A stretch of 64,000 nt of DNA from an uncultured virus (IMG/VR IMGVR_UViG_3300023117_000015) (lineage: Duplodnaviria; Heunggongvirae; Uroviricota; Caudoviricetes), in IMG/VR virus record IMGVR_UViG_3300023117_000015, one strand, 5' to 3'. Below are positions 1 to 64,000 of the stretch, in pieces; within the stretch, counting starts at the first letter, position 1, and each line of letters opens with the position of its first letter. The notes under the pieces were generated by a model that had not been told where the DNA came from, did not search any database, and was given only the letters and a program-made list of their open reading frames with translations. The translations under genes were made by a program, and so were the position numbers.

Positions 1-2809
1 ATCCCTTGCGAACTGGATTGGCCAATGTTCCAAGATCTCTTGCAAGTGGGAAAGACATTCTAATTCTTCCAACATTAGAAAGAGCTGCGGCCCGTGTCTC
101 GGTTAAAGTAAAATTTATAGGTCCATTATTGCCTGTGTCATCAAAGTCTGTTTCTTCTTCAACTTCTAAAGTTACAGAAAATCTAGCTGCGTCTGGAATG
201 TCCCAAGTATACATTGAATTCATCCATTCGTCGTCGCGGTTTTTACTTTGAGTATACCAAGCAAGAGGACTTACCATTTTTATTGGTGGCGGCGAATTAG
301 GATCTTGAGAATATTCAAAAGTAGGATCAAATTTAAGTCTTAAAACATTTGCCATTGCCAAAGCGTCCTTTTGATAACTGAGGCGAATTTCCCCGTCCAC
401 CCTATTTGAGATTGCATCAATTTCCGTATCCGCGCTGGCTGCCCCATTGTATGCAATTTTTGGAGTATTTGCCAAATTAACATAGTTAGGGTCTGTTGTT
501 CCATCAAGGAACGTTGTTGCTGTATGATTTGTAATTGGCGTGATTGTGTTCAAGGAACCGTTTGCCGCCATAAGATCTTGATTACCATTATAATAATCTA
601 TAAGTTTATTACCAAAAATTGTTCCATCATTGTAAATCCAATAATTTTCTCCGTCTTGATCAGCAGTTCTTGTAGTAATATTTGACGGAGCATTAAACAA
701 TCCCCATGCTCTGTCATCTCCGTTTGATGATAGATACTTCTGATATTTTGTGTTCCTGATCATATATGCCGATGAATCTTCATTATATTCTATTCTCAAT
801 TCAGTACCAACAATATCTATATTCATGTATTTTTGAGTATAAGGACAGTCAGATGATTCTAAAAACGCTTCTAGATCTACCAAAAGAGTACTCGCAGTGC
901 TATATGGTTTTTTCGCTTCAAAAGAATAAGAAATGTCAATTGTATTTTCCCAAGGAGTGTCAGAATCTTCATCAACAAGCCCTGTTAAATTTATAGTAAA
1001 TATGTCACCTTTATTTGCTCCAGTGAATCCACTAACATTGACACTATGAACATAGCCAGGGATAGAATCTGTATAGTGATAATTGTAGAAGTTTAAGTCA
1101 GCATTCGTTACTTGCCAATTATAATAGCCATAGTAATAGCTATAACTTTGTATTGCTCCAATCTGATAATGACAATTTCTTACTGAAACGTCCCTGTTCA
1201 GAAAGAACATATCAGCGGCTTTATCTTTTGTTATATCATTATCCAAGTTTGGCCATCCATTTCCAGATGGGAATTTATCCCAAGGGCCAAAAGTAACCGA
1301 GTACCCATGAGTTCTGAAGGGATCATAGTGGAACGTTGTGTTACTCGCCCCCATCGTCTGTGTGACAAATCCTGTCGGGTGATTAGTTGCTATCGCATTG
1401 GTTGTTCCATCTTCTGGACTTTCTTTGTACCCCCTTGATGAGTTTTGGACGGCTTCCCTGCGCGAGGCGTGATATTTTAAAGATATTGCAGTATCCAAAG
1501 CAGCTGCAGTCGCTGCCGCTAAATCAGTATAAGTATACGCTCGATTCAAAGAGGGACTGCTGCCGCCGAATAAACTTCCCCTTCTTGCCGTTGATGAAGA
1601 TTGTCCCCTACCGTGTTCTATAATAGTATTTACAAAGGAATATGTTAGTCCAGATAAAAGAGTTCTTGCGGTTCTTGTGAAAGTCAGCCCCCAATCAATA
1701 GATTGCGTTGAAGCTTCAAAATTTGTTACTGTTCCTTCTGGTATCCCACCATCTGGACTGAGAGATCTGAAAACACCACTAACTTTACTCAAAACATTAC
1801 TTTTAAGTAGATGATTGTGAACCTCTTGAGCAAAATCTTCTATATCTTCAGCGACAGCTATAAAAGAAACACTTTCGCTTAATGTAGTGTTATCTGACAA
1901 TTTTGTTCCAGTAAATGTTAGAGTATATTGATCGTCAGGCTGTACTCTGTCTGCCCCAGCTGCAAATTCAATATTGAAAACGCCTTGAAATGTTTCATTC
2001 TCTGTTACATCAGCAGGGAAAAACTGTTCACCTTTATATGTCGTTATCCAAAAATGATGAATAATCGCCCCAGAAGGTTTTCTTTCTTCTTTGTAGTGCC
2101 TTAAATTACCTTCTGTATCAATACCAGAAGCTCGATCTGGAAATGCAACTACATTTCTTGCTGGGTTTGTTAGTAATCTTTTAATTTTATTAAATTCATT
2201 TTCATAAACAAGTTGTGACAGTCTAGGCAACCCAATATAACCTTGTTGACTAGTCGCTGTTGTTTGGATTGCAACATTTGGAGGAATTCTCTTTAACCAA
2301 TTTCCATCTGCATCTCTATTATCGGGATGTGGATTCAAATATGAAAATAATTCGGCGTTTGGACCAAGAAATTTTGTCTTTTCCATCGGTGACGCCCATG
2401 CGGTGGAGTTCGACGATTGAGGTAACTGCATAGCTATAAAATCATTCCAAGTAGGACTTGCATAGGTATTGTCTTCTATAACTTTTGGTTTTAACTGGTT
2501 TCCGTCATAGAAATAGTCTGTAATATATGTAACAGGATCACCGGAAGTCCAATCTCCGACGCCAAATGCGCCCTCGTTTGGAGCCGTCGTCGTTGAATCG
2601 TAGTAATATACAATGAAACTGTCAATATATCTGGTAAGAGCATCATCTGATATAGTAATTTTGACCATATCTGGGCCAACATCTTTAAATCCATTAGAAA
2701 GTAAATCTGTCGCCAACCTAGATAATAGGGGGGTTTCTTCCTGTCTTTCGGGATCCCAATCATATGCATCTAAATGTAGAATATCTTGTTGTTCTATTGC
2801 AACGCTCAT
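1..2809 (-). CDS. Large virion structural protein, partial (runs off the window start; absent from the ORF track); probable fourth member of the paralog family at 11008-21290
   Basis: Manual translation from the ATG at 2809 (RBS AGGAG upstream) reads MSVAIEQQDILHLDAYDWDPERQEETPLLSRLATDLLSNGFKDV and is open for 936 codons to position 2. The N-terminal LLSRLATDLL resembles LLYQLAKDLT / VLKQLAMDLT / LLDTLRQDLI of the paralogs. Confidence 0.85.
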   Translation of the reverse strand, partial: MSVAIEQQDILHLDAYDWDPERQEETPLLSRLATDLLSNGFKDVGPDMVKITISDDALTRYIDSFIVYYYDSTTTAPNEGAFGVGDWTSGDPVTYITDYFYDGNQLKPKVIEDNTYASPTWNDFIAMQLPQSSNSTAWASPMEKTKFLGPNAELFSYLNPHPDNRDADGNWLKRIPPNVAIQTTATSQQGYIGLPRLSQLVYENEFNKIKRLLTNPARNVVAFPDRASGIDTEGNLRHYKEERKPSGAIIHHFWITTYKGEQFFPADVTENETFQGVFNIEFAAGADRVQPDDQYTLTFTGTKLSDNTTLSESVSFIAVAEDIEDFAQEVHNHLLKSNVLSKVSGVFRSLSPDGGIPEGTVTNFEASTQSIDWGLTFTRTARTLLSGLTYSFVNTIIEHGRGQSSSTARRGSLFGGSSPSLNRAYTYTDLAAATAAALDTAISLKYHASRREAVQNSSRGYKESPEDGTTNAIATNHPTGFVTQTMGASNTTFHYDPFRTHGYSVTFGPWDKFPSGNGWPNLDNDITKDKAADMFFLNRDVSVRNCHYQIGAIQSYSYYYGYYNWQVTNADLNFYNYHYTDSIPGYVHSVNVSGFTGANKGDIFTINLTGLVDEDSDTPWENTIDISYSFEAKKPYSTASTLLVDLEAFLESSDCPYTQKYMNIDIVGTELRIEYNEDSSAYMIRNTKYQKYLSSNGDDRAWGLFNAPSNITTRTADQDGENYWIYNDGTIFGNKLIDYYNGNQDLMAANGSLNTITPITNHTATTFLDGTTDPNYVNLANTPKIAYNGAASADTEIDAISNRVDGEIRLSYQKDALAMANVLRLKFDPTFEYSQDPNSPPPIKMVSPLAWYTQSKNRDDEWMNSMYTWDIPDAARFSVTLEVEEETDFDDTGNNGPINFTLTETRAAALSNVGRIRMSFPLARDLGTLANPVRKG

Positions 2810-2843
2810 GGCGCAAACTCCTATTTGTTCTATAGTTTCTTAC

Positions 2844-2851
2844 TATTTATA
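2844..2851 (-). promoter_or_regulatory. T4-type late promoter TATAAATA
   Basis: Exact TATAAATA on the minus strand, about 35 nt upstream of the ATG at 2809. Confidence 0.8.
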
Positions 2852-2873
2852 AAAAACAAAAATGTAAAATTAT

Positions 2874-4541
2874 TTAATTTATTTCTAAATTGATATTATC
2901 TATTGTTCCATCTGACATTGTAAAATTTAAATAAGATTCTTGTAAGGTATTTCCTAAAAACAGAGAAACTAATGGTATGTCATCACGTACTCCAGTGTGA
3001 TTAACAAATGGAATAAAATTGTTAAAATCGTCTGCTCCACCAACCGACTGAACAGTTGAAAATGTATATTTATTTGTATTGGTGTCATATACCAAAAATG
3101 TTGTACCCGAAGTAGGAATATCTGATATATTATGCCCAGTGTAACTAAAATTCTGAAGATTGGTATTTATAGTATTAATTGCTGATTGGTTTGTTAGAAT
3201 TGTATTTCTATTTTCGAGGAGGGTAATGTCTAAATCATATTGTGCAACTTCCAAATCATTTAATATTTCAAAGACATCAGCCAATTGAGAACCAATATTT
3301 GTATTTCCGGCAAGAGCATCTTGTATTTCTTTTAGCGTATCAAAATCTAGACTTACATTATCTAAAAGTATATCGAACCTGTCTTTAATTGCCTTTCTAA
3401 AACTTCCTGTAGTTTGATCATCACCATCTACAATTGCCATCTGAGATTGTAATGTATTAATATCAGATTCCATTGTAGTTATATTGGTATTCAATCCAGA
3501 CAGAGCTCCACCAACCAAAGCGTCAAATTCACTTTCTAGAGCATTAAAATCTGCAACATGTGAATTAAAATCATTTACATGATTTGTAAAATCTGTAGAT
3601 ACAAAGTCACCAAGGGCATCCGCAATTTCTTTAAGGGTATCTCTGTCAGAACTGACACCATCTAATAGAATATCAAATCTGTCTTTTATCGCCTTTCTAA
3701 AACTTCCTGTAGTTTGATCATCACCATCTATAGTATCAATGCGACTAGTTTGTGTGGTTAAATCAGTTTCAACTCTTGCAATTTCAGAGGTTAAATCGGT
3801 TTCAACTCTTGTAATTTCGGTGTCTAAAATAATATCTGCGTCAAATAAAGAAGTTGCAGAACCAATATAATTAGAGTTGGTATCTGGAGAATAATTTCCA
3901 TTGATTGGTTGAAGTCCAGAACCTAAAACTATAGTATTTCGAAAAGTTTCAAAATCTGTTCTAAAATTTAAGGTGTCTCCTAAAGAATCTGCGATTTCTT
4001 TTAAAGTATCTAACTCTGGTATAACACCATCCAATAATTCATCAAATCTTTGTTTTATTAAATATCTTATCGAATCTGGAGTATTTTCGTCTGCCTCTAT
4101 TATATCTAATCTTGCTTCAATATCTGCTACATCAATAGTAATTGTACCAGCTTTTGTGGAAGGATCATAAGAAAAGTTGACTCTACCTTCAAATATAAAT
4201 TTTTCCACACCAACTTCGTTTACTATAACACCGTCTACTGAAGTGCCAGTAGTGATCGAAGAACCAATTTGTTGCCACACATTATTGTGAGAATAGTATA
4301 AAAGTCCCGTCTGAGAATCTTTTGCCAATCTTTTGTCTAAAGGACTAGTATCAAAATCAGAAAGAGTGTCAAACTCAGTATACCTGATTAATTGTAAACT
4401 ATCTCTGGCTCCTTGTGCGGTAGAGGCCCCAGTGCCACCTTGTGCAATAGCTACAAAATCTCCGTCAGTAAATTCTGCCAGAATTACTTCGCCGTCACCT
4501 TGTAATATCGCCTTGATAGGTCTTACTGTATCAAATGCCAC
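2874..4541 (-). CDS. Coiled-coil fibre/whisker-like virion protein with three LDTLKEIADAL-type repeats
   Basis: 555 aa, GTG start after AGAGGA. Contains IAQGGTGASTAQGARDSL (common tail-fibre motif), three RFDxLLDxV..(L/R/F)DTLKEI(A/Q)D(S/A)L repeats, and heptad/hendecad segments. Confidence 0.6.
   Translation of the reverse strand: MAFDTVRPIKAILQGDGEVILAEFTDGDFVAIAQGGTGASTAQGARDSLQLIRYTEFDTLSDFDTSPLDKRLAKDSQTGLLYYSHNNVWQQIGSSITTGTSVDGVIVNEVGVEKFIFEGRVNFSYDPSTKAGTITIDVADIEARLDIIEADENTPDSIRYLIKQRFDELLDGVIPELDTLKEIADSLGDTLNFRTDFETFRNTIVLGSGLQPINGNYSPDTNSNYIGSATSLFDADIILDTEITRVETDLTSEIARVETDLTTQTSRIDTIDGDDQTTGSFRKAIKDRFDILLDGVSSDRDTLKEIADALGDFVSTDFTNHVNDFNSHVADFNALESEFDALVGGALSGLNTNITTMESDINTLQSQMAIVDGDDQTTGSFRKAIKDRFDILLDNVSLDFDTLKEIQDALAGNTNIGSQLADVFEILNDLEVAQYDLDITLLENRNTILTNQSAINTINTNLQNFSYTGHNISDIPTSGTTFLVYDTNTNKYTFSTVQSVGGADDFNNFIPFVNHTGVRDDIPLVSLFLGNTLQESYLNFTMSDGTIDNINLEIN
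3391..3730. repeat. 40-nt exact direct repeat, 300 nt apart (3391-3430 and 3691-3730), within an internal duplication
   Basis: gcctttctaaaacttcctgtagtttgatcatcaccatcta occurs twice and encodes DGDDQTTGSFRKA. Confidence 0.9.
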
Positions 4542-4566
4542 CGATTATCCTCTCTTTTATTTGTAT

Positions 4567-5652
4567 TTATGAAACGGCGCCTTCCGAACCTTCACCAATT
4601 TGAACTACACTACCTCCACTGGATTCTAAATTGATATTAGAAATAAGTGAGTTGTTATTGCTTTGTACGCACGGAACAGGCCGTCTTGCAGCGGACCAAC
4701 CAGCCTTTCCGTCTGATGAAGGTCCTCTACTATAATTTCTTATTGTTAAATTATCACTTTGATTCCCGCCGATAATTTCTATTGTGGTATCAGTCTTGTT
4801 TCCTGTCGCAATTCCAACATGTCCCTTTCCAGAATTTTTATAACTTCTCCAAAAAACAATAATGTCACCCCTTTGAATATCATCCCAACCTACTGGAGTG
4901 CCATATCCTTCATAATTTCTTGCCGTGGCGCTTGCCAGATGTTTATGTCCAGATCTTTTTAGTGTTGCACCAACAAAAACTGCACACCAATGATTATAAC
5001 CACCACTTGGTAAAAATGCATATTGTCCTAAACCAACCTCTTTCCATAACGAAATAATATTTTGATTATTACCCTGTTCTGTCCATCTTCTTGTAGTCAT
5101 TGCCTCGTAAGCAACATCAAACGGATTTCTTAATGGCACATCTTCGCAATTTCTAGAAGATAGTTCTTCTACATTCTCATCTTGAATTTCAGCCGTATCC
5201 GGCAATCCTAAACCACCCTCACTGGGCGGTAATTGTGATATATTACCCCCACCAGAACTTTCTGTATTACTAGGTTGTGAATCTGTAAAGTCTGGATGTG
5301 GGATTGGACTAAATTTAATTTCTGGAAACTTTGGTGGTGTATATTTTTCTGTACTATCTCCGGCGTTTACATTTCCACTTCCAGTTCTTATAAAGGAACC
5401 ACAACTAATTGGGTCCATCTCTCGCGCCACACCTTTTTTATTTACAAAAACTGATCCAGACCCTTTGGAAATATTGCCTGCGTGTGGTGGAACATTGGGA
5501 CATGCATGTGGTTTAAAAATGTCAACCTTTTCTCTTAAAGTTGGTTTTCCATTCGTAATTACATTATTACTACCAGCTGGACAAGTTCTTGGGGGAAAAC
5601 AACCATGTCCTGTGCATGGATCTGTATTTTGTCCTCTACTTACATTTGGCAT
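4567..5652 (-). CDS. PAAR (gp5.4-like) spike-tip protein fused to a TIGR02594/CHAP-like peptidoglycan amidase
   Basis: N-terminal PAAR: DPCTGHGCFPP..GSNNVITNGKP..HAC..PH..GSGSVFVNKKGVAREMDPISCGS. C-terminal: HWCAVFVGATL, ARNYEGYG, RGDIIVFWR, GHVGI, GGNQSD. The ATG at 5652 has a GAGGA RBS. Confidence 0.85.
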   Translation of the reverse strand: MPNVSRGQNTDPCTGHGCFPPRTCPAGSNNVITNGKPTLREKVDIFKPHACPNVPPHAGNISKGSGSVFVNKKGVAREMDPISCGSFIRTGSGNVNAGDSTEKYTPPKFPEIKFSPIPHPDFTDSQPSNTESSGGGNISQLPPSEGGLGLPDTAEIQDENVEELSSRNCEDVPLRNPFDVAYEAMTTRRWTEQGNNQNIISLWKEVGLGQYAFLPSGGYNHWCAVFVGATLKRSGHKHLASATARNYEGYGTPVGWDDIQRGDIIVFWRSYKNSGKGHVGIATGNKTDTTIEIIGGNQSDNLTIRNYSRGPSSDGKAGWSAARRPVPCVQSNNNSLISNINLESSGGSVVQIGEGSEGAVS

Positions 5653-8600
5653 AAGCACTATATCCTCTTGTCGTCACCAGTATATCAGTTACTTGTTGAT
5701 AATAGGCACTTTCACTATCGGGTCTTATTGCACAATTAAGTAACAATGGTTCTATATTTTCCAACCTTTCCGCTTCTATGGATGATACTGCAACATTACC
5801 CAAACTCATTTCTAACAATAAAATATCAAATTCTTCTTTAGTCATATTTAGTTGTCCTAAATCATAAAGTTCTTGTAGTTCAACTTTAGAATTTTCCATT
5901 TCTGTTTTGTTTAAATCGTTGTTAAATCTACCATATCCAGCTTCCCTTAATTTTTTAATTTTTTCTGTTCTAGTTAATATCTCGCCTTCCCAATATCCAA
6001 GTTGTGTATCCGGCAAGGTTTGTTCTTCTGGTTTAACTTTATTCGTATGCAACCATAGATCTCTGTCAAAAGAATAATTATTATGAACTTTTAATTCAAA
6101 GTTAATTTCTTTTTTAAGTCCACCAGTCCCATCTTGTTCAAAATTAAATAATAAGTATTGTCTATCATCTTCTATATTTGTTATATATTTTTGTTCTACA
6201 ACGAAATTTGTATCAGTTATGACCAAATATGAATATGCAGCCAATTGATTGATTTGTTCATTTAGACTGTCTATCTGTTCCTGTAATATTTCTATTAAAA
6301 CTTGATCGGTAGTATTATTCAATTCTTGTTGAATTTCATCTCTTTTATTTGTTGCAACAATTTCTGCCTGAATTGCAGTGAGGTCGTATTCCGATGTTTC
6401 AGTATATTGCTCAAAATCAAAGTCAAAATTTCTGTCCACTTCTACCTCAAAAGTCCATACATTTTTTATTACTGGTGATTGATTAGAATTAAAAATAACG
6501 GGAAATAATTCTGGGCCTGTTGGAGAAGAAGAGATTCTCGCCCTAGAAGTGACTCCTGTTGTGCTGTTATGTTGTTCTACTGTGTCGCCAAAAGAAGGTA
6601 AAACTGCGTCATCTGGTTCTACGATTTGTATTATTCCTCTAGATATAGCACTCGCTAATATTTTATATTTAAATGTTCTAGGAGTTTTCATATCAAAATC
6701 TGTCCAATCCAAATCTATTGGTGGATGATGTCCTTCGTCAGTCACCCAATTTTCTGTCGCATACTTATTTAAAAATATATCCATATCACTGATTTGTCCC
6801 GTCAATCTACCATCTGTCGTTAATGTCAAACACTCAAGAAGTCTGTTATCACTTAAAAATTCGTAAGACCAAATATATCTACCAGCCTCTATTCCTTTAC
6901 CATTTTTTGAACCAGTATTCATATTAAAATTAACAAATTCAAATTCATATAGTGGGTCATCTTCTCCTAAAGTAAGAGTTATTTCATATTTTATTTCTGA
7001 TGTACTCATAGTAGAAGTTTTAATGTATTCCATTGGCACGAAATGATGCCCATAATAAAGTTTTGGTAAATTTACTGCTTCGTGACCATAAGCTTCAGAA
7101 CCACCAGACTTTATTCTGCCTATTGATGATTGAATTTTCATTGGTTCAAAATTTGGCAAACTTTTTACATTGTGATAATAGGTTTGTCCTACAAACAAAT
7201 CAAAAACAAAAAATGGAGTTGACTCATATACAACTTGATTACCACTATATTTGCCGGAAGATTTTCCAAAAACTACAAAATCTGAAATTTGTGCAGTTGA
7301 AAATCTCTGTCCAAATTTTGGATATTGCGATTGAACACTTTCGTATTTTGCTTTTTGTATTGGGTATTGAGATTGTATGCCTTCATATGTTGGTTTCTGA
7401 ACTGGATATTGAGATTGTATGCCTTCATATGTTGGTTTCTGAACTGGATATTGAGATTGTATGCCTTCATATGTTGGTTTCTGAACTGGATAATGAGATT
7501 CAATACCTTTCAAAGATGCTCTGAAAACCTCTTCTACCATTTTAAACTTAAATATATTAATGTCAGTGTATTGTGTTGGTAAATTTACATAACTTTCATC
7601 ATTAACAAAATAAGAGTATGGTTGTGTATAAACGGCAGGAACCATATTTTCATTTTGAGTCATATTATCCAAATCTAAGAAGAAAAGTTTGTGTAAGAAT
7701 GTTTTTTCTTCTTCCTCTTTTAGATATGGACTATAATCTACTTCATATTCATTTAGTTTAGAAAATTGTAAATTTTCTTCAAAGGTTTTATCTGTAGGCC
7801 CAACAATATAATCCATTTTTACATGCAGCGGATTAAATCTATGAATTCCACTTATAGGTACAAAAGTTTTGTCTGGTGGGCCAATAACCATTGGTTGTAT
7901 GTAAGTTGTCTTGGTGGATTCTCTTATTTGAATTAAACCACTATCACCTTGTATTATGAGATCTTTCCCAGAATCAAATCCTGAGTCAATTATTTCGTGC
8001 AAGTCTGTTTTTCTCAAATAATCATTATCTGAAGAAATAATTAATAAATCATCTCTTTGTAAGAAACTATCTATTTCTTTTATCAGTGTAGAAGATTCTA
8101 ATACAGTATCTAATGTTCCTTGGAATAATGGTTCACTAGATTTTAAATAATCACTAAATTTGTTTCCAATAGAAAAGAGTTGAGATTCTAAAGTATATTC
8201 TCCACTTTTTTCTATTAAAGACTTTGCTCTTTTTAAAAAATCTTTAGGACTGGTGCTCAATAATACAGATGGAACAATTACATCTTCTATTAATTTTGAA
8301 TTTAATTTTTCATTTATTGTGAATATTGATAAATTTTCTTCAATATAATTGGATGCAGCAACAACAACATCGATAAGGCCATCGGCACCTATAGTTCTTA
8401 ATTTATTTAAGGAATTTATTAATACTTCGGAATCGTTACCATACTTAGTAAGACTTTCGATTATTTGTCTATAATATTGTTTAGCGTCATTATAAGATAA
8501 TGTACCTACATTACTGAAAAACCCCTTGTCTTTTCTGAAAATTTGTTTTTCCAACATAGGCAGGAAAACTTCAAAGAAACTATTATCATCAGAAACTGAA

Positions 8601-8884
8601 TTCAAAGAATTTAATAGTTCAGTTGCTAAATACTCTGTTTGGAATGATTTTCCGATTGATAGTATTTCGTAATCATTACTAACTGTTCCGACAAATGTTG
8701 AATCTTCGGGCGTAGATTGGATAGAATAAATTGACTCAATATAAGTTGAATTAGAAACATTATTTTCAAAAAATTGACTATATATTTGCACATCAACTTC
8801 AGATTTTGATGTATATATTATGTTGTCAAAGAAAATGGTCTTAGCTTTTACTCTAATTCCATTACTGCCTATAATCTGAGTCAT
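5636..8884 (-). CDS. Large virion-associated protein with 14-aa tandem repeats and an Ig-like/gp5.1-like C-terminal region
   Basis: 1082 aa. Contains YEGIQSQYPVQKPT repeats and LTLTTDGRLTGQI (putative Ig-domain motif). Overlaps the PAAR start, so it sits upstream of PAAR as T4 gp5.1 does. Confidence 0.45.
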   Translation of the reverse strand: MTQIIGSNGIRVKAKTIFFDNIIYTSKSEVDVQIYSQFFENNVSNSTYIESIYSIQSTPEDSTFVGTVSNDYEILSIGKSFQTEYLATELLNSLNSVSDDNSFFEVFLPMLEKQIFRKDKGFFSNVGTLSYNDAKQYYRQIIESLTKYGNDSEVLINSLNKLRTIGADGLIDVVVAASNYIEENLSIFTINEKLNSKLIEDVIVPSVLLSTSPKDFLKRAKSLIEKSGEYTLESQLFSIGNKFSDYLKSSEPLFQGTLDTVLESSTLIKEIDSFLQRDDLLIISSDNDYLRKTDLHEIIDSGFDSGKDLIIQGDSGLIQIRESTKTTYIQPMVIGPPDKTFVPISGIHRFNPLHVKMDYIVGPTDKTFEENLQFSKLNEYEVDYSPYLKEEEEKTFLHKLFFLDLDNMTQNENMVPAVYTQPYSYFVNDESYVNLPTQYTDINIFKFKMVEEVFRASLKGIESHYPVQKPTYEGIQSQYPVQKPTYEGIQSQYPVQKPTYEGIQSQYPIQKAKYESVQSQYPKFGQRFSTAQISDFVVFGKSSGKYSGNQVVYESTPFFVFDLFVGQTYYHNVKSLPNFEPMKIQSSIGRIKSGGSEAYGHEAVNLPKLYYGHHFVPMEYIKTSTMSTSEIKYEITLTLGEDDPLYEFEFVNFNMNTGSKNGKGIEAGRYIWSYEFLSDNRLLECLTLTTDGRLTGQISDMDIFLNKYATENWVTDEGHHPPIDLDWTDFDMKTPRTFKYKILASAISRGIIQIVEPDDAVLPSFGDTVEQHNSTTGVTSRARISSSPTGPELFPVIFNSNQSPVIKNVWTFEVEVDRNFDFDFEQYTETSEYDLTAIQAEIVATNKRDEIQQELNNTTDQVLIEILQEQIDSLNEQINQLAAYSYLVITDTNFVVEQKYITNIEDDRQYLLFNFEQDGTGGLKKEINFELKVHNNYSFDRDLWLHTNKVKPEEQTLPDTQLGYWEGEILTRTEKIKKLREAGYGRFNNDLNKTEMENSKVELQELYDLGQLNMTKEEFDILLLEMSLGNVAVSSIEAERLENIEPLLLNCAIRPDSESAYYQQVTDILVTTRGYSAYAKCK
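7323..7512. repeat. Coding 42-nt tandem repeat (3 exact units at 7365-7490 plus degenerate flanking units)
   Basis: tattgagattgtatgccttcatatgttggtttctgaactgga x3. Confidence 0.95.
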
Positions 8885-8886
8885 TT

Positions 8887-10938
8887 TTACAACTTCATAC
8901 TTCTGTTGATGCCATTTCTATCGATAAATGGGCCTATAACGCTATTTAGTCCTGTAATTTCACCCAATATTGTTACTGGTCTTAAATGATAATAAGTTAA
9001 AGTTCCTCCATGTAATCTTATAACCCCCTTAGATATTCCACCACCAACTAAACTATCGTCAGAACCTATTCCTTGTTCACCAAGATTATCCTCTCCAACA
9101 TTTCCTATAATAGACTCTTCTTCTCTGTCATCTTGACCGACATTGGGTGTTACTGTGTCATCTGTGGTGTCGTCTTGTCCCACATTAGGAGTTACAGTGT
9201 CATCTGTAGTATCATCTTGGCCTAAGTTTGTTGTAATGGCATCATCTGTGGTGTCGTCTTGTCCCACATTAGGAGTTACAGTGTCATCTGTAGTATCATC
9301 TTGGCCTAAGTTTGTTGTAATGGCATCATCTGTGGTGTCGTCTTGTCCCACATTAGGAGTTACGGTGTCATCTGTAGTATCATCTTGGCCTACTGATGGT
9401 GTCGCCACTTCGTCAGTTGCATCTTCTTCATTAATTGTAGTAGAGATTGTAGAATCTATTAAGTCACTAGAGTCTAAATTTGGTGTTAAGACAACATCTT
9501 CTAGTTCGTCAGTACTAATATTTGGTAATGTAGTTGCAAACTCTCTAACTAGTCTTTCTAAAACTTCGATTGACTCGTCTGTCGTAAGTCTATTTAATTC
9601 TTCTATAATATCAGGTGTTATAAGATCAAGTTGTTTTAATTCATTTATTAAATCTTCTTCAGTAAGATTTTTTTCTCTCAATTCTTCTACTAAAACTTCA
9701 GCAACAATTGTTTTTTCTAACAACTCTTCGTCTTGTTTTAAAAACTCTAAAACCTGTTTTTGTAGTTCTTCTCTTAGAGAATCTTCTGTTTTTATTAGTT
9801 CTTGACCGACAAGTTCCTCTACAAATTCTCCTATATTTGTATCTAATAAAAATTCTCTAACTGTAAGTTCGTTTAAATTTATTTCATTAATATTAGATTT
9901 TTCTAATTCTTCAAAGAAGAATTGTCCAAAAGTCTGTTCAACTAATGTTAATTCTTCTTTTTCTAAATTGCCCAACTCTACAATGTCGGTTTCTTCTGTG
10001 ACAAGTTTTTCTATGATAGAAAGAACTTCCCTATCAATAAATGAATCTAAAACATTTACTGCTGCCTTTTCTAATTCTTCTATAAAAATACTTTGTTTAG
10101 TTTCTATTATATCTGCTATTTCGTTTATTGCAGTTTCTTTGAATTCAGATACAATATTATCTATAATTTGTTCTGGTAAATCTTTTACAAAATCTCTTAA
10201 AACATCATCCGATAAGATTGCAGTTTTTATTTCTTCTTCTACTAAAGAAGTTTCTATTATCTCAGCGAGAGCCTCTGTGCTTATAAGTTCTGTAAGTTCT
10301 GTGACTCTTGTTTGATTATCAAATAAATCTGAAATATCTCTAGTGCTTATAAGATCAGACTCAGATTCTGCAACAACGGCCTTTACCGACTGTGTTATAG
10401 ACTCTATCAAACTTGTTTTTATTTTTGCAGCGACATCAGCTATTGTTTCTGTGCTGGGTAATGTATCTGCAACTTCAGTTTCTGGTGCGGGTTCTTGTGA
10501 TAATTGAGAATCTGCGACTTGATCTTCTGGCACTTCAACCTGAACTATGACAACGGGCAAAGTTTCTCTTACCTGTTCATAACTTTCTGAATCGGTTGAT
10601 AATGTAGAAGATACTTCTGTGGGCAAACTTGCAGTATTAAATAAAGAAACGTGCCATTCCATTGCAATTGCGCCGGCGACAGTATAGTTATAAACTGAAG
10701 TTTGATCGATTGTTGGATTTGTTACTTTTAGTTGAATAGTGTCACCATTATTAAATGATGCAGAATTTCCAACATCAATCCCATTTTTAATAATGGTTCC
10801 AGTGTTAAAAGTAACATTAACTGGTTGTGAACTTAAATCTGTAACAGTTACTATTTCTGAAAAGAGCTCACTTGGACTCGTGAGTCCAGAGCTCATTTCA
10901 ACATAGTCTGGTATAAAGAAACTGTCTATGAGTGCCAT
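8887..10938 (-). CDS. Very acidic protein: N-terminal beta domain, long Glu/Leu-rich helical region, C-terminal 14-aa Asp/Thr repeats
   Basis: 683 aa with GQDDTTDDTVTPNV / GQDDTTDDAITTNL repeats; RBS GAGGGGG. Confidence 0.6.
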   Translation of the reverse strand: MALIDSFFIPDYVEMSSGLTSPSELFSEIVTVTDLSSQPVNVTFNTGTIIKNGIDVGNSASFNNGDTIQLKVTNPTIDQTSVYNYTVAGAIAMEWHVSLFNTASLPTEVSSTLSTDSESYEQVRETLPVVIVQVEVPEDQVADSQLSQEPAPETEVADTLPSTETIADVAAKIKTSLIESITQSVKAVVAESESDLISTRDISDLFDNQTRVTELTELISTEALAEIIETSLVEEEIKTAILSDDVLRDFVKDLPEQIIDNIVSEFKETAINEIADIIETKQSIFIEELEKAAVNVLDSFIDREVLSIIEKLVTEETDIVELGNLEKEELTLVEQTFGQFFFEELEKSNINEINLNELTVREFLLDTNIGEFVEELVGQELIKTEDSLREELQKQVLEFLKQDEELLEKTIVAEVLVEELREKNLTEEDLINELKQLDLITPDIIEELNRLTTDESIEVLERLVREFATTLPNISTDELEDVVLTPNLDSSDLIDSTISTTINEEDATDEVATPSVGQDDTTDDTVTPNVGQDDTTDDAITTNLGQDDTTDDTVTPNVGQDDTTDDAITTNLGQDDTTDDTVTPNVGQDDTTDDTVTPNVGQDDREEESIIGNVGEDNLGEQGIGSDDSLVGGGISKGVIRLHGGTLTYYHLRPVTILGEITGLNSVIGPFIDRNGINRSMKL
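9139..9390. repeat. Coding 42-nt tandem repeat, six units with an 84-nt higher-order alternation
   Basis: Units encode GQDDTTDDTVTPNV (A) and GQDDTTDDAITTNL (B) in order A-B-A-B-A-A. Confidence 0.95.
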
Positions 10939-10965
10939 GCAAACCCCCTCATATTATTTATTATT

Positions 10966-10993
10966 AAAAAAGGGAACCGAAGTTCCCTTTTTT
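10966..10993. terminator. Rho-independent terminator with a cUUCGg tetraloop on the minus strand; symmetric, possibly bidirectional
   Basis: aaaaaagggaac-cgaa-gttccctttttt. Confidence 0.9.
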
Positions 10994-11007
10994 ATTTTAC
11001 GCCTCTA

Positions 11008-14000
11008 TTAAGAAACGTCTGGGGGAATGAAATCACTGTATTCTGGTCTGATAGAACCACCTCTTACTAAAAGCATAATTCTCATCCCATTACCATATGG
11101 TAGCGTTGAATGCATACCAAGATAGGTTCTTTCAGAAGAAGTTGTTGCAGAATTTGTTCCGGTGTGCCAAGTATATGGAAAACGGAAATTCAATTCTTCA
11201 GAACTATTGGTTCCTGTGCCGGCTGTGTCTCCAGTTACCGAAGAGCTCTGCACACTATCCAAATCATACTTTGCGTTGTTGGCACCAACATTAACAAAAC
11301 CTCCCATAGTACTTGCATCTGCTGATGTATAACAAATCAAATCCATTTCATCTTCTGGGTAGATATATCTCTGACTTGTCATTGGGGTTGGAAAGAAAGT
11401 AACCAAAGTTTTTCTATCTGTTAGTGCAAGTTGTTCGTATGGATTAATAATAGCAGGACTATCCACTTGTGGAATAATAGCCGACACATGTTTGTCCCAA
11501 GGTTTTAATACATCTTGTTCCCTGATACAGAATCTATAAATCGCTTTAGACTCGTTGTGTGGATTCATCCAAGATGCCGGAATATCTGGGTCCGATGGCA
11601 ATTCAATCAGATATTGAGATGTTGCATTAGGATCAATGGCATAATTCTCATATGCAATAGTTACTACTTGAGAATTTGCAATTTCATCTCTAACGTATAG
11701 ATGATCCGTTTGCAACATATATGCATAAACATTTTGTTCGTTTCCAAAAACGGGTATTTGAGTAAACTGTGGAACACCATCAGAATCTACAATATATTCT
11801 TCAGGAGCAACCGCAGCGTTTATTTCAACATTACTGACATATACACTCAACAAACTCGTATTTTCAAGAGGACCCGTCCCATCACCACTTCTGCCAACTG
11901 GATTGATATATCTATTTTGATATCCCGCACCTTTCCATCTATAATTAACTAAAACTTTTGGTTTTTGTCTGGCGATGGTGCCGCCAGACGTGTTGAGCGG
12001 ATCATAAGACCAATCTGTATCTGTGTCATTAATTTCGTGAATAACTAATTGTCTTAACGAATTATTAACTGGATTTTCTACAGGATGCAAAAACTTAATG
12101 CCAAATCTTTTTACTGGATAGGTTTCACCCCTAAATGTATTTGTAAAATTATCAATTGCTTGTACTTCTAATTCCCAATGCACACCCCTTTCCAATTCAA
12201 CATAGTCTTGGAATTTATATTCGGAGTGCCATCTTGCCAAATAAATAGATTCAATTTCCAACCCTTGGCCCGCTGGTCCCAATCCCCATTGATATGCAGT
12301 ATTAAAATTAACTAGTTCTGTATAATCTACCCCAAGATATGCAATATCGGGTGCTTGGGAGGAGATCGTCGGATCCTTGGTAGTAGCAATAGTAGGAAAA
12401 TCTGACACATGAGCTGCCGTAATATAATCTGTGCCAACGGTAAATCCGGGCGAAGTAAGAGAACCAACCTCCGATAAATTGGTATTTGCAACCAAATAAT
12501 TGTTAAAGTTTCCAAAAGTTGTGCCAGTTGTAGTTGCAAATATTCTATCTTTATCTGTTATAATACTTGAAACTACTCTATCGGTAGATTTTAACTGTCT
12601 ACCATCAATATCATAAATATCACCTAATTGATCATATTGTAGGTTAACTTGACCGGTAATTGAATTTACAGTTTTACTCCAATTTTGATACAATGCAATA
12701 TTGGTATTAGAGGCCTCGACAGCTCTTTTACTTGGCGAATAAACGCAGTGTATAGGAGATTTTCCTTCTTCCAATTCTATTTTACCAGATGTATTATTTA
12801 CATGTCTTTGTATTACAAACCATGCATAGTCATCATCTTGATCTACAGATGCATGATCCCACATAAACAAACCAAGACCGTGGTCTGTGACAGTAAGTCT
12901 ATATTTTACAGGATATGTTGGAGTAATTAGAGGGTCATCTTTGCCTGCACGTCTGAACCAACCAGAGCGAGACTTTCTAAAGCCATCACTACTATCATAA
13001 AAAATATCACATAACTCGCCAGGCCGTCTAAAAGTTGGTCCTTTGATACCATCACGACCTTGTGTACTACTTAAAGTTCCATTATCTGAAATTTGATATT
13101 TTGTGCCAGCAAAAACATTAATTTCATCTTTTTGTTCATTATATTCAAACATCAATCTCCATTTTTGTGGAGCTCTACCCTCCAACCAAGCAGAAGATGC
13201 AACCAGATCTGTTGGAACTGTAATTCCTGAAGGTATAATATCTTTTTTTGAAGAAAGAATATCAACACCTTTTTCGGATTCTACAATAAATCTCGATCCA
13301 ATTCTACGAATACAATTCATTACATCAGACTGATTTTGTTGACCATTTTCATCAATTACTGGATAAGAATTTGCGTCTGGACTTGAATATGGATAAATGA
13401 TATTGAACGATTGTTGTTCTATTTCTTCTTCTGGAATAGACATTCTCCAACTATTTGCGGCATAACGAACTCCAGAAATCATATCTGGTTCTAAATTATT
13501 TTCATCTTGTGTAAATGGTGTTAAAATTGTCCCGAATGCAATTGTACCATCGTTAGAAATAGATTCAATACGAACTTCACCTCTGCCATATTCTTGGATG
13601 ATTCTTTTCTGCAAATCATCAGACGAGAAAACTGCATCAGTACCTGTTATTTTAACATTCACTGATGAGTTGGTTTGATTTGACGCATACGAAACTACGA
13701 TTGTTCCGTTTTTCATTTTTGAATCAGACCAATCATATGTGTAATGATTTGCATAAGGATGTAAAGTTAAATCCATTGCTAATTGTTTTAAAACGCCATC
13801 TTCATAATTACTATAATACTGTGTTTTGGTAAAATAATCTAATATAAGTCGATCATTTGGATTTGGAATCGAAGCATTATTCAATGTAATTGAACCATAT
13901 GGCGCTACTGACGGAACAATTATAATAATGTTATCAGTTCCTGTAGATGGAGTATTATAAAATGTTATGTTTTGGCCATTTACCAAATAGTCATTATTGA

Positions 14001-14595
14001 TTTGTAATAAACTACCATCTACATAAATTTCTAAATCTCTAGGATCAGATATAGTCGAAACTACAGTAAATATAGTTGTTCCGAGTTTTCTAACATTTAT
14101 TGTTGAACCTACTGATGGAGCTGTATTAAATGTAATTTCATTATTACTAACACCACCAATTGTATAATCTGTGCCATGAGTTTGCAAAGAACCATCAATA
14201 GAAACTTGGTCGGTTGTTGATGGAGTAAAATTCGTCACCGTAAAATTAGTTATGGTTCCATCACCAGAAAAAGCTTGCGTCAGATCACCAACACCATCAA
14301 AAGACTCTCTGACAGCAGGAGATGGAGGCGTGTAATAAAACTGCCCTCCATTACTAAAACTATTGTCTCCTTCTAAATTATCTAGTAACAATATCTGACC
14401 TGTCTGATCGATCTTTGCTCGAATTACCAAAGTATTTGTTAATTCCGTATCTACATGTCTAGAAAGTGAATATGATGTTGTAGAACCATCACTTACAAAG
14501 TATTCTCTAAACATGGGTTGTTGCATAGAAATGAGTTCTATTCTAGATATGGAAAACCCACTGCTTTTGTATTTTGAGTCTAAACTATTAGCCAT
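11008..14595 (-). CDS. Virion structural protein, paralog family member (1195 aa)
   Basis: Shares the blocks QKWRLMFEY, PGELCD, YPVKYRLTVTDHG, DQDDDYAWFVIQRHV, REQDVLKPWD, IINPYEQL, FPT.MTSQRY.YP..EMDLIC and GNGMRI with the two neighbouring genes. Confidence 0.8.
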   Translation of the reverse strand: MANSLDSKYKSSGFSISRIELISMQQPMFREYFVSDGSTTSYSLSRHVDTELTNTLVIRAKIDQTGQILLLDNLEGDNSFSNGGQFYYTPPSPAVRESFDGVGDLTQAFSGDGTITNFTVTNFTPSTTDQVSIDGSLQTHGTDYTIGGVSNNEITFNTAPSVGSTINVRKLGTTIFTVVSTISDPRDLEIYVDGSLLQINNDYLVNGQNITFYNTPSTGTDNIIIIVPSVAPYGSITLNNASIPNPNDRLILDYFTKTQYYSNYEDGVLKQLAMDLTLHPYANHYTYDWSDSKMKNGTIVVSYASNQTNSSVNVKITGTDAVFSSDDLQKRIIQEYGRGEVRIESISNDGTIAFGTILTPFTQDENNLEPDMISGVRYAANSWRMSIPEEEIEQQSFNIIYPYSSPDANSYPVIDENGQQNQSDVMNCIRRIGSRFIVESEKGVDILSSKKDIIPSGITVPTDLVASSAWLEGRAPQKWRLMFEYNEQKDEINVFAGTKYQISDNGTLSSTQGRDGIKGPTFRRPGELCDIFYDSSDGFRKSRSGWFRRAGKDDPLITPTYPVKYRLTVTDHGLGLFMWDHASVDQDDDYAWFVIQRHVNNTSGKIELEEGKSPIHCVYSPSKRAVEASNTNIALYQNWSKTVNSITGQVNLQYDQLGDIYDIDGRQLKSTDRVVSSIITDKDRIFATTTGTTFGNFNNYLVANTNLSEVGSLTSPGFTVGTDYITAAHVSDFPTIATTKDPTISSQAPDIAYLGVDYTELVNFNTAYQWGLGPAGQGLEIESIYLARWHSEYKFQDYVELERGVHWELEVQAIDNFTNTFRGETYPVKRFGIKFLHPVENPVNNSLRQLVIHEINDTDTDWSYDPLNTSGGTIARQKPKVLVNYRWKGAGYQNRYINPVGRSGDGTGPLENTSLLSVYVSNVEINAAVAPEEYIVDSDGVPQFTQIPVFGNEQNVYAYMLQTDHLYVRDEIANSQVVTIAYENYAIDPNATSQYLIELPSDPDIPASWMNPHNESKAIYRFCIREQDVLKPWDKHVSAIIPQVDSPAIINPYEQLALTDRKTLVTFFPTPMTSQRYIYPEDEMDLICYTSADASTMGGFVNVGANNAKYDLDSVQSSSVTGDTAGTGTNSSEELNFRFPYTWHTGTNSATTSSERTYLGMHSTLPYGNGMRIMLLVRGGSIRPEYSDFIPPDVS

Positions 14596-14629
14596 TTAAT
14601 TTTGCCTTTATTCGTTTTAGTATTATTTA

Positions 14630-17600
14630 TTACGCAGGCGATGCACCTTCTACAACATCTGTCCATTTAATACTACTTCCAGAAACTTGTAAGAATACTC
14701 TCATACCATTTCCATTTGGCATAGTACTCATCATACCCTCATATTTTCTCTTGTTTCTTTTCCAGAAATAAGTATCACCAGTTGGTCCAACATGGCCACC
14801 CCATTCAAAGTCATCTCCGGCATCATTTGGACTTGGGTCAATATCAATACCATCAATATTTAAGACATTTCCACTCAAACCATTAGAATCTTGATACTTG
14901 TCAATCTCAATAGAACCAGACTGAGTTGAGAAATCAGCAGAAGAAATACAAATCAAATCTAATTCACTTCTTGGATAATAGAATCTTTGTGATGTAAGTT
15001 GTGTTGGGAATGAGAATACAAAATCTCTATCCTGTGTAATTGACAACTGTTCTTGCGGATTAATAACCGCATGAGAATCAACTTCGTGCATTGTAGCGGA
15101 AACATGGTAATCCCAAGGTTTCAACACATCCTGTTCTCTTACAACAAATCTATTAATAGTTTTTTCCTTGTTTTGATTTCTTTCTGGGAAATCTCTATCA
15201 GCAGGACTAGTAATATAATATGAGTTTCTAGCTGGATCACTATAAACATAGTTAATTAATTTTATAATTAATTCAGAACTATGTCTTGGAGCAGTTCTAA
15301 AGAATAATGTTTGATTGAAGAAATCGTAAATATATCTTTGTCTGTCATCCCCACTTGAAAAGACTGGGTCTCCAGGCAGTTTACCTGTCAATACACTTGT
15401 TGCAGTAATAGTAGACTTTATTAAATGATTTCTTGCATCATGGTCAGCACTATCTGCCTCAAGAATTGTTCCCTCGTTGCCGTAATATTTTACAGCCAAC
15501 CATCCAAGAACTTGATTTGTCGATTGTTGCCTATATGTATTCTGTGGATCTATGTATTTGAAAAACCTATCATACAATTCAACTGATAAATGCACACTAT
15601 ATGTGTCGTTTGTAGTATCATTTCTATATGTTTGTGTTGCACCAGAACCAGTACTAGGATCGAAATCAATACGATTTTCCAGACCAAGAATAATATTGAC
15701 AATTTCTTGTGGAATAATAAGGTGTTCTACTTCTACAGGCGTATCTGGAGCTCCATCTACAGTTCTTAATTCAGTAACAGTTTCTGTAAATGCGGGAAGT
15801 CTAAAATATCTACCAAGTTCATTAACTCCAGCAGCATCAAGAGACTGAATAAAGCGGCCGCAGGCCTGAGGATCGCCACTTCTTACCCACTCATCATATT
15901 GAAGTATATATCCTTTAGTGTCTCTTTCAAGTTCCTCACCATCAACAGCAACAACCATTGATTCCATAACTTTTTCCATATTCTGAACATTTTCATTGTA
16001 AAGAATATCAAGTAATGCATATGATGGGTCACTCCATTCACCAAGTGATGCACCAGTTACTGAGTCATTAATCGCAGTATTATTTGCAGCAGCCGCTTGG
16101 AAAGATGAAACTCTTTCAATTCTATTTGTAGGGAATACAACATTACCAGAATAATGTGGTGCAAGAGTTGCGTCAACCAACCAAATAGAACCGTCAGCAA
16201 CTGCGTTGGAGTTGTTTTGCGCGCTTCCGCCAGGAGGAGTAACTTGTTGTCCGTCCCTTGGCAAAGTCTCAAATCCAACAATTTGAAGATCATTAACCTT
16301 TGATCTATTTTCAACAAGTTGTCCAGAAGCAATCTTAACCGTTATAGTAGTAGTACTAGGGTCAATTGGTTGGCTTTGATTTATTCTTTGACTAATAGGA
16401 TTTAAAGAACCTGTGCCGCCAAAAAATGTAATAAATTTTGCTTGTCTGTCTATAATATAATCTTCACCCGCAACCAATGTTAATGTGTTACCTGCGTTTG
16501 GGATGTCTTTATATGTGACCACAATTTCTCTATCACCTAAATCATAATTGTCTGTCCAAAAATCCCAAAGCGGAAATGAACTAGGATCGGGAAATGCGGG
16601 ATCATGCTGTCCGCCAAAATCTCCAATCACTTCTGGATTGCCATTAACTGGAACTAATTGGGTCAACAATGCAACATTCTGTTTAGATCTTAGAGCGTCA
16701 ACACTAGAACTACCTGGCGCTGTTTCCCACGTAGCTAACGACCAGTAATCAGTTGTGTTAGTAGTGGCACCACCAATAATCCCTCTATCCAACTCCTGTT
16801 TAACACCCTGATTAAGATTTTGAACATTTGTTGCACTCAAAAGACCTGCCGTATAACCATATCCTGTAAAATCTAATGCATTTGTATATCCATTAAATAC
16901 TGGTGTTGCACCAGTTGCACTTATATACATTGTTGGACCTTCTGTTTCTAGCATTTGTCCCAATGATGTGTAAATATTTGGAGATTTTGTCAAATCATTT
17001 ACATCAGACGAAGAATAATACTGATTTAGGTCAGAAATGTCTACTGGACGTTTGGCAGGAGAATACACGCAATGTACTGGAGACTTTTGTGTAAACTCTG
17101 GTTGTCCTGTTGTTTGATCAACGTGTCTTTGAACAACAAACCATGAGTAATCATCGTCTTGATCTACAGAAGCCTGATCCCAAAGAAACAATCCCATTCC
17201 ATGATCGGTAACTGTTATTCTGTATGACATTGGATAAGTTCTAGAAATATTATCTTCAGTTTTTCCAGATCTTCTAAACCAGTGTGACTTTGCCTTTACC
17301 ATTTCATAACCAATTGTTCTACCAGTATTTGGTTCTAAGTATACATCACACAATTCTCCTGGCTCTCTATAAATTGGAGATTTAATACCATCTCTAGTTT
17401 GACCAGATGATACAGACATATCATCTAACAATTGATATTCAGTTGCCACATTAACTTTAACTGACTGTAGTTTACGATCCCACTCAAATCTAATTCTCCA
17501 TTTTTGTGGTCGTCTTTGACTTTGCACCTGATAATATTCTGGAATCAGATTATCATCAGATAATAGATCGACTCCTTTTGTAGACTCCACCAAAAACGAA

Positions 17601-19285
17601 TCCGTGATATCTCTAAGTGCTGCCTTAACAGCTGTTGGAGTATTTGAAACTGGTTTTGGATAAATTAAGTTAAATCCCGGCTGGAATTTTTCATTTTCTT
17701 CATAGAAGAGCATAAACGCATCACTATTTTTTACCTTAGTCAACTCCAAAAGTGCTGTATGAGATTCACTAGATGTAAATTGAAGGGTATAGTCTCCAGT
17801 AACCGTTGCAGCAACATCTAATTGTAATGTCGCAGTTGGCCAATAGCCAGGAACATTTGTGCCTGTTCCAGTATTTACATTACCACTAACAACGACTCCA
17901 TCTGGGTCCAAAATAACAAATTGATCGTTGTGATTAATTGTGATTGCGCTACCAGTAACATTACTACTTACATCACCCTGCACAAAACCAAATTTAATAA
18001 CCTCTCTTCTATCTCTTAAAGTTTCGGAGTAATATGTATTAATCTGATAATGGTTTGGATCGTTCAGATCAGTTGAACTTACATCAATTTCAATATACCC
18101 AGTATTATCGGTTGTACCAAAGGGATTTGTCGTAGGATCGGATTTTGGTGGTTGATGGCGAATAACAGATACTGCTACGTCATCCAAAGTTGTTGCTTCA
18201 GATTTTAACGCATTTGTTAAATCATAATCTTCACTATCAAGAGCCTCTTGTATTGGTCCATATCCTAGTTTTCCGATCATAGCTCCATAAGGAACATCCA
18301 AAGAATGTTTCCAAATATACGAAATTTCAACATCAACATCAGAACGATCTAACACCCATCCCCAAGTTTTGGCACTTTCTAAGAAAATTCTAAATCTACT
18401 TGTTCTATTAACTCTGTCAGAAGAAACAGACCACGCAGAATCTGGAATCACTTTACCATCAACAGCGATTCTAAATTCTCCGTCACCTAAGTCATTGAGG
18501 GTTAATGGAAAATTACCAATATATAAATCTGTTTCGTCTACACCAGTAGCTGGCGTAAATGAATGATTTTTAAATGTAAAACTAAATTCTTTTACACTTC
18601 TAAAAATTTTAGAACCAATTCTTGCACTTTCCAATTGATCCGTAAATGCATAATCTTGTTCTACACCAAATTTATTATCTAGTCCATATACTGTAGTGTA
18701 TTGATCAATTTCTGCTGGCAATATATTCGCTGCAGGAACAAACGCAGAATGATCTGTTTTAAGTACATAATTTGCCTTTTCGGGAATATTTCTAAAAACT
18801 TCTGGAGTTTCGAATGGATGCACTGTTAAGTCTTTTGCAAGTTGATATAAAAGTCCACCATCAGTTCCTGTCCAATTATCTTCTGATTCTTGATAACCAA
18901 TAGTTACTTTTTCACCAGAAACTGGCGCAGTTTGCGGTAAAAATTCCAAAGCTCCATGTTCGCCTATGTTAGTAATATATCGAACAACACCCAAACCAGC
19001 GTCCAAAGAGCCTTCGGTATAGGTATTTGCTTGCCAATTATTAAATTCTATCAATGGTGATTGTGTAGAATCTGCGAGCAAGTTGTTGCCGGTGTTTCTG
19101 TTCAGAGCGATTCTTATTTCTCCAATTTTAATTTCCCAAACCCAAGTTTTATCTTGAAAATCTGGTTTTGAGCGCAGAACATAAATCGTATTTGAACCAA
19201 TAGCAGTATGTGTTTCCACATTCTGTCTATGAGGAATATCTATAATCTCTGTTCTTTGTATGCTATACCCACTTGAGAGCGCCAT
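14630..19285 (-). CDS. Virion structural protein, paralog family member (1551 aa)
   Basis: Same conserved scaffold blocks as 11008-14595 and 19350-21290, with larger inserts. Confidence 0.8.
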   Translation of the reverse strand: MALSSGYSIQRTEIIDIPHRQNVETHTAIGSNTIYVLRSKPDFQDKTWVWEIKIGEIRIALNRNTGNNLLADSTQSPLIEFNNWQANTYTEGSLDAGLGVVRYITNIGEHGALEFLPQTAPVSGEKVTIGYQESEDNWTGTDGGLLYQLAKDLTVHPFETPEVFRNIPEKANYVLKTDHSAFVPAANILPAEIDQYTTVYGLDNKFGVEQDYAFTDQLESARIGSKIFRSVKEFSFTFKNHSFTPATGVDETDLYIGNFPLTLNDLGDGEFRIAVDGKVIPDSAWSVSSDRVNRTSRFRIFLESAKTWGWVLDRSDVDVEISYIWKHSLDVPYGAMIGKLGYGPIQEALDSEDYDLTNALKSEATTLDDVAVSVIRHQPPKSDPTTNPFGTTDNTGYIEIDVSSTDLNDPNHYQINTYYSETLRDRREVIKFGFVQGDVSSNVTGSAITINHNDQFVILDPDGVVVSGNVNTGTGTNVPGYWPTATLQLDVAATVTGDYTLQFTSSESHTALLELTKVKNSDAFMLFYEENEKFQPGFNLIYPKPVSNTPTAVKAALRDITDSFLVESTKGVDLLSDDNLIPEYYQVQSQRRPQKWRIRFEWDRKLQSVKVNVATEYQLLDDMSVSSGQTRDGIKSPIYREPGELCDVYLEPNTGRTIGYEMVKAKSHWFRRSGKTEDNISRTYPMSYRITVTDHGMGLFLWDQASVDQDDDYSWFVVQRHVDQTTGQPEFTQKSPVHCVYSPAKRPVDISDLNQYYSSSDVNDLTKSPNIYTSLGQMLETEGPTMYISATGATPVFNGYTNALDFTGYGYTAGLLSATNVQNLNQGVKQELDRGIIGGATTNTTDYWSLATWETAPGSSSVDALRSKQNVALLTQLVPVNGNPEVIGDFGGQHDPAFPDPSSFPLWDFWTDNYDLGDREIVVTYKDIPNAGNTLTLVAGEDYIIDRQAKFITFFGGTGSLNPISQRINQSQPIDPSTTTITVKIASGQLVENRSKVNDLQIVGFETLPRDGQQVTPPGGSAQNNSNAVADGSIWLVDATLAPHYSGNVVFPTNRIERVSSFQAAAANNTAINDSVTGASLGEWSDPSYALLDILYNENVQNMEKVMESMVVAVDGEELERDTKGYILQYDEWVRSGDPQACGRFIQSLDAAGVNELGRYFRLPAFTETVTELRTVDGAPDTPVEVEHLIIPQEIVNIILGLENRIDFDPSTGSGATQTYRNDTTNDTYSVHLSVELYDRFFKYIDPQNTYRQQSTNQVLGWLAVKYYGNEGTILEADSADHDARNHLIKSTITATSVLTGKLPGDPVFSSGDDRQRYIYDFFNQTLFFRTAPRHSSELIIKLINYVYSDPARNSYYITSPADRDFPERNQNKEKTINRFVVREQDVLKPWDYHVSATMHEVDSHAVINPQEQLSITQDRDFVFSFPTQLTSQRFYYPRSELDLICISSADFSTQSGSIEIDKYQDSNGLSGNVLNIDGIDIDPSPNDAGDDFEWGGHVGPTGDTYFWKRNKRKYEGMMSTMPNGNGMRVFLQVSGSSIKWTDVVEGASPA

Positions 19286-19322
19286 TATTTTCTCCTCTAA
19301 GCCTTTTTTAGTTACTTAATTC

Positions 19323-19330
19323 TATTTATA
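19323..19330 (-). promoter_or_regulatory. T4-type late promoter TATAAATA
   Basis: Exact motif in the intergenic gap upstream of 19285. Confidence 0.8.
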
Positions 19331-19349
19331 AAAAAACAATACACATTAT

Positions 19350-21290
19350 TTAAATATTAATATCACTATTATAGATATTTTGGGCCTGCACCAAGCACAT
19401 AACTCTCATTCCATTTCCATTGGGTAGAGTTGACCTTATACCTTGATATCTTCTATAATCTATGTTTGTACCATCGTATTTGTATGTTTGCATTGGGACA
19501 TTACTACTTTCCGCGACAACTTCAGCAGACGAGAAACAAATCAAGTCCATTTCTTCTTTAGGATACATGTACCTTTGACTGGTAAGTCCTGTAGGAAATG
19601 TAATTACAAATCTGTTATCGTCCGTAATTGCAAGTTGTTCTTGCGGATTTATAATTGCATTACTATCTGTCTGGTGTTTTGTAGCTCGTTTGTGTGCGTC
19701 CCAAGGTTTCAATATATCCATTTCTCTAATAACAAATCTCCATATTTTTTTCTCTAAAAATTCATCTGCGAGATAGTCTTCTCTATCATAAGGATTTAAA
19801 ATGTATAGTGAATCTGTTAACTCAGAAACATTATAACTATTTCCTTGTGGATCGTATATCGGCCCCAATTCGTTGTCTACTGTTTGTAAGTTTGCAGCAG
19901 ATTCTGAAAAATAAACCCCAAAATCTCTAGGCGTTATTCCTTCTCTAGAACATGAATAAATGCAGTGTACAGGAAAACGACTGGCCTCATCAGTTCTTGG
20001 CAATCCAGTTTCGTTATTAACTGTTCTTTGACAACAAATCCATGCATAGTTATCATTTTCATCTACGCCAGCTTCATTGTATAATGCTAAGAAAAATCCT
20101 CTTTCTGTAAGGGTGACTCTGTATGTTATTGGATATGTGCCGGCAACATTTGGATTTGCATCAGACGCAAGTGGAAATCTTTTAAACCAACCGGGCCCTT
20201 TTCGTTTATTTCTAAATCTAACAGAACGGGAATCAGAAGCAGGTTTGGTAACAACAATAACTGCACCATCAGCTGGGGCCACAGTAAAAGTTATATTATT
20301 TCCACTAACTGTATAATCTACTGCAAGAGTTTTAGTTGTTCCATCTACAACAACCGTATCTGTATTTGCAAATGATGGAATTTGTGTTATTGTAAATAGA
20401 GTTGTTTCCCCATCGCCCACAAATTGTTCTGATTGCGCCGTAGCAACCCAAGTAATATCTTCGTGATTGATATCTACAATTTCCCCAGGCAATCTAGAGA
20501 CAGCTGTATTAATTGTTAATCCATTTTCGAGTGTAATTAATCCATCATTATAAGATAAATTATCTGACGTATTACCATCAATAAAAATTTGATTTTTAGT
20601 TCCAGTTTGAATTTTTAACCATGTGTAGGCTGGATTTGGAATACCAATACTATTTTCCCAACCTGTATTTAACAAAACATTAATTTGGTTATATCCTATA
20701 TGTGCTGGAAATGCTTGCGCAAACTCTGTGTCATCTATTGTATTTCCAGTGACATATTCTACACCACCAATTTCTCTCAATTTAATATTTAATTGGTATA
20801 GTTCGTAGGCAAATTCTTTGTCTTCAGCATACAACCTTGGTCTTTCGTCGTATTCCATTCTCATTCTATATTTTTGATCTACACCTCTGGTTACTGTTCC
20901 TTGATTTGGTGACATATAATCAGATGTTTCCAGAATCACCACATGCTGTAATTTTATTCCGGCTCTAGGAGAAGAAGGTGCGTCTACTCCAAAGTTTGCT
21001 GTACCAGAATAATCCAATCCAGCGCTTGGATCCCCAATTTCTGTAAAAAAGTTTCTGGTTATATCGTTACCAGTGACTGCATCTACAAGTTTATTCGATT
21101 GCTCAGGAACACCATCCCACATTTGCCAAGATCTTATCAAATCTTGTCTAAGAGTATCTAACAAGCCAGCATTATCAATTGGGGCCCCACTACTAGAAAA
21201 CCCGCCTGGTCCCTCAATTTTAGTAAGACCTACTCTTATAGTTGATGCCCCATAATGTTTAAATGTATTTAAATCTATCGGTGTCGTCAT
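19350..21290 (-). CDS. Virion structural protein, shortest paralog family member (646 aa)
   Basis: REMDILKPWDAH..DSNAIINPQEQLAITDDNRFVITFPTGLTSQRYMYPKEEMDLICFSSA..STLPNGNGMRV; one FVGDGETTLFT..DYTVSGNNITFTVAP module. Confidence 0.8.
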   Translation of the reverse strand: MTTPIDLNTFKHYGASTIRVGLTKIEGPGGFSSSGAPIDNAGLLDTLRQDLIRSWQMWDGVPEQSNKLVDAVTGNDITRNFFTEIGDPSAGLDYSGTANFGVDAPSSPRAGIKLQHVVILETSDYMSPNQGTVTRGVDQKYRMRMEYDERPRLYAEDKEFAYELYQLNIKLREIGGVEYVTGNTIDDTEFAQAFPAHIGYNQINVLLNTGWENSIGIPNPAYTWLKIQTGTKNQIFIDGNTSDNLSYNDGLITLENGLTINTAVSRLPGEIVDINHEDITWVATAQSEQFVGDGETTLFTITQIPSFANTDTVVVDGTTKTLAVDYTVSGNNITFTVAPADGAVIVVTKPASDSRSVRFRNKRKGPGWFKRFPLASDANPNVAGTYPITYRVTLTERGFFLALYNEAGVDENDNYAWICCQRTVNNETGLPRTDEASRFPVHCIYSCSREGITPRDFGVYFSESAANLQTVDNELGPIYDPQGNSYNVSELTDSLYILNPYDREDYLADEFLEKKIWRFVIREMDILKPWDAHKRATKHQTDSNAIINPQEQLAITDDNRFVITFPTGLTSQRYMYPKEEMDLICFSSAEVVAESSNVPMQTYKYDGTNIDYRRYQGIRSTLPNGNGMRVMCLVQAQNIYNSDINI

Positions 21291-21335
21291 ATTTTTACTC
21301 TTTTTGATTTATAGATAATTATATTTATCTCGTTT

Positions 21336-21926
21336 TCAGCCTTCTATTCCATAAAATCCAATTTTAACTGCAATATCATATAAACCAGAACCATTGGGTA
21401 TAAATTCTTCATCATCTGAAAATGCCAATACTGCTATTTGGTGGTCAGATAATTGTGGTATGAAAAAACTAGAAACTATTTCTCCCCCAACTGTCCCATC
21501 ATCTTTTTCCAATGCCGCGCCAATCTCTTCGTTTACAAAAAGATTATTAGCCCAAGTTTGCGAATCTTCCATCAAAAAATAACCAATTGTGTAAAATCCA
21601 TTTGTTTTAAATTTTAAATCTACATTAATTGTAGTTAAAGCGATTGGACATTCATTTGGATCTATGCCTAAATCTATTAGACTTTGATTTGTCACAAGTG
21701 GGCCACGAAATGCAACATCTCTAATTGGCGTATAAAGCGCTGGTTGCAATGTTGAATGATAACTCTTTAACATTACATTTGCATTAATGTTTGTCCCATA
21801 TATAGTGCCAGCTGATACTGATTGAGTGGCATTTTCAAGACCCTGCAACCTAACAGAATAAACAAAATTATCTTCTTGATTTGAACTTGTCCAAGGACTT
21901 GTCACTATAGTATCCATTATCTCCAC
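21336..21926 (-). CDS. Hypothetical protein (beta-rich, possibly fibre-associated)
   Basis: 196 aa ORF overlapping the end of the upstream fibre gene; GAGG RBS. Confidence 0.6.
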   Translation of the reverse strand: MEIMDTIVTSPWTSSNQEDNFVYSVRLQGLENATQSVSAGTIYGTNINANVMLKSYHSTLQPALYTPIRDVAFRGPLVTNQSLIDLGIDPNECPIALTTINVDLKFKTNGFYTIGYFLMEDSQTWANNLFVNEEIGAALEKDDGTVGGEIVSSFFIPQLSDHQIAVLAFSDDEEFIPNGSGLYDIAVKIGFYGIEG

Positions 21927-23962
21927 CCACTTCCTCTATGTTTAATTGTATAATATGTCATATCATAAGAAGAATGCTGACGGGAAACACCGTCCGGTCC
22001 AGTGACATAAAAATCAAACTTATTTTTGTCTCTCCACTCATAATATGCGATCCAAATCGGATAGTATTTATCTTTAGTGAGATAAACATTACCACTTGTG
22101 TTACATTTGTAACGACGGTTTCCAAGATACCCCGTCACTTTATTACTATCAGTCGATTGTCCAAATCCTTTATCTTTACCACCATGAACTGCGTGTCTAC
22201 CAAGCCAAATAGCAGAACCATCATCCGAACATACTGTAAATTTAAAATGTCCAGTTTGTTTCGGAACAAAAAATCCTCTCCATTCATAAGTGTCAAGCAG
22301 CAAACGAGTGCCACCTCTGTCTATTTGTATTTTCCCAGTTCTGGTTGCCGTATAGGTTCCACCAACACCAAATCCAGAAGGGCCCCCATAGCTAAGTCTT
22401 AAATTTCCTGTGTCGTGATAATACTCCAAAAATCCATTTCCATATGTTGGTAAATCTTGAATATAGTTTCTCAATATATCACCAACTTTTGGTTTATCTC
22501 CATCATAGTAAAGAGTTTTTCCATTGTCACCAGTTATTTTCCAATCTCTTGTGCCAACCGAGTCAACATCAACTTTTGCAACTCGACTTCTACCATCATA
22601 TCGATCAACTTCAACAATTGAATCGCCTATCATTTCTGGTTCACTAAAAGTTGTTAAATTTCTTGCAATTGAAGTGTCTGTAGTAAAGTGTGGATAAACC
22701 TTTTTCCAAGAACCATTTTCCTTTACCCAAATATCTTTAGGTTCTTTCCAAACATTACTGTCTTTTACAAATATTTCTTTGGGAACCCACCATTTTGCTG
22801 TGCCATCATCTATTGACATTGGACTATCAATTGGTGACTTTATTGTTTGTGGCTTAATCAATGAAATTATATTTCTGTCGAACGTTGTACCCTTTACTGA
22901 CAATCTGTACCATTTATAAGTAGAAGGAGTTTCGAGTTTTGCACTTACATATAAATTACTATCTATATCTAGTCCACCATCGCCATACAAATCATTAAAT
23001 GTCCCATCGGTATTAAAAGTGAAGTGAAATTTTCTTTTCTGTTTTATAGTTTTTTCTATTTCTTTGTAAGTCGTAACATTTGAAATTCCAAATCTATGTT
23101 TTTGTCTTTCTGGACCATTTGGTTTGTTATATCTAAACTGTAAAATATGTTGTCCTGTTAAATGTTTAACTTTAAATTTATAATTAGTCCATACAGTATC
23201 AGAATCAGAATTTAAAGTAATTTTCAGCAGTTTTTGCGCACCTTCGGCCAATTCGACATTATCATCCAAACCACGAACATCTACTATCAATGTTTCGTCA
23301 CTGAGGGGCGTTTTTCCTCCGTTTGAATTATTACCAACAATTGCCCAAAACTCAATATAATCACTATCTGTCAAATCTAATGGTAAAGGAAATATTCCAC
23401 CACCAGCCGATGATGCAGACTCACCCCAATTATCTGGAGAAAATGATCTATATCCTGTTATTTTATCAAATTCCGAATTACTTGGTTTTGCAAAATCACC
23501 ACCATCTCCCGATCCATTTCCAAAATTGTGTCTGCGCACATCAAGTTTTTGATTGTATGTTTTTCTTGAATAACTCGAAGGTATCGAACCGGAACCAATT
23601 CTTCCAACCTCATACCAAGGTCCGTTAAAATCTACCGCACCTTCGAGTTTAACTATATCTTCTTTTGCGCCAAATGCCTCTGTCCAATCAACGTCCACTC
23701 TAATTGCTAGGTTATTATCAGAATCTTTGTATGAGTGGTTTGGACCAATAGAAAATGGTGGTGTGTAAACTCTCTGAGGAATATTGACTAAACTTTGTAA
23801 GAGATTACCTTCTGGCGGATAAACTTCTCGCAGATCTTCATATAATCTAGATTCTTCTCTTGGCAAACCTATAGCCTTTTTTCTATCCCAACGCAAATTT
23901 ATATTTGTCGAGATTTCAGTTGAAGTTTGAGAGATTGTATCGTCTTTGATTAGTAATGGCAT
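21917..23962 (-). CDS. Tail fibre / receptor-binding protein with a C-terminal PA14/GLEYA carbohydrate-binding domain
   Basis: WRGFFVPKQTGHFKFTVCSDDGSAIWLG and LTKDKYYPIWIAYYE match the PA14 pattern; internal IFVKDSNVWKEPKDIWVKENGSWKKVY fibre-attachment-type motif. Confidence 0.7.
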   Translation of the reverse strand: MPLLIKDDTISQTSTEISTNINLRWDRKKAIGLPREESRLYEDLREVYPPEGNLLQSLVNIPQRVYTPPFSIGPNHSYKDSDNNLAIRVDVDWTEAFGAKEDIVKLEGAVDFNGPWYEVGRIGSGSIPSSYSRKTYNQKLDVRRHNFGNGSGDGGDFAKPSNSEFDKITGYRSFSPDNWGESASSAGGGIFPLPLDLTDSDYIEFWAIVGNNSNGGKTPLSDETLIVDVRGLDDNVELAEGAQKLLKITLNSDSDTVWTNYKFKVKHLTGQHILQFRYNKPNGPERQKHRFGISNVTTYKEIEKTIKQKRKFHFTFNTDGTFNDLYGDGGLDIDSNLYVSAKLETPSTYKWYRLSVKGTTFDRNIISLIKPQTIKSPIDSPMSIDDGTAKWWVPKEIFVKDSNVWKEPKDIWVKENGSWKKVYPHFTTDTSIARNLTTFSEPEMIGDSIVEVDRYDGRSRVAKVDVDSVGTRDWKITGDNGKTLYYDGDKPKVGDILRNYIQDLPTYGNGFLEYYHDTGNLRLSYGGPSGFGVGGTYTATRTGKIQIDRGGTRLLLDTYEWRGFFVPKQTGHFKFTVCSDDGSAIWLGRHAVHGGKDKGFGQSTDSNKVTGYLGNRRYKCNTSGNVYLTKDKYYPIWIAYYEWRDKNKFDFYVTGPDGVSRQHSSYDMTYYTIKHRGSGWR

Positions 23963-23972
23963 TTAAATATCC

Positions 23973-24860
23973 TTATATTCTATACCAAACATCACCATTA
24001 TTTCCAACACTGTTGTTAGGATTTGCAGATGAAATATACTGATCGTGAACCGACTGATTACCTAAATTTCTATATGTAATAGATGTAATATGTCCAGCGG
24101 AATCTGTAGTAACTTTCCTAATGACTGTAGTACCCGTCATAGTATCCGAAGATGGATTAGTTCCTTGCAATGCGTGTGACAAAGTAACATCATTACCACT
24201 CACACTTCTTGTAATTAAAGAATTATCTGATAATACATTAGACGCAGATATTTTACCATCAATTTCTGTTGCTGAACTAGCTATTGCAGAACCAACATAT
24301 CCTAGTGCAGTCCTAATTGCAGAGACTTCTGCATCCAATGCTAGAACATCTAACTTAACATTATTGTTATTTGCAATTGTACCATCCGTATCTATATTAC
24401 CATCTGCATCAAAACCCAAAGATGTTAGTAATGAACTAATAAGTGAATCTGTCGCATTAGCCTGTACTTGTACTACCGAAGTAGCACTAGTTAGTGTTGA
24501 ATTTACATTATTAAGAGATTGTGTTAGTGTCTGATTGAGAGAATTAACACTACTATCAATCTGACCCGACAAATCACCAGACAATTTAACGTGTAAGGAC
24601 TCAATAGTGTTACTAATACTAGTCCCTCTATAACTAGCATCAATATCAGTTAAATTTCCAACAAGCGTTTCGACATTATCTGTTTTTGTTTTAACTTCGT
24701 TCACAGCACCAACAACATTTTGGGCCGTAGTGTTTAATCCATCGTCGGCACCAATCAAGTTCTGTGTATATAAAAGACTTGCTCTGTTTTGATTTGTTTT
24801 AGTTGCCCATGAATCAAATGTATCAGTTCTTAATACTTCAGATGTTGTTGGATATGTCAT
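23973..24860 (-). CDS. Short fibre / fibritin-like coiled-coil virion protein
   Basis: N-terminal V.RTDTFDSWATKTN and LNTTAQNVVGAVNEV motifs; C-terminal YISSANPNNSVGNNGDVWYRI, typical of phage fibres. Confidence 0.6.
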   Translation of the reverse strand: MTYPTTSEVLRTDTFDSWATKTNQNRASLLYTQNLIGADDGLNTTAQNVVGAVNEVKTKTDNVETLVGNLTDIDASYRGTSISNTIESLHVKLSGDLSGQIDSSVNSLNQTLTQSLNNVNSTLTSATSVVQVQANATDSLISSLLTSLGFDADGNIDTDGTIANNNNVKLDVLALDAEVSAIRTALGYVGSAIASSATEIDGKISASNVLSDNSLITRSVSGNDVTLSHALQGTNPSSDTMTGTTVIRKVTTDSAGHITSITYRNLGNQSVHDQYISSANPNNSVGNNGDVWYRI

Positions 24861-24861
24861 T

Positions 24862-25077
24862 TTAATTTCTCTCTAAAAGTTTAGTTAACATTTGTTTTAT
24901 TTCACTTACATCAGACTTTAGTTTTTCAATTTCTTCTCTCTTGTCTTGTTCCCTTGAAACTCGTTTAAGGTATTTAAGATATGCAGTATCGTCATTATTA
25001 ATAATTGCTTTAGAAAATGAATCTCTTAATAAATTTTTATCTTCTTTTACAATTAATTTTTTATTTTCCATACTCAT
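24862..25077 (-). CDS. Small conserved hypothetical protein of T4-like marine phages
   Basis: LLRDSFSKAIINND..YLKY..EIEKLKSDVSEIKQMLTKLL, recognisable as the small gene usually following the VrlC-like gene. Confidence 0.7.
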   Translation of the reverse strand: MSMENKKLIVKEDKNLLRDSFSKAIINNDDTAYLKYLKRVSREQDKREEIEKLKSDVSEIKQMLTKLLERN

Positions 25078-25084
25078 ATTTATA
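25077..25084 (-). promoter_or_regulatory. T4-type late promoter TATAAATA
   Basis: Exact motif abutting the annotated start; the real start is probably the second ATG (MENKK). Confidence 0.6.
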
Positions 25085-25093
25085 AACCTTTAT

Positions 25094-28000
25094 TTACTTC
25101 GCCAATGCAATAATTCTAAGATCTGTGACTTTTGGAACCACAGCTGTGTTATTTGACTTCAATACTATTTTGACACCCAAAGAAACAAATTCTTCTAAAT
25201 TTTGAACATCAAATTCATAATCTATAAAGCTACCATCGGGCGTGGGATTCGAAAATCCTTGTGGTTTAGTGAATTCTACATAAGGCATTTCTCTGTATAT
25301 ATCACCTTCGGAAGTTTTTATTTTATAATAGAAATCTATATCTGTATCAACTGGTTTTGAAACCGCAACCCTCATATTAATAGATGTTGCTGGATTTGCA
25401 AGTTTAATTTCTCTTGTGATATATTTCGCAAGTCCCGCGCCGCCCTGTGCGCTAGTTTCAAGATCCTCTTCTGGAGTATTTGAAACTACAAGTGGATTAT
25501 TAATTCTATTAGAAATAAGAGTTGCACTCACTCGTTGAAGATCTAACATTGGCGAAAGGTGAGATACATCACTGTTCAGTGTAATTTTATAAACAAGAGA
25601 TTTCCTATCTACATTATTACTTTGTCCAGCGAACCAATCTTCGTTAATAGAGTTTGAAACGAGTCTTGGAGTTTTAAAGAATGTATTTTCATTTGGTTCA
25701 AAATCTCTGTACAACAAATCTTTAACGCCAGGAGTATAAATTGTCTGACCAAGTGAGCCACCAGATGTTGTTTTCATTTGATATCTTATACTTGTATTTG
25801 GATAAGTTGTAGTTGTCAGTTGAGGACAAATAATATCATATCTGTAATTTACTAAAACATATGCAGAATCGATATCAGTTCTATATGGGTCTACGACAGC
25901 ATCAAACCTACCACTACTAGAAGCTGTTTCTGACGAACCAGGCAGTGGCCACAAGGTCTTTACAAAATCAGATGGAGCTCTGGAATAAGTTTGAGTACTA
26001 CCACCAAATTGTGTTGCCAATACGGCCGGATCAGTAGAAGTTAGATTATTTGTGTGATCTTGTATAGTAGATTGTTTTTGATTGTTTATATCAATTGTAA
26101 AAGAGTCTACATCAAACGCAACAACTTTATGGAAGCCGTTTATTTTACCACCACGAATTCCAGATGTGGCGCCAGTATCAGTTGTACCACCATAAATTGT
26201 CGTAGAAAGAAGTCCATCAATACCAACATAAAAGTTATTTGTATAATTTACTTCATCTACAATACCGTGATTTGGACAATGAATTTTGACTAATGTAGAA
26301 TCTTTTGTTGTTTCAATTGACCTTTTACCAAGTTTTACCTTTTGTACAATTTTAGAATTATCATCTTTTGGAGAATTTACAAAATAAACTTCTGATGGTC
26401 TAGAATTATCAAATTCCTGTCTGTAGAGTGTAAATTTAATATCTTCGTTTTGTTCTGCATTCCATGCTTGGTTATTTGAAGATTTAAACATAACTCCTGC
26501 ATTTGGTTGTTTTGAGATAATACCAGAACCATCAAGTGCTTGTTCTCCCAACCGTGACACATGTAATCTATAATCAACCGAGTCGGTGATAACTACAAAA
26601 CACACTTGAGTTCCTTCTTCTACATATACTGGTGAAGGAAATTTAAAATTAGTAGCTACACTACCATCAGCTGATGTAAATATTTTTTGACCAACATATG
26701 AAGCTTCACCGGTCGTTTCATCAATTTCAACCCCCCAAGCTGGTTCTAATACTGCCGCTTCCCCAATAATCATTTGGCCAGGATATCCATTAACAACATT
26801 TCTCAATTCTACTCTAATTGGAGTAAGATCCTTTGTTGGAATTCTTTGGAAAAACAAATCAATTGATGAAAGATAACATCCCCCAGCTGCTTCTGTCGAA
26901 TCCAACTCAAAAGTTTGTGCAATTGGGTCAAAGAAAAAGAAAAACGTGGCAGCTGCCGCGAGTGCACCTCTGCCATCAGAGCCTCTGCCATCAGAGCCGC
27001 TATCAGTTTCCTGAACTGGAGCCGGTAAAGTTCCATTTCCAGTAATAACTCTTCTGGTATCATTTTCAATAAGAGTTCTATTATCACTTAAAGCTGTATT
27101 GGTAAAATTAGGAACCCTCGTGTTTACAAAAGTTTCTTGTTTAGTGTCGATAAATCCAGAAGCAGCAAACATCGCAGATGCCTCAGTACCAACATCAGTA
27201 GAATTTGGAGTTGGCTGATCAGACAATCTGAATTCTTTTTCTCCGACTCTAAATCTAATGTTATCCGAGGATGGTAAATCGAAGAAACCACGAATAACTC
27301 CATTACTATTAGTTCTTAATGTTGCACTATCAAATTCTGACAAAAATCTACCAACAGGCATGGAGAGATCGCCTTGGAGTACAGACCCTTCCCCACCTCT
27401 AATAGTTAGTTGCATAGGTTCCCCAGCATTTGGGTCAGTTCCTTGGAAATCAATCCCCTCCAATGGTTCATCAGTTCTAGTAGTAAAGAATCTTAAACTA
27501 TTTGTAGAAACATATTCTACTCCATACACAATTCTTTCGGCGCCACTAGTTAATCCAACAAGTCTGGCCACCCCTAATTGTCTATTAATAAAATCAAAAA
27601 GCATTCCGTTTGGTCTAGAATCAGTTACACCCTGTCCTAATATTTCAAGAGCAGTTTGACCTAATGAGTCTACGACAACTTCATCAATTGGTGTGCAGAA
27701 TTCAGACACATCAATACCATCAAATGTTGCATAAAGTTTTGTAGTTTCCTTCATACCAGAGCCAGTAAAGAAAATTCTTTTTTCTCTCATAAAAGGTATA
27801 ATCTCAGTACTGATCATTCTATCACCAAAACTATCAGTAACAATAGAAGAATTGAGGTCAACTCGTCTACCCGTTCTTTCCTGATCCGTTAAAATATTAA
27901 ATGATTCAGTAACACTATCTTCCCAAGTAAGTGTGTTCCAATTTTCATCTCTTTCATTTTCTACCCTACTTACTATTTCCTCGCCTACATTTGTTGTTTG

Positions 28001-31000
28001 CCAAGAATTCCAATGTGTGCCCAAAATCCCCATTTCGTTTGCAAGGAATTCAAAGTTATCAAACATATTATCTCTATTAATTTCCAAATCTGGTCTTCTA
28101 TCAACTTCTCTCCAATCATCTGAACTTGGAGATAAAATTAGATTGCCCTTATACATTGCCTCTGCAAATGGATTTGGATTTACATATTTTGACGAAACTG
28201 TATTTTGGGCGACTACACTTTGACCAGCGAAAGGTAGATAAATTTGTCCATTGTGCATTTCATAATTATTAGAAACAACATCTGTCAAAACCATATTGAC
28301 ATTTCTTTCATCACCCTTTGGTCTCATAAGACGTTTTTTACCATCAACTGCAATAGAGTAATTGGGATCGAAAACATCACCAATGCCATGACCTACAAAC
28401 GGCTCAACAATAAATCCATTTTTAAATCTGTCTAAACCATTTTCATCCAAAATAACTAGATCTTTTGTTTCTTTTTCGAGCAAAGAAAGTGTAGTGTAGT
28501 ATTCTAATGTGTTAATTCTTTTTTCAAGTTTTCCGATATCTCGCATCGTGTATCGTTTATTTTCAACTTTTTCTATGATAATATCTTTTGGACTTAAAGT
28601 GAATGGTCTGTTTGACAATTTAAATAAAACCATACCTTCACTTGGGTCTTTTGGATATTGCGGACTCATAGAAGAAGCACCATAAATAACTTCAAATTGA
28701 CCGTTCTTGGTCAATATTACTTTATCTTTCCTTGGCAGATATTGACGATAATCAGTAATAACTGTCGTTTCATTTATAGGAAAATATACGTTATTTGCTG
28801 TTTCTCCAACTTTCAAAAAAACTTTATCAGGGTTAGTTGTGGCTGTAACAGCGGGTCTAAAATCAAGAACATCTGTTAAAAAATTACCTTCAAATTTTGG
28901 AATGCTTCTATAATCAACATTTCCATATGAGTTTACAGAAGCATAATCTCCTGAACTATGTGAAAAATAATCATAAACAACTACAGGTCTACCAGCACAA
29001 ATAGTTTCTCTTGGTTTCAGTCTGGCCTGCCCAAGTTTAAGTACGCCTGGTCTCTGTCCATTATCAAAATCGTAACTATCGGTGATGTCTAAAATTTTTG
29101 CCGGTTGTGAAATGCCGTTTCCAAAATTATATCCATGCGCCTGCGCTGGTGTATTTGGGATAGGAGTTCCTGCCGCAATAGCTATATTGTATTCTTTTGC
29201 AAACGGCGCATCTGGATAAAGAGCAGGATCGAGGTTATACGGATTTGTAACACCAGTTGCCTCGTAGTAACTCCAAGCCTTATAGGCAAACTCAAAGTCT
29301 TCCTTAGTCATATCACTAATATATTTTACCGTTCCAAAAATATCTGTTTGAAAGACCACATTCCAAGGATGGCATGTATCATAAATTGCGTGTAATTTAG
29401 AAATATCTGAATTTTTTAGTTGTAGATAATCTAAACTATAAGAAACTGAATTGGCATCACTAAACGTGCCGTTAAAAGAATTACCCAAGGTTCCTATGGC
29501 GTCACCTTCCGCCCCAAACTTATCATCAGTTTCCATAATGGTGGGTGTTATTGTCTCTGGATTTGTCGGTTTAGTTAAATCTGCGCCCGAAGAAGAATCT
29601 AACAAACTATACGGTAAGTCAACTTGTCCCAACACCAAAGTTTTAGTTTTTTCTTGTGGGACACTAATCACTGTTGGTGCTAGGAGAACAATTTGCGAAA
29701 TGCCGAGCGGGATTTGCTCTATAGTTATCTCTCTATTTCCTACAGCACTATTAAAACTAACCTCAATATTTCCAGCAAACTCAGTATCACTTAATTTGGG
29801 TTGGTTGTCTATAATTTCACCATATGTGGGAGTTGCACCACCACTGGTTTTTGTGTAAATTTGGTATCCATCATTAGAATCACTCCAAATTGGGTAAAAA
29901 GATTCATTCAAATTTGAAGTTACAATAGTTGCCGCCTGATTAGTAACTGAAGCTGTGTATTCTTTCAATAACGTATATGTTGTGTCATTTGTAATTGAAC
30001 CAGTCTGTTCATCAACATTTCTCAAAGAACTCACAAATTTACTTCCAGTTTTTACTATGTTAGAACCACCAGTTTCAAATACATTTTGGTGACTATAAAT
30101 TTGAGCGGTAAGTGATAATTCTGATCTTACTTCATCCTCAAACGCAATTCTTTCATTCGATGTCAGAATGCTATTAAAACCAGCATTTGTTCCGACTGTA
30201 TTACCATATCCTAGAGTCTTTACCAGAATATTGTTGTCTTCAGATGTATGATATACAATACCCAAAGAAGCTGGTAATGACGAACTTGGTGGACGATCTT
30301 TGCTCTTTATAATTTTTTTATCAATGCCACTAACGACTGCACTTGCATTATATAATTTATATTGACTTAGAACTGACCCAGTGAAATTAGGTTTTAAGTT
30401 AGAAGTATTGCCTGACGATTGTGAAATATACTCTGTGCCCGCGATACCACGAACATCTTCCCAAGAATATCTGTCCTTTTTAAGTCCAGTGTATGCATCT
30501 ACATATTCTGGAGTTCTGAATTCTACATCATACAAATAAACTTTGTAAATTAAATTTGTTCCCTGAGGAAGTGAACCGGGCGATGTGATCGTACCTGATG
30601 TAGCAAACAAAGATTTTTCATAATCATTTTCAAAATCGCCTGCATAATATTCAATAGATTTTATTTTTGCGGTCCCTACAACATCAATTTGATGTATATT
30701 CGCAGTTGTAATTGCATTAGTATCTGGCCATAGTTCTGATGTTGTATCTGAGGTTGTTACAAATCCGTTAGTTGTAGTATTATAGTAGTAAGTATTGCCT
30801 TGATACCAAGTGGTGTTTACAAGAATTGCTCTATCATTTATTTTTGGCAAAGACATCAAATCACTAACATAAATGTAATTGCCTAAATTTACAGGCAGTC
30901 TCACATTATTTTCTTGTTTTTCATCAAGTGCTCTTTTATAATTAATATGAGTTTTGCCAATTGTGTTAATTCTATATCCTTGCACATAAGCTTTACCACT

Positions 31001-32308
31001 GTCAATACCTAAATCCATATTTGCCCTAAGCGCGTCCAAAAGGTTTTGATGTGTTCTGCCAGGATAATATTTAGTTCCAGTTGTATCTAATCCTTGATCT
31101 GGATATGCAGTTAAATCTGTATTTGTGATTACATGTGCGTAACCTTCTTTTGTGACTGAATTAACCATTCCAGTGTAATCGGCAAAATTATTTCTTGCAT
31201 ATTCTTTGGCGTCAAGTTCAGTCGCAAATTCATATGATGCCATAGTTTTGACGCCACGATTGCCATTTTCATTAAAAAGATTTTTAACTTCTAATTGAAA
31301 CGGTTTTACAGTATAATTTCCAGATTCCTCAAAAGTTCTTCTTGCCAAAGTATCTTCTATTACAGAATATTCAGTAGAGTTTGTAAAACTTTTTAAAACC
31401 CCATTTTTCAATTCAATTAACAAAACAAAATTAGAAGTATCTTTTGAATCGATAGCTCTTTTTACCAAATTCAAACGCATACGATATCTATCTGCACCGG
31501 GCGCCTGAAAGTTTGTAGTACCTTGTGCATTATCAAGTAAAGAATTGTCCGTACTCGAAGTAATAATATCTTCGATAACTTCCAAACCTACTTTATATGT
31601 TGACAAATTAGTGTATTTATCAAGTGCAATTGTTTGTGCAGCAACTATAGTCATAAATCCTTGAACATAATATATACCATCTTCGATTAGTGCCAAACAA
31701 CCAAGACCAGTAGGTCTTTCTGAAAGTGGCCTTACTTGACATTCATAGGTACTCTTATTTGGTTCAATTACTGTTTTGATAACCTCACCAGGCAAAAATT
31801 TACTATTGGAACCAATCTCTAAATTAAATGCTGCGAGTGCTTCTGCTTGAGTTGTGTATGTGGTTCCGCCATCTGAAATTGCAGTAAAATTTGTTGATGA
31901 TACATCACTAACTCCAGATTGATATTTCAAATAAAGCGTATCAGGATCATCACTTGATGTGGTGCCTGTTTTACTTTCGGCATGAACAACTAATGCGCGA
32001 ATTCCTGTTGTTCCACCAACAACAGTTCTGCCCACAAAGTCCTGTGGGGTGTTGTAACTGTTTGCACTATTAAAATCTATTTTAATAAAATCTGCTGCCA
32101 AGTCCACTGATGGTGCGCCAGGGACAACCATCGCACCTTCCTTGAAAAAATGATTTGCCATTTTACTGACTTGATTCTGCAAAATGGTCTGTGTCTGAGT
32201 CAATTCTCTTGCTTGCACAGAATGTCCAGGCCTAAACAGAATTCTTAAATAACTTTTTTCTATATCGTAATCGTCATAATATGGAGTTATGTTGAAATTG
32301 GTTGCCAT
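25094..32308 (-). CDS. Giant baseplate-associated structural protein (VrlC/DUF4815-like)
   Basis: Starts NFNITPYYDDY..YLRILFRPGHSVQARELTQ.Q; contains APGADR, RYTMRDIGKLEKRI..LEYYTTLSLLE, GLDRFKNGFIV and DPIAQTF; ends VPKVTDLRIIAL. Confidence 0.85.
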   Translation of the reverse strand: MATNFNITPYYDDYDIEKSYLRILFRPGHSVQARELTQTQTILQNQVSKMANHFFKEGAMVVPGAPSVDLAADFIKIDFNSANSYNTPQDFVGRTVVGGTTGIRALVVHAESKTGTTSSDDPDTLYLKYQSGVSDVSSTNFTAISDGGTTYTTQAEALAAFNLEIGSNSKFLPGEVIKTVIEPNKSTYECQVRPLSERPTGLGCLALIEDGIYYVQGFMTIVAAQTIALDKYTNLSTYKVGLEVIEDIITSSTDNSLLDNAQGTTNFQAPGADRYRMRLNLVKRAIDSKDTSNFVLLIELKNGVLKSFTNSTEYSVIEDTLARRTFEESGNYTVKPFQLEVKNLFNENGNRGVKTMASYEFATELDAKEYARNNFADYTGMVNSVTKEGYAHVITNTDLTAYPDQGLDTTGTKYYPGRTHQNLLDALRANMDLGIDSGKAYVQGYRINTIGKTHINYKRALDEKQENNVRLPVNLGNYIYVSDLMSLPKINDRAILVNTTWYQGNTYYYNTTTNGFVTTSDTTSELWPDTNAITTANIHQIDVVGTAKIKSIEYYAGDFENDYEKSLFATSGTITSPGSLPQGTNLIYKVYLYDVEFRTPEYVDAYTGLKKDRYSWEDVRGIAGTEYISQSSGNTSNLKPNFTGSVLSQYKLYNASAVVSGIDKKIIKSKDRPPSSSLPASLGIVYHTSEDNNILVKTLGYGNTVGTNAGFNSILTSNERIAFEDEVRSELSLTAQIYSHQNVFETGGSNIVKTGSKFVSSLRNVDEQTGSITNDTTYTLLKEYTASVTNQAATIVTSNLNESFYPIWSDSNDGYQIYTKTSGGATPTYGEIIDNQPKLSDTEFAGNIEVSFNSAVGNREITIEQIPLGISQIVLLAPTVISVPQEKTKTLVLGQVDLPYSLLDSSSGADLTKPTNPETITPTIMETDDKFGAEGDAIGTLGNSFNGTFSDANSVSYSLDYLQLKNSDISKLHAIYDTCHPWNVVFQTDIFGTVKYISDMTKEDFEFAYKAWSYYEATGVTNPYNLDPALYPDAPFAKEYNIAIAAGTPIPNTPAQAHGYNFGNGISQPAKILDITDSYDFDNGQRPGVLKLGQARLKPRETICAGRPVVVYDYFSHSSGDYASVNSYGNVDYRSIPKFEGNFLTDVLDFRPAVTATTNPDKVFLKVGETANNVYFPINETTVITDYRQYLPRKDKVILTKNGQFEVIYGASSMSPQYPKDPSEGMVLFKLSNRPFTLSPKDIIIEKVENKRYTMRDIGKLEKRINTLEYYTTLSLLEKETKDLVILDENGLDRFKNGFIVEPFVGHGIGDVFDPNYSIAVDGKKRLMRPKGDERNVNMVLTDVVSNNYEMHNGQIYLPFAGQSVVAQNTVSSKYVNPNPFAEAMYKGNLILSPSSDDWREVDRRPDLEINRDNMFDNFEFLANEMGILGTHWNSWQTTNVGEEIVSRVENERDENWNTLTWEDSVTESFNILTDQERTGRRVDLNSSIVTDSFGDRMISTEIIPFMREKRIFFTGSGMKETTKLYATFDGIDVSEFCTPIDEVVVDSLGQTALEILGQGVTDSRPNGMLFDFINRQLGVARLVGLTSGAERIVYGVEYVSTNSLRFFTTRTDEPLEGIDFQGTDPNAGEPMQLTIRGGEGSVLQGDLSMPVGRFLSEFDSATLRTNSNGVIRGFFDLPSSDNIRFRVGEKEFRLSDQPTPNSTDVGTEASAMFAASGFIDTKQETFVNTRVPNFTNTALSDNRTLIENDTRRVITGNGTLPAPVQETDSGSDGRGSDGRGALAAAATFFFFFDPIAQTFELDSTEAAGGCYLSSIDLFFQRIPTKDLTPIRVELRNVVNGYPGQMIIGEAAVLEPAWGVEIDETTGEASYVGQKIFTSADGSVATNFKFPSPVYVEEGTQVCFVVITDSVDYRLHVSRLGEQALDGSGIISKQPNAGVMFKSSNNQAWNAEQNEDIKFTLYRQEFDNSRPSEVYFVNSPKDDNSKIVQKVKLGKRSIETTKDSTLVKIHCPNHGIVDEVNYTNNFYVGIDGLLSTTIYGGTTDTGATSGIRGGKINGFHKVVAFDVDSFTIDINNQKQSTIQDHTNNLTSTDPAVLATQFGGSTQTYSRAPSDFVKTLWPLPGSSETASSSGRFDAVVDPYRTDIDSAYVLVNYRYDIICPQLTTTTYPNTSIRYQMKTTSGGSLGQTIYTPGVKDLLYRDFEPNENTFFKTPRLVSNSINEDWFAGQSNNVDRKSLVYKITLNSDVSHLSPMLDLQRVSATLISNRINNPLVVSNTPEEDLETSAQGGAGLAKYITREIKLANPATSINMRVAVSKPVDTDIDFYYKIKTSEGDIYREMPYVEFTKPQGFSNPTPDGSFIDYEFDVQNLEEFVSLGVKIVLKSNNTAVVPKVTDLRIIALAK

Positions 32309-32344
32309 GTTATTTCTTCTCTTTTAATATTTTTTTTATTCAAA

Positions 32345-34018
32345 TTAGAATTCAAATACAACTTTAATATCTTCGATTTGATCTACTGCCCGTGTGATTG
32401 GATGTCTATTTTCTACATATAAAACTTTTCCAGAACCACCTACAATATTAAATTGAGTATCACCATCGTTATATTCACTATTGGCAGGACCTCTGTATGT
32501 AGTTTGGGATGCAAGTTTGTTTGTATAAACATCCACTGGATCAGCAATAATACTTACCTGTCTAAATGCGGAAGTAGAACCAGTTACAGGGAAAACTGAT
32601 TTTGTTACCGAATTTCTTGTGTCTGGTTCATCATATTCCAGTTTGACTGCGACCATTGCATAGTAACCATTCAATTCTTCTACTGGATTATGACCATGAC
32701 CAACTTCTGGTGAAATTTGTGGTTCAACTTTCGCAGAAGATACACTAGTTGGGTCGACTGTACCACGAACTTCGGCAGTAGCGTATGTATATCCACTACC
32801 AATATTAGTAATAATAATTTCAGAAACTTGATCTCCGGTCAAATGTGCATAAGCAGAAAATCCTGTTCCATCGCCGGTTGTAAGAACGACATTTGGCGCT
32901 ATACTTACTACGCCAGTGCCATCGCCCTCTCCAGCTGCAAAGGCACTTTCGATAGTTACGGTAGCTGTGTTTGTGTTTGAATCAAAAGACCAACCTGTAA
33001 TTTTTCTTTGATTTGCAGTAGCAGCACCATCTTTCAGATAAACTAATGCATAATCTGTGTAATCACTAGCTGCAGCTGCGATATTTGCACCACCAGTTAT
33101 TCCCAATGATATTGTAGTTGTGCCTTCGCCTGGAGTAGTAGAAGATTCTACAATCATTGCATTGTAACCACTACCACCGGCATGGCCGCTATTATCGTTG
33201 TCGTCGACAATATCAATCCACTCAATTGCGCCTGGAGATGCAGCTGCGTTTTGTTGGACTTGCCACTGTACATAGTCGGCAGAAGAAGTATCGGATGGAA
33301 TTGAAGTGATATATTTTACTGGAAAATAATCTTTCGTTAGAAATTTTAATGCTTGATCTAATTTAATTGAATACATATATTTCCAAACATATCCATCGGT
33401 TGTGTGAATTAATGCGTTGCTTGTGCCTGTAGGTTTGACCGTAGATGCAGTTGGTTGCACACCTTGTGACGAATTAAGATATCTTTTGTTATTAATAACT
33501 TTATAGACATTATACTGATTGTTTGCTTCCGTCAAAACATATGAATTTGGTATCACTTCTTCACTACTTTTATAATTATACATTGTATATTGTGTATTAG
33601 TAGTCCAATTGATTCTTGGAACTGCTAGGGTAATTGTGTCAGCATTAACTTTTTTCACAGCTGTAAGTGCGTTCTTTGCGGAATTTCTTCCAGAGATAGA
33701 ATCTTCTGGAGTTGGCGGCAAATTATCATCCTCCCAAGATGTGTGTTTACCAATTCCCAAGAACAAATTATTAAAAATAGATTTGTTGTAAAATGCCCAG
33801 TTAACACCACCATCACTGACAACACCAGTTACGTGAGTTGGTGCATTTGGTCCTGCTGTACCATCCGATACTGCAACATATAAATTTGATGCATTAAGAA
33901 CTACTTGTCCTTCAGTATATGCTTCTCCAGTTGACCATAATGCAGTTTGTTCATTTACGGCCTCAATAAACTGTTGAGCATTAAAAATTCTAAGTTTATT
34001 GGTAATTATTGCTGACAT
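32345..34018 (-). CDS. gp8: Baseplate wedge subunit gp8
   Basis: MSAIITNKLRIFNA, PRINWT, YNVYKVINN, DGYVWKYMY, G.VLYVENR.PITRA.DQIEDIK.VFEF. Confidence 0.9.
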   Translation of the reverse strand: MSAIITNKLRIFNAQQFIEAVNEQTALWSTGEAYTEGQVVLNASNLYVAVSDGTAGPNAPTHVTGVVSDGGVNWAFYNKSIFNNLFLGIGKHTSWEDDNLPPTPEDSISGRNSAKNALTAVKKVNADTITLAVPRINWTTNTQYTMYNYKSSEEVIPNSYVLTEANNQYNVYKVINNKRYLNSSQGVQPTASTVKPTGTSNALIHTTDGYVWKYMYSIKLDQALKFLTKDYFPVKYITSIPSDTSSADYVQWQVQQNAAASPGAIEWIDIVDDNDNSGHAGGSGYNAMIVESSTTPGEGTTTISLGITGGANIAAAASDYTDYALVYLKDGAATANQRKITGWSFDSNTNTATVTIESAFAAGEGDGTGVVSIAPNVVLTTGDGTGFSAYAHLTGDQVSEIIITNIGSGYTYATAEVRGTVDPTSVSSAKVEPQISPEVGHGHNPVEELNGYYAMVAVKLEYDEPDTRNSVTKSVFPVTGSTSAFRQVSIIADPVDVYTNKLASQTTYRGPANSEYNDGDTQFNIVGGSGKVLYVENRHPITRAVDQIEDIKVVFEF

Positions 34019-34058
34019 GACGTTACCCTTTGTCGGTTGTGTATTAATTTGTTTCTTT

Positions 34059-34066
34059 TATTTATA
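34059..34066 (-). promoter_or_regulatory. T4-type late promoter TATAAATA
   Basis: Exact motif upstream of gp8. Confidence 0.8.
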
Positions 34067-34080
34067 ATATTTTTTATCGC

Positions 34081-37000
34081 CTAAATTTGTTCAAGAGAAT
34101 TTAACTCATTCCAAGTAGTAGGAGCACTGGAATATGCCGTTGTAATAGATTCGTGAGCTATGTTGGTTTTAATGTTTGATTTATTTTCAATATTTTCGAT
34201 TGTTTCTAAATACAACTCATTATCGATGCTCTGTGGAGTTTGATTGAATTTCATTCTCTCCACAGAATTATAATTCATACCACTATTTAATCTATTGTTA
34301 GGGTCTTTTGGTGTAGTTACTCGCATAATTTTTGGATAAACATTAATCTCAGAATCTAAGTTTATATTTTGACCACGATCGTATGAATCTACAATCTGGC
34401 CCCAAATCATTTCATAGAATTCGTGCGACTCTAGACTTGAATATGGATTTCTAGATGTTACATAACCATATTCTTCTTCACCATTTGGATTTTGTTGAAC
34501 TCTCACAATACCAGCAAGAGTTTTCTTTTGTGGGTGTAATTCTGCCTCATCTTCACTACTAAATCTATATCTGACTAATTTTTCGAAAGGAATTTCTCTG
34601 TCAAATCTGAATTTAATTCTATCCAAACTTCTATACTGATTACTCAATGATGGAACTTCTTCACCAATAGAATCTATCATAATTACGAATTTTTCATCTC
34701 TTGGATCCGCACCATCTCTAATCGCACCAACCCAATATCTATTGACTCTTTCAACATTTCCCCTAAAAACCTTGTCCCATCTAAATTCGACTTTATCGCC
34801 AGGGGTCGCACTCAGAGAACATACACCAAAACTTGTTAAATGTGTAACTTCAAATTCTACATATAAATCATTTTCGTAATGTGTGGTGTCAATCACTTTG
34901 AATTTTGCAAATGGTCTAGTTGTTTCATCTGTAATATCTATATCATAAATTGTGAAGTTTCTCTGTACAGTATTTTCTGTATAAAATTTAGTCAAGTCAA
35001 GTCCATTTTCATCTCTTACATTTACAAGGACATATTTTATTTCACTCCAATTTGATGCTGTTGGAATTGGATCTCTATTAACATCTAAAAGTTTATATCT
35101 ACCATCTCCAGTATCAACTGTTTGTCCCACAGGCGTGTCGTCACCTACACCAGACATTGGGCCCCCTGTTTGATAATTATCGTATACAAAGGTATATCCA
35201 TGAGAAAGAAGATCATTAACATTAATAGGCGTCGAGTCTGAGCCTGTCCATCTACCCAAACCATCCATGTTTTTAACACTAACGTCTGCATTTTTTACAA
35301 TTTCAAACAAAAACTGCAAATACAGACTTTGTAGCTTTTTAGGTTCGGGGTTTGATATAAGATTCACCTCACCAAACATCATTAACCCTGATGGGTGCAA
35401 CAATTTCTTTACGATATAACGCCACTGATCGATATTTCTGGAAGTTCTCAATACATAAGAATAATCCTGCCACAAGTAACCATCTTGAATTCTGTTTTCG
35501 TCAGACAAAAATCCTTTGTCGTTAAAAAAGAATCCATCTCTTTTTAGCAAAGGTCCCAAAATTGGAGTAATTTGCGCGTTACCGTCGCCCAAGGTTGATA
35601 AATCTATAGTGGGCGCAACGGTATATCCAACCCCAAAACCATCAGAAGCAGAATCTGGAGAATTTGTAATTTTAATTTCTGATATAGAACCAATATTACT
35701 ACCTTTGGGTTGAAGTATTGCGTTCGTTCCAATAGAATTGTATCCAGATGTAGAATTTGATATCGATGCAAATGGAAATTTTTCATAACCATCACCACCA
35801 CTATAGACATCAATCTTTACTATTGGCCCATGTGGATGATTGATAAAATCCATTTTTACAGTCCAATTATCAGGTACAATAAATGGTTCGGCTGCCAATC
35901 CATACTGCGCGATCTGACTTGAAATTGTTGATGCAAAACTACTGTTGTCTGTCCAATTGTTTACATCAGGTTCTGATGTTAACTTAAATATTACTAATCT
36001 GTCATTAACTACGTCAAAATAATACTGAGCTGGCCGATTAGTTTCTTTTGTAATATGATATGCACTATAAAAGTTTTGAATTGGATCTAATTCCCAAGAT
36101 TTAATATATGTAGTACCAGAAGAAGTATATTCTGTATATCTTTCATCAGAAGTTACTCTAAAAGAACTATAATGGCCTAAATTATAATCGTAATAAGAAC
36201 CAGACGGACTTAAAGAACTACCAAGGGTAACTAGATAAGAGTCGAGAGATTCAAACATTGCAGTATATGCATCTTCGCCATTCAATCCATTAAACAAAAT
36301 ATTTGACCAAGTGGATGCATCTTGACTATGACATGCGTATCCCCATTGTGATGAACCACTAAACAAACTGGCCCAAGAATAACCATCATCAACCAATTCC
36401 GAAAGACTGAATGTAAATTCAGTATTTACATCTATGTTACTATTATCAGTTTCTACTGAAGTTGTAAATTGAGAAACCGAGGTAGTAAATGTGTCTCCAT
36501 TTCTTATTGCTCTTAGTCTACTATAAAGTCCTGCCCAACCTCCAGACTGCGCGGGCGCAAGAGAATTACCATTAAACACCACCACTTGATCCGCCTGCAA
36601 ATAGTTATAGACAACTTGATATCCCCCCGTATTCAACATACCACCTTGAGCTCTTAGTAGAGATAATGTATGTTCTTTACCATCATCATCAATTACAAAC
36701 GCAATAACTAAACCAATAGTATCATCGTCCGTAGAGGTTGAAGAAATTGTAGCAGAAAAATCGTATTCAGAAAACTTTTCAGATTCTAATGAATAAAAAC
36801 CAACATATGTGCTTGTGTTTGCTGTACAAACAATTGTATCATTAGCGGAATTATAAACAAAAGCCGTTGTTTCGCCCGCATTTGCTGGATAAGTTCCACT
36901 AGAATTGTGCGAAAATCTATTCCATGTATTAAAAACGGTTTGTCTGGTTGGTGCAGATTGGATAAACCCACCAGCAAGAATTTTTCTTTCACCGTTTATA

Positions 37001-38988
37001 TGCAATTTTATTTCTGTTTCGCTTACATATAATGAAATATGATTCCACTGTCCCTCCCAATCAACTGGCACCGGAGCCGTGTATTCTGTGCCAGAAATCT
37101 CTACAATAAGATTTCCTGTTTTTGCTGTGCCGGAACCTTCTTCAATAATTCTAATACTATTAGCATTAAATGCAACATCGTTAAGTGCAAAAAGAGTTCC
37201 ACCAGTATCTGTGCCGTTGATATCATCTGGATAAATCCAAAAATCTACACTAAAACTATCTAAAGAATCTTTCAAATGGTCTTTATACAAATCTGATAAA
37301 AGAATATATCCATTTTCTCCTTTTGCAGATTTAGAACCCCACTTTGGTCCACCAGCCGGATTAATTAAATTTACGCCGTATCTGAAGCTTTCTTGTTCAA
37401 ATTTCGAATCCACAAACCCACTACCATTTTCATGTACATTTTCAAAATCTAAAAATATTAAAACGTCATCCCATTTGTGATCTGTGTTAGAAATCGTGAC
37501 TTTTCTATCCCTAGAATACGAATCTGAATAATCAATACTAGGATAATCAGACAAACTATAATAAAAAGATGGATTGTCTTCGTCTTGAACCCAAGAAACA
37601 GTTTCTGTTGTAAATTCATTTGGTTCAACAGCACTTATGTAGGCAGATGCGGCAGAACCAGAGCCATATGAACCTATAGAAACCTGTTCTCCTGTGATAT
37701 AGTTACTACCACCAGAAATAATTTCAACAGCTTCGACTGGTCCTTTTGATGTGTTAGATATTTTCGCAGATAATCCAACTCCATCGCCGGGGTCTGAAAT
37801 ATATTGATTTAAATAGAAATTGTTTGGATAATTTGAACCACCATTATCAATATCAAAACCAACAATACAATCATACAAAGTTTCTGTAATTGTTACACCA
37901 TTACTCATGAGTATTTCTATTTCTTCTCTTGATGTAAAAGTGCCAAAAACGTGAGTAACAAAATATTCCCTAACTGGCGAATCTGAAATACTAAATTCCA
38001 AAAATCTTTCAACTGTTGCACTTGCACCACTAGTCTTTCCCACAATTCTAACTGGATTACTAACAGTTTTGTTACTAGGTATAGTACGAACACTTCTCTC
38101 TTCGACCCAAGTATTGTCGCTTGGTTTCATAATATTGTCTTTTGGATAATAAAATTCTACATCTTCGTTGAATAAAGATCTAAACAAAAATTGATACGAA
38201 CTTTCAGAACCTTTTGATTGATAAAATTCTTTCATCAATTTTAAAAAAAGCTTTTTGTTTGAGTATTTTGTTTTTTTATATTTTTTGTTTATAAATTCTT
38301 GAGTGACACCAGATTTCTTGCGAAGATGATAGGCAATTTTGATAATTGTTTGTTCGGGCAATGGTTTTAAGGTGCCTGGGTCAACATCGGGACTGGGGTC
38401 TACAAATTTTATTTCTTTATTGCTATCATCTAATACATAATCTGTACCTTCAGTCAATAAAGTGTAATCGGTCGGAAAGGTATATTCATCAAGCAAATCT
38501 GCTAATCCAGAAGTGCCGGATTGTGAACTGGCATCGACACTATAAACTTTTATTTCAACCGCACTCGTATCAAAATCTCGAATTTCGTAATATACGGGAC
38601 TATAATATGACAATGGAAAGACCGAATTTACACCACCAGACAAATAATTATCATACTCTATATACTCTAACTTAGAATCCGAATCCCCAGAAAAATTCAA
38701 GGCCGCTCGTAAATCAGTCGTTAGTTCTTCCCTATCTTTGATTCGAGAAAACTGTGGAAAATCCTTTGCAAGAACATTCTGATATTCATCAACAAAAATA
38801 TCTAAAGTTTCATCCAAATCACTAAAATTTTCTATTTGATTTCCAATTGCGGCAGGATTTCTGTCACTTTCTAACCATTTATAGTAAAGTTCGATAAAAT
38901 GAACAAATTGTTGATAATCTTCGTCCGATTTCAAATAAAACGGAAGTTGATCGACAACACTAGCTGATATTTTTTTGTGTTCTCTCAT
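34081..38988 (-). CDS. gp7: Baseplate wedge initiator gp7-like protein with lectin-type insertions
   Basis: FYQSKGSESSYQFLFRSLF, RIQDGYLWQDYSYVL, KKLLHPSGLMMFG; located between gp6 and gp8. Confidence 0.8.
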   Translation of the reverse strand: MREHKKISASVVDQLPFYLKSDEDYQQFVHFIELYYKWLESDRNPAAIGNQIENFSDLDETLDIFVDEYQNVLAKDFPQFSRIKDREELTTDLRAALNFSGDSDSKLEYIEYDNYLSGGVNSVFPLSYYSPVYYEIRDFDTSAVEIKVYSVDASSQSGTSGLADLLDEYTFPTDYTLLTEGTDYVLDDSNKEIKFVDPSPDVDPGTLKPLPEQTIIKIAYHLRKKSGVTQEFINKKYKKTKYSNKKLFLKLMKEFYQSKGSESSYQFLFRSLFNEDVEFYYPKDNIMKPSDNTWVEERSVRTIPSNKTVSNPVRIVGKTSGASATVERFLEFSISDSPVREYFVTHVFGTFTSREEIEILMSNGVTITETLYDCIVGFDIDNGGSNYPNNFYLNQYISDPGDGVGLSAKISNTSKGPVEAVEIISGGSNYITGEQVSIGSYGSGSAASAYISAVEPNEFTTETVSWVQDEDNPSFYYSLSDYPSIDYSDSYSRDRKVTISNTDHKWDDVLIFLDFENVHENGSGFVDSKFEQESFRYGVNLINPAGGPKWGSKSAKGENGYILLSDLYKDHLKDSLDSFSVDFWIYPDDINGTDTGGTLFALNDVAFNANSIRIIEEGSGTAKTGNLIVEISGTEYTAPVPVDWEGQWNHISLYVSETEIKLHINGERKILAGGFIQSAPTRQTVFNTWNRFSHNSSGTYPANAGETTAFVYNSANDTIVCTANTSTYVGFYSLESEKFSEYDFSATISSTSTDDDTIGLVIAFVIDDDGKEHTLSLLRAQGGMLNTGGYQVVYNYLQADQVVVFNGNSLAPAQSGGWAGLYSRLRAIRNGDTFTTSVSQFTTSVETDNSNIDVNTEFTFSLSELVDDGYSWASLFSGSSQWGYACHSQDASTWSNILFNGLNGEDAYTAMFESLDSYLVTLGSSLSPSGSYYDYNLGHYSSFRVTSDERYTEYTSSGTTYIKSWELDPIQNFYSAYHITKETNRPAQYYFDVVNDRLVIFKLTSEPDVNNWTDNSSFASTISSQIAQYGLAAEPFIVPDNWTVKMDFINHPHGPIVKIDVYSGGDGYEKFPFASISNSTSGYNSIGTNAILQPKGSNIGSISEIKITNSPDSASDGFGVGYTVAPTIDLSTLGDGNAQITPILGPLLKRDGFFFNDKGFLSDENRIQDGYLWQDYSYVLRTSRNIDQWRYIVKKLLHPSGLMMFGEVNLISNPEPKKLQSLYLQFLFEIVKNADVSVKNMDGLGRWTGSDSTPINVNDLLSHGYTFVYDNYQTGGPMSGVGDDTPVGQTVDTGDGRYKLLDVNRDPIPTASNWSEIKYVLVNVRDENGLDLTKFYTENTVQRNFTIYDIDITDETTRPFAKFKVIDTTHYENDLYVEFEVTHLTSFGVCSLSATPGDKVEFRWDKVFRGNVERVNRYWVGAIRDGADPRDEKFVIMIDSIGEEVPSLSNQYRSLDRIKFRFDREIPFEKLVRYRFSSEDEAELHPQKKTLAGIVRVQQNPNGEEEYGYVTSRNPYSSLESHEFYEMIWGQIVDSYDRGQNINLDSEINVYPKIMRVTTPKDPNNRLNSGMNYNSVERMKFNQTPQSIDNELYLETIENIENKSNIKTNIAHESITTAYSSAPTTWNELNSLEQI

Positions 38989-38996
38989 GACGAGTC

Positions 38997-40877
38997 CTAA
39001 TTATTTCTTATGGTTTTTACATTTTGAGTTGTAATATCATAATTATTATTATAATCATCTGTATCTTCTTCAACCGTCACTGTCACATCTTCTTTTAAAA
39101 TTACAAGGACTTGATTTCTTCTTGGAAATACATCAAGTCCGGCCGGTACGCATTCGAGTCTAAAAACTTCCAATGAACCCTCGACGGCCTCAATATTTAC
39201 CGGATCAATATTTATTGTGCCAGTTTCGTAATTTACACTACCAGTAATTTTAGTTGAATATATTTTTTTATCATTCACATCAAAGGTGTAAAATTTTAAT
39301 TTTCCATCATAATTTGAAGTTTCTTCTACATAGTAAATTCTAGTATCTCCTACAACTCTAACACCAACAGATTTTATACTACCTTTTTTAATTTTATTGT
39401 TGAAATTAAAAACATAAAATGCAGATGTATTAAACAAAACTGTCTGTTCATTTATAAGTCCAACGTAAGTTTCATTATTCGTGATCGATTGATCCAGAGT
39501 ATCTATCCAATTTACAAAATTAGAGTATCTAAAATAATCATTGAAATCGTCTAGATATTTTTTACTGAAAGAAACAATACCATTAGAAACAATATTTTTA
39601 ATATCCGATTGACTGAGAGATGTAGTTTCATTATCATACTGAACTGTAGTATTAATTTTCAACTTTGTATATTCTGCATCAACTATTTGTGGTTCGATTG
39701 AGAGAACAGAATAATCTTTTCTAAGTTTTTTTCTAATTTCTTCTTTTGTATACTCAGAAAGAAAAAATCCAGTATCTGGACGAATTGAAATATACACTCT
39801 ACCATAAGTGGGTGGAATATTATCTTCTCCACCCCATATGTTTAATGATTGAGTTGAAGGATAAATTTGTGGGATAATAGTTTTATAGTCATTAACAGTG
39901 ACGGCTCTACCTTGTCCGCCAAAAGTTTTTGGTGCGTGAAATTTTATAGATTCAATATCCTCTTCGTCGGCACCACCAGCACTTCTACTAACAACTTCGA
40001 TACTATCAAGTATTTCATAATTACTAATTTTGCCCTTTGCATCAATTTTTACTATTTCATTGCCAGCAGATCCGGAAGTTGTTAAATAATTTATTTCTAT
40101 CATTTGTCCAGACTCTATTTGAGCCCCTAAGACACCATCCCCAAAATAAATTTCATAATTACCACCTCTACCTTCTTGAAGGAAAAACGCCTTCTCAAGT
40201 TCAGATAATTTCATATTATCATTAGATCTTTTAAACTCTTGTTTTTCTGGAAAATCTGGATTATCGTATACAAAAACTGTAATTGTACTAGTATCTACAT
40301 CACTATTTGTCAATAAATACCTTTGATTTGGATCATTTGTATTTACAATATAATTTTCCGTTACATATGTACCTTGAATTAAAACAACATCTTTAACCGA
40401 AAAAACATTTGTAAAAGTGCCATCAGATCTTGCCAAAGATGAAACTTTCGGCACTATTACATTGTTTTTTGGTCTGAATTTATAAGATATTCCATCTTTT
40501 GTTGCAGTAAATTCGAAATCTTTATTTAACATGAAAGTTTCATATACATTACTAGAAGATTTTGGTACTGTACCTTGAAATTCTAAATTTACAACCATCT
40601 CTGCGGCCTTTTTTGACCTTGGGGTATAATTTAGCATTTTTGCTTTAGATACAACATTATCTCTAATTCTAGCGGTATCCAAAAACATTTCGTTAGAAAT
40701 GGCATTCATATAATATGAATTAATATGAGTGTTAGTTGCAAGAATATCGATAAGAGTATTCAAACCAGACGCTTGAAAATCGTAATCTTTGAATTCTTTT
40801 TTGGAACTCATATAATTTATAATACTAGTTTTTATTTCTTCAAAGTCTAATTCTGTAATTTCTATTGTCTTTGCCAT
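38997..40877 (-). CDS. gp6: Baseplate wedge subunit gp6
   Basis: ELDFEEIK..F.DYDF..SGL..LIDILA.NT, NEMFLDTA..R..VVS.AK.LNY.PRS, YEIYFGDG, Q.RAVT..DY, WGGEDN.PP.YG. Confidence 0.95.
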   Translation of the reverse strand: MAKTIEITELDFEEIKTSIINYMSSKKEFKDYDFQASGLNTLIDILATNTHINSYYMNAISNEMFLDTARIRDNVVSKAKMLNYTPRSKKAAEMVVNLEFQGTVPKSSSNVYETFMLNKDFEFTATKDGISYKFRPKNNVIVPKVSSLARSDGTFTNVFSVKDVVLIQGTYVTENYIVNTNDPNQRYLLTNSDVDTSTITVFVYDNPDFPEKQEFKRSNDNMKLSELEKAFFLQEGRGGNYEIYFGDGVLGAQIESGQMIEINYLTTSGSAGNEIVKIDAKGKISNYEILDSIEVVSRSAGGADEEDIESIKFHAPKTFGGQGRAVTVNDYKTIIPQIYPSTQSLNIWGGEDNIPPTYGRVYISIRPDTGFFLSEYTKEEIRKKLRKDYSVLSIEPQIVDAEYTKLKINTTVQYDNETTSLSQSDIKNIVSNGIVSFSKKYLDDFNDYFRYSNFVNWIDTLDQSITNNETYVGLINEQTVLFNTSAFYVFNFNNKIKKGSIKSVGVRVVGDTRIYYVEETSNYDGKLKFYTFDVNDKKIYSTKITGSVNYETGTINIDPVNIEAVEGSLEVFRLECVPAGLDVFPRRNQVLVILKEDVTVTVEEDTDDYNNNYDITTQNVKTIRNN

Positions 40878-41308
40878 TATCTTATTCTTTCTATACTAAA
40901 TTGAGTAGAAAATACTTCTTCGGATGCTGGTACTTGATATGTTAATACTATAACTAGAGTATTTTCGTCTTTAAGTGGCTTGAAATTTATACTTAATTCT
41001 CTTACTCTAGGCTCAAAATTTGAAATTGCGTTTTCCATTCTATTTTTTATATTTATTACAGACATATCATCCAATGGTTCAAATATATCTTCCCAAATAT
41101 TTCCACCAAAGCTTGGTTGAAATGGTCTTTCGAAAAAATTTGTTAGAATTAAATTTTTCAAAGATTGGTTCACTGCGGCCGCATCTCTTTTTTTTCTAAC
41201 ATCATTTGTAATTGGATTTTTTTTAAATGATAAATCAAAATCAACAAATTGATTTTGTTTACTTTTTAATACTCCAAGTCTGTTTTCTAAATTTACTAAT
41301 TCTGACAT
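40877..41308 (-). CDS. gp25: Baseplate wedge subunit gp25
   Basis: DFDLSF..NP.TND, AVNQSLKNLILT...ERPFQP.FG, I.NFEPRV. Confidence 0.95.
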   Translation of the reverse strand: MSELVNLENRLGVLKSKQNQFVDFDLSFKKNPITNDVRKKRDAAAVNQSLKNLILTNFFERPFQPSFGGNIWEDIFEPLDDMSVINIKNRMENAISNFEPRVRELSINFKPLKDENTLVIVLTYQVPASEEVFSTQFSIERIR

Positions 41309-41317
41309 TTTTAAAAC

Positions 41318-42832
41318 CTATGGATTTAAATCTATTTTTGGTGCTTTGATTGTGTGGTTGCCACCGGAAGTTATATCTATTTTGCCACCGACACCTGTAG
41401 TTGATTTTTTACCAACTACTAAATTAAAGTTTCCTTCGACCACTATAGTTAAATTACCACCAACATGTAAATTTTTATTACCCATAACTAAATCAAAACC
41501 ATCTCCAACTGTTTTAGAAACCTTTTTCCCGTCTGGATGATATTCTTCAAAAGAACCAGATCTGTGATAAGTATGAATTCTTTCTGCGCCTGGAGTATCG
41601 TCAATTTCTAATACATGGCCTGTAGGAGTCCTTATCGCTTGATTATATGGATAAACGGCGGCATAAGGAGATTCTGGCTCAGTAAATTTAGAATTACTGA
41701 CAAGTTCATTTTTTGTTTCTGAACATTCGGATTGTGGTTCATCCGGCAAACCACATCTTGTGGGCAAATCAGAATCTGCTGTTTGCGTAGGAGTTTGTGA
41801 ACTATTAGTACTATTAACAGTACGATTGCCAGATTGATTATTAGTATTTACACTTTGACTTATTTCATTAGAAATACTATTCATTGATCTTTGATTTCTT
41901 TGATCAATAACATCATCTGGTGATAACGCTGCAGCTGGGGTTCCTGTTGGGTCAGACAAAAACATCGCCCTCTCTTCCTGTCTTCTAGTTGCCAATGCAT
42001 CAATAGTTTGTCCACTTGCCTTATTGTATAGTAACATTTTGTTTGCAATGGTTTCATTGTCTCTTGTACCATTATTAGTCAATTGGTCAAGTCCGCCGGG
42101 CCCAAGATTATACGCAAAGGAAGTTAGAGCATCTCTTTGTCTTTCGTTCCAAGTGTAACCGTATTGTTTTTCTTTTTCCAAAACATATCCTCTATATTTT
42201 GCTATATTTTGTGATAATCTAGCTTCGGCCTCTTGCTCATCAATCACTTCGCCCGGATAATTTGCCTTTGTACCATAACCAATTGAGTGTTGTTTATGAT
42301 CCCAATATGATTTAGAACTATATCCTTCTTTTGCTTTCAAAAAACTTACCAAATCTTTACTCGCTGCATCATTAAAGGTGGTATCGGATATTTGCGAAAC
42401 TTTTTGTCCACTTGGAACAACTCCTGTACCTTGTCCTGTTCCGCCATTAGCAACATCCTTAGAATAATTTCGTAGTGTTTGAGGAACTTCTTCACCTCTA
42501 CCATTTCTATTGATTCCCTCACCCTGACTCCCTTTAGTGCCGGGCAAAGTGCCCCATATTATAGGTTCTTGTGCATACTCACCATCTCTAAAGAAACCGA
42601 TAACCCAAGAATCGGTTCTAACACCAGTTGGACTTTGACCAATTCCACCAACTGACGCACTTGTAATTGGCATAATCGGAAGAGCCCAAGGCAAATCTTC
42701 TGTTTCAATGCCTTCATCATAAAAACCAAAAATTCTTACTTTAACTCTGCCAATTTTCAAAGGATCTTTTTCAAAATCTTCGACAACACCTGTCCACCAA
42801 ACAAAATTGTCTTTTCCAATAAAATTTAACAT
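41318..42832 (-). CDS. gp5: Baseplate central spike gp5 with a GH24-type lysozyme domain
   Basis: OB-fold WWTGVVED..DPLKIGRVKVRIFG..LPWA..V.GFFRDG; lysozyme EGYSSKSYWDHKQHSIGYGT, DALTSFAYNLG, RRQEE..MF; YPYN, GHVLEIDDTPGAERI; beta-helix ending IDLNP. Confidence 0.9.
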   Translation of the reverse strand: MLNFIGKDNFVWWTGVVEDFEKDPLKIGRVKVRIFGFYDEGIETEDLPWALPIMPITSASVGGIGQSPTGVRTDSWVIGFFRDGEYAQEPIIWGTLPGTKGSQGEGINRNGRGEEVPQTLRNYSKDVANGGTGQGTGVVPSGQKVSQISDTTFNDAASKDLVSFLKAKEGYSSKSYWDHKQHSIGYGTKANYPGEVIDEQEAEARLSQNIAKYRGYVLEKEKQYGYTWNERQRDALTSFAYNLGPGGLDQLTNNGTRDNETIANKMLLYNKASGQTIDALATRRQEERAMFLSDPTGTPAAALSPDDVIDQRNQRSMNSISNEISQSVNTNNQSGNRTVNSTNSSQTPTQTADSDLPTRCGLPDEPQSECSETKNELVSNSKFTEPESPYAAVYPYNQAIRTPTGHVLEIDDTPGAERIHTYHRSGSFEEYHPDGKKVSKTVGDGFDLVMGNKNLHVGGNLTIVVEGNFNLVVGKKSTTGVGGKIDITSGGNHTIKAPKIDLNP

Positions 42833-42850
42833 AAAAAAATCCTTTTTTAG

Positions 42851-42858
42851 TATTTATA
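42851..42858 (-). promoter_or_regulatory. T4-type late promoter TATAAATA dedicated to the lysozyme-bearing gp5
   Basis: Exact motif in the 32-nt gap between the two gp5 genes. Confidence 0.8.
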
Positions 42859-42864
42859 ATTAAA

Positions 42865-43677
42865 TTATGGGTTTAGTTCTATTTTACTACCATCAGCCTT
42901 TATTGTGATTTCTGCACCACCCAATAAATCTTTTTCCTGTGAAATTTCTTCACTATAATCACCTTTAACTAATATTTCTAAATTTTTTTGTGTTAGAATT
43001 TCATAATCACCAGACACATGAATATATAAATCTTCAGCATATATGTCGTATGAATCATTTATGATTCTTTCTTTATAATTACCATTCGGTGCATATTCTT
43101 CATAACTACCACTGACATGATATTTTGACAATCTTTCATTACCACCAGTGTCTGCGAGCTCTGAATGGTGGCCAGACCTACTACTATATGAGCCAGTTGT
43201 ATTTGGATATACTATATCATCTTGACTTGATGGTTCTGTTATCCTAGAAGTTTCTTTGTATTCTGATATAGTATCCTCTTTCACTTCTCTATTGATTCTA
43301 TTGACATCAGATTCAGTAACTTCACTACGTCCAACTAAAGGCCCAGTACCCTCATCTCCATACTGATCCTGTAGTGCATCATCATTAGTCACTCCGTAAA
43401 TTGTACCCCAAACTAAAGGGTCTTGTGCCGTGTGTCCATCTCTAAAAAAACCAACGCACCACGAACCCTTTACAACTCCAACTGGAGATTGACCAATATT
43501 ATTTACACATGCACTTGTAATTGGCATGATAGGTAGGGCCCACGGTAAATCTTCTTCAGAAATGTCGTCATCATGGAATCCATAAATTCTTACTTTTACT
43601 CTACCTATTTTTAGTGGGTCATCCTTTACATTTTCAATAACACCTGTCCACCATAAAAAATCTTTCTCATTAAACAT
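42865..43677 (-). CDS. gp5: Second gp5 spike paralog lacking lysozyme
   Basis: Same OB-fold motifs (WWTGVIE..DPLKIGRVKVRIYG, LPWALPIMPITSA, GFFRDG), SGHHSELADT.GNERL, short beta-helix ending IELNP. Confidence 0.85.
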   Translation of the reverse strand: MFNEKDFLWWTGVIENVKDDPLKIGRVKVRIYGFHDDDISEEDLPWALPIMPITSACVNNIGQSPVGVVKGSWCVGFFRDGHTAQDPLVWGTIYGVTNDDALQDQYGDEGTGPLVGRSEVTESDVNRINREVKEDTISEYKETSRITEPSSQDDIVYPNTTGSYSSRSGHHSELADTGGNERLSKYHVSGSYEEYAPNGNYKERIINDSYDIYAEDLYIHVSGDYEILTQKNLEILVKGDYSEEISQEKDLLGGAEITIKADGSKIELNP

Positions 43678-44942
43678 TAAAATGCACCTGTCGAATCATA
43701 ATCATAATACGGCAAACCAGTTTTAATTGGTTGTGGTTGAGGATATGGATCGCCTTGCGAATCTCTAACACATTCCACACTAGAAAGATAACCATTTTTT
43801 GGAGAAAATGTATGTTTCACGGCTGTCACCAACCAATTTCCTGATATTTTTGGATTTTCCGCACCGGCCGAACCAAAAACAAAAGATGGGAAAGTAATGT
43901 CTATAAGTTTACCAGCATTTACTTGCGTATCTCCAAAGGCAGTAAAAACCAGTTTTAAATTATCAAATAATTGTAGTTGGGCTTTACGTCTTAGAAAAGT
44001 TTGTTCATAATTATATGTCATATCTGTATTTTCTGGTAAAAGAAATAAAGAATCTGGATGAAATTGTTTGCCTTGTCCACTTATATCAAATAATGGTTGA
44101 GACTCTATTCTATCTACACTATTATATTGATCATAAATGTTATATTCTATACCAGTCACATTTTTGTTTATAATGTCTATCAATTTAGCTTTACCACCAT
44201 ACATACTTTTTATCATATTTTGCATCACATTAAAATGAGATTCAAATTTAAATGTTATTATGTTTTTATCTTCAGTATTTGCATCCAATGTAACATTTGG
44301 AATACCATACTTGTAAAAAAACTGTGGTTCTGCATTGGTTAATTCTGACAGACTTTGGAAATTATGTCCTTGAACATCTTCCCAAAATAAAAAATCAGCG
44401 GCCCCTTGTCTAAACGCCTTAGTTGCCATCCAATTAATTGCTTTCATAGGTGTCATCCCAGGCACTATTAGTTTTTGATTATCTTCCGAAGAAGATTTCA
44501 TCAACCCCCGCTGAGAACCTAGAGTATTATATAACTCTTGCACAATATCAGATGCCGCGCCTTCAAATGCACGCGATATTCTTGTTTCGTAGTTTGTAAT
44601 TTGTTCAGGAGTCACAAGATGAAGAGTAAAGCTTGTCGTGCCCTGATCGACAGAAAAATCAGTTAGTTTATACACAACCATATTTAATTCTATAGGTAAT
44701 CTGGTATCGCCCGGATGATTGACTTTTATACGCACAGTTTCTTGGCCAATAATTGGCAATGCATCAATCAAATCTTGTGTTGTTACAATACTAATAGTTG
44801 CAGTTATACTATCTCCAAAAATATCTTCATAGATTTCAACTAATGTGTATGTTGCTTCCAATTTCATTGTATAACCATTATGTCCTGTTATGGACAATTC
44901 CATCATGTCATAATCGCCTGGCTTTGTTATTCCTACTGACAT
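43677..44942 (-). CDS. Baseplate hub protein (gp27-like)
   Basis: IYEDIF, LPIIGQE, FLFWED, GD....GK.I, SGNWLVTAVKH; located between gp53 and gp5. Confidence 0.65.
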   Translation of the reverse strand: MSVGITKPGDYDMMELSITGHNGYTMKLEATYTLVEIYEDIFGDSITATISIVTTQDLIDALPIIGQETVRIKVNHPGDTRLPIELNMVVYKLTDFSVDQGTTSFTLHLVTPEQITNYETRISRAFEGAASDIVQELYNTLGSQRGLMKSSSEDNQKLIVPGMTPMKAINWMATKAFRQGAADFLFWEDVQGHNFQSLSELTNAEPQFFYKYGIPNVTLDANTEDKNIITFKFESHFNVMQNMIKSMYGGKAKLIDIINKNVTGIEYNIYDQYNSVDRIESQPLFDISGQGKQFHPDSLFLLPENTDMTYNYEQTFLRRKAQLQLFDNLKLVFTAFGDTQVNAGKLIDITFPSFVFGSAGAENPKISGNWLVTAVKHTFSPKNGYLSSVECVRDSQGDPYPQPQPIKTGLPYYDYDSTGAF

Positions 44943-44953
44943 AATTTATCCTA

Positions 44954-45562
44954 TCAAATTTTAATCATTTTTTCAAATTCAGTTATAAAATCTTCTAAAT
45001 AATTTAATCTTAGTAATTTTATAACTCTATTTTTTTCATTTCTATCAAACTCATACTCGTAAACCGAATATTTTTCAAAAGTTTTAAACTGGTAGTATGT
45101 GATTTTGTTAAACGGCGGTGTTAAATCGCCGGCGTCTTCTTTAGGATTCTCGAATTTATTCTTAAACCAATTATTAATCAACATATAAGTTGATGGACTC
45201 ATTTTAGTAGAATTGTTGTAATAGTAATATGCGTTTTCAGTTTCTTTTATATCTTCGTATTTCTCGTCCATATATCTTTGAAAATTTTCACTTGATTTTG
45301 GCCACTCAGAATAATAATCACGTATGTCATTAAAAAACAAAATTATCCACCAATAGTTTGGATTTTCATAATAAAGTTCAGCAATTTTCCAAGGCGTTTC
45401 ACCATCTTTAATTTCGTATTCATAATGAGTTAAAGGATTATTTGCAAATGCATCTACAACTTTCGTTGTGATAAATATATTTTTCATCAGTTTTGGTTCG
45501 TTTAGTAACTGAATATCATATTTTATATTGGGTAATTTAGAAAAAAGTGTAGAACCCGCCAT
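44954..45562 (-). CDS. gp53: Baseplate wedge subunit gp53 (LysM-like)
   Basis: FSKLPNIKY, YEIKDGETPWKIAELYY..YWWIIL.FN, EWP, YEYE...NE..R.IKLL. Confidence 0.9.
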   Translation of the reverse strand: MAGSTLFSKLPNIKYDIQLLNEPKLMKNIFITTKVVDAFANNPLTHYEYEIKDGETPWKIAELYYENPNYWWIILFFNDIRDYYSEWPKSSENFQRYMDEKYEDIKETENAYYYYNNSTKMSPSTYMLINNWFKNKFENPKEDAGDLTPPFNKITYYQFKTFEKYSVYEYEFDRNEKNRVIKLLRLNYLEDFITEFEKMIKI

Positions 45563-46384
45563 TTAAAATCCTTTCTCTACATCATCTTGTGTTACTTGGA
45601 GAAGTTCTAAAAATGTTAAATTCATTTCAGTAAATAATGGAGTACCATCTCTTAATATTTCAAAAGAACCTTCTCCACCATAATTTACTTCACAGGAAGT
45701 TAAGACACAAGGTTTAAATCTATGAAGTACGGTTGATGCAGGACCGTGATATGATATTAAAAATGTTTGTGGTGCCTTATAAAAGAATTTTTCATAATCA
45801 ATATTAGGCATCATTGCACTCCTAAAAGATTTAACAATCTGAGTAACCGCCGGTGCTTCAGTGTCATTTTTTGGTACAAATTTGTAATTGAAACTAAATT
45901 GTCTAAAAGATGGACCCTCTAATAGTTGATATTGTGCTGCATTTCCGATCATATCGTTATTTTCTCGCAAAGCACCTTCTGAACCAATTAGAGTGTCTAA
46001 GGCACTGAAGCCGCCACCAAGAGCGATGCCTGATATAGCACCAGTTAACGCCTCTCCTATGCCTTTTGTACTTTTTTGTGCTAAGGCAGCTGCGCCTCTT
46101 GACTCATCCTGTTTATATGCAACATCGTGCGTGACACTAATTTGTTCTGGAATATAAAGGTCAATAACTGTGTGAATATTCCCAGCCTCGAAATTCAATC
46201 CACCAGCTTCTTTCACATGTTGAATTGGTTTTTGTGTAGATATACCAAACTTTACAAAACTATGTAAATCAATCATACCTAAATTAGAAGGATACTTGAG
46301 AGAACTAGTTTGATACCCCTTTGATTGATTGCCGTGCATGACAGAAAATGGCCCGTCATTTTTTGCATAACCTGCGTAATTCAC
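45563..46384 (-). CDS. gp48: Baseplate tail-tube cap gp48
   Basis: LKYP, I.LYIP, GPSFRQFSFNYKFVPKN..EA..V..IVK.FR, FKPCVLTSC.VNY, LTFLEL; GTG start with AGGAG. Confidence 0.85.
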   Translation of the reverse strand: MNYAGYAKNDGPFSVMHGNQSKGYQTSSLKYPSNLGMIDLHSFVKFGISTQKPIQHVKEAGGLNFEAGNIHTVIDLYIPEQISVTHDVAYKQDESRGAAALAQKSTKGIGEALTGAISGIALGGGFSALDTLIGSEGALRENNDMIGNAAQYQLLEGPSFRQFSFNYKFVPKNDTEAPAVTQIVKSFRSAMMPNIDYEKFFYKAPQTFLISYHGPASTVLHRFKPCVLTSCEVNYGGEGSFEILRDGTPLFTEMNLTFLELLQVTQDDVEKGF

Positions 46385-46413
46385 TTTATTATCTCCTAAA
46401 TATTCTTTACCAC

Positions 46414-46421
46414 TATTTATA
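46414..46421 (-). promoter_or_regulatory. T4-type late promoter TATAAATA for the baseplate operon
   Basis: Exact motif in the divergent gap between gp48 and gp4. Confidence 0.8.
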
Positions 46422-46437
46422 AAGGTTTTTTTATGTA

Positions 46438-46884
46438 ATGCACAAGAGATTTACCTATAAAGGAAAATATACGCCCCAAAATCCAGAAAAATACAAAGGT
46501 AATTCTAAAAATATCATATATCGGTCTATGTGGGAGCGTAGATTCATGAAATATTGCGACAACAATCCATCTGTACTTGCATGGGCAAGTGAAGAATTGG
46601 TTATTCCATACCTTTCTCCAGTAGACAATAAAAAACATCGTTACTATCCTGATTTTGTGGTAAGATTACTAGACAAAGATAACGAAATAAAAACGATAGT
46701 CATAGAAGTCAAGCCAAAAAGAGAAACAGCACCGCCCAAAAAAAGAAAAAATAAAACCTTTAAGTATTTAGAAGAAGTTCGAGTATGGGGAGTCAATGAC
46801 GCAAAATGGAAAGCTGCAAAAAAGTTTTGTGAAGAAAAAGGATGGGAGTTTAAAATTTTAACAGAGGATCATTTGGTTAAATAA
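46438..46884 (+). CDS. gp4: Head completion protein gp4 (TnsA-like nuclease fold)
   Basis: YKGKY.P.NP.KYKG, YRS.WER.FM..CD.NP...WASEE..IPY, HRYYPDF, IEVKP, N.AKW.AA, F.ILTE. Confidence 0.95.
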   Translation: MHKRFTYKGKYTPQNPEKYKGNSKNIIYRSMWERRFMKYCDNNPSVLAWASEELVIPYLSPVDNKKHRYYPDFVVRLLDKDNEIKTIVIEVKPKRETAPPKKRKNKTFKYLEEVRVWGVNDAKWKAAKKFCEEKGWEFKILTEDHLVK

Positions 46885-46889
46885 AGTCA

Positions 46890-46897
46890 TATAAATA
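46890..46897 (+). promoter_or_regulatory. T4-type late promoter TATAAATA
   Basis: Exact motif upstream of gp2. Confidence 0.8.
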
Positions 46898-46921
46898 TGA
46901 ACAAAGACTTTTGGAGTAACT

Positions 46922-47503
46922 ATGGCGGCAAATTTCGATATATTACTAAACAGAATGCTACGGGCGGGGGTGACCCCCAACACAACCGCAGCTAGAAACT
47001 GGTTTAGAAACAAAATTAGAGATGCAAGAGTGTCTAGACAATCATTGTTATCTGATGGTGATAGGAGAAGGGCGCGCCCTACTATTGGTAGAATGTATTG
47101 TTATGCATATGATCCAAAATACGGAGAAAAATTACCATATTACGATGAATTTCCACTAATTTTTATGGTAAAACCAGAGCCAGGCGGGTTTTTAGGAATA
47201 AATCTACACTATGTATCGCCGAGAAACAGAATTATAATAATGGATTCTCTTTCAAAAATTGCAAATAATAATAAATATGATGATTCTACCAAACTGCAAC
47301 TAACTTGGAAAGCATTAACTAATCTATCAAAGTTTAATATGATAAAACCATGCGTAAAAAAGTATCTATATAGTCAGGTTAGATCAAAATTTGTCATGAT
47401 TGATGCAAACGAATGGGACTTGGGAATATTTTTACCTGTACAAAAATTCAAAAAGGCATCTGCATCAAAAGTTTGGTCAGATTCCGCACAAATGGGAAGA
47501 TAA
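46922..47503 (+). CDS. gp2: DNA end protector protein gp2
   Basis: G.MY.Y.YDPK....LPYYD.FPLI, GFLGINLHY, KPC.K.YL..V.S, LP...F.KAS. Confidence 0.92.
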   Translation: MAANFDILLNRMLRAGVTPNTTAARNWFRNKIRDARVSRQSLLSDGDRRRARPTIGRMYCYAYDPKYGEKLPYYDEFPLIFMVKPEPGGFLGINLHYVSPRNRIIIMDSLSKIANNNKYDDSTKLQLTWKALTNLSKFNMIKPCVKKYLYSQVRSKFVMIDANEWDLGIFLPVQKFKKASASKVWSDSAQMGR

Positions 47504-48313
47504 ATGTTTAGCGTAGACACAATAAAAAATACATTCAATAAAACTGGAGTTACAAAAGGTAACAAATATGCCTTGGAAATTGTAAAACCAGTTGGAATGG
47601 TAGGAATTCAAGATATCGATTTACAAGATATTCGAGTGAGAATTAATTCTGTAGAATTGCCAGGAAAACAAGTCGCAACAAGTGAAGTTAAATATTATGG
47701 ACCACTAACAAAAAGACCTTATGGACAAATTTTTGAGGATTTAACTTGCGAGATTATTTGTTCTGCAAATTTGATTGAAAGAAGATTTTTTAGTCACTGG
47801 ATGGACTTTGCATACGATCCAGTACAAGCAAGAGCTGGATATTACCAAGAATATGTAACACAAACCAAGTTTAAATCGTTTGGAGAACACGGCGGAGAAT
47901 TTTTATACGAATGCACATTTGATGAGTGTTATCCGATTTCGATAGGACCTCTAAATTATGCTTATGGGAATGAAGATTTACTCACAATGCAAGTAACTTT
48001 TGCATACAAAAAGTGGTATGATCAACATAACAACTTCCCGTCAGGTGGTAATGCTGCCACGGGGTTTGATGCATATGACAGTACAATAAGTGCCAGTCTA
48101 AATCAAGCAACAGAATATATGAACGCACTTCAGTCTGGATTGCAAAACCTTTCAGTCGAGTTTGGTCCATATGGTATTAATTTTAATGGAATTCCAGAAA
48201 TACCAAACATTGATATTCATCAAACATTGGGAGGCGCAGCAAGATCGTTGTCTGGAAATTTAAAAAATAATGCTAAAAATAGTTTGAATAATTTTATAAG
48301 TCGTGCATTTTAA
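47504..48313 (+). CDS. gp54: Baseplate tail-tube initiator gp54 (tube fold)
   Basis: VELPGK, PYG, F..WMD, YP..IGPL.Y, QVTFAYKKW; located after gp2. Confidence 0.7.
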   Translation: MFSVDTIKNTFNKTGVTKGNKYALEIVKPVGMVGIQDIDLQDIRVRINSVELPGKQVATSEVKYYGPLTKRPYGQIFEDLTCEIICSANLIERRFFSHWMDFAYDPVQARAGYYQEYVTQTKFKSFGEHGGEFLYECTFDECYPISIGPLNYAYGNEDLLTMQVTFAYKKWYDQHNNFPSGGNAATGFDAYDSTISASLNQATEYMNALQSGLQNLSVEFGPYGINFNGIPEIPNIDIHQTLGGAARSLSGNLKNNAKNSLNNFISRAF

Positions 48314-48338
48314 TTGATTATATTATAGGAGAAAAATT

Positions 48339-49082
48339 ATGACTTTACCAGTGTTGGACCAACCAACTTATGAATTGACTTTACCATCTACATCTAAAAA
48401 AATCAGATATCGTCCTTTCTTAGTAAAGGAAGAAAAAATATTATTGATGGCTCAAGAAGGTGGAGATTTAGGAGAGCAAATAGAATCTGTCAAACAGATT
48501 ATTAGAAACTGTATTATTACTAAAGATGTGAAAATAGAAAAATTATCTACGTTTGATATTGAATACATTTTTGTAAAAATTAGATCAAAATCTGTAGGAC
48601 AAAATATAGAGTTGCAATATAGAAGAGATGATTGTAAAGAAGTTTTGGATGAAGATAATAATCCGCCACCAAGAACTTGTCAAATCGATTTTATAGTCAA
48701 TTTAGATGAAGTTTATATTGACAAAGTGGATACACACACAAATAAAATTCAATTAACAGACAATATTGGAATTTTTATGAAATATCCAGATTTTAAGATG
48801 TTGCATAAAATATCAACAATGAATAATTATGAAGAAATGATAGAAGTTATTGGTGATTGTATTGAAACAATTTATATGAATGAAGAACTATACGATCCAA
48901 AAGAATATACAAACGAAGAATTAAATAATTTTCTAGAAAGTTTTTCTCAAGAACAATTTCAAAGGGTTAGTAATTTTTTTGATACAATGCCACAAACAGC
49001 ATATGACGCACAAATGGTTTGCAGAAAGTGTGGATGGAGAAATGAATTAAAATTGAGAGGAATTACGGATTTTTTCGTATAA
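48339..49082 (+). CDS. gp26: Baseplate hub assembly protein gp26
   Basis: LP....PTYEL.LPST.K.I.YRPFLVKEEKILLMA, FDIEYIF..IRSKSVG, MKYP, FF.TMP, L.GITDFF. Confidence 0.92.
   Translation: MTLPVLDQPTYELTLPSTSKKIRYRPFLVKEEKILLMAQEGGDLGEQIESVKQIIRNCIITKDVKIEKLSTFDIEYIFVKIRSKSVGQNIELQYRRDDCKEVLDEDNNPPPRTCQIDFIVNLDEVYIDKVDTHTNKIQLTDNIGIFMKYPDFKMLHKISTMNNYEEMIEVIGDCIETIYMNEELYDPKEYTNEELNNFLESFSQEQFQRVSNFFDTMPQTAYDAQMVCRKCGWRNELKLRGITDFFV
49070..49076 (+). promoter_or_regulatory. Candidate -1 programmed ribosomal frameshift heptamer T-TTT-TTC
   Basis: In-frame X XXY YYZ heptamer at the last codons of gp26 (GAT TTT TTC GTA TAA); SD-like GAGAGG at 49055-49060; the -1 frame is gp51. Confidence 0.6.
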
Positions 49083-49249
49083 GCTTATATCATGAAAGTC
49101 TGGTATCTCTGTACCAGACAAATTTTTCTCTTATGCAATATCATAAATACAGTTTAACAGAGTTAGAAAATATGATACCTTGGGAACGAGAAATATATAT
49201 AACAATGTTGATTAACTATATTAAAGAATTGGAAAGCAAAAGAGGATAG
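49070..49249 (+). CDS. gp51: Baseplate hub assembly protein gp51 (missed by the ORF track); in the -1 frame relative to gp26
   Basis: Translates as FFRISLYHESLVSLYQTNFSLMQYHKYSLTELENMIPWEREIYITMLINYIKELESKRG*; the first in-frame ATG is only at 49133. Confidence 0.85.
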   Translation, partial: FFRISLYHESLVSLYQTNFSLMQYHKYSLTELENMIPWEREIYITMLINYIKELESKRG

Positions 49250-49250
49250 T

Positions 49251-49496
49251 ATGGAAACGACCGAAAACAGAGAAAACAAGTTTCAATCTTGGATTGATTT
49301 AGCACAAGCAATAGATTCTTGGAGAATATTCCCAAGAATTTTTATCACAACATATATCTATCTACTCTATGCTGTAGTATCTTGGTTTATGACACTATCA
49401 AATCCAAATCTAGAACAATCTGGCTTAGTGAGTATTGTAGTAGGCGCAGGGGCTGCTTGGTTTGGATTGTATCTTGGTTCAGGAGGCAAGAAATAA
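49251..49496 (+). CDS. Small two-TM membrane protein
   Basis: DSWRIFPRIF.. followed by two hydrophobic helices. Confidence 0.7.
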   Translation: METTENRENKFQSWIDLAQAIDSWRIFPRIFITTYIYLLYAVVSWFMTLSNPNLEQSGLVSIVVGAGAAWFGLYLGSGGKK

Positions 49497-51848
49497 ATGG
49501 CCCAACCAGCCTCATTAGAAATGATTGCCAGTAATATTAGTCAATTTAATGGTAATTATAGAAAACTTTCCGAAACACTTAAACAAACATCTGAAAGATT
49601 GGATACAGGTTCCGCATCAGTAGCTTTGCAACAGTTGGGAGATGTGATTTCTGCATCACAAGACTTATCTGTTGGAGAGTTGAAAAAAACAAGAAAAGAT
49701 CTTAGTATATTAAAAGAACAAGTAAACCAATCAAACAGAATTTCAGAAGGCGATAGAGAAAATATCTTATCTCTAATTTCAAATCAGGAAAAAATTGTTT
49801 CGCAAAATACAACTCTAGCAAAAAGAGCGGCAGATTTCGTACAAACAAAGGTGAAAGAAAATTCTATTGATATTACTGGTGTAGTTTCTGGTGCGTTAGC
49901 AGAGTCTCCAGCTCTCGCCATGGGCGTTACATTCATTGGTAATAAAATAAAGGAAATGCGTGAGGCCGCAAAGGAGAGAAAGGCACAAAGGGCGGAAAGA
50001 ATTGCCGCACTACAAGAGCAGGAAAGAATACAAGACCAAGAATACGAAGCACTTCGCGGCGTCATAACGAATCAACAAACATTAGAAAAAATGAATATGT
50101 CTCAAGAAGAGGCAACCCAAAATGCAATCGCGGCAGGCAAAGATTATCAAGAGTATGTAGACGAACTAAAAAATACATTAATTACCGAATCTAGAAGTAG
50201 GGCCCAACGAGAACAACTAGAAAAAGATAGGATTGAGGCACTAGACAGTCTCAGAGAAAAATACGCAATTTCAGTTGGTGGGGAAACAACCGATTCTAAT
50301 GATAGTCCAGTATCAACACCCAACAAATCACCATCAGTTAGTGGCGGCGGAGATGGGTTTGAAAGAATAGAAGATGGTTTGCATGAAGGAACTCCATACT
50401 TAGCGCAGATAAGAGATCTATTAAGTTTCATGGGAGATGAAACTACAGGTGATATAGAAACGCAAAGAGAATCAAAAAGACTCGAACTAAAAAAACTGAC
50501 TGAAGCAGAAAGAACAAATGAACTACTAGAAAAACTTTTAAAGGTTGGTGGAGTGGGCGGTGGAGCAGGAAACGAAGGTTCACTATTAGATACCGCCGGT
50601 GATATCGGCGGGGCACTTGCTCTTGGTTCAGCGGCATTGACACAAGTAAAAGGACTTTTTGGTAAAGTTAAGAGCTTCTTTGGATTTGGTGGAGCTCCAG
50701 AAGGAAAAGCAAAAGTAAAGTCAACAGCAAAACCGATTAAACCAAGAGGAAGATTTGGCAATCTTTTCAGGCTTGGTACAAAAATTACTGCGACAGCTGG
50801 TGGATTTTTAGGACTTAATAAACTATTTGGTGGCGCTGATGATGCAGTTGCCCCAAAACCCGCAGCATCTAAAGGATTTTTAAGAAATACATTTGATAAA
50901 CTAAGGGGCGTAAACAATACCCCAGAAGTAGTTACTAGAACAGCTCCAACGGTTGGTAGAGATGCAACAACAGGAAGATTTACAAAATTGCCTGCGGCCC
51001 CACCACCACCAAAACCATCAATTATCGCAAAATCTTTTAATAGTGTGAAAAATATAATACCAAAAGGAATGTTTGGTAGAAGTTTGGGATTATTGAGTGT
51101 GGGATTTGGTGCATATGATGTTGCGCAAATATTAAAAGACGAAGATTTATCAAAAAATGAAAAAACAGAAGAAGTTTCTGCTGTAGTGGGTGGCACAGGC
51201 GGTGCAATGGCTGGAGCTGCAGCTGGAGCTATAGCGGGCTCAGTAGTACCAGTTGTAGGAACTTTACTTGGCACACTTATAGGTGGTGCCGCAGGTTATT
51301 TTCTTGGAGACAAAGTGGGTAGAGAAGCTTCTAATATTTTTAAAGCTCCAGAAAGTGTAGAACTAAATGAAGAAGGTAAAATCATAACTAAAAAAATTGA
51401 ACCAATGATTGGTGAAAATTTACCGGAAAAGGTCGAACCCAGACCAGAAAGAGTTGGAAGAATGATGCCAGGCCAGGCTGCAGAACTAAAAAGGAAACAA
51501 TCTGAATGGGACGCCTTATACGGATTAAGTTACGACAAGGACGGCAACTTACTTTCACAAGAAAGACAGAGTATAAATATAAAGTCAGATGAAATACAAA
51601 AACAACTAATGTTGACAGACAGACAAAAAGCAGCTTTGTTAGCAAGTCAACAAAGGAATTCTGCTATGAAAGAAAACGCATTGAATTCGGCACTACCAAG
51701 TGCCGTGGATGGTGCAAAGACAGCTATTGTCAATGCACCTACATCAGTAACGAACAATAGTTCGTCAACTGCGATAGTAATGCCTAGTGTTAGAAATAAT
51801 GAAATGGCACTACTACAGTCTCATAACCTACTTAAAGGAGGATGGTAA
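49497..51848 (+). CDS. Tape-measure / baseplate hub gp29-like protein
   Basis: 783 aa, helical N-terminus, Gly/Ala-zipper hydrophobic segments (GAMAGAAAGAIAGSVVPVVGTLLG), C-terminal IVNAPTSVTNNSS..VRN motif; follows gp26/gp51. Confidence 0.7.
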   Translation: MAQPASLEMIASNISQFNGNYRKLSETLKQTSERLDTGSASVALQQLGDVISASQDLSVGELKKTRKDLSILKEQVNQSNRISEGDRENILSLISNQEKIVSQNTTLAKRAADFVQTKVKENSIDITGVVSGALAESPALAMGVTFIGNKIKEMREAAKERKAQRAERIAALQEQERIQDQEYEALRGVITNQQTLEKMNMSQEEATQNAIAAGKDYQEYVDELKNTLITESRSRAQREQLEKDRIEALDSLREKYAISVGGETTDSNDSPVSTPNKSPSVSGGGDGFERIEDGLHEGTPYLAQIRDLLSFMGDETTGDIETQRESKRLELKKLTEAERTNELLEKLLKVGGVGGGAGNEGSLLDTAGDIGGALALGSAALTQVKGLFGKVKSFFGFGGAPEGKAKVKSTAKPIKPRGRFGNLFRLGTKITATAGGFLGLNKLFGGADDAVAPKPAASKGFLRNTFDKLRGVNNTPEVVTRTAPTVGRDATTGRFTKLPAAPPPPKPSIIAKSFNSVKNIIPKGMFGRSLGLLSVGFGAYDVAQILKDEDLSKNEKTEEVSAVVGGTGGAMAGAAAGAIAGSVVPVVGTLLGTLIGGAAGYFLGDKVGREASNIFKAPESVELNEEGKIITKKIEPMIGENLPEKVEPRPERVGRMMPGQAAELKRKQSEWDALYGLSYDKDGNLLSQERQSINIKSDEIQKQLMLTDRQKAALLASQQRNSAMKENALNSALPSAVDGAKTAIVNAPTSVTNNSSSTAIVMPSVRNNEMALLQSHNLLKGGW

Positions 51849-52082
51849 ATGGAGATCTTAAATAAAGTAAAGACATGGGCAGGCGCCTTAGCCGAGGCGG
51901 GTGTTAGTCTTATTGGATTGGGAATCGTATTGGAAATTTTGTTTAGTGGTATGAATGTCCCTTTCTGGCCAGATGTTGCTGTGACATCTAATATTTTAGG
52001 ATTGCTAGGAAACTTTAGTGACCAAGGTCTAGTAGGACTTGTTGCTCTTGCAATTTTGTGGCATATTTGGAATAAAAAATAA
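51849..52082 (+). CDS. Small membrane protein
   Basis: 77 aa with two hydrophobic segments (GVSLIGLGIVLEILF; GLVGLVALAILW). Confidence 0.7.
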   Translation: MEILNKVKTWAGALAEAGVSLIGLGIVLEILFSGMNVPFWPDVAVTSNILGLLGNFSDQGLVGLVALAILWHIWNKK

Positions 52083-52090
52083 TTTCAACA

Positions 52091-52225
52091 ATGTTTCATA
52101 AAAATTTGGATGGCATTAGTTTAATTATTTTAGGATTGATTATTCTTTTGGCCAAACCAGTTGCAACACTTGCAGCATATGTAGCCATAGTAGTTGGTGC
52201 ATATTCGATTTATAAAAAATTTTAA
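52091..52225 (+). CDS. 44-aa hydrophobic membrane protein (below the ORF-track cutoff)
   Basis: MFHKNLDGISLIILGLIILLAKPVATLAAYVAIVVGAYSIYKKF*, ending just before the terminator. Confidence 0.6.
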   Translation: MFHKNLDGISLIILGLIILLAKPVATLAAYVAIVVGAYSIYKKF

Positions 52226-52230
52226 ATAAG

Positions 52231-52258
52231 AAAAAAGAGGGCGAATTTCGCCCTCTTT
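52231..52258. terminator. Rho-independent terminator between convergent transcription units
   Basis: aaaaaagagggcga-att-tcgccctcttt. Confidence 0.85.
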
Positions 52259-52405
52259 CCAACCGTAAGATAACTTATTATTTTTTTCTCCTAAAATACT
52301 TCAAATAATTTGTTATCGAAGCTTCTCTTTTGTGTATCGGTCTTTTTAGGTGGTGTTATCTACCGTTTTATGGTCTGCTTCACCAAGGAATTATCCGACT
52401 TACCT

Positions 52406-53314
52406 TTAGTCCTCATTCGCAAGTTTCTGAAAATAAGATAATGAGTCGTCATCATCTTCATCTTCATCAGTTTCAAAACTAGAAAGTTTCTCCGCATACG
52501 ATTTAGACTCTACTACTGGAGTTCGAATTGTTTCACTTTCTGTGATAATTTCTTCCTCAGCAGTAGTAGTTGCTTGCACTGTACCTAATACTTTATCCAA
52601 GCGTTCTTTGAGTTGTTCATATGATTTAAACACCTCAGGCGAAACAAACTCTTCCAGAGAATGTTGCATATTATATATATTTTCAAGTTCTTCATCACTA
52701 TCTGACAAAGGGGCGGAGATATCAAATTCTGATTTATCATAATTCTGATAACCATCAACTTTACGGATTTTTAGTTTAAAGTTTGCACCACTCCAAAAAT
52801 CAAATGGGTTGATTGGATCTTCGTCCTCAAACTCTGGACGCATTAGGTCTTGCAATTTGTCAAAGATTTTCTTACCATACTGATAGAGAAAAACTTTACC
52901 TTCATTGTCTGGATTAGCAGGATCTTTGACAACGTAAATGTTAGAGATATATTTCAACTTACGTTTTCTATCTCTAACGATGTTCTGGTTCGCAGTCGAA
53001 CCAGTGTTCCACAACTCTGTATTGGCCTCGCAGACGGGGCATTTCTTGTTGATAGTTGTTAAACAATTATCAATCAGCCAACCGCCAGGGCCTTTGAAAC
53101 CGTGATTAAACACACGGGCCCAAGGCAAATCCTCACCATCAGGCGCTGGGAGGAAACGAAAAACCGCATAACCATTTCCTGTTTTATCTACAGATGGTTT
53201 CCAAAATCTTTCATCTCTATTTGATGATGTTTGTTGTGGGGATACCGTTTTTTCTAATTCTTGTGTAAGTTTAGAAAAGTTAGAACGATTCTTCTTTAAT
53301 GTAGCAAAAGACAT
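52406..53314 (-). CDS. gp32: Single-stranded DNA-binding protein gp32
   Basis: DERFWKP.VDK.GNGYAV.RFLPA, HGFKGPGGW.I.NC.TT, CPVCE.N, YGKKIFDK, YDKSEF, acidic tail LSYFQKLA. Confidence 0.97.
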   Translation of the reverse strand: MSFATLKKNRSNFSKLTQELEKTVSPQQTSSNRDERFWKPSVDKTGNGYAVFRFLPAPDGEDLPWARVFNHGFKGPGGWLIDNCLTTINKKCPVCEANTELWNTGSTANQNIVRDRKRKLKYISNIYVVKDPANPDNEGKVFLYQYGKKIFDKLQDLMRPEFEDEDPINPFDFWSGANFKLKIRKVDGYQNYDKSEFDISAPLSDSDEELENIYNMQHSLEEFVSPEVFKSYEQLKERLDKVLGTVQATTTAEEEIITESETIRTPVVESKSYAEKLSSFETDEDEDDDDSLSYFQKLANED

Positions 53315-53386
53315 GTATTTCTCCTAATATTCGTTGTATGTTTTTGTATTCGATTAAGTTATAGTCTAACTCAAACTATAAGAAAG

Positions 53387-53415
53387 ACTATAACACTATT
53401 TATAACACTTGTCAA
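53387..53415 (-). promoter_or_regulatory. Sigma70-type promoter (TTGACA-17-TATAGT) with a late promoter TATAAATA (53397-53404) nested in its spacer
   Basis: Minus strand reads TTGACA agtgtTATAAATAgtgt TATAGT upstream of gp32. Confidence 0.85.
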
Positions 53416-53433
53416 TAGTGTTTTTCAAAAAAC

Positions 53434-54405
53434 TTATAATCCATTCGGTAAAATTACATAATGAATTGCAAGTACAAGAGCAACAGAAGCACCCAATCCT
53501 ACCATCATTTTACCAAAGTCTTTTGCAACCAATGGAAATACTGATTTGGTTTTCTTCTTACCAAAGTAAGTGGCCATTGCAAGTTCACGACCTGCAAGTA
53601 AACCAACAAACACCCAAGTAGTTGACATTGGAATATCATTCAACTCTTTGAAGAAGTATAAACACAACCAATAGAATAAGTCAATCAAAGTCGCAGATCT
53701 TACATATCTTGTGTTATGTTTTTCTAAAACGATTTGTTGGATTTTACCACCACGTTCACGAAACATAAAAAACAAACCAGAAACAAATACTATCGAAATG
53801 AATATCATCAAATCTACTGGTACTTGTCTTGGCAAGAAAACAGCAATGTTTGCGATATCATGACTTAACCAAGTCCACCATAAACCACCAGTGGCAACCC
53901 ACTGTGCAATTCTCCAATAATTTTTATTTTTTTCGTTTACTGGTTTTGTTTCATCAAACCAATGATGAAAAAACTTATTCAGTCCAAACCAAACTACATA
54001 TGCAAATGCAGCCGCTACACCATAACCCATAATAGATTTCATCAACATTTTTTCCAACACAAAAGTTGAAGCAAATACTGATAAAACTAAGAATGATGTA
54101 GAAACTGGTACACCTATTCGTGTTAATGCAACAAGTAGAGCTGGGGCCATTGCATGATACCACTGGACTTCTTGCCACGGAATTTTATTTAATCTACCAT
54201 AACTGATGTCACCACCATTCATACTCCAACCATACCAGAGTGTTGCTAATAGGACAGCGGAAGCCGCAATCCATAATGTTTTATAGGAAAATCTCTCATT
54301 ATTAGATGCCATCCATGTGCCGAGAGTTTGCACAGAATCGTTTGCAATAACTGCATATGCAGCTAACAGAAAGCCCACTAGGGCCCATAGTGTGAGTGCG
54401 TCCAT
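53434..54405 (-). CDS. Multi-pass membrane protein, PiT/PHO4-like anion (phosphate) transporter; putative auxiliary metabolic gene
   Basis: Many TM helices; two inverted signature-like motifs IANDSVQTLGT and SHDIANIA, plus G.PVSTS and IPMSTT, as in the PiT family. Confidence 0.6.
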   Translation of the reverse strand: MDALTLWALVGFLLAAYAVIANDSVQTLGTWMASNNERFSYKTLWIAASAVLLATLWYGWSMNGGDISYGRLNKIPWQEVQWYHAMAPALLVALTRIGVPVSTSFLVLSVFASTFVLEKMLMKSIMGYGVAAAFAYVVWFGLNKFFHHWFDETKPVNEKNKNYWRIAQWVATGGLWWTWLSHDIANIAVFLPRQVPVDLMIFISIVFVSGLFFMFRERGGKIQQIVLEKHNTRYVRSATLIDLFYWLCLYFFKELNDIPMSTTWVFVGLLAGRELAMATYFGKKKTKSVFPLVAKDFGKMMVGLGASVALVLAIHYVILPNGL

Positions 54406-54461
54406 GTTTAATCCTTTCTTTTCTGCTTGCAGGCTTTACCCCTGCGCTCACATCAGTAATA

Positions 54462-55673
54462 CTATGTTTCAGTATTACCTTTTGGATTAGTAATTTTCTT
54501 CCAACCTACTTTTGTTTTTACTAAAACATTATCTGCTGTTTTAAAATCTACTCCAGCAGAACCAGTAGCCTCCGCAACCTCTTTTTTGTGTTTTTGTATT
54601 AACATATATGACATATTAGCAGAAATAATAAGTAAAACTGCCAACGGATCAAATACAAATATGATCGCAATTATAACCCACCTAACTGCGTTTTCTAATA
54701 TGTCTGTGTTCGCCTCTTGTCCATATATCATCTCTGCAATATATTTAAGTGGTCCAACTTCCGCTTCCAATTTACGATAAGTTGACTCTAACTCAAATTT
54801 TTCAGAATTCAATTTTGTGATTTCATCTTCAGATGTTATTATGGTCGATTGCAATCTTTCTATTCTAACGGTATCGGTCTCATCTAAACCGTCTGTAGTG
54901 ATTCTCACCCTAAGTCTATCAATTAATTCTTGACTCTTGCTCAATTGTTCTGTTTCTTTTGAACGCAATTCAGTAATCTTGGCACGGGCAACATCCAAAA
55001 CATCATCAACCCTACCTTCTTCTCTTTCCCTATACTCAGTGACCTTTTTGGCGGTTTCTGGACCATATTTACCATCTGGTAGAGTACCAATCAAAGATTG
55101 TAATGAACGAATGTCATTGTTTCTCACATATTCTTCTAATAAATCTAAGTTTTCATTAGCAGAATTTATTATTTCATTTTGTTCGTCCACTAACTTTTGA
55201 AAGTTGGTTTGTACAGTTTCTATACGTTCTTCTTCTGCCGAAATTTGTTCATTAATTTCTTTGTTTTTAGTTATATCTTTGTTTTCTAACTTTTCAATAT
55301 TTTCTTCTGATGTTGATATTAAAGTGGACAACCGTATTATCTTACGATCAATCTGTTCTATTTTCGCAATATTTTCTTCGGCCTCGGCAGTTTGTTCTAT
55401 GTGCGCAGAAGATAAGAATCCAAAAATACCCATACTAGTTATTAGCATCAAAACTATAACGGCGGATGTAAGATAAATTTTAAGTAATCTTGGCGCAACA
55501 TTCCAATGTCTGTGAAGCCAGACAGCGGTAACAAGTTTACCAACCTCAAGGACACCACCCATGATTATGATTGGTACTAATGCGGCCGCAAAAATCTTTG
55601 ACAGGCCTATAATTGAATAATAGGCAGCAACTCCACTGATGCTGATTGCCACCAAAAATGTTAAGAGAGTCAA
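54462..55673 (-). CDS. Membrane-anchored long coiled-coil protein with a peptidoglycan-binding-like motif
   Basis: Three N-terminal TMs, about 230 aa of coiled coil containing LQSLIGTLPDGKYGPET, and a C-terminal TM IIFVFDPLAVLL; TTG start. Confidence 0.65.
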   Translation of the reverse strand: MTLLTFLVAISISGVAAYYSIIGLSKIFAAALVPIIIMGGVLEVGKLVTAVWLHRHWNVAPRLLKIYLTSAVIVLMLITSMGIFGFLSSAHIEQTAEAEENIAKIEQIDRKIIRLSTLISTSEENIEKLENKDITKNKEINEQISAEEERIETVQTNFQKLVDEQNEIINSANENLDLLEEYVRNNDIRSLQSLIGTLPDGKYGPETAKKVTEYREREEGRVDDVLDVARAKITELRSKETEQLSKSQELIDRLRVRITTDGLDETDTVRIERLQSTIITSEDEITKLNSEKFELESTYRKLEAEVGPLKYIAEMIYGQEANTDILENAVRWVIIAIIFVFDPLAVLLIISANMSYMLIQKHKKEVAEATGSAGVDFKTADNVLVKTKVGWKKITNPKGNTET

Positions 55674-55674
55674 T

Positions 55675-56343
55675 TTATTCTCCTAGATTATGTCCATACT
55701 CGTCATAGTAATCATCTAAGATGATATTCTTAAACAAATCTTTATAATAATCTATATTTATGTTCAAAAAGACAGAATAATTTTTACACTTCTTTTTAAA
55801 CATAGGAAAGTAAATAGAATCACTTATTTTTTCTTCTTGTGTGTTTAATATGTCAAACATTTCATCAAAGATAATGAAAGTTTCCAAAGATATTTCACCC
55901 AAGTTTTCCATTTTCATAATAAATGGATATTGTCCTTTTATAGATTTGAAAATATTATCAAATCTTAAATCATTTTCTACTGCCTTGTTTATAATTTTAT
56001 AAACATCTTCTTTAAAATTATAAGACATACTCTGAACTCTACGTTTCCATTGTTTATACGATTCGAGAGTTTCGTCGTCTAATAAGTTACCTGTCCACAT
56101 ATACTCACTATTTAAATTAAGGTAAGTTGCAAGTAAAAATTCTTCAAGTTCTTTTTTCGTAAATCTACGAGAAAGTTCTTGAAAGGTAGATTTATCTTGT
56201 CTCTTATGAAACGCAGATTCTTTTAGGCTAGTTTTTCCTTTATATTGTTTATAATCATAATCGCCTTGGAAATGAGATTTCATTGCTACATATATTTTAA
56301 AGGCTTCGAAATCATCCATCTTTCTACTCGACAATATCATCAT
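55675..56343 (-). CDS. gp59: Helicase loader gp59
   Basis: FEAFKIYVAMKSHF..YDY..Y.GK, F..R.D...F..L, Y..WK.R.QS..Y.FKED, ISLETF.I; the start may be a few codons downstream. Confidence 0.85.
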   Translation of the reverse strand: MMILSSRKMDDFEAFKIYVAMKSHFQGDYDYKQYKGKTSLKESAFHKRQDKSTFQELSRRFTKKELEEFLLATYLNLNSEYMWTGNLLDDETLESYKQWKRRVQSMSYNFKEDVYKIINKAVENDLRFDNIFKSIKGQYPFIMKMENLGEISLETFIIFDEMFDILNTQEEKISDSIYFPMFKKKCKNYSVFLNINIDYYKDLFKNIILDDYYDEYGHNLGE

Positions 56344-56564
56344 AGTGGTAATCGTGTTACAGTTTTAGGAATCATATTTAGATTTTCGGCTTCGTATTGT
56401 ATTTTCTCTTTTAAATTAGATGAAACCAATTTAGATACAGATTCTACATCCAAATCATTTTCTTCGCAATACTCTAGAATTGCCTCGATATAAGACAATC
56501 CAAATTCTTTTGCATATTTTTCTATTTCATTACAGAATTCTTTAGTACTTTTCACATTTAACAT
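56340..56564 (-). CDS. gp33: Late-promoter transcription co-activator gp33
   Basis: F..EIE......SYIEAI..YCEEN.L.VE...KL.S..LKEKI..EA..LN..P....LPL. Confidence 0.92.
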   Translation of the reverse strand: MLNVKSTKEFCNEIEKYAKEFGLSYIEAILEYCEENDLDVESVSKLVSSNLKEKIQYEAENLNMIPKTVTRLPL

Positions 56565-56573
56565 AAAAATCTC

Positions 56574-57056
56574 CTACTTTCCTTTTATTCTATAAAAAAT
56601 GTGAGAACCAATTTGAGTTATTCTATCAAGTGTTGGAGCCCAATAAGGTTTTACATATGTCGCATGATAATGTGTTGCACCTTCGGTTATTCCAATATAT
56701 TCACCATGAATATAAAAGTCCCTAGCATATTTTCTAGATTTTTCCCACGAATCAGAATTAGAAGGAACATCTGATTTACCATCACAATACCAACTAAACT
56801 GACAAGTTCTTTTTCCTACTTCATATCCGTCATGCACAACTCCACATATTGTGTTTGGATACTTAGAATGATTAACTCGATTTAAAACAACATCTGAAAC
56901 AGCCATCGCATCTGCAAGAGATGAGGCATGTGTCTCAAAGTAAATATTCAGTGCCAAACATTCTATTGACTTTTCGTCTTCTATAGTATAAGGACCAGTA
57001 GCATTACTACTACTGGCCAAACTTCCTACGACTAATGCAAGGATTAGTTTTTTCAT
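56574..57056 (-). CDS. Cell-wall hydrolase, SleB/Hydrolase_2 family, with signal peptide
   Basis: CLALNIYFE, AV..VVLNRV...YPNTICGVV, CQFSWYCDGKSD, TEGATHYHATYV.P.W, IG.HIFY. The start is reassigned to MKKLIL (57056) because a promoter lies inside the longer ORF. Confidence 0.9.
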   Translation of the reverse strand: MKKLILALVVGSLASSSNATGPYTIEDEKSIECLALNIYFETHASSLADAMAVSDVVLNRVNHSKYPNTICGVVHDGYEVGKRTCQFSWYCDGKSDVPSNSDSWEKSRKYARDFYIHGEYIGITEGATHYHATYVKPYWAPTLDRITQIGSHIFYRIKGK

Positions 57057-57091
57057 TTTACTGCTCTCATTTGTTATTTCGTATGAGAACA

Positions 57092-57120
57092 AATCTAACA
57101 TATTATTTCGAATATGTCAA
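57092..57120 (-). promoter_or_regulatory. Sigma70-type early promoter TTGACA-17-TAGATT
   Basis: TTGACA tattcgaaataatatgt TAGATT. Confidence 0.7.
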
Positions 57121-57131
57121 GCTGTATTAAG

Positions 57132-57353
57132 TTAGTCTTTTTTAGAAACAAAAGAATACATTTCTTTTGCTTTTTCCATTAGTTCATCCATAGAATAAGG
57201 TTGGCAAGATTTGTGAAATTCTTCAGCCGTTGCTTTATTTGCCTCGAACTGCTGTCTCCAAAAGTCCATATTAATTTGGTACTGTTGATCCATGTAGTCT
57301 TTTGCAAGTTTGAGCATATCTGCTCTGATTTCAAATGGGTTTTTGTTTGACAT
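57132..57353 (-). CDS. Conserved hypothetical phage protein
   Basis: MSNKNPFEIRADMLKLAKDY..A.EMYSFV; CAGGAG RBS before the ATG at 57353. Confidence 0.75.
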   Translation of the reverse strand: MSNKNPFEIRADMLKLAKDYMDQQYQINMDFWRQQFEANKATAEEFHKSCQPYSMDELMEKAKEMYSFVSKKD

Positions 57354-57387
57354 TTTTTTCTCCTGTGTTGTGTGTGTCAAATTGTAT

Positions 57388-57639
57388 TTATCGCCTTTCT
57401 AATTCCGAAATTCTTTTTTCCAAAGAATCTATCTGATATGCGATATTCGGATACTTTTTGCGCCATGCATTTTCAGTATCCAGAATCTTTAAGTTATATC
57501 TATCCGCGGCCCAATCGTAAAATTGTTCCATTTTTTTATAGAACCATTTTCCCATTTTTGTATTTTCAAACCATGCGTTTGTAGCTCCGCCCAAAATACT
57601 TCCTGCGATTGCAGATAATGCCCAAAACCATAAAGTCAT
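57388..57639 (-). CDS. Hypothetical protein with a hydrophobic N-terminus
   Basis: 83 aa, overlapping the stop of the upstream gene; GGAG RBS. Confidence 0.65.
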   Translation of the reverse strand: MTLWFWALSAIAGSILGGATNAWFENTKMGKWFYKKMEQFYDWAADRYNLKILDTENAWRKKYPNIAYQIDSLEKRISELERR

Positions 57640-58313
57640 TTTATATTCTCCATGTATTCTGTTACCATATCTCTCATTTGCATTATGTGTTTATCTCTTT
57701 TAGATGTAAACACTTCTGGTTCATCAGAACCATCTACCGCAGCGATGATAACGAGATTATTTATAGGAATTTTATATCTTTCCTCAAACATTACCGCATA
57801 TGCGGAGGCCTGTCTAAAATATTTTTCTAGTTTCCCGTATGGATCGCCTTTCATTGATTGTCTCGAAGTTTTAAAGTCGATGATAGATAACTTGCCGTCA
57901 AACTTGGCGACACAATCGACCGTGCCAGCAAGTTCTAAATGATCTGAATACATGGATTGTTCTTGCAAGTGAATATCGTCTACTGATTCGTCCAATACTG
58001 GTTTTAGTATTCTAAAGAGTTCCATATCAGTAGGTAAAAGTTTTTTAAAATCTATATCAACATTATTTAAATAATCTTCACAAAGATGGTGGACAGCCGT
58101 ACCTCGTCTGGCCGCCTGAGTTGTTATCTTATTTGCAGTCTCTGCACCAACTCTTTCTCTCCACTGTTTTATACCCTTTGCAGAAAACCAGCCAAGTACA
58201 GTTGTCACCGAAGGATATTTGTTGCCTTCTGGTGTAACGTACATACGTTTACCGTTAACATTTTCTGTGATTAGTTTAGAATGTTCAAGATTCAAATCAA
58301 CATGATTAAACAT
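57636..58313 (-). CDS. PD-(D/E)XK exonuclease of T4-like marine phages
   Basis: R.Y.TP.G..YPSVTTVL, RGT.VH...E.YL, AGTVDC, IIDFKTS, Q..AYA. Confidence 0.85.
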   Translation of the reverse strand: MFNHVDLNLEHSKLITENVNGKRMYVTPEGNKYPSVTTVLGWFSAKGIKQWRERVGAETANKITTQAARRGTAVHHLCEDYLNNVDIDFKKLLPTDMELFRILKPVLDESVDDIHLQEQSMYSDHLELAGTVDCVAKFDGKLSIIDFKTSRQSMKGDPYGKLEKYFRQASAYAVMFEERYKIPINNLVIIAAVDGSDEPEVFTSKRDKHIMQMRDMVTEYMENIK

Positions 58314-58323
58314 AAATTACTTT

Positions 58324-59223
58324 CTACTTGTCTTTCATTCCCATAAGTTGAGATAATGTCTTACCTCTTGGAATTTTTTTCATTATCATATCATACAGTT
58401 TTTGTTTGATTGCAGCACCCTGCAACTGACCACCAGGCCCCTTTTTGATATCTTTCAACATAGGTTTGCCTTCTTTTTTCACTGTGGTATATTCAAAGTC
58501 TTTGACTGTGAGATTACCTTTTGCGTTTTTAATAGGATTACCTTGTTGATCCGTATAAAATACTGTATGTTCCTTTCCACCCATAATAACATGAACAGAA
58601 CCATCCATTCCAGATGGCAATCCGCCCTCAATAAAACCAAGTACAGTTTTTGCAGCACCTTCATGAGTCTGTAAAAGAATATCATCTGGCACAACTCTTG
58701 ACCTTGATTTATTTTGTTTCACTGCGACCGAATAATCAGTGAGAACCCAAACTAAATGAATGTCTTTGGGATCATACCCTACAGACAATAGTGAAGGCAA
58801 TACATCTGTTATGTGTCCAACCTTTTTCATTGTAACATCAAAAACGATATTTGGCAAGCGTCCTTTTTCTAAATCTTGTAAAAGTAAGGATATTGTCTTA
58901 TCCTTTAGATTTAATTCTTCTACATGTTTGTGTAGTTTAAATACATCGTCTGGATTACGCAAATCTAAATTAAGTAATTCTGGTTTTGATCTTTTGATTT
59001 CATTTATTTTAAGTAATAGTCTTTTCCATTCATCAACATCTCTTACTTTAAATTTTTCGCCTTGCATAAAATTAGCAAGACTAAATCCTTTACCAGAACC
59101 AGCACCACCAGCTAAAAATACAATTTGATTATATTTTGAACCTTTTCCAACAATAACTTGTTTTTCTTCTAGATATTCTTCTAGTAGCAATTCTTCTCTT
59201 ATATCTACAAAACTCTTAGTCAT
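58324..59223 (-). CDS. P-loop kinase (zeta-toxin/AAA_33-like fold)
   Basis: IVFLAGGAGSGKGF, IVFDVT, A...N..R.RVVP. Confidence 0.65.
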   Translation of the reverse strand: MTKSFVDIREELLLEEYLEEKQVIVGKGSKYNQIVFLAGGAGSGKGFSLANFMQGEKFKVRDVDEWKRLLLKINEIKRSKPELLNLDLRNPDDVFKLHKHVEELNLKDKTISLLLQDLEKGRLPNIVFDVTMKKVGHITDVLPSLLSVGYDPKDIHLVWVLTDYSVAVKQNKSRSRVVPDDILLQTHEGAAKTVLGFIEGGLPSGMDGSVHVIMGGKEHTVFYTDQQGNPIKNAKGNLTVKDFEYTTVKKEGKPMLKDIKKGPGGQLQGAAIKQKLYDMIMKKIPRGKTLSQLMGMKDK

Positions 59224-59660
59224 CAGTTATTTCCGTTCTTAATTTCTTGTATTGCTTCTGCATTCTTATTTATATTTTGATTTTGTCCTAAATCTATCAG
59301 ATGTTGTAATTTTCTGGCCTTTTCTGCATCACTATCAAGATGCAAGTCTTTATTAATTATTTTTTCAAGTTTCAAAAAAGGAATTCTAGAATTTGGGACG
59401 TATCTCCAAGTATATCCCCTGTCACTATAAACACCAAATACAGTTTCCATCGCACCTATTTTTACAATAATTGCCTCTGCACCATCTAATAAAACTTTAT
59501 CGCCTTCGTTAAAGGAGTTGTTCATTTTGAACGTGAACCCCTTAACGAATGCGTCTACAAAATTTTTAACCCAAAGGGCAATAATAAGAGATAAGAGTAC
59601 TCCTATCCATGGCAACAATAGGTTTGTTAAATCCATAGATAAAGAATTTAAATCTGACAT
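59223..59660 (-). CDS. MscS-like small membrane protein (TM plus beta domain)
   Basis: N-terminal TM, then FNEGDKVLLDG..AIIVKIG..T, YVPNS; resembles the MscS middle domain. Confidence 0.55.
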   Translation of the reverse strand: MSDLNSLSMDLTNLLLPWIGVLLSLIIALWVKNFVDAFVKGFTFKMNNSFNEGDKVLLDGAEAIIVKIGAMETVFGVYSDRGYTWRYVPNSRIPFLKLEKIINKDLHLDSDAEKARKLQHLIDLGQNQNINKNAEAIQEIKNGNN

Positions 59661-59682
59661 TTCAACCTCCTAGTGGAGTTGA

Positions 59683-60012
59683 CTATTCCATAGCTACTTG
59701 CTCTTCCCCCATAATATTTTTCATTTCTTCAATACAAAAATCCATATCTTCTATCAAGGGATTTTCAATATTTAATTGCCTGTCAACTGCCGCCTGTATG
59801 TACATATTTATAAAAGATAAATCGTCTGTAATTTTTTTACTACTTACATCAAATCCATGATAACATAAAACATCACATAACATGTATAGTAGCTCATTTG
59901 ATAATTCATTTGAATATTCTATTGTATCTCTATATGCAGAAAATTTTAATCCTTTTGAATTTGCTTCTCTTTTTAATTCAAATAATTCTTTTGCGTTTAT
60001 TAGATTATTCAT
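59683..60012 (-). CDS. Hypothetical protein
   Basis: 109 aa ORF with AGGAG RBS. Confidence 0.7.
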   Translation of the reverse strand: MNNLINAKELFELKREANSKGLKFSAYRDTIEYSNELSNELLYMLCDVLCYHGFDVSSKKITDDLSFINMYIQAAVDRQLNIENPLIEDMDFCIEEMKNIMGEEQVAME

Positions 60013-60027
60013 GACATTCTCCTACAA

Positions 60028-60741
60028 TTAAATTAAACCTTGTTCTGTTTTTTTGATAATATAAGATTTGACCAAATCACTTCTCACAATATCATCTTTA
60101 TTAAATTCAATAAAAGAAAATTGTTCTATTTGTTTAACAATATTGATAAACTTCATGAGTCCCTCTCTTTCATCTGAAAATTCAAAATCACTTTGTCTAA
60201 AATCTCCACAAAAAATAACTCTACAATTATTTCCAATTCTGGTAATAATAGAATCAAGTTCGTGAAAGGTCATATTTTGACATTCATCAATAATAATTAA
60301 AGTATCCTCAAGAGTTATCCCCCTGATATACGAAGTGGTCATAAAATTTACTATGGATTTTTTTCTGAGTAATTCGTAGGCATCTCCTCTCTGAAATAAT
60401 GAGTTAAAGATAGACTTATATGGAGCCTCATAGACTTCTACTTTTTGTTCTTCGGTGCCGGGCAAGAAACCAATATCTCTAGTAGGGACAACGCTTCTTA
60501 CGACTGTTAAATTTTTGTACTGTGGTGGTGGATTCATCAATTCCTGTATTGCTAAATAACAGGCAATATAACTTTTACCTGTACCAGCAAAACCATGTAA
60601 AAATAGATGTTCACCATCATTAAATTTTGTAAAAACTTTTTCTTGTGTATCTGTGATGGGTAATATTGTTTGTAGAGTAAAGTGTGATTCGTTTAGCGCA
60701 AATTTATTATTTTTTCTTTTTTTAGTTTGTGCTCTACTCAT
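60028..60741 (-). CDS. phoH: PhoH-family ATPase
   Basis: G.AGTGKS, RS.VP.RDIGFLPGT..K, IRG.TL, IIDECQN, ITRIG....IFCGD..QSD, DIVRS. Confidence 0.95.
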   Translation of the reverse strand: MSRAQTKKRKNNKFALNESHFTLQTILPITDTQEKVFTKFNDGEHLFLHGFAGTGKSYIACYLAIQELMNPPPQYKNLTVVRSVVPTRDIGFLPGTEEQKVEVYEAPYKSIFNSLFQRGDAYELLRKKSIVNFMTTSYIRGITLEDTLIIIDECQNMTFHELDSIITRIGNNCRVIFCGDFRQSDFEFSDEREGLMKFINIVKQIEQFSFIEFNKDDIVRSDLVKSYIIKKTEQGLI

Positions 60742-60755
60742 TAAGTATGGCTCCT

Positions 60756-61031
60756 TTATAATTGGCTAAGTCTGCCCTCCGTCGTTTTTCCTGGCATCTT
60801 TTTCACCTTATCTAAGACTCCCTCCTTAAAGTCTCTTGGTGGTCTTCTACTATCTGCATTGCCGTGAATGAAGGGGTCTCCAAGTGAGAACGTAGAAAGG
60901 GCCTGTGAGATACAGTTTTCCTCATTACATTTTGGACATGGAGATTGTATCGGAATTTCTCTTTCCGAAAGTTTGCGAATTTCTGTAAAAGAATGTTCGC
61001 ATTTTTTACAGTTGTATGTATAAGTTGGCAT
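60756..61031 (-). CDS. FmdB-family zinc-ribbon protein
   Basis: MPTYTYNCKKCEHSF..CPKC; GAGG RBS before the ATG at 61031. Confidence 0.85.
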   Translation of the reverse strand: MPTYTYNCKKCEHSFTEIRKLSEREIPIQSPCPKCNEENCISQALSTFSLGDPFIHGNADSRRPPRDFKEGVLDKVKKMPGKTTEGRLSQL

Positions 61032-61038
61032 AATAACC

Positions 61039-61812
61039 TCAAATATATTTTTTATATGTTGATAGTTTATGATCGTCAATTAAATCCAATAATGGTCTTT
61101 TCGAAAATAAACTACCAAGTCTCGCTTTCCATCTTTTCTTTATAAAAGTAAATATACTATCTACTTTATAACATTTTTCTTGTTGTTTGTCAACATGATA
61201 TAAATCTCCCATATGAGAATATAGGAATCCAAAAGGAACTGATGGCACAATATCTGCACCACATACATGTCTATATATTTTTGATTGAACATTTTTTTTA
61301 TACTTTTTATTCCCAACTCTTGGTTGGCCGAAAGTATATACCTGACAAATATATTTAGACCTAGCTGCAGCGACTGTGGCAAGGGCGCCACCTAACGAAT
61401 GTCCTGTTAAGTATACCACATCACCATAAGTGTGTAGTAAGTCTATATGGGTTTCTACTGACTTCCATATCTTATCCAATCCTAATTTAAATCCCATATG
61501 GACCAACCCCTGTTTTTCTCCACCAACAGGAATTAGATTAAGATCTGTTATGATATCTTTAGGTTCCTCTGTGCCTCTAAATGCCACAATAATCGAGCCA
61601 GGCGACTTGATTATCATCGCCTCAGTTCCATCTACGTCGAAAAATTTTAATTCTGTTTTGTTGTAATTTTGTAATATATTTCTTACAACTTTTTGATTGT
61701 CTGTCATATACACCAACTCGCATATATTGCAAAGGTGTTTTGCAGTATCTTTGTGATAAAATTCGTGCCTAGGTACAATAGTATTTTTTGAAAAGTATTC
61801 TTGCAATTCCAT
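61039..61812 (-). CDS. Class 3 lipase (alpha/beta hydrolase)
   Basis: IVAFRGTE, VH.GF, TGHSLGGALA, YTFGQPRVGN, DIVP.VP, DH; RBS spacing favours the ATG at 61812. Confidence 0.92.
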   Translation of the reverse strand: MELQEYFSKNTIVPRHEFYHKDTAKHLCNICELVYMTDNQKVVRNILQNYNKTELKFFDVDGTEAMIIKSPGSIIVAFRGTEEPKDIITDLNLIPVGGEKQGLVHMGFKLGLDKIWKSVETHIDLLHTYGDVVYLTGHSLGGALATVAAARSKYICQVYTFGQPRVGNKKYKKNVQSKIYRHVCGADIVPSVPFGFLYSHMGDLYHVDKQQEKCYKVDSIFTFIKKRWKARLGSLFSKRPLLDLIDDHKLSTYKKYI

Positions 61813-61871
61813 GGCCATCTCCGCACAAAGACATAATTCTATTTTTATTTAGTGCGGAAATTTTTTCAAAA

Positions 61872-62183
61872 CTACTGTTTTGGGAAGTTTATTACGTTTT
61901 CTCCAACTGATTTTTTTGTCTCATCAGATTTAACAACAGATAGTAAATCTTGTATCAAAGCATCAAGTTTTTCATCTGGCCATTCTGTGGTTATATTACC
62001 GACACAATCGGAAACTGTAATGAAAGTATCTTCATCATCAAATTCATATTCTGTAAATTCATCATAATCGATGATATCTACTTTACTTTCAATATTTTCT
62101 AATCTTTCGTTCATTTCATCCAACTGTGTGCAGATATTAATTAACGCTTCTTCGATTTTTCTGTATGACATGCGAATCTCCAT
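61872..62183 (-). CDS. Acidic hypothetical protein
   Basis: ORF downstream of an early promoter; the start is probably MSY at 62171; ends NVINFPK. Confidence 0.65.
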   Translation of the reverse strand: MEIRMSYRKIEEALINICTQLDEMNERLENIESKVDIIDYDEFTEYEFDDEDTFITVSDCVGNITTEWPDEKLDALIQDLLSVVKSDETKKSVGENVINFPKQ

Positions 62184-62195
62184 ATAATTAATATT

Positions 62196-62224
62196 AATAT
62201 ATTACATAAATTTTAAAATGTCAA
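62196..62224 (-). promoter_or_regulatory. Sigma70-type early promoter TTGACA-17-TATATT
   Basis: TTGACA ttttaaaatttatgtaa TATATT. Confidence 0.75.
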
Positions 62225-62227
62225 GCC

Positions 62228-62458
62228 TTATTGATAAACCTTTACATTTTTAGGATTGACTAAGACTGGTTTGCAATATGCTGTAGCCCTATGATCTTCT
62301 GGCACATTTCTATAATATTTGTAATTTCCAAATCTTTTTACGATTTCACTAGCAAAATAATTACATCTATTAATATCATAAAAATGCATTGGTGGGTCAT
62401 TTACAGGAGATTTTCCAAGGATTAGAATCAATACAAATAAATGTGTTACTTCCACCAC
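62228..62458 (-). CDS. Small secreted/membrane hypothetical protein with two Cys
   Basis: Hydrophobic N-terminus, F.DINRC.YFA, AYCKP. Confidence 0.65.
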   Translation of the reverse strand: MVEVTHLFVLILILGKSPVNDPPMHFYDINRCNYFASEIVKRFGNYKYYRNVPEDHRATAYCKPVLVNPKNVKVYQ

Positions 62459-62931
62459 CCGGCTCCCAAACCCATGAACCAGACACCACCAACAACTATA
62501 CCAAAAAGACTAAGTACTAATAATATTACAGCACAATTTTCAAAGAAAGCTTGTCTTGCTTCTTGTTGTCTATAGATTGTTTCTTCTCTTTCCTTGCGTA
62601 TTTTTCTACGCAATTCGATCATTTCTTTCCAAGTGCCATATCCAAAACGAATATTGAGCATATCTTGCAATTGTTTCTCTTGTTCTTCCATTTTTTTCTT
62701 ATGAACAAGAATCTCTAGTGCCTCCTGCTCAACAGAACCACTATTAAAAAGCTTTGTAAAAAGTGGAGGATTTTTTCTTTGAGTTTCCGCTCTACTTAAA
62801 TCTGCAGCGGCACCATACCATTTTCCAAGTTGTCCGACAACATCTTCCAACTCTCTACCGGCATGTACTAACTTCTTAACGCCATTAAATGCTGCCGTTG
62901 CAGCTCCTATAGCTGTAATTGGATCTATCAT
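62446..62931 (-). CDS. Coiled-coil protein with a C-terminal TM helix
   Basis: MIDPITAIGAATAAF..G.ELED...LGKW, SVEQEAL, C-terminal hydrophobic helix. Confidence 0.75.
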   Translation of the reverse strand: MIDPITAIGAATAAFNGVKKLVHAGRELEDVVGQLGKWYGAAADLSRAETQRKNPPLFTKLFNSGSVEQEALEILVHKKKMEEQEKQLQDMLNIRFGYGTWKEMIELRRKIRKEREETIYRQQEARQAFFENCAVILLVLSLFGIVVGGVWFMGLGAGWWK

Positions 62932-62957
62932 AAATTTTCCTCTCTCTTCTCGAGGAA

Positions 62958-62965
62958 TATTTATA
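62958..62965 (-). promoter_or_regulatory. T4-type late promoter TATAAATA
   Basis: Exact motif overlapping the terminator U-tract, upstream of 62931. Confidence 0.75.
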
Positions 62966-62995
62966 AAAAGATGCCCTAGAAATTTCTAGGGCATC
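62965..62995 (-). terminator. Rho-independent terminator
   Basis: Perfect palindrome gatgccctagaaa/tttctagggcatc followed by TTTTT on the minus strand. Confidence 0.85.
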
Positions 62996-63034
62996 AAACT
63001 ACTAACCGTAGTAGTCGGCGGATGTGTTAGGGCA

Positions 63035-63298
63035 TCACCCCTTAGTTATTATGCACGATCCATTGAAACAATCTTGAAATAAAAGTGTATCCCCAATATC
63101 CCAACCCATCTGGTTCATTATTTCTATAGGAATAGGCAAAATTAAATTATCATCTTCGTCAGTTTCAAGAGTCACTACAAAACTTGATTTTTTATTTTCT
63201 TCTTTTTCCATCCTCAACATATACTCATGATATCTTTCTTGTTTCAAGTGTTCACCATATTCTTTGATTTGGGCCCTGTCTGTGTTTTTATTAACCAC
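63035..63298 (-). CDS. Hypothetical protein with an AbrB/MazE-like C-terminal domain
   Basis: VTLE......LILPIP.EI..QMGW.IGD.L.F. Confidence 0.55.
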   Translation of the reverse strand: MVNKNTDRAQIKEYGEHLKQERYHEYMLRMEKEENKKSSFVVTLETDEDDNLILPIPIEIMNQMGWDIGDTLLFQDCFNGSCIITKG

Positions 63299-63521
63299 TT
63301 ACATATACTCCTTTTGGGCGATAAAAGTGTTTTTGATTATGTATCTTTCCTTGCAGTTCTCTAATAACTTTAATCTCTGCCTCTATTGCATCTACACTTG
63401 ATTGTTTTTCAACTAACGCAATTCTTTTATTTAGTCTACCAAGTCTATATGATAGTGCATGTTCAATCCAATGAATATCATCAACATCAAAAGACCATCC
63501 ATCAATTTTCGGTTTATTCAT
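63291..63521 (-). CDS. Hypothetical phage protein
   Basis: V.DI..IE.AL..I.ELQGKIHNQK.FYRPK..YVSG; overlaps its neighbours. Confidence 0.7.
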   Translation of the reverse strand: MNKPKIDGWSFDVDDIHWIEHALSYRLGRLNKRIALVEKQSSVDAIEAEIKVIRELQGKIHNQKHFYRPKGVYVSG

Positions 63522-63777
63522 TTATCAACCTACTCCATTTTTTAAGTTTGTTTCTTTTGCATTCAATTCTTTCTTCACATTCGACCCAACTAAACATATC
63601 CCATTCATGAGCGAGATTAATCATAGCCATCACATCTCCAAGTTCATCTTTAAATTCTTTTCTATCATAGTCGCCTTTGCGAATACATTTAGAACACTCT
63701 TGGATTAATTCACCACATTCTTCCATAAGAATGATTAGTAACTCATCTCTTTCGTCTTTGAATTGTTTGATATTCAC
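63514..63777 (-). CDS. MazG-like nucleotide pyrophosphohydrolase
   Basis: ILMEECGELIQECSK..R, ELGDV.AMI, K..KLKKWS. Confidence 0.7.
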   Translation of the reverse strand: MNIKQFKDERDELLIILMEECGELIQECSKCIRKGDYDRKEFKDELGDVMAMINLAHEWDMFSWVECEERIECKRNKLKKWSRLINE

Positions 63778-63959
63778 TTTAACCCCAAGTCCATCTGAAC
63801 AAGAATCATCGTATCATCAACTTTTACTGCAACATACGTGTTTGATTGTTGAACACCTAATTGCTTATAATCTTGGTTCCCACCTTCATACAAACGAATG
63901 TTTCCATCTGTGTCTGTGTACCATTCTGGTTTACTTCTTCTATCCATCAATATCTCCAT
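63774..63959 (-). CDS. Hypothetical protein
   Basis: Short ORF directly after the tRNA, overlapping the next start. Confidence 0.5.
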   Translation of the reverse strand: MEILMDRRSKPEWYTDTDGNIRLYEGGNQDYKQLGVQQSNTYVAVKVDDTMILVQMDLGLK

Positions 63960-63962
63960 TAT

Positions 63963-64000
63963 TGGTCGGAGTGGCAGGATTCGAACCTACGACCCCTTGT
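63963..64000 (-). tRNA. tRNA 3' half with encoded CCA, probably tRNA-Pro (anticodon outside the window)
   Basis: Minus strand ..GGGGTC-GTAGG-TTCGAAT-CCTGC-CACTCCG-A-CCA: T-arm, with G72/A73 typical of bacterial tRNA-Pro. Confidence 0.85.

Follow-up and report, generated by a model that had tools for sequence, protein, structure and literature searches.

A predicted central-spike tip protein of an uncultured marine T4-like phage joins a PAAR cone to a putative peptidoglycan hydrolase

In current descriptions, the PAAR tip of a phage is a bare cone that sharpens the spike, and effector-bearing PAAR proteins are treated as an innovation of the T6SS. The gene at 4567..5652 (minus strand) in the stretch of DNA that was analyzed, called the window here (64,000 nucleotides), raises the question of what a PAAR domain with an enzyme-like C-terminus is doing in a phage. 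The source of this gene, referred to below as PAAR-CHAP, is an uncultured marine T4-like phage (a myovirus). We consider it likely that its product is the tip protein of the central spike of this phage, with a peptidoglycan hydrolase tethered to it. This reading is favored by a combination of observations: the protein is the only PAAR found, some of its relatives occupy the gp5.4 slot or the gp25–gp6 neighborhood, a complex with gp5 is predicted, and the catalytic residues are conserved.

The reading frame opens at an ATG at 5652 and runs through 361 codons to a TAA stop at 4567-4569, for a full-length product of 361 aa and 39 kDa. There is an alternative GTG at 5658, but all seven of the aligned full-length homologues begin MP(A/G)..R, and we therefore take the ATG as the start and 361 aa as the length of the product. 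The start overlaps the end of an upstream 1082-aa gene by 17 nt. A chance open reading frame is excluded because relatives keep both domains, at 34-55% identity. The features listed in a preliminary description of the locus made from the sequence alone (a PAAR with its His/Cys site, a linker, and a Cys/His domain with the motifs HWCAVFV, GHVG, and GGNQ) are all present in the translation, and both of its domain assignments score above the Pfam gathering scores. The AF2 model of the protein has a mean pLDDT of 82.3.

The PAAR cone comprises residues 1-100 (5353..5652, minus strand), as delimited by Pfam, structure matches, alignment with 4jiw, and pLDDT, for which the block means are about 87-98 in the AF2 model. 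Residues 26-86 score 35.5 bits with PF05488 (PAAR_motif; gathering score 27), the protein matches phrog_281 (PAAR) with E 8e-26, and residues 11-98 match the NCBIfam equivalog domain T6SS_PAAR_dom (NF033420) with E 5e-20. The modeled domain forms the three-beta-hairpin cone and superposes on the T6SS PAARs 4jiw_D (c1882) and 4jiv_D (VCA0105) and on 4ku0_D (T4 gp5.4) with Z 16.8, 16.2, and 15.6, respectively, at an rmsd of 1.1-1.4 Å over 93-94 residues. The fold is shared with the tips of other phages, including T4 gp5.4, P1 UpfC, phiKZ gp163.1, and that of Klebsiella phage KP1 (Z 15.6, 14.0, 12.2, and 14.4). His16, His49, His57, and Cys84, which fall on the conserved His/His/His/Cys when the protein is aligned to 4jiw, are candidate metal ligands, at positions also held by these residues in T4 gp5.4 and the phage tips. 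In the family alignment, His16 is invariant, and His49, His57, and Cys84 are retained in seven of eight members. PMC12407873 describes the T4 gp5.4 tip as having a tetrahedral metal site made of three histidines and one cysteine.

An N-terminal PAAR with a covalent C-terminal enzyme on a contractile spike is also the architecture of the specialized (“evolved”) PAAR effectors of the T6SS, and the PAAR parts of the PAAR-toxin proteins Tas1 (6ox6) and Tre23 (7pq5) match the family profile (E 1.5e-10 and 3.4e-09). The gene could, on these grounds, be a T6SS-type antibacterial effector that is carried as a phage moron for a secretion system of the host. We regard this as extremely improbable. Specialized PAAR effectors are encoded with T6SS components (VgrG, an immunity gene), whereas the context here is a T4-like structural module: PHROG scans of the 38 large ORFs of the window return T4-like virion and replication genes together with unknowns, and name no T6SS component among them. 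The T6SS_PAAR_dom score of 71.4 bits falls below the curated cut-off of 124, and the nearest PAAR relatives, with up to 61% identity, are proteins of 95-98 aa, which is the size of a bare PAAR. The fusion fills the gp5.4 slot in relatives, as set out below. The purpose of the cargo would differ as well, with T6SS effector cargo killing competitors and that of the window protein presumably serving entry.

If the PAAR domain is that of a phage tip, the next question is what it carries. The enzyme module spans residues 166-330 (4663..5157, minus strand) and was assigned as a CHAP/NlpC-P60 (TIGR02594-like) cysteine peptidase module from Pfam, fold matches, and conservation. Residues 218-297 match PF05257 (CHAP) with 28.8 bits against a gathering score of 26, and residues 220-309 match the NCBIfam family TIGR02594 with E 4.6e-14, at 52.9 bits against a curated cut-off of 70.55 and over profile positions 39-124 of 132. 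In phrog_1259, annotated as baseplate hub subunit and tail lysozyme, positions 992-1123 align with the C-terminal domain at E 2.6e-21. In the AF2 model the domain has pLDDT block means of about 77-95 and a papain-like fold, with Z 10.4-11.1 to 3h41, 6bim, 7cfl (the Acd24020 autolysin), and the CwlO DL-endopeptidase; for 3h41, 7cfl, CwlO, LysK CHAPK, and LysGH15 CHAP, Z runs from 11.1 to 9.2. The LysK CHAP (Z 9.6) and the T6SS effectors Tae3 (8.0) and Tae1 (7.9) rank lower, and the nearest solved structures are mostly NlpC/P60 endopeptidases. The catalytic cysteine is Cys223 (codon 4984-4986, minus strand) and the histidine is His278 (codon 4819-4821, minus strand), with Asn297 and Gln298 lying in the GGNQ motif. 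Cys223 and His278 are conserved in all 91 relatives compared (20/20 PAAR-linked, 19/19 gp5-linked, and 52/52 free), and Asn297, which would complete a triad with them, is conserved in 90 of the 91 (20/20, 18/19, and 52/52). A staple between Cys169 and Cys328 of the module is possible.

NlpC/P60 and CHAP hydrolases (Acd24020 7cfl, CwlO, MepS/Spr, LysK CHAPK, and Tae1/Tae3) share the papain-like fold of the window domain (Z 7.9-10.9) and its Cys-His dyad, and 7cfl matches the family profile of the window protein in sequence as well (E 1.6e-4). However, their identity to the window domain is only 10-24%, and three features belong to the TIGR02594-like group and not to the other NlpC/P60-CHAP hydrolases: an extra helical part at the N-terminal side (residues ~170-210), the tail, and GGNQ. 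Where the preliminary description spoke of a CHAP/TIGR02594-like amidase, the Cys/His papain-like domain stands; the term amidase is not established, and the TIGR02594 score lies below its cut-off.

Both CHAP and NlpC/P60 span a wide range of proteins, the scores with Pfam and TIGR02594 are modest, and the structural matches include the non-catalytic RipD (Z 8.9) and the non-wall E. coli Gsp amidase (Foldseek E 0.04). The domain might then be a CHAP-type amidase or peptidase with some other target, for instance a lipoprotein link in the envelope or a periplasmic protein of the host, or serve as a catalytically silent binding module. Against this stand the strict conservation of Cys, His, and Asn and the fact that wall hydrolases are the best structural matches. 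The closest relatives of the domain in cultured phages are, in addition, mostly found in gp5-like proteins annotated as “baseplate hub and tail lysozyme.” We therefore find it very unlikely that the domain is anything other than a peptidoglycan hydrolase. Wall hydrolases on the central spike are familiar from the lysozyme of T4 gp5 and from gp5-like TIGR02594/CHAP hubs (phrog_1259; Ackermannviridae, Vibrio phage RYC). In T4 gp5 and hub-type proteins, however, the enzyme is within the gp5 or hub, in three copies per spike, whereas that of the window protein would hang from a monomeric tip. The T4 gp5 enzyme is also a glycosidase, and the window domain is of the Cys/His papain-like type.

T4 gp5.4 and the other phage tips are, like the window protein, encoded by a single tip gene, but they are bare and about 87-97 aa long, while the window protein has 361 aa with a linker, an enzyme, and a tail. 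A gp5.4-type tip would be a single domain of ~97 aa encoded beside gp5, and the window gene departs from this in location too. Its start is 35.7 kb from the lysozyme-bearing gp5 (41318..42832), close to the distance of about 36 kb given in the preliminary description. The gp25-like baseplate wedge gene (40877..41308, minus strand) directly follows that gp5 with no ORF between them, so the gp5.4 slot of the window is empty. The PAAR-CHAP gene sits instead in a run of same-strand structural genes, among large fiber-like genes. The nearest T4-type late-promoter-like motif upstream of it on the same strand, TATAAATA at 19323..19330 (minus strand), suggests that one late transcript may cover 19285..2874, including PAAR-CHAP. 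The motif is not enriched overall, with 14 occurrences against 9.9 ± 3.0 expected and 14 reached in 9 of 100 shuffles; for 8 of the 14, a gene on the same strand starts within about 50 nt downstream, and these positions are suggestive only.

This location invites another explanation, namely that in the lineage of the window the fusion moved into a fiber operon and caps a trimeric fiber or side spike, which would place the enzyme at the baseplate periphery. The gene overlaps the upstream 1082-aa gene of the fiber-like run, and the same order is kept in three relatives (L001-L003), where the fusion is likewise 36 kb from gp5 in a fiber-like run. Tip binding also resembles that of monomeric gp38 on trimeric gp37, as PMC12407873 notes. 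The same paper, however, states that tip genes are not necessarily adjacent to spike genes. There is only one PAAR-coding stretch in the window, and one PAAR each in three related contigs: G001, a near-identical 76-kb record whose copy of the gene is 100% identical; G002, of 141 kb and 70% completeness; and G003, of 123 kb and 73% completeness. The contigs are all partial, at 38-73% complete, and the counts cover these parts. In three further relatives (L004-L006) the order is short gp5 (OB and Gp5_trimer_C), PAAR-CHAP, gp25, gp6; the short-gp5 orthologue directly precedes the fusion, which there occupies the gp5.4 slot and has the adjacency to gp5 that is missing in the window. Another locus, L019, has the same fusion beside gp25/gp6. 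In nine divergent loci (L026-L031, L033, L034, and L040) the fusion lies outside a recognizable structural module, with nucleotide-metabolism genes as neighbors in L027, the only one of the nine that was scanned. Given these placements and those in fiber-like runs, the position of the gene alone does not tie the fusion to the spike.

The other partner to consider is gp5 itself, of which the window encodes two paralogues. The short gp5 (270 aa; 42865..43677, minus strand; identified by Pfam Gp5_OB and its translation) has an OB fold and a beta-helix, lacks the lysozyme, and ends ...KIELNP. The second gp5 (504 aa; 41318..42832, minus strand; Pfam Gp5_OB and Phage_lysozyme) has an OB fold, a phage lysozyme, and a beta-helix, and ends ...KIDLNP. 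Both thus finish in a blunt ...I(E/D)LNP with no His-x-His among the last residues, which argues against a tip on a fiber, as does the predicted complex. T4 gp5.4 and other phage tips seat on the last residues of the gp5 beta-helix trimer, and the same is predicted here: a model of the PAAR on a gp5 trimer, suggested in the preliminary description and run for the short gp5 of the two paralogues, paired PAAR residues 1-104 with three copies of residues 196-270 and scored 0.89 (0.87, 0.89, and 0.89 in separate runs), against 0.01 for the best control. In the calibration of the tool, that mark is reached by 116 of the 157 complexes of solved structure and by 2 of the 215 pairs that were mismatched. 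The runs share at least 93% of contacts, the partners have pLDDT of at least 91, and the predicted interface brings gp5 residues 261 and 263-270 against PAAR residues 28-35, 65-72, and 92-101. Since PAAR and gp5 are a well-known pair whose relatives have solved structures, likeness to structures of the 4jiw/4ku0 type may account for the high score. The short gp5 is most likely the carrier of the PAAR cone, with the lysozyme-gp5 as an alternative or additional carrier of the tip. We hold a place on a fiber or side spike to be very improbable and return to the central spike as the probable seat of the protein.

The cone and the enzyme are joined by a linker that is predicted to be disordered (residues 101-165; 5158..5352, minus strand) on the basis of low pLDDT and composition. 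It had been put at about 70 aa of Pro/Ser/Gly character and measures 65 aa, with ten Pro, eight Glu, eight Ser, and six Gly; its block-mean pLDDT is 50-75 over residues 101-160 and about 81 at 161-170 in the AF2 model. In relatives, linker lengths are about 25-80 aa. A further 31 aa, residues 331-361 (4570..4662, minus strand), form a C-terminal tail that is also predicted to be disordered (pLDDT about 41-53) and ends ...AVS, an instance of the V[T/S/V]-COOH motif of the family. This end was found in 15 of 20 PAAR-linked and 15 of 19 gp5-linked proteins, but in none of 52 free relatives and none of 67 other proteins.

The gp5-linked proteins show that the same module also rides on another part of the spike. 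In metagenomic gp5(OB)-beta-helix-CHAP proteins (P0011-P0013 and P0031; L008-L011, L014-L017, and L020), a linker-CHAP-tail module with 42-48% identity and the V[T/S/V]-COOH end in common with the window fusion extends gp5 beyond ...IDLN at its C-terminal end, and further on comes a bare PAAR encoded on its own. For example, residues 16-255 of P0013 align with the window short gp5 as far as the last residues of the latter (30% identity, E 1e-31), while residues 293-476 of P0013 match residues 144-328 of P0001 (44% identity, E 3e-43). Among 80 IMG/VR loci, none of the 16 PAAR-CHAP loci has a second PAAR, and all nine gp5(OB)-CHAP loci have a bare PAAR and gp25/gp6. The spike-tethered modules form one clade (SH-aLRT 99), apart from the free family members. 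The best tree has at least four switches between PAAR and gp5, but a single PAAR-linked clade is not rejected by the AU test (p 0.442, lnL difference 6.38), and repeated exchange of carriers is accordingly not claimed.

These data also bear on whether the enzyme stays on the tip. A long, predicted-disordered linker would be accessible to proteases, and T4 gp5 is itself cleaved during assembly. The CHAP domain could in the same way be cut off within the linker at assembly or maturation, leaving virions with the PAAR cone and a free enzyme to act elsewhere, for instance as an auxiliary lysin. We think this unlikely: the window holds a separate Hydrolase_2 endolysin candidate (56574..57101), and the same module has been kept in covalent linkage on two spike carriers, gp5 and PAAR. 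This retention, with the tail motif that is frequent in tethered modules and absent from free relatives, points to selection on the tether itself. Tentatively, and with rather more doubt than confidence, we suggest that the linker, the CHAP domain, and the tail with its V[T/S/V]-COOH end make up a self-contained, exchangeable cargo cassette of marine T4-like phage spikes. Attached to the end of gp5, it would be present in three copies and accompanied by a bare PAAR; attached to the end of the PAAR, it would be present once and go with a short gp5. On this reading the conserved tail would be a signal of spike-tethered enzymes, which might anchor the enzyme to the baseplate, set off its release, or keep it inactive before the tail fires. 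Phage spikes would then share the “evolved VgrG / evolved PAAR” logic of the T6SS, possibly as its precursor.

How widely the PAAR-CHAP architecture occurs in cultured phages was assessed with tblastn against 50,697 phage records. There were 411 matching records, none of which covered at least 80% of the fusion, with a best coverage of 40%; a divergent fusion of the L040 type was found in 0 of 301, and megablast of window positions 2800-9000 gave no match to cultured phages. Three PAAR matches ran past residue 100: the one in phiR1-37 g142 is a bare PAAR of 96 aa, and at those in ACP17 and Atu_ph07 no long ORF is annotated. Among the BFVD fold matches are proteins of 312-848 aa with long alignments, for example A0A2I7RYH4, and these might be two-domain relatives in cultured phages. 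The papers found contain no description of a PAAR-enzyme fusion in phages, and the PAARs of jumbo myoviruses are called “standalone... unfused to any effector domain” by Iyer et al. 2021 (PMC7824862).

For a tip-tethered wall enzyme, the following sequence of events may be proposed. The PAAR cone would cap the blunt C-terminal end of the gp5 beta-helix trimer, most likely that of the short gp5, and the linker would leave the cone at its gp5-proximal base, so that the metal-stabilized point stays free. One copy of the papain-like Cys/His peptidoglycan hydrolase per virion would be tethered in this way. On tail contraction, the spike would cross the outer membrane and deliver the enzyme to the periplasm, where the enzyme may cut the peptide part of peptidoglycan, either within the stem peptide or at the amide bond between MurNAc and L-Ala, and open the wall locally for the tail tube. 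What we infer here is that the protein is part of the virion, that it reaches the periplasm, which bond it cuts, and that each virion has a single copy. In the window phage, the enzyme would work alongside the gp5 lysozyme, as a peptidase next to a glycosidase; a related lineage seems to have no other hydrolase on its spike. An enzyme “complementing or replacing” the gp5 lysozyme had been envisaged, and both cases occur, with a gp5 lysozyme kept in the lineage of the window and no PF00959 phage lysozyme on contig G003 (73% complete), from a related lineage in which the fusion takes the gp5.4 slot.

The PAAR-CHAP family indicates that the tip protein can be loaded with an enzyme in phages too, that one enzyme module alternates between gp5 and PAAR carriers, and that in some lineages this module seems to replace the classical gp5 lysozyme. 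Several questions become testable as a result: how a monomeric, tip-tethered enzyme is housed in the baseplate and released, whether one copy of a peptidase suffices for passage through the wall, and whether the cargo principle of the T6SS is older than the T6SS. In practical terms, the module, with its predicted activity, may offer a compact and naturally spike-compatible lysin for marine gram-negative hosts.

The fusion gene is read on the minus strand of the window from an ATG at 5652 to a stop codon at 4567-4569 (4567..5652). An AGAGGA-like ribosome-binding site precedes this ATG, and the gene begins inside the upstream gene for a 1082-residue protein, with an overlap of 17 nt. An in-frame GTG also lies ahead of the ATG at 5658, but the seven full-length homologues in the alignment all open with MP(A/G)..R, which makes this GTG an unlikely start. 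The preliminary description had seen in this protein a PAAR domain, a linker and an amidase-like domain. Family scans and linker composition confirmed every sequence detail of that architecture, and the motifs HWCAVFV, GHVG and GGNQ are all found in the translation. The Pfam families PAAR_motif (35.5 bits against a gathering score of 27) and CHAP (28.8 against 26) are both matched. So are the PHROG family phrog_281 (PAAR; E 8e-26) and positions 992-1123 of the 1179 in the profile of phrog_1259, labelled “baseplate hub subunit and tail lysozyme” (E 2.6e-21). The linker spans residues 101-165 (65 residues: 10 P, 8 E, 8 S and 6 G), and the tail, which carries a V[T/S/V]-COOH motif, lies at 4570..4662 on the minus strand.

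An AlphaFold2 model was built from a 90-row alignment, with rows picked from matches of up to 360 residues and proteins longer than 400 residues excluded to avoid misalignment of gp5 parts. Its mean pLDDT was 82.3, with residues 1-100 and about 170-330 confident and the linker and the final ~30 residues of low confidence. In this model, the PAAR domain resembles those of E. coli c1882 (Z 16.8; rmsd 1.1 A over 93 residues), V. cholerae VCA0105 (Z 16.2) and T4 gp5.4 (Z 15.6), as well as the phage tips of Klebsiella phage KP1 (Z 14.4), P1 UpfC (14.0) and phiKZ gp163.1 (12.2). His16, His49, His57 and Cys84 align with the conserved His/Cys of 4jiw; the metal site of T4 gp5.4 comprises three His and one Cys, as a passage of the gp5.4 preprint describes it (PMC12407873). 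The C-terminal domain resembles NlpC/P60 and CHAP wall hydrolases, including 3h41 (Z 11.1), Trichomonas NlpC1 (11.0), the C. difficile autolysin Acd24020 (10.9), the B. subtilis DL-endopeptidase CwlO (10.5) and LysK CHAPK (9.6). It also matches a diffocin baseplate chain (9.3) and the T6SS effectors Tae3 and Tae1 (8.0 and 7.9). Sequence searches of the PDB with the family profile were consistent with these structural matches (4jiv, E 5.6e-16; T4 gp5.4, 7e-13; 7cfl, 1.6e-4).

The fusion is real and conserved. A search of 5.8 billion proteins returned 27 matches, among them seven full-length fusion clusters besides the protein's own (P0003-P0007, P0009 and P0014; 34-54% identity, 91-100% coverage). 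It is also rare: when 1.84 billion representatives were searched exhaustively, 3208 matched at E<=0.001, and the best 150 of these hold about ten 50%-identity clusters of the fusion. Our own HMMs found PAAR and CHAP together in 10 of those 150, with both domains Pfam-confirmed in 6; in P0009, P0041, P0048 and P0079, the assignment of one domain depends on our HMMs or on a phmmer alignment. The family is without a cultured or characterised member. The same search returned two further architectures: P0165 (479 residues), in which PAAR is interrupted or preceded by an intein splicing domain, and P0093 (563 residues), with a gp5 OB fold, CHAP and Hydrolase_2 domains.

We classified the ORF holding the match in the best 80 of 399 confirmed IMG/VR loci. 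These comprised 16 PAAR-CHAP and 9 gp5(OB)-CHAP loci; of the others, 6 were truncated at the 5' end, 22 had an N-terminus of intermediate length, 15 were free forms and 12 had other long N-termini. In L004-L006, the gene order is short gp5 (OB and Gp5_trimer_C), PAAR-CHAP (335 residues), gp25 and gp6, and the fusion thus occupies exactly the gp5.4 slot; in L019 it likewise lies beside gp25/gp6. The fusion of L001-L003 has the fibre-module position seen in the window. Nine divergent loci (L026-L031, L033, L034 and L040; 326-350 residues, about 30% identity) have no recognisable structural module around the gene, which in L027, the one scanned, lies among ribonucleotide reductase, thioredoxin and NT5C (5'-nucleotidase) genes.

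The gp5-CHAP proteins carry the same module on a second carrier. In P0013 (501 residues), residues 16-255 align to the short gp5 of the window up to its ...IELN end (30% identity, E 1e-31), and residues 293-476 align with residues 144-328 of the fusion (44% identity, E 3e-43). Such proteins are therefore a short gp5 joined to the same linker, CHAP domain and tail. For a module tree, 13 of 125 HMM matches covering fewer than 110 profile positions were dropped, leaving 112 rows. All spike-tethered modules fell in one clade (SH-aLRT 99) of 50 rows (20 PAAR-linked, 19 gp5-linked and 11 apparent fragments), and the 62 rows outside it were mostly free TIGR02594-like proteins. The tree needs at least four carrier changes, counted on the PAAR-linked and gp5-linked rows only, with all fragment and free rows and three long proteins outside the clade left out, but a single PAAR-linked clade was not rejected by an AU test (p 0.442). 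Cys223 and His278 are conserved in every PAAR-linked (20/20), gp5-linked (19/19) and free (52/52) row, as is Asn297 apart from one gp5-linked row (20/20, 18/19 and 52/52). The flanking residues Cys169 (12/20 PAAR-linked, 11/19 gp5-linked) and Cys328 (14/20 and 10/19) are mostly confined to the spike clade. The V[T/S/V]-COOH end is shared by 15/20 PAAR-linked and 15/19 gp5-linked proteins and is absent from the free relatives (0/52) and from the other proteins retrieved (0/67). An extreme C-terminus of the form ...G-G-x-V-[T/S/V]-COOH marks spike-tethered CHAP modules (P0003-P0013, L004, L008, L016 and others).

Gene content from PHROG and Pfam scans of 38 large ORFs shows the window to be that of a T4-like myovirus, with gp48-, gp53- and gp27-like genes, gp25, gp6, gp7-like and gp8 genes, gp2/3/4-type, gp29-like, gp32 and PhoH genes, and a 2404-residue phrog_358 protein. 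By gp6, the closest cultured phages are Pelagibacter phage HTVC008M (35.5% identity) and then cyanomyoviruses, and this distance places the window in a distant, uncultured marine lineage. At 41318..43677 (-) there is a tandem pair of gp5 paralogues: a short form of 270 residues with OB fold and beta-helix, without lysozyme (42865..43677), and a 504-residue form with OB fold, phage lysozyme and beta-helix (41318..42832). No ORF lies between the latter and gp25.

The fusion gene itself sits within a run of large fibre-like protein genes. The T4-type late-promoter-like motif TATAAATA occurs 14 times in the window against 9.9 expected, without overall enrichment, at sites including 2844, 19323, 34059, 42851, 46414, 46890, 53397 and 62958. 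By our reading, 8 of the 14 are followed within about 50 nt by a gene start on the same strand. Going upstream from the fusion gene, the first copy of the motif is at 19323-19330, which suggests one late transcript over 19285..2874. The 1082-residue protein upstream (5636..8884, -) matched no Pfam or PHROG family and contains four tandem 14-residue units (QYPVQKPTYEGIQS and variants) at 7270..7530. Three consecutive proteins at 11008..21290 (-), of 1195, 1551 and 646 residues, have a common C-terminal domain that matches phrog_12249, a family labelled “tail sheath” (E 6e-38 to 5e-49), and are probably paralogous fibre or fibre-tip proteins. A candidate receptor-binding protein of 681 residues is encoded at 21917..23962 (-); it has a GLEYA/PA14 carbohydrate-binding domain at its C-terminus (Pfam E 2.6e-13 and 1.5e-06). 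The gp29-like protein of 783 residues (49497..51848, +) has weak glycine-zipper matches at residues 568-609 and PHROG matches to tape-measure and tail-associated-lysin families. A 175-residue Hydrolase_2 protein (SleB-type cell wall hydrolase; 56574..57101, -; E 1.8e-22) is a likely endolysin; with the gp5 lysozyme and PAAR-CHAP, the window would then encode three different wall hydrolases.

Searches for a second PAAR found none. In the window, tblastn located one locus when queried with ten bare PAARs, the PAAR of L008 and the fusion's own PAAR part; the C-terminal part of the fusion likewise found one CHAP locus. Three partial contigs were searched by family. The nearest record to the window, G001 (82% shared words; 76 kb, 38% complete), has the same gene at 100% identity as its one PAAR, two Gp5_OB proteins and one PF00959 lysozyme. 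G002 (141 kb, 70% complete) has an orthologue at 47% identity, again the one PAAR, with two Gp5_OB proteins (278 residues, and 501 with lysozyme) and one PF00959 lysozyme. G003 (123 kb, 73% complete) has an orthologue at 38% identity as its one PAAR, a single, short Gp5_OB protein (259 residues) and no PF00959 lysozyme. The tandem gp5 pair is also present in G001 and G002. No second PAAR was seen in the window, in these contigs (38-73% complete), or at any of the 16 PAAR-CHAP loci among the best 80 of 399. At each of the nine gp5(OB)-CHAP loci, a bare PAAR and gp25/gp6 lie no more than 2.5 kb away (L008 Pfam-checked).

Both gp5 paralogues of the window end in ...I(E/D)LNP and have no His-x-His in their last residues. 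Complex prediction with PAAR residues 1-104 (8-row alignment) and three copies of short gp5 residues 196-270 gave scores of 0.87, 0.89 and 0.89 against 0.01 for the best control, with contact agreement of at least 93% and partner pLDDT of at least 91. In the tool's calibration at that mark, 116 of 157 solved complexes and 2 of 215 mismatched pairs passed; similar complexes have been solved (4jiw, 4ku0), so a pass indicates likeness to a known binding mode and is not proof of binding. The predicted interface is threefold, with gp5 residues 261 and 263-270 of each chain against PAAR 28-35, 65-72 and 92-101. Residues 92-101 lie at the gp5-proximal base in the model, so the linker would emerge at the cone's rim rather than at its point.

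Our literature search turned up no account of a hydrolase-bearing PAAR in a phage. Iyer et al. 2021 describe the PAARs of jumbo myoviruses as standalone, unfused proteins (PMC7824862). Passages of the gp5.4 preprint mention covalently attached effectors for T6SS tips and, in a figure legend, “facultative” domains (PMC12407873), and TIGR02594 domains occur in T6SS-associated effectors of Stenotrophomonas according to part of another report (PMC13055248). The fusion falls under both NCBIfam curated cut-offs (T6SS_PAAR_dom, E 5e-20, 71.4 bits against 124; TIGR02594, E 4.6e-14, 52.9 bits against 70.55), and it differs from T4 gp5.4 in size and position. In the mechanism we propose, a single PAAR-CHAP would cap the gp5 trimer, with the enzyme hanging alongside the beta-helix on a flexible tether of ~65 residues. 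Tail contraction would push the spike through the outer membrane; the P2 spike protein has been localised to the periplasm, as a passage of the preprint states (PMC12407873). The predicted Cys223/His278 peptidase could then cut murein peptide or amide bonds close to the site of entry. In the window phage, its action would be in addition to the gp5 lysozyme, which was not seen in the G003 lineage (partial contig, 73% complete); in the L008 type, the enzyme would be borne on gp5 in three copies. The fusion would work like a T6SS “evolved PAAR” effector, as the tip protein of a phage.
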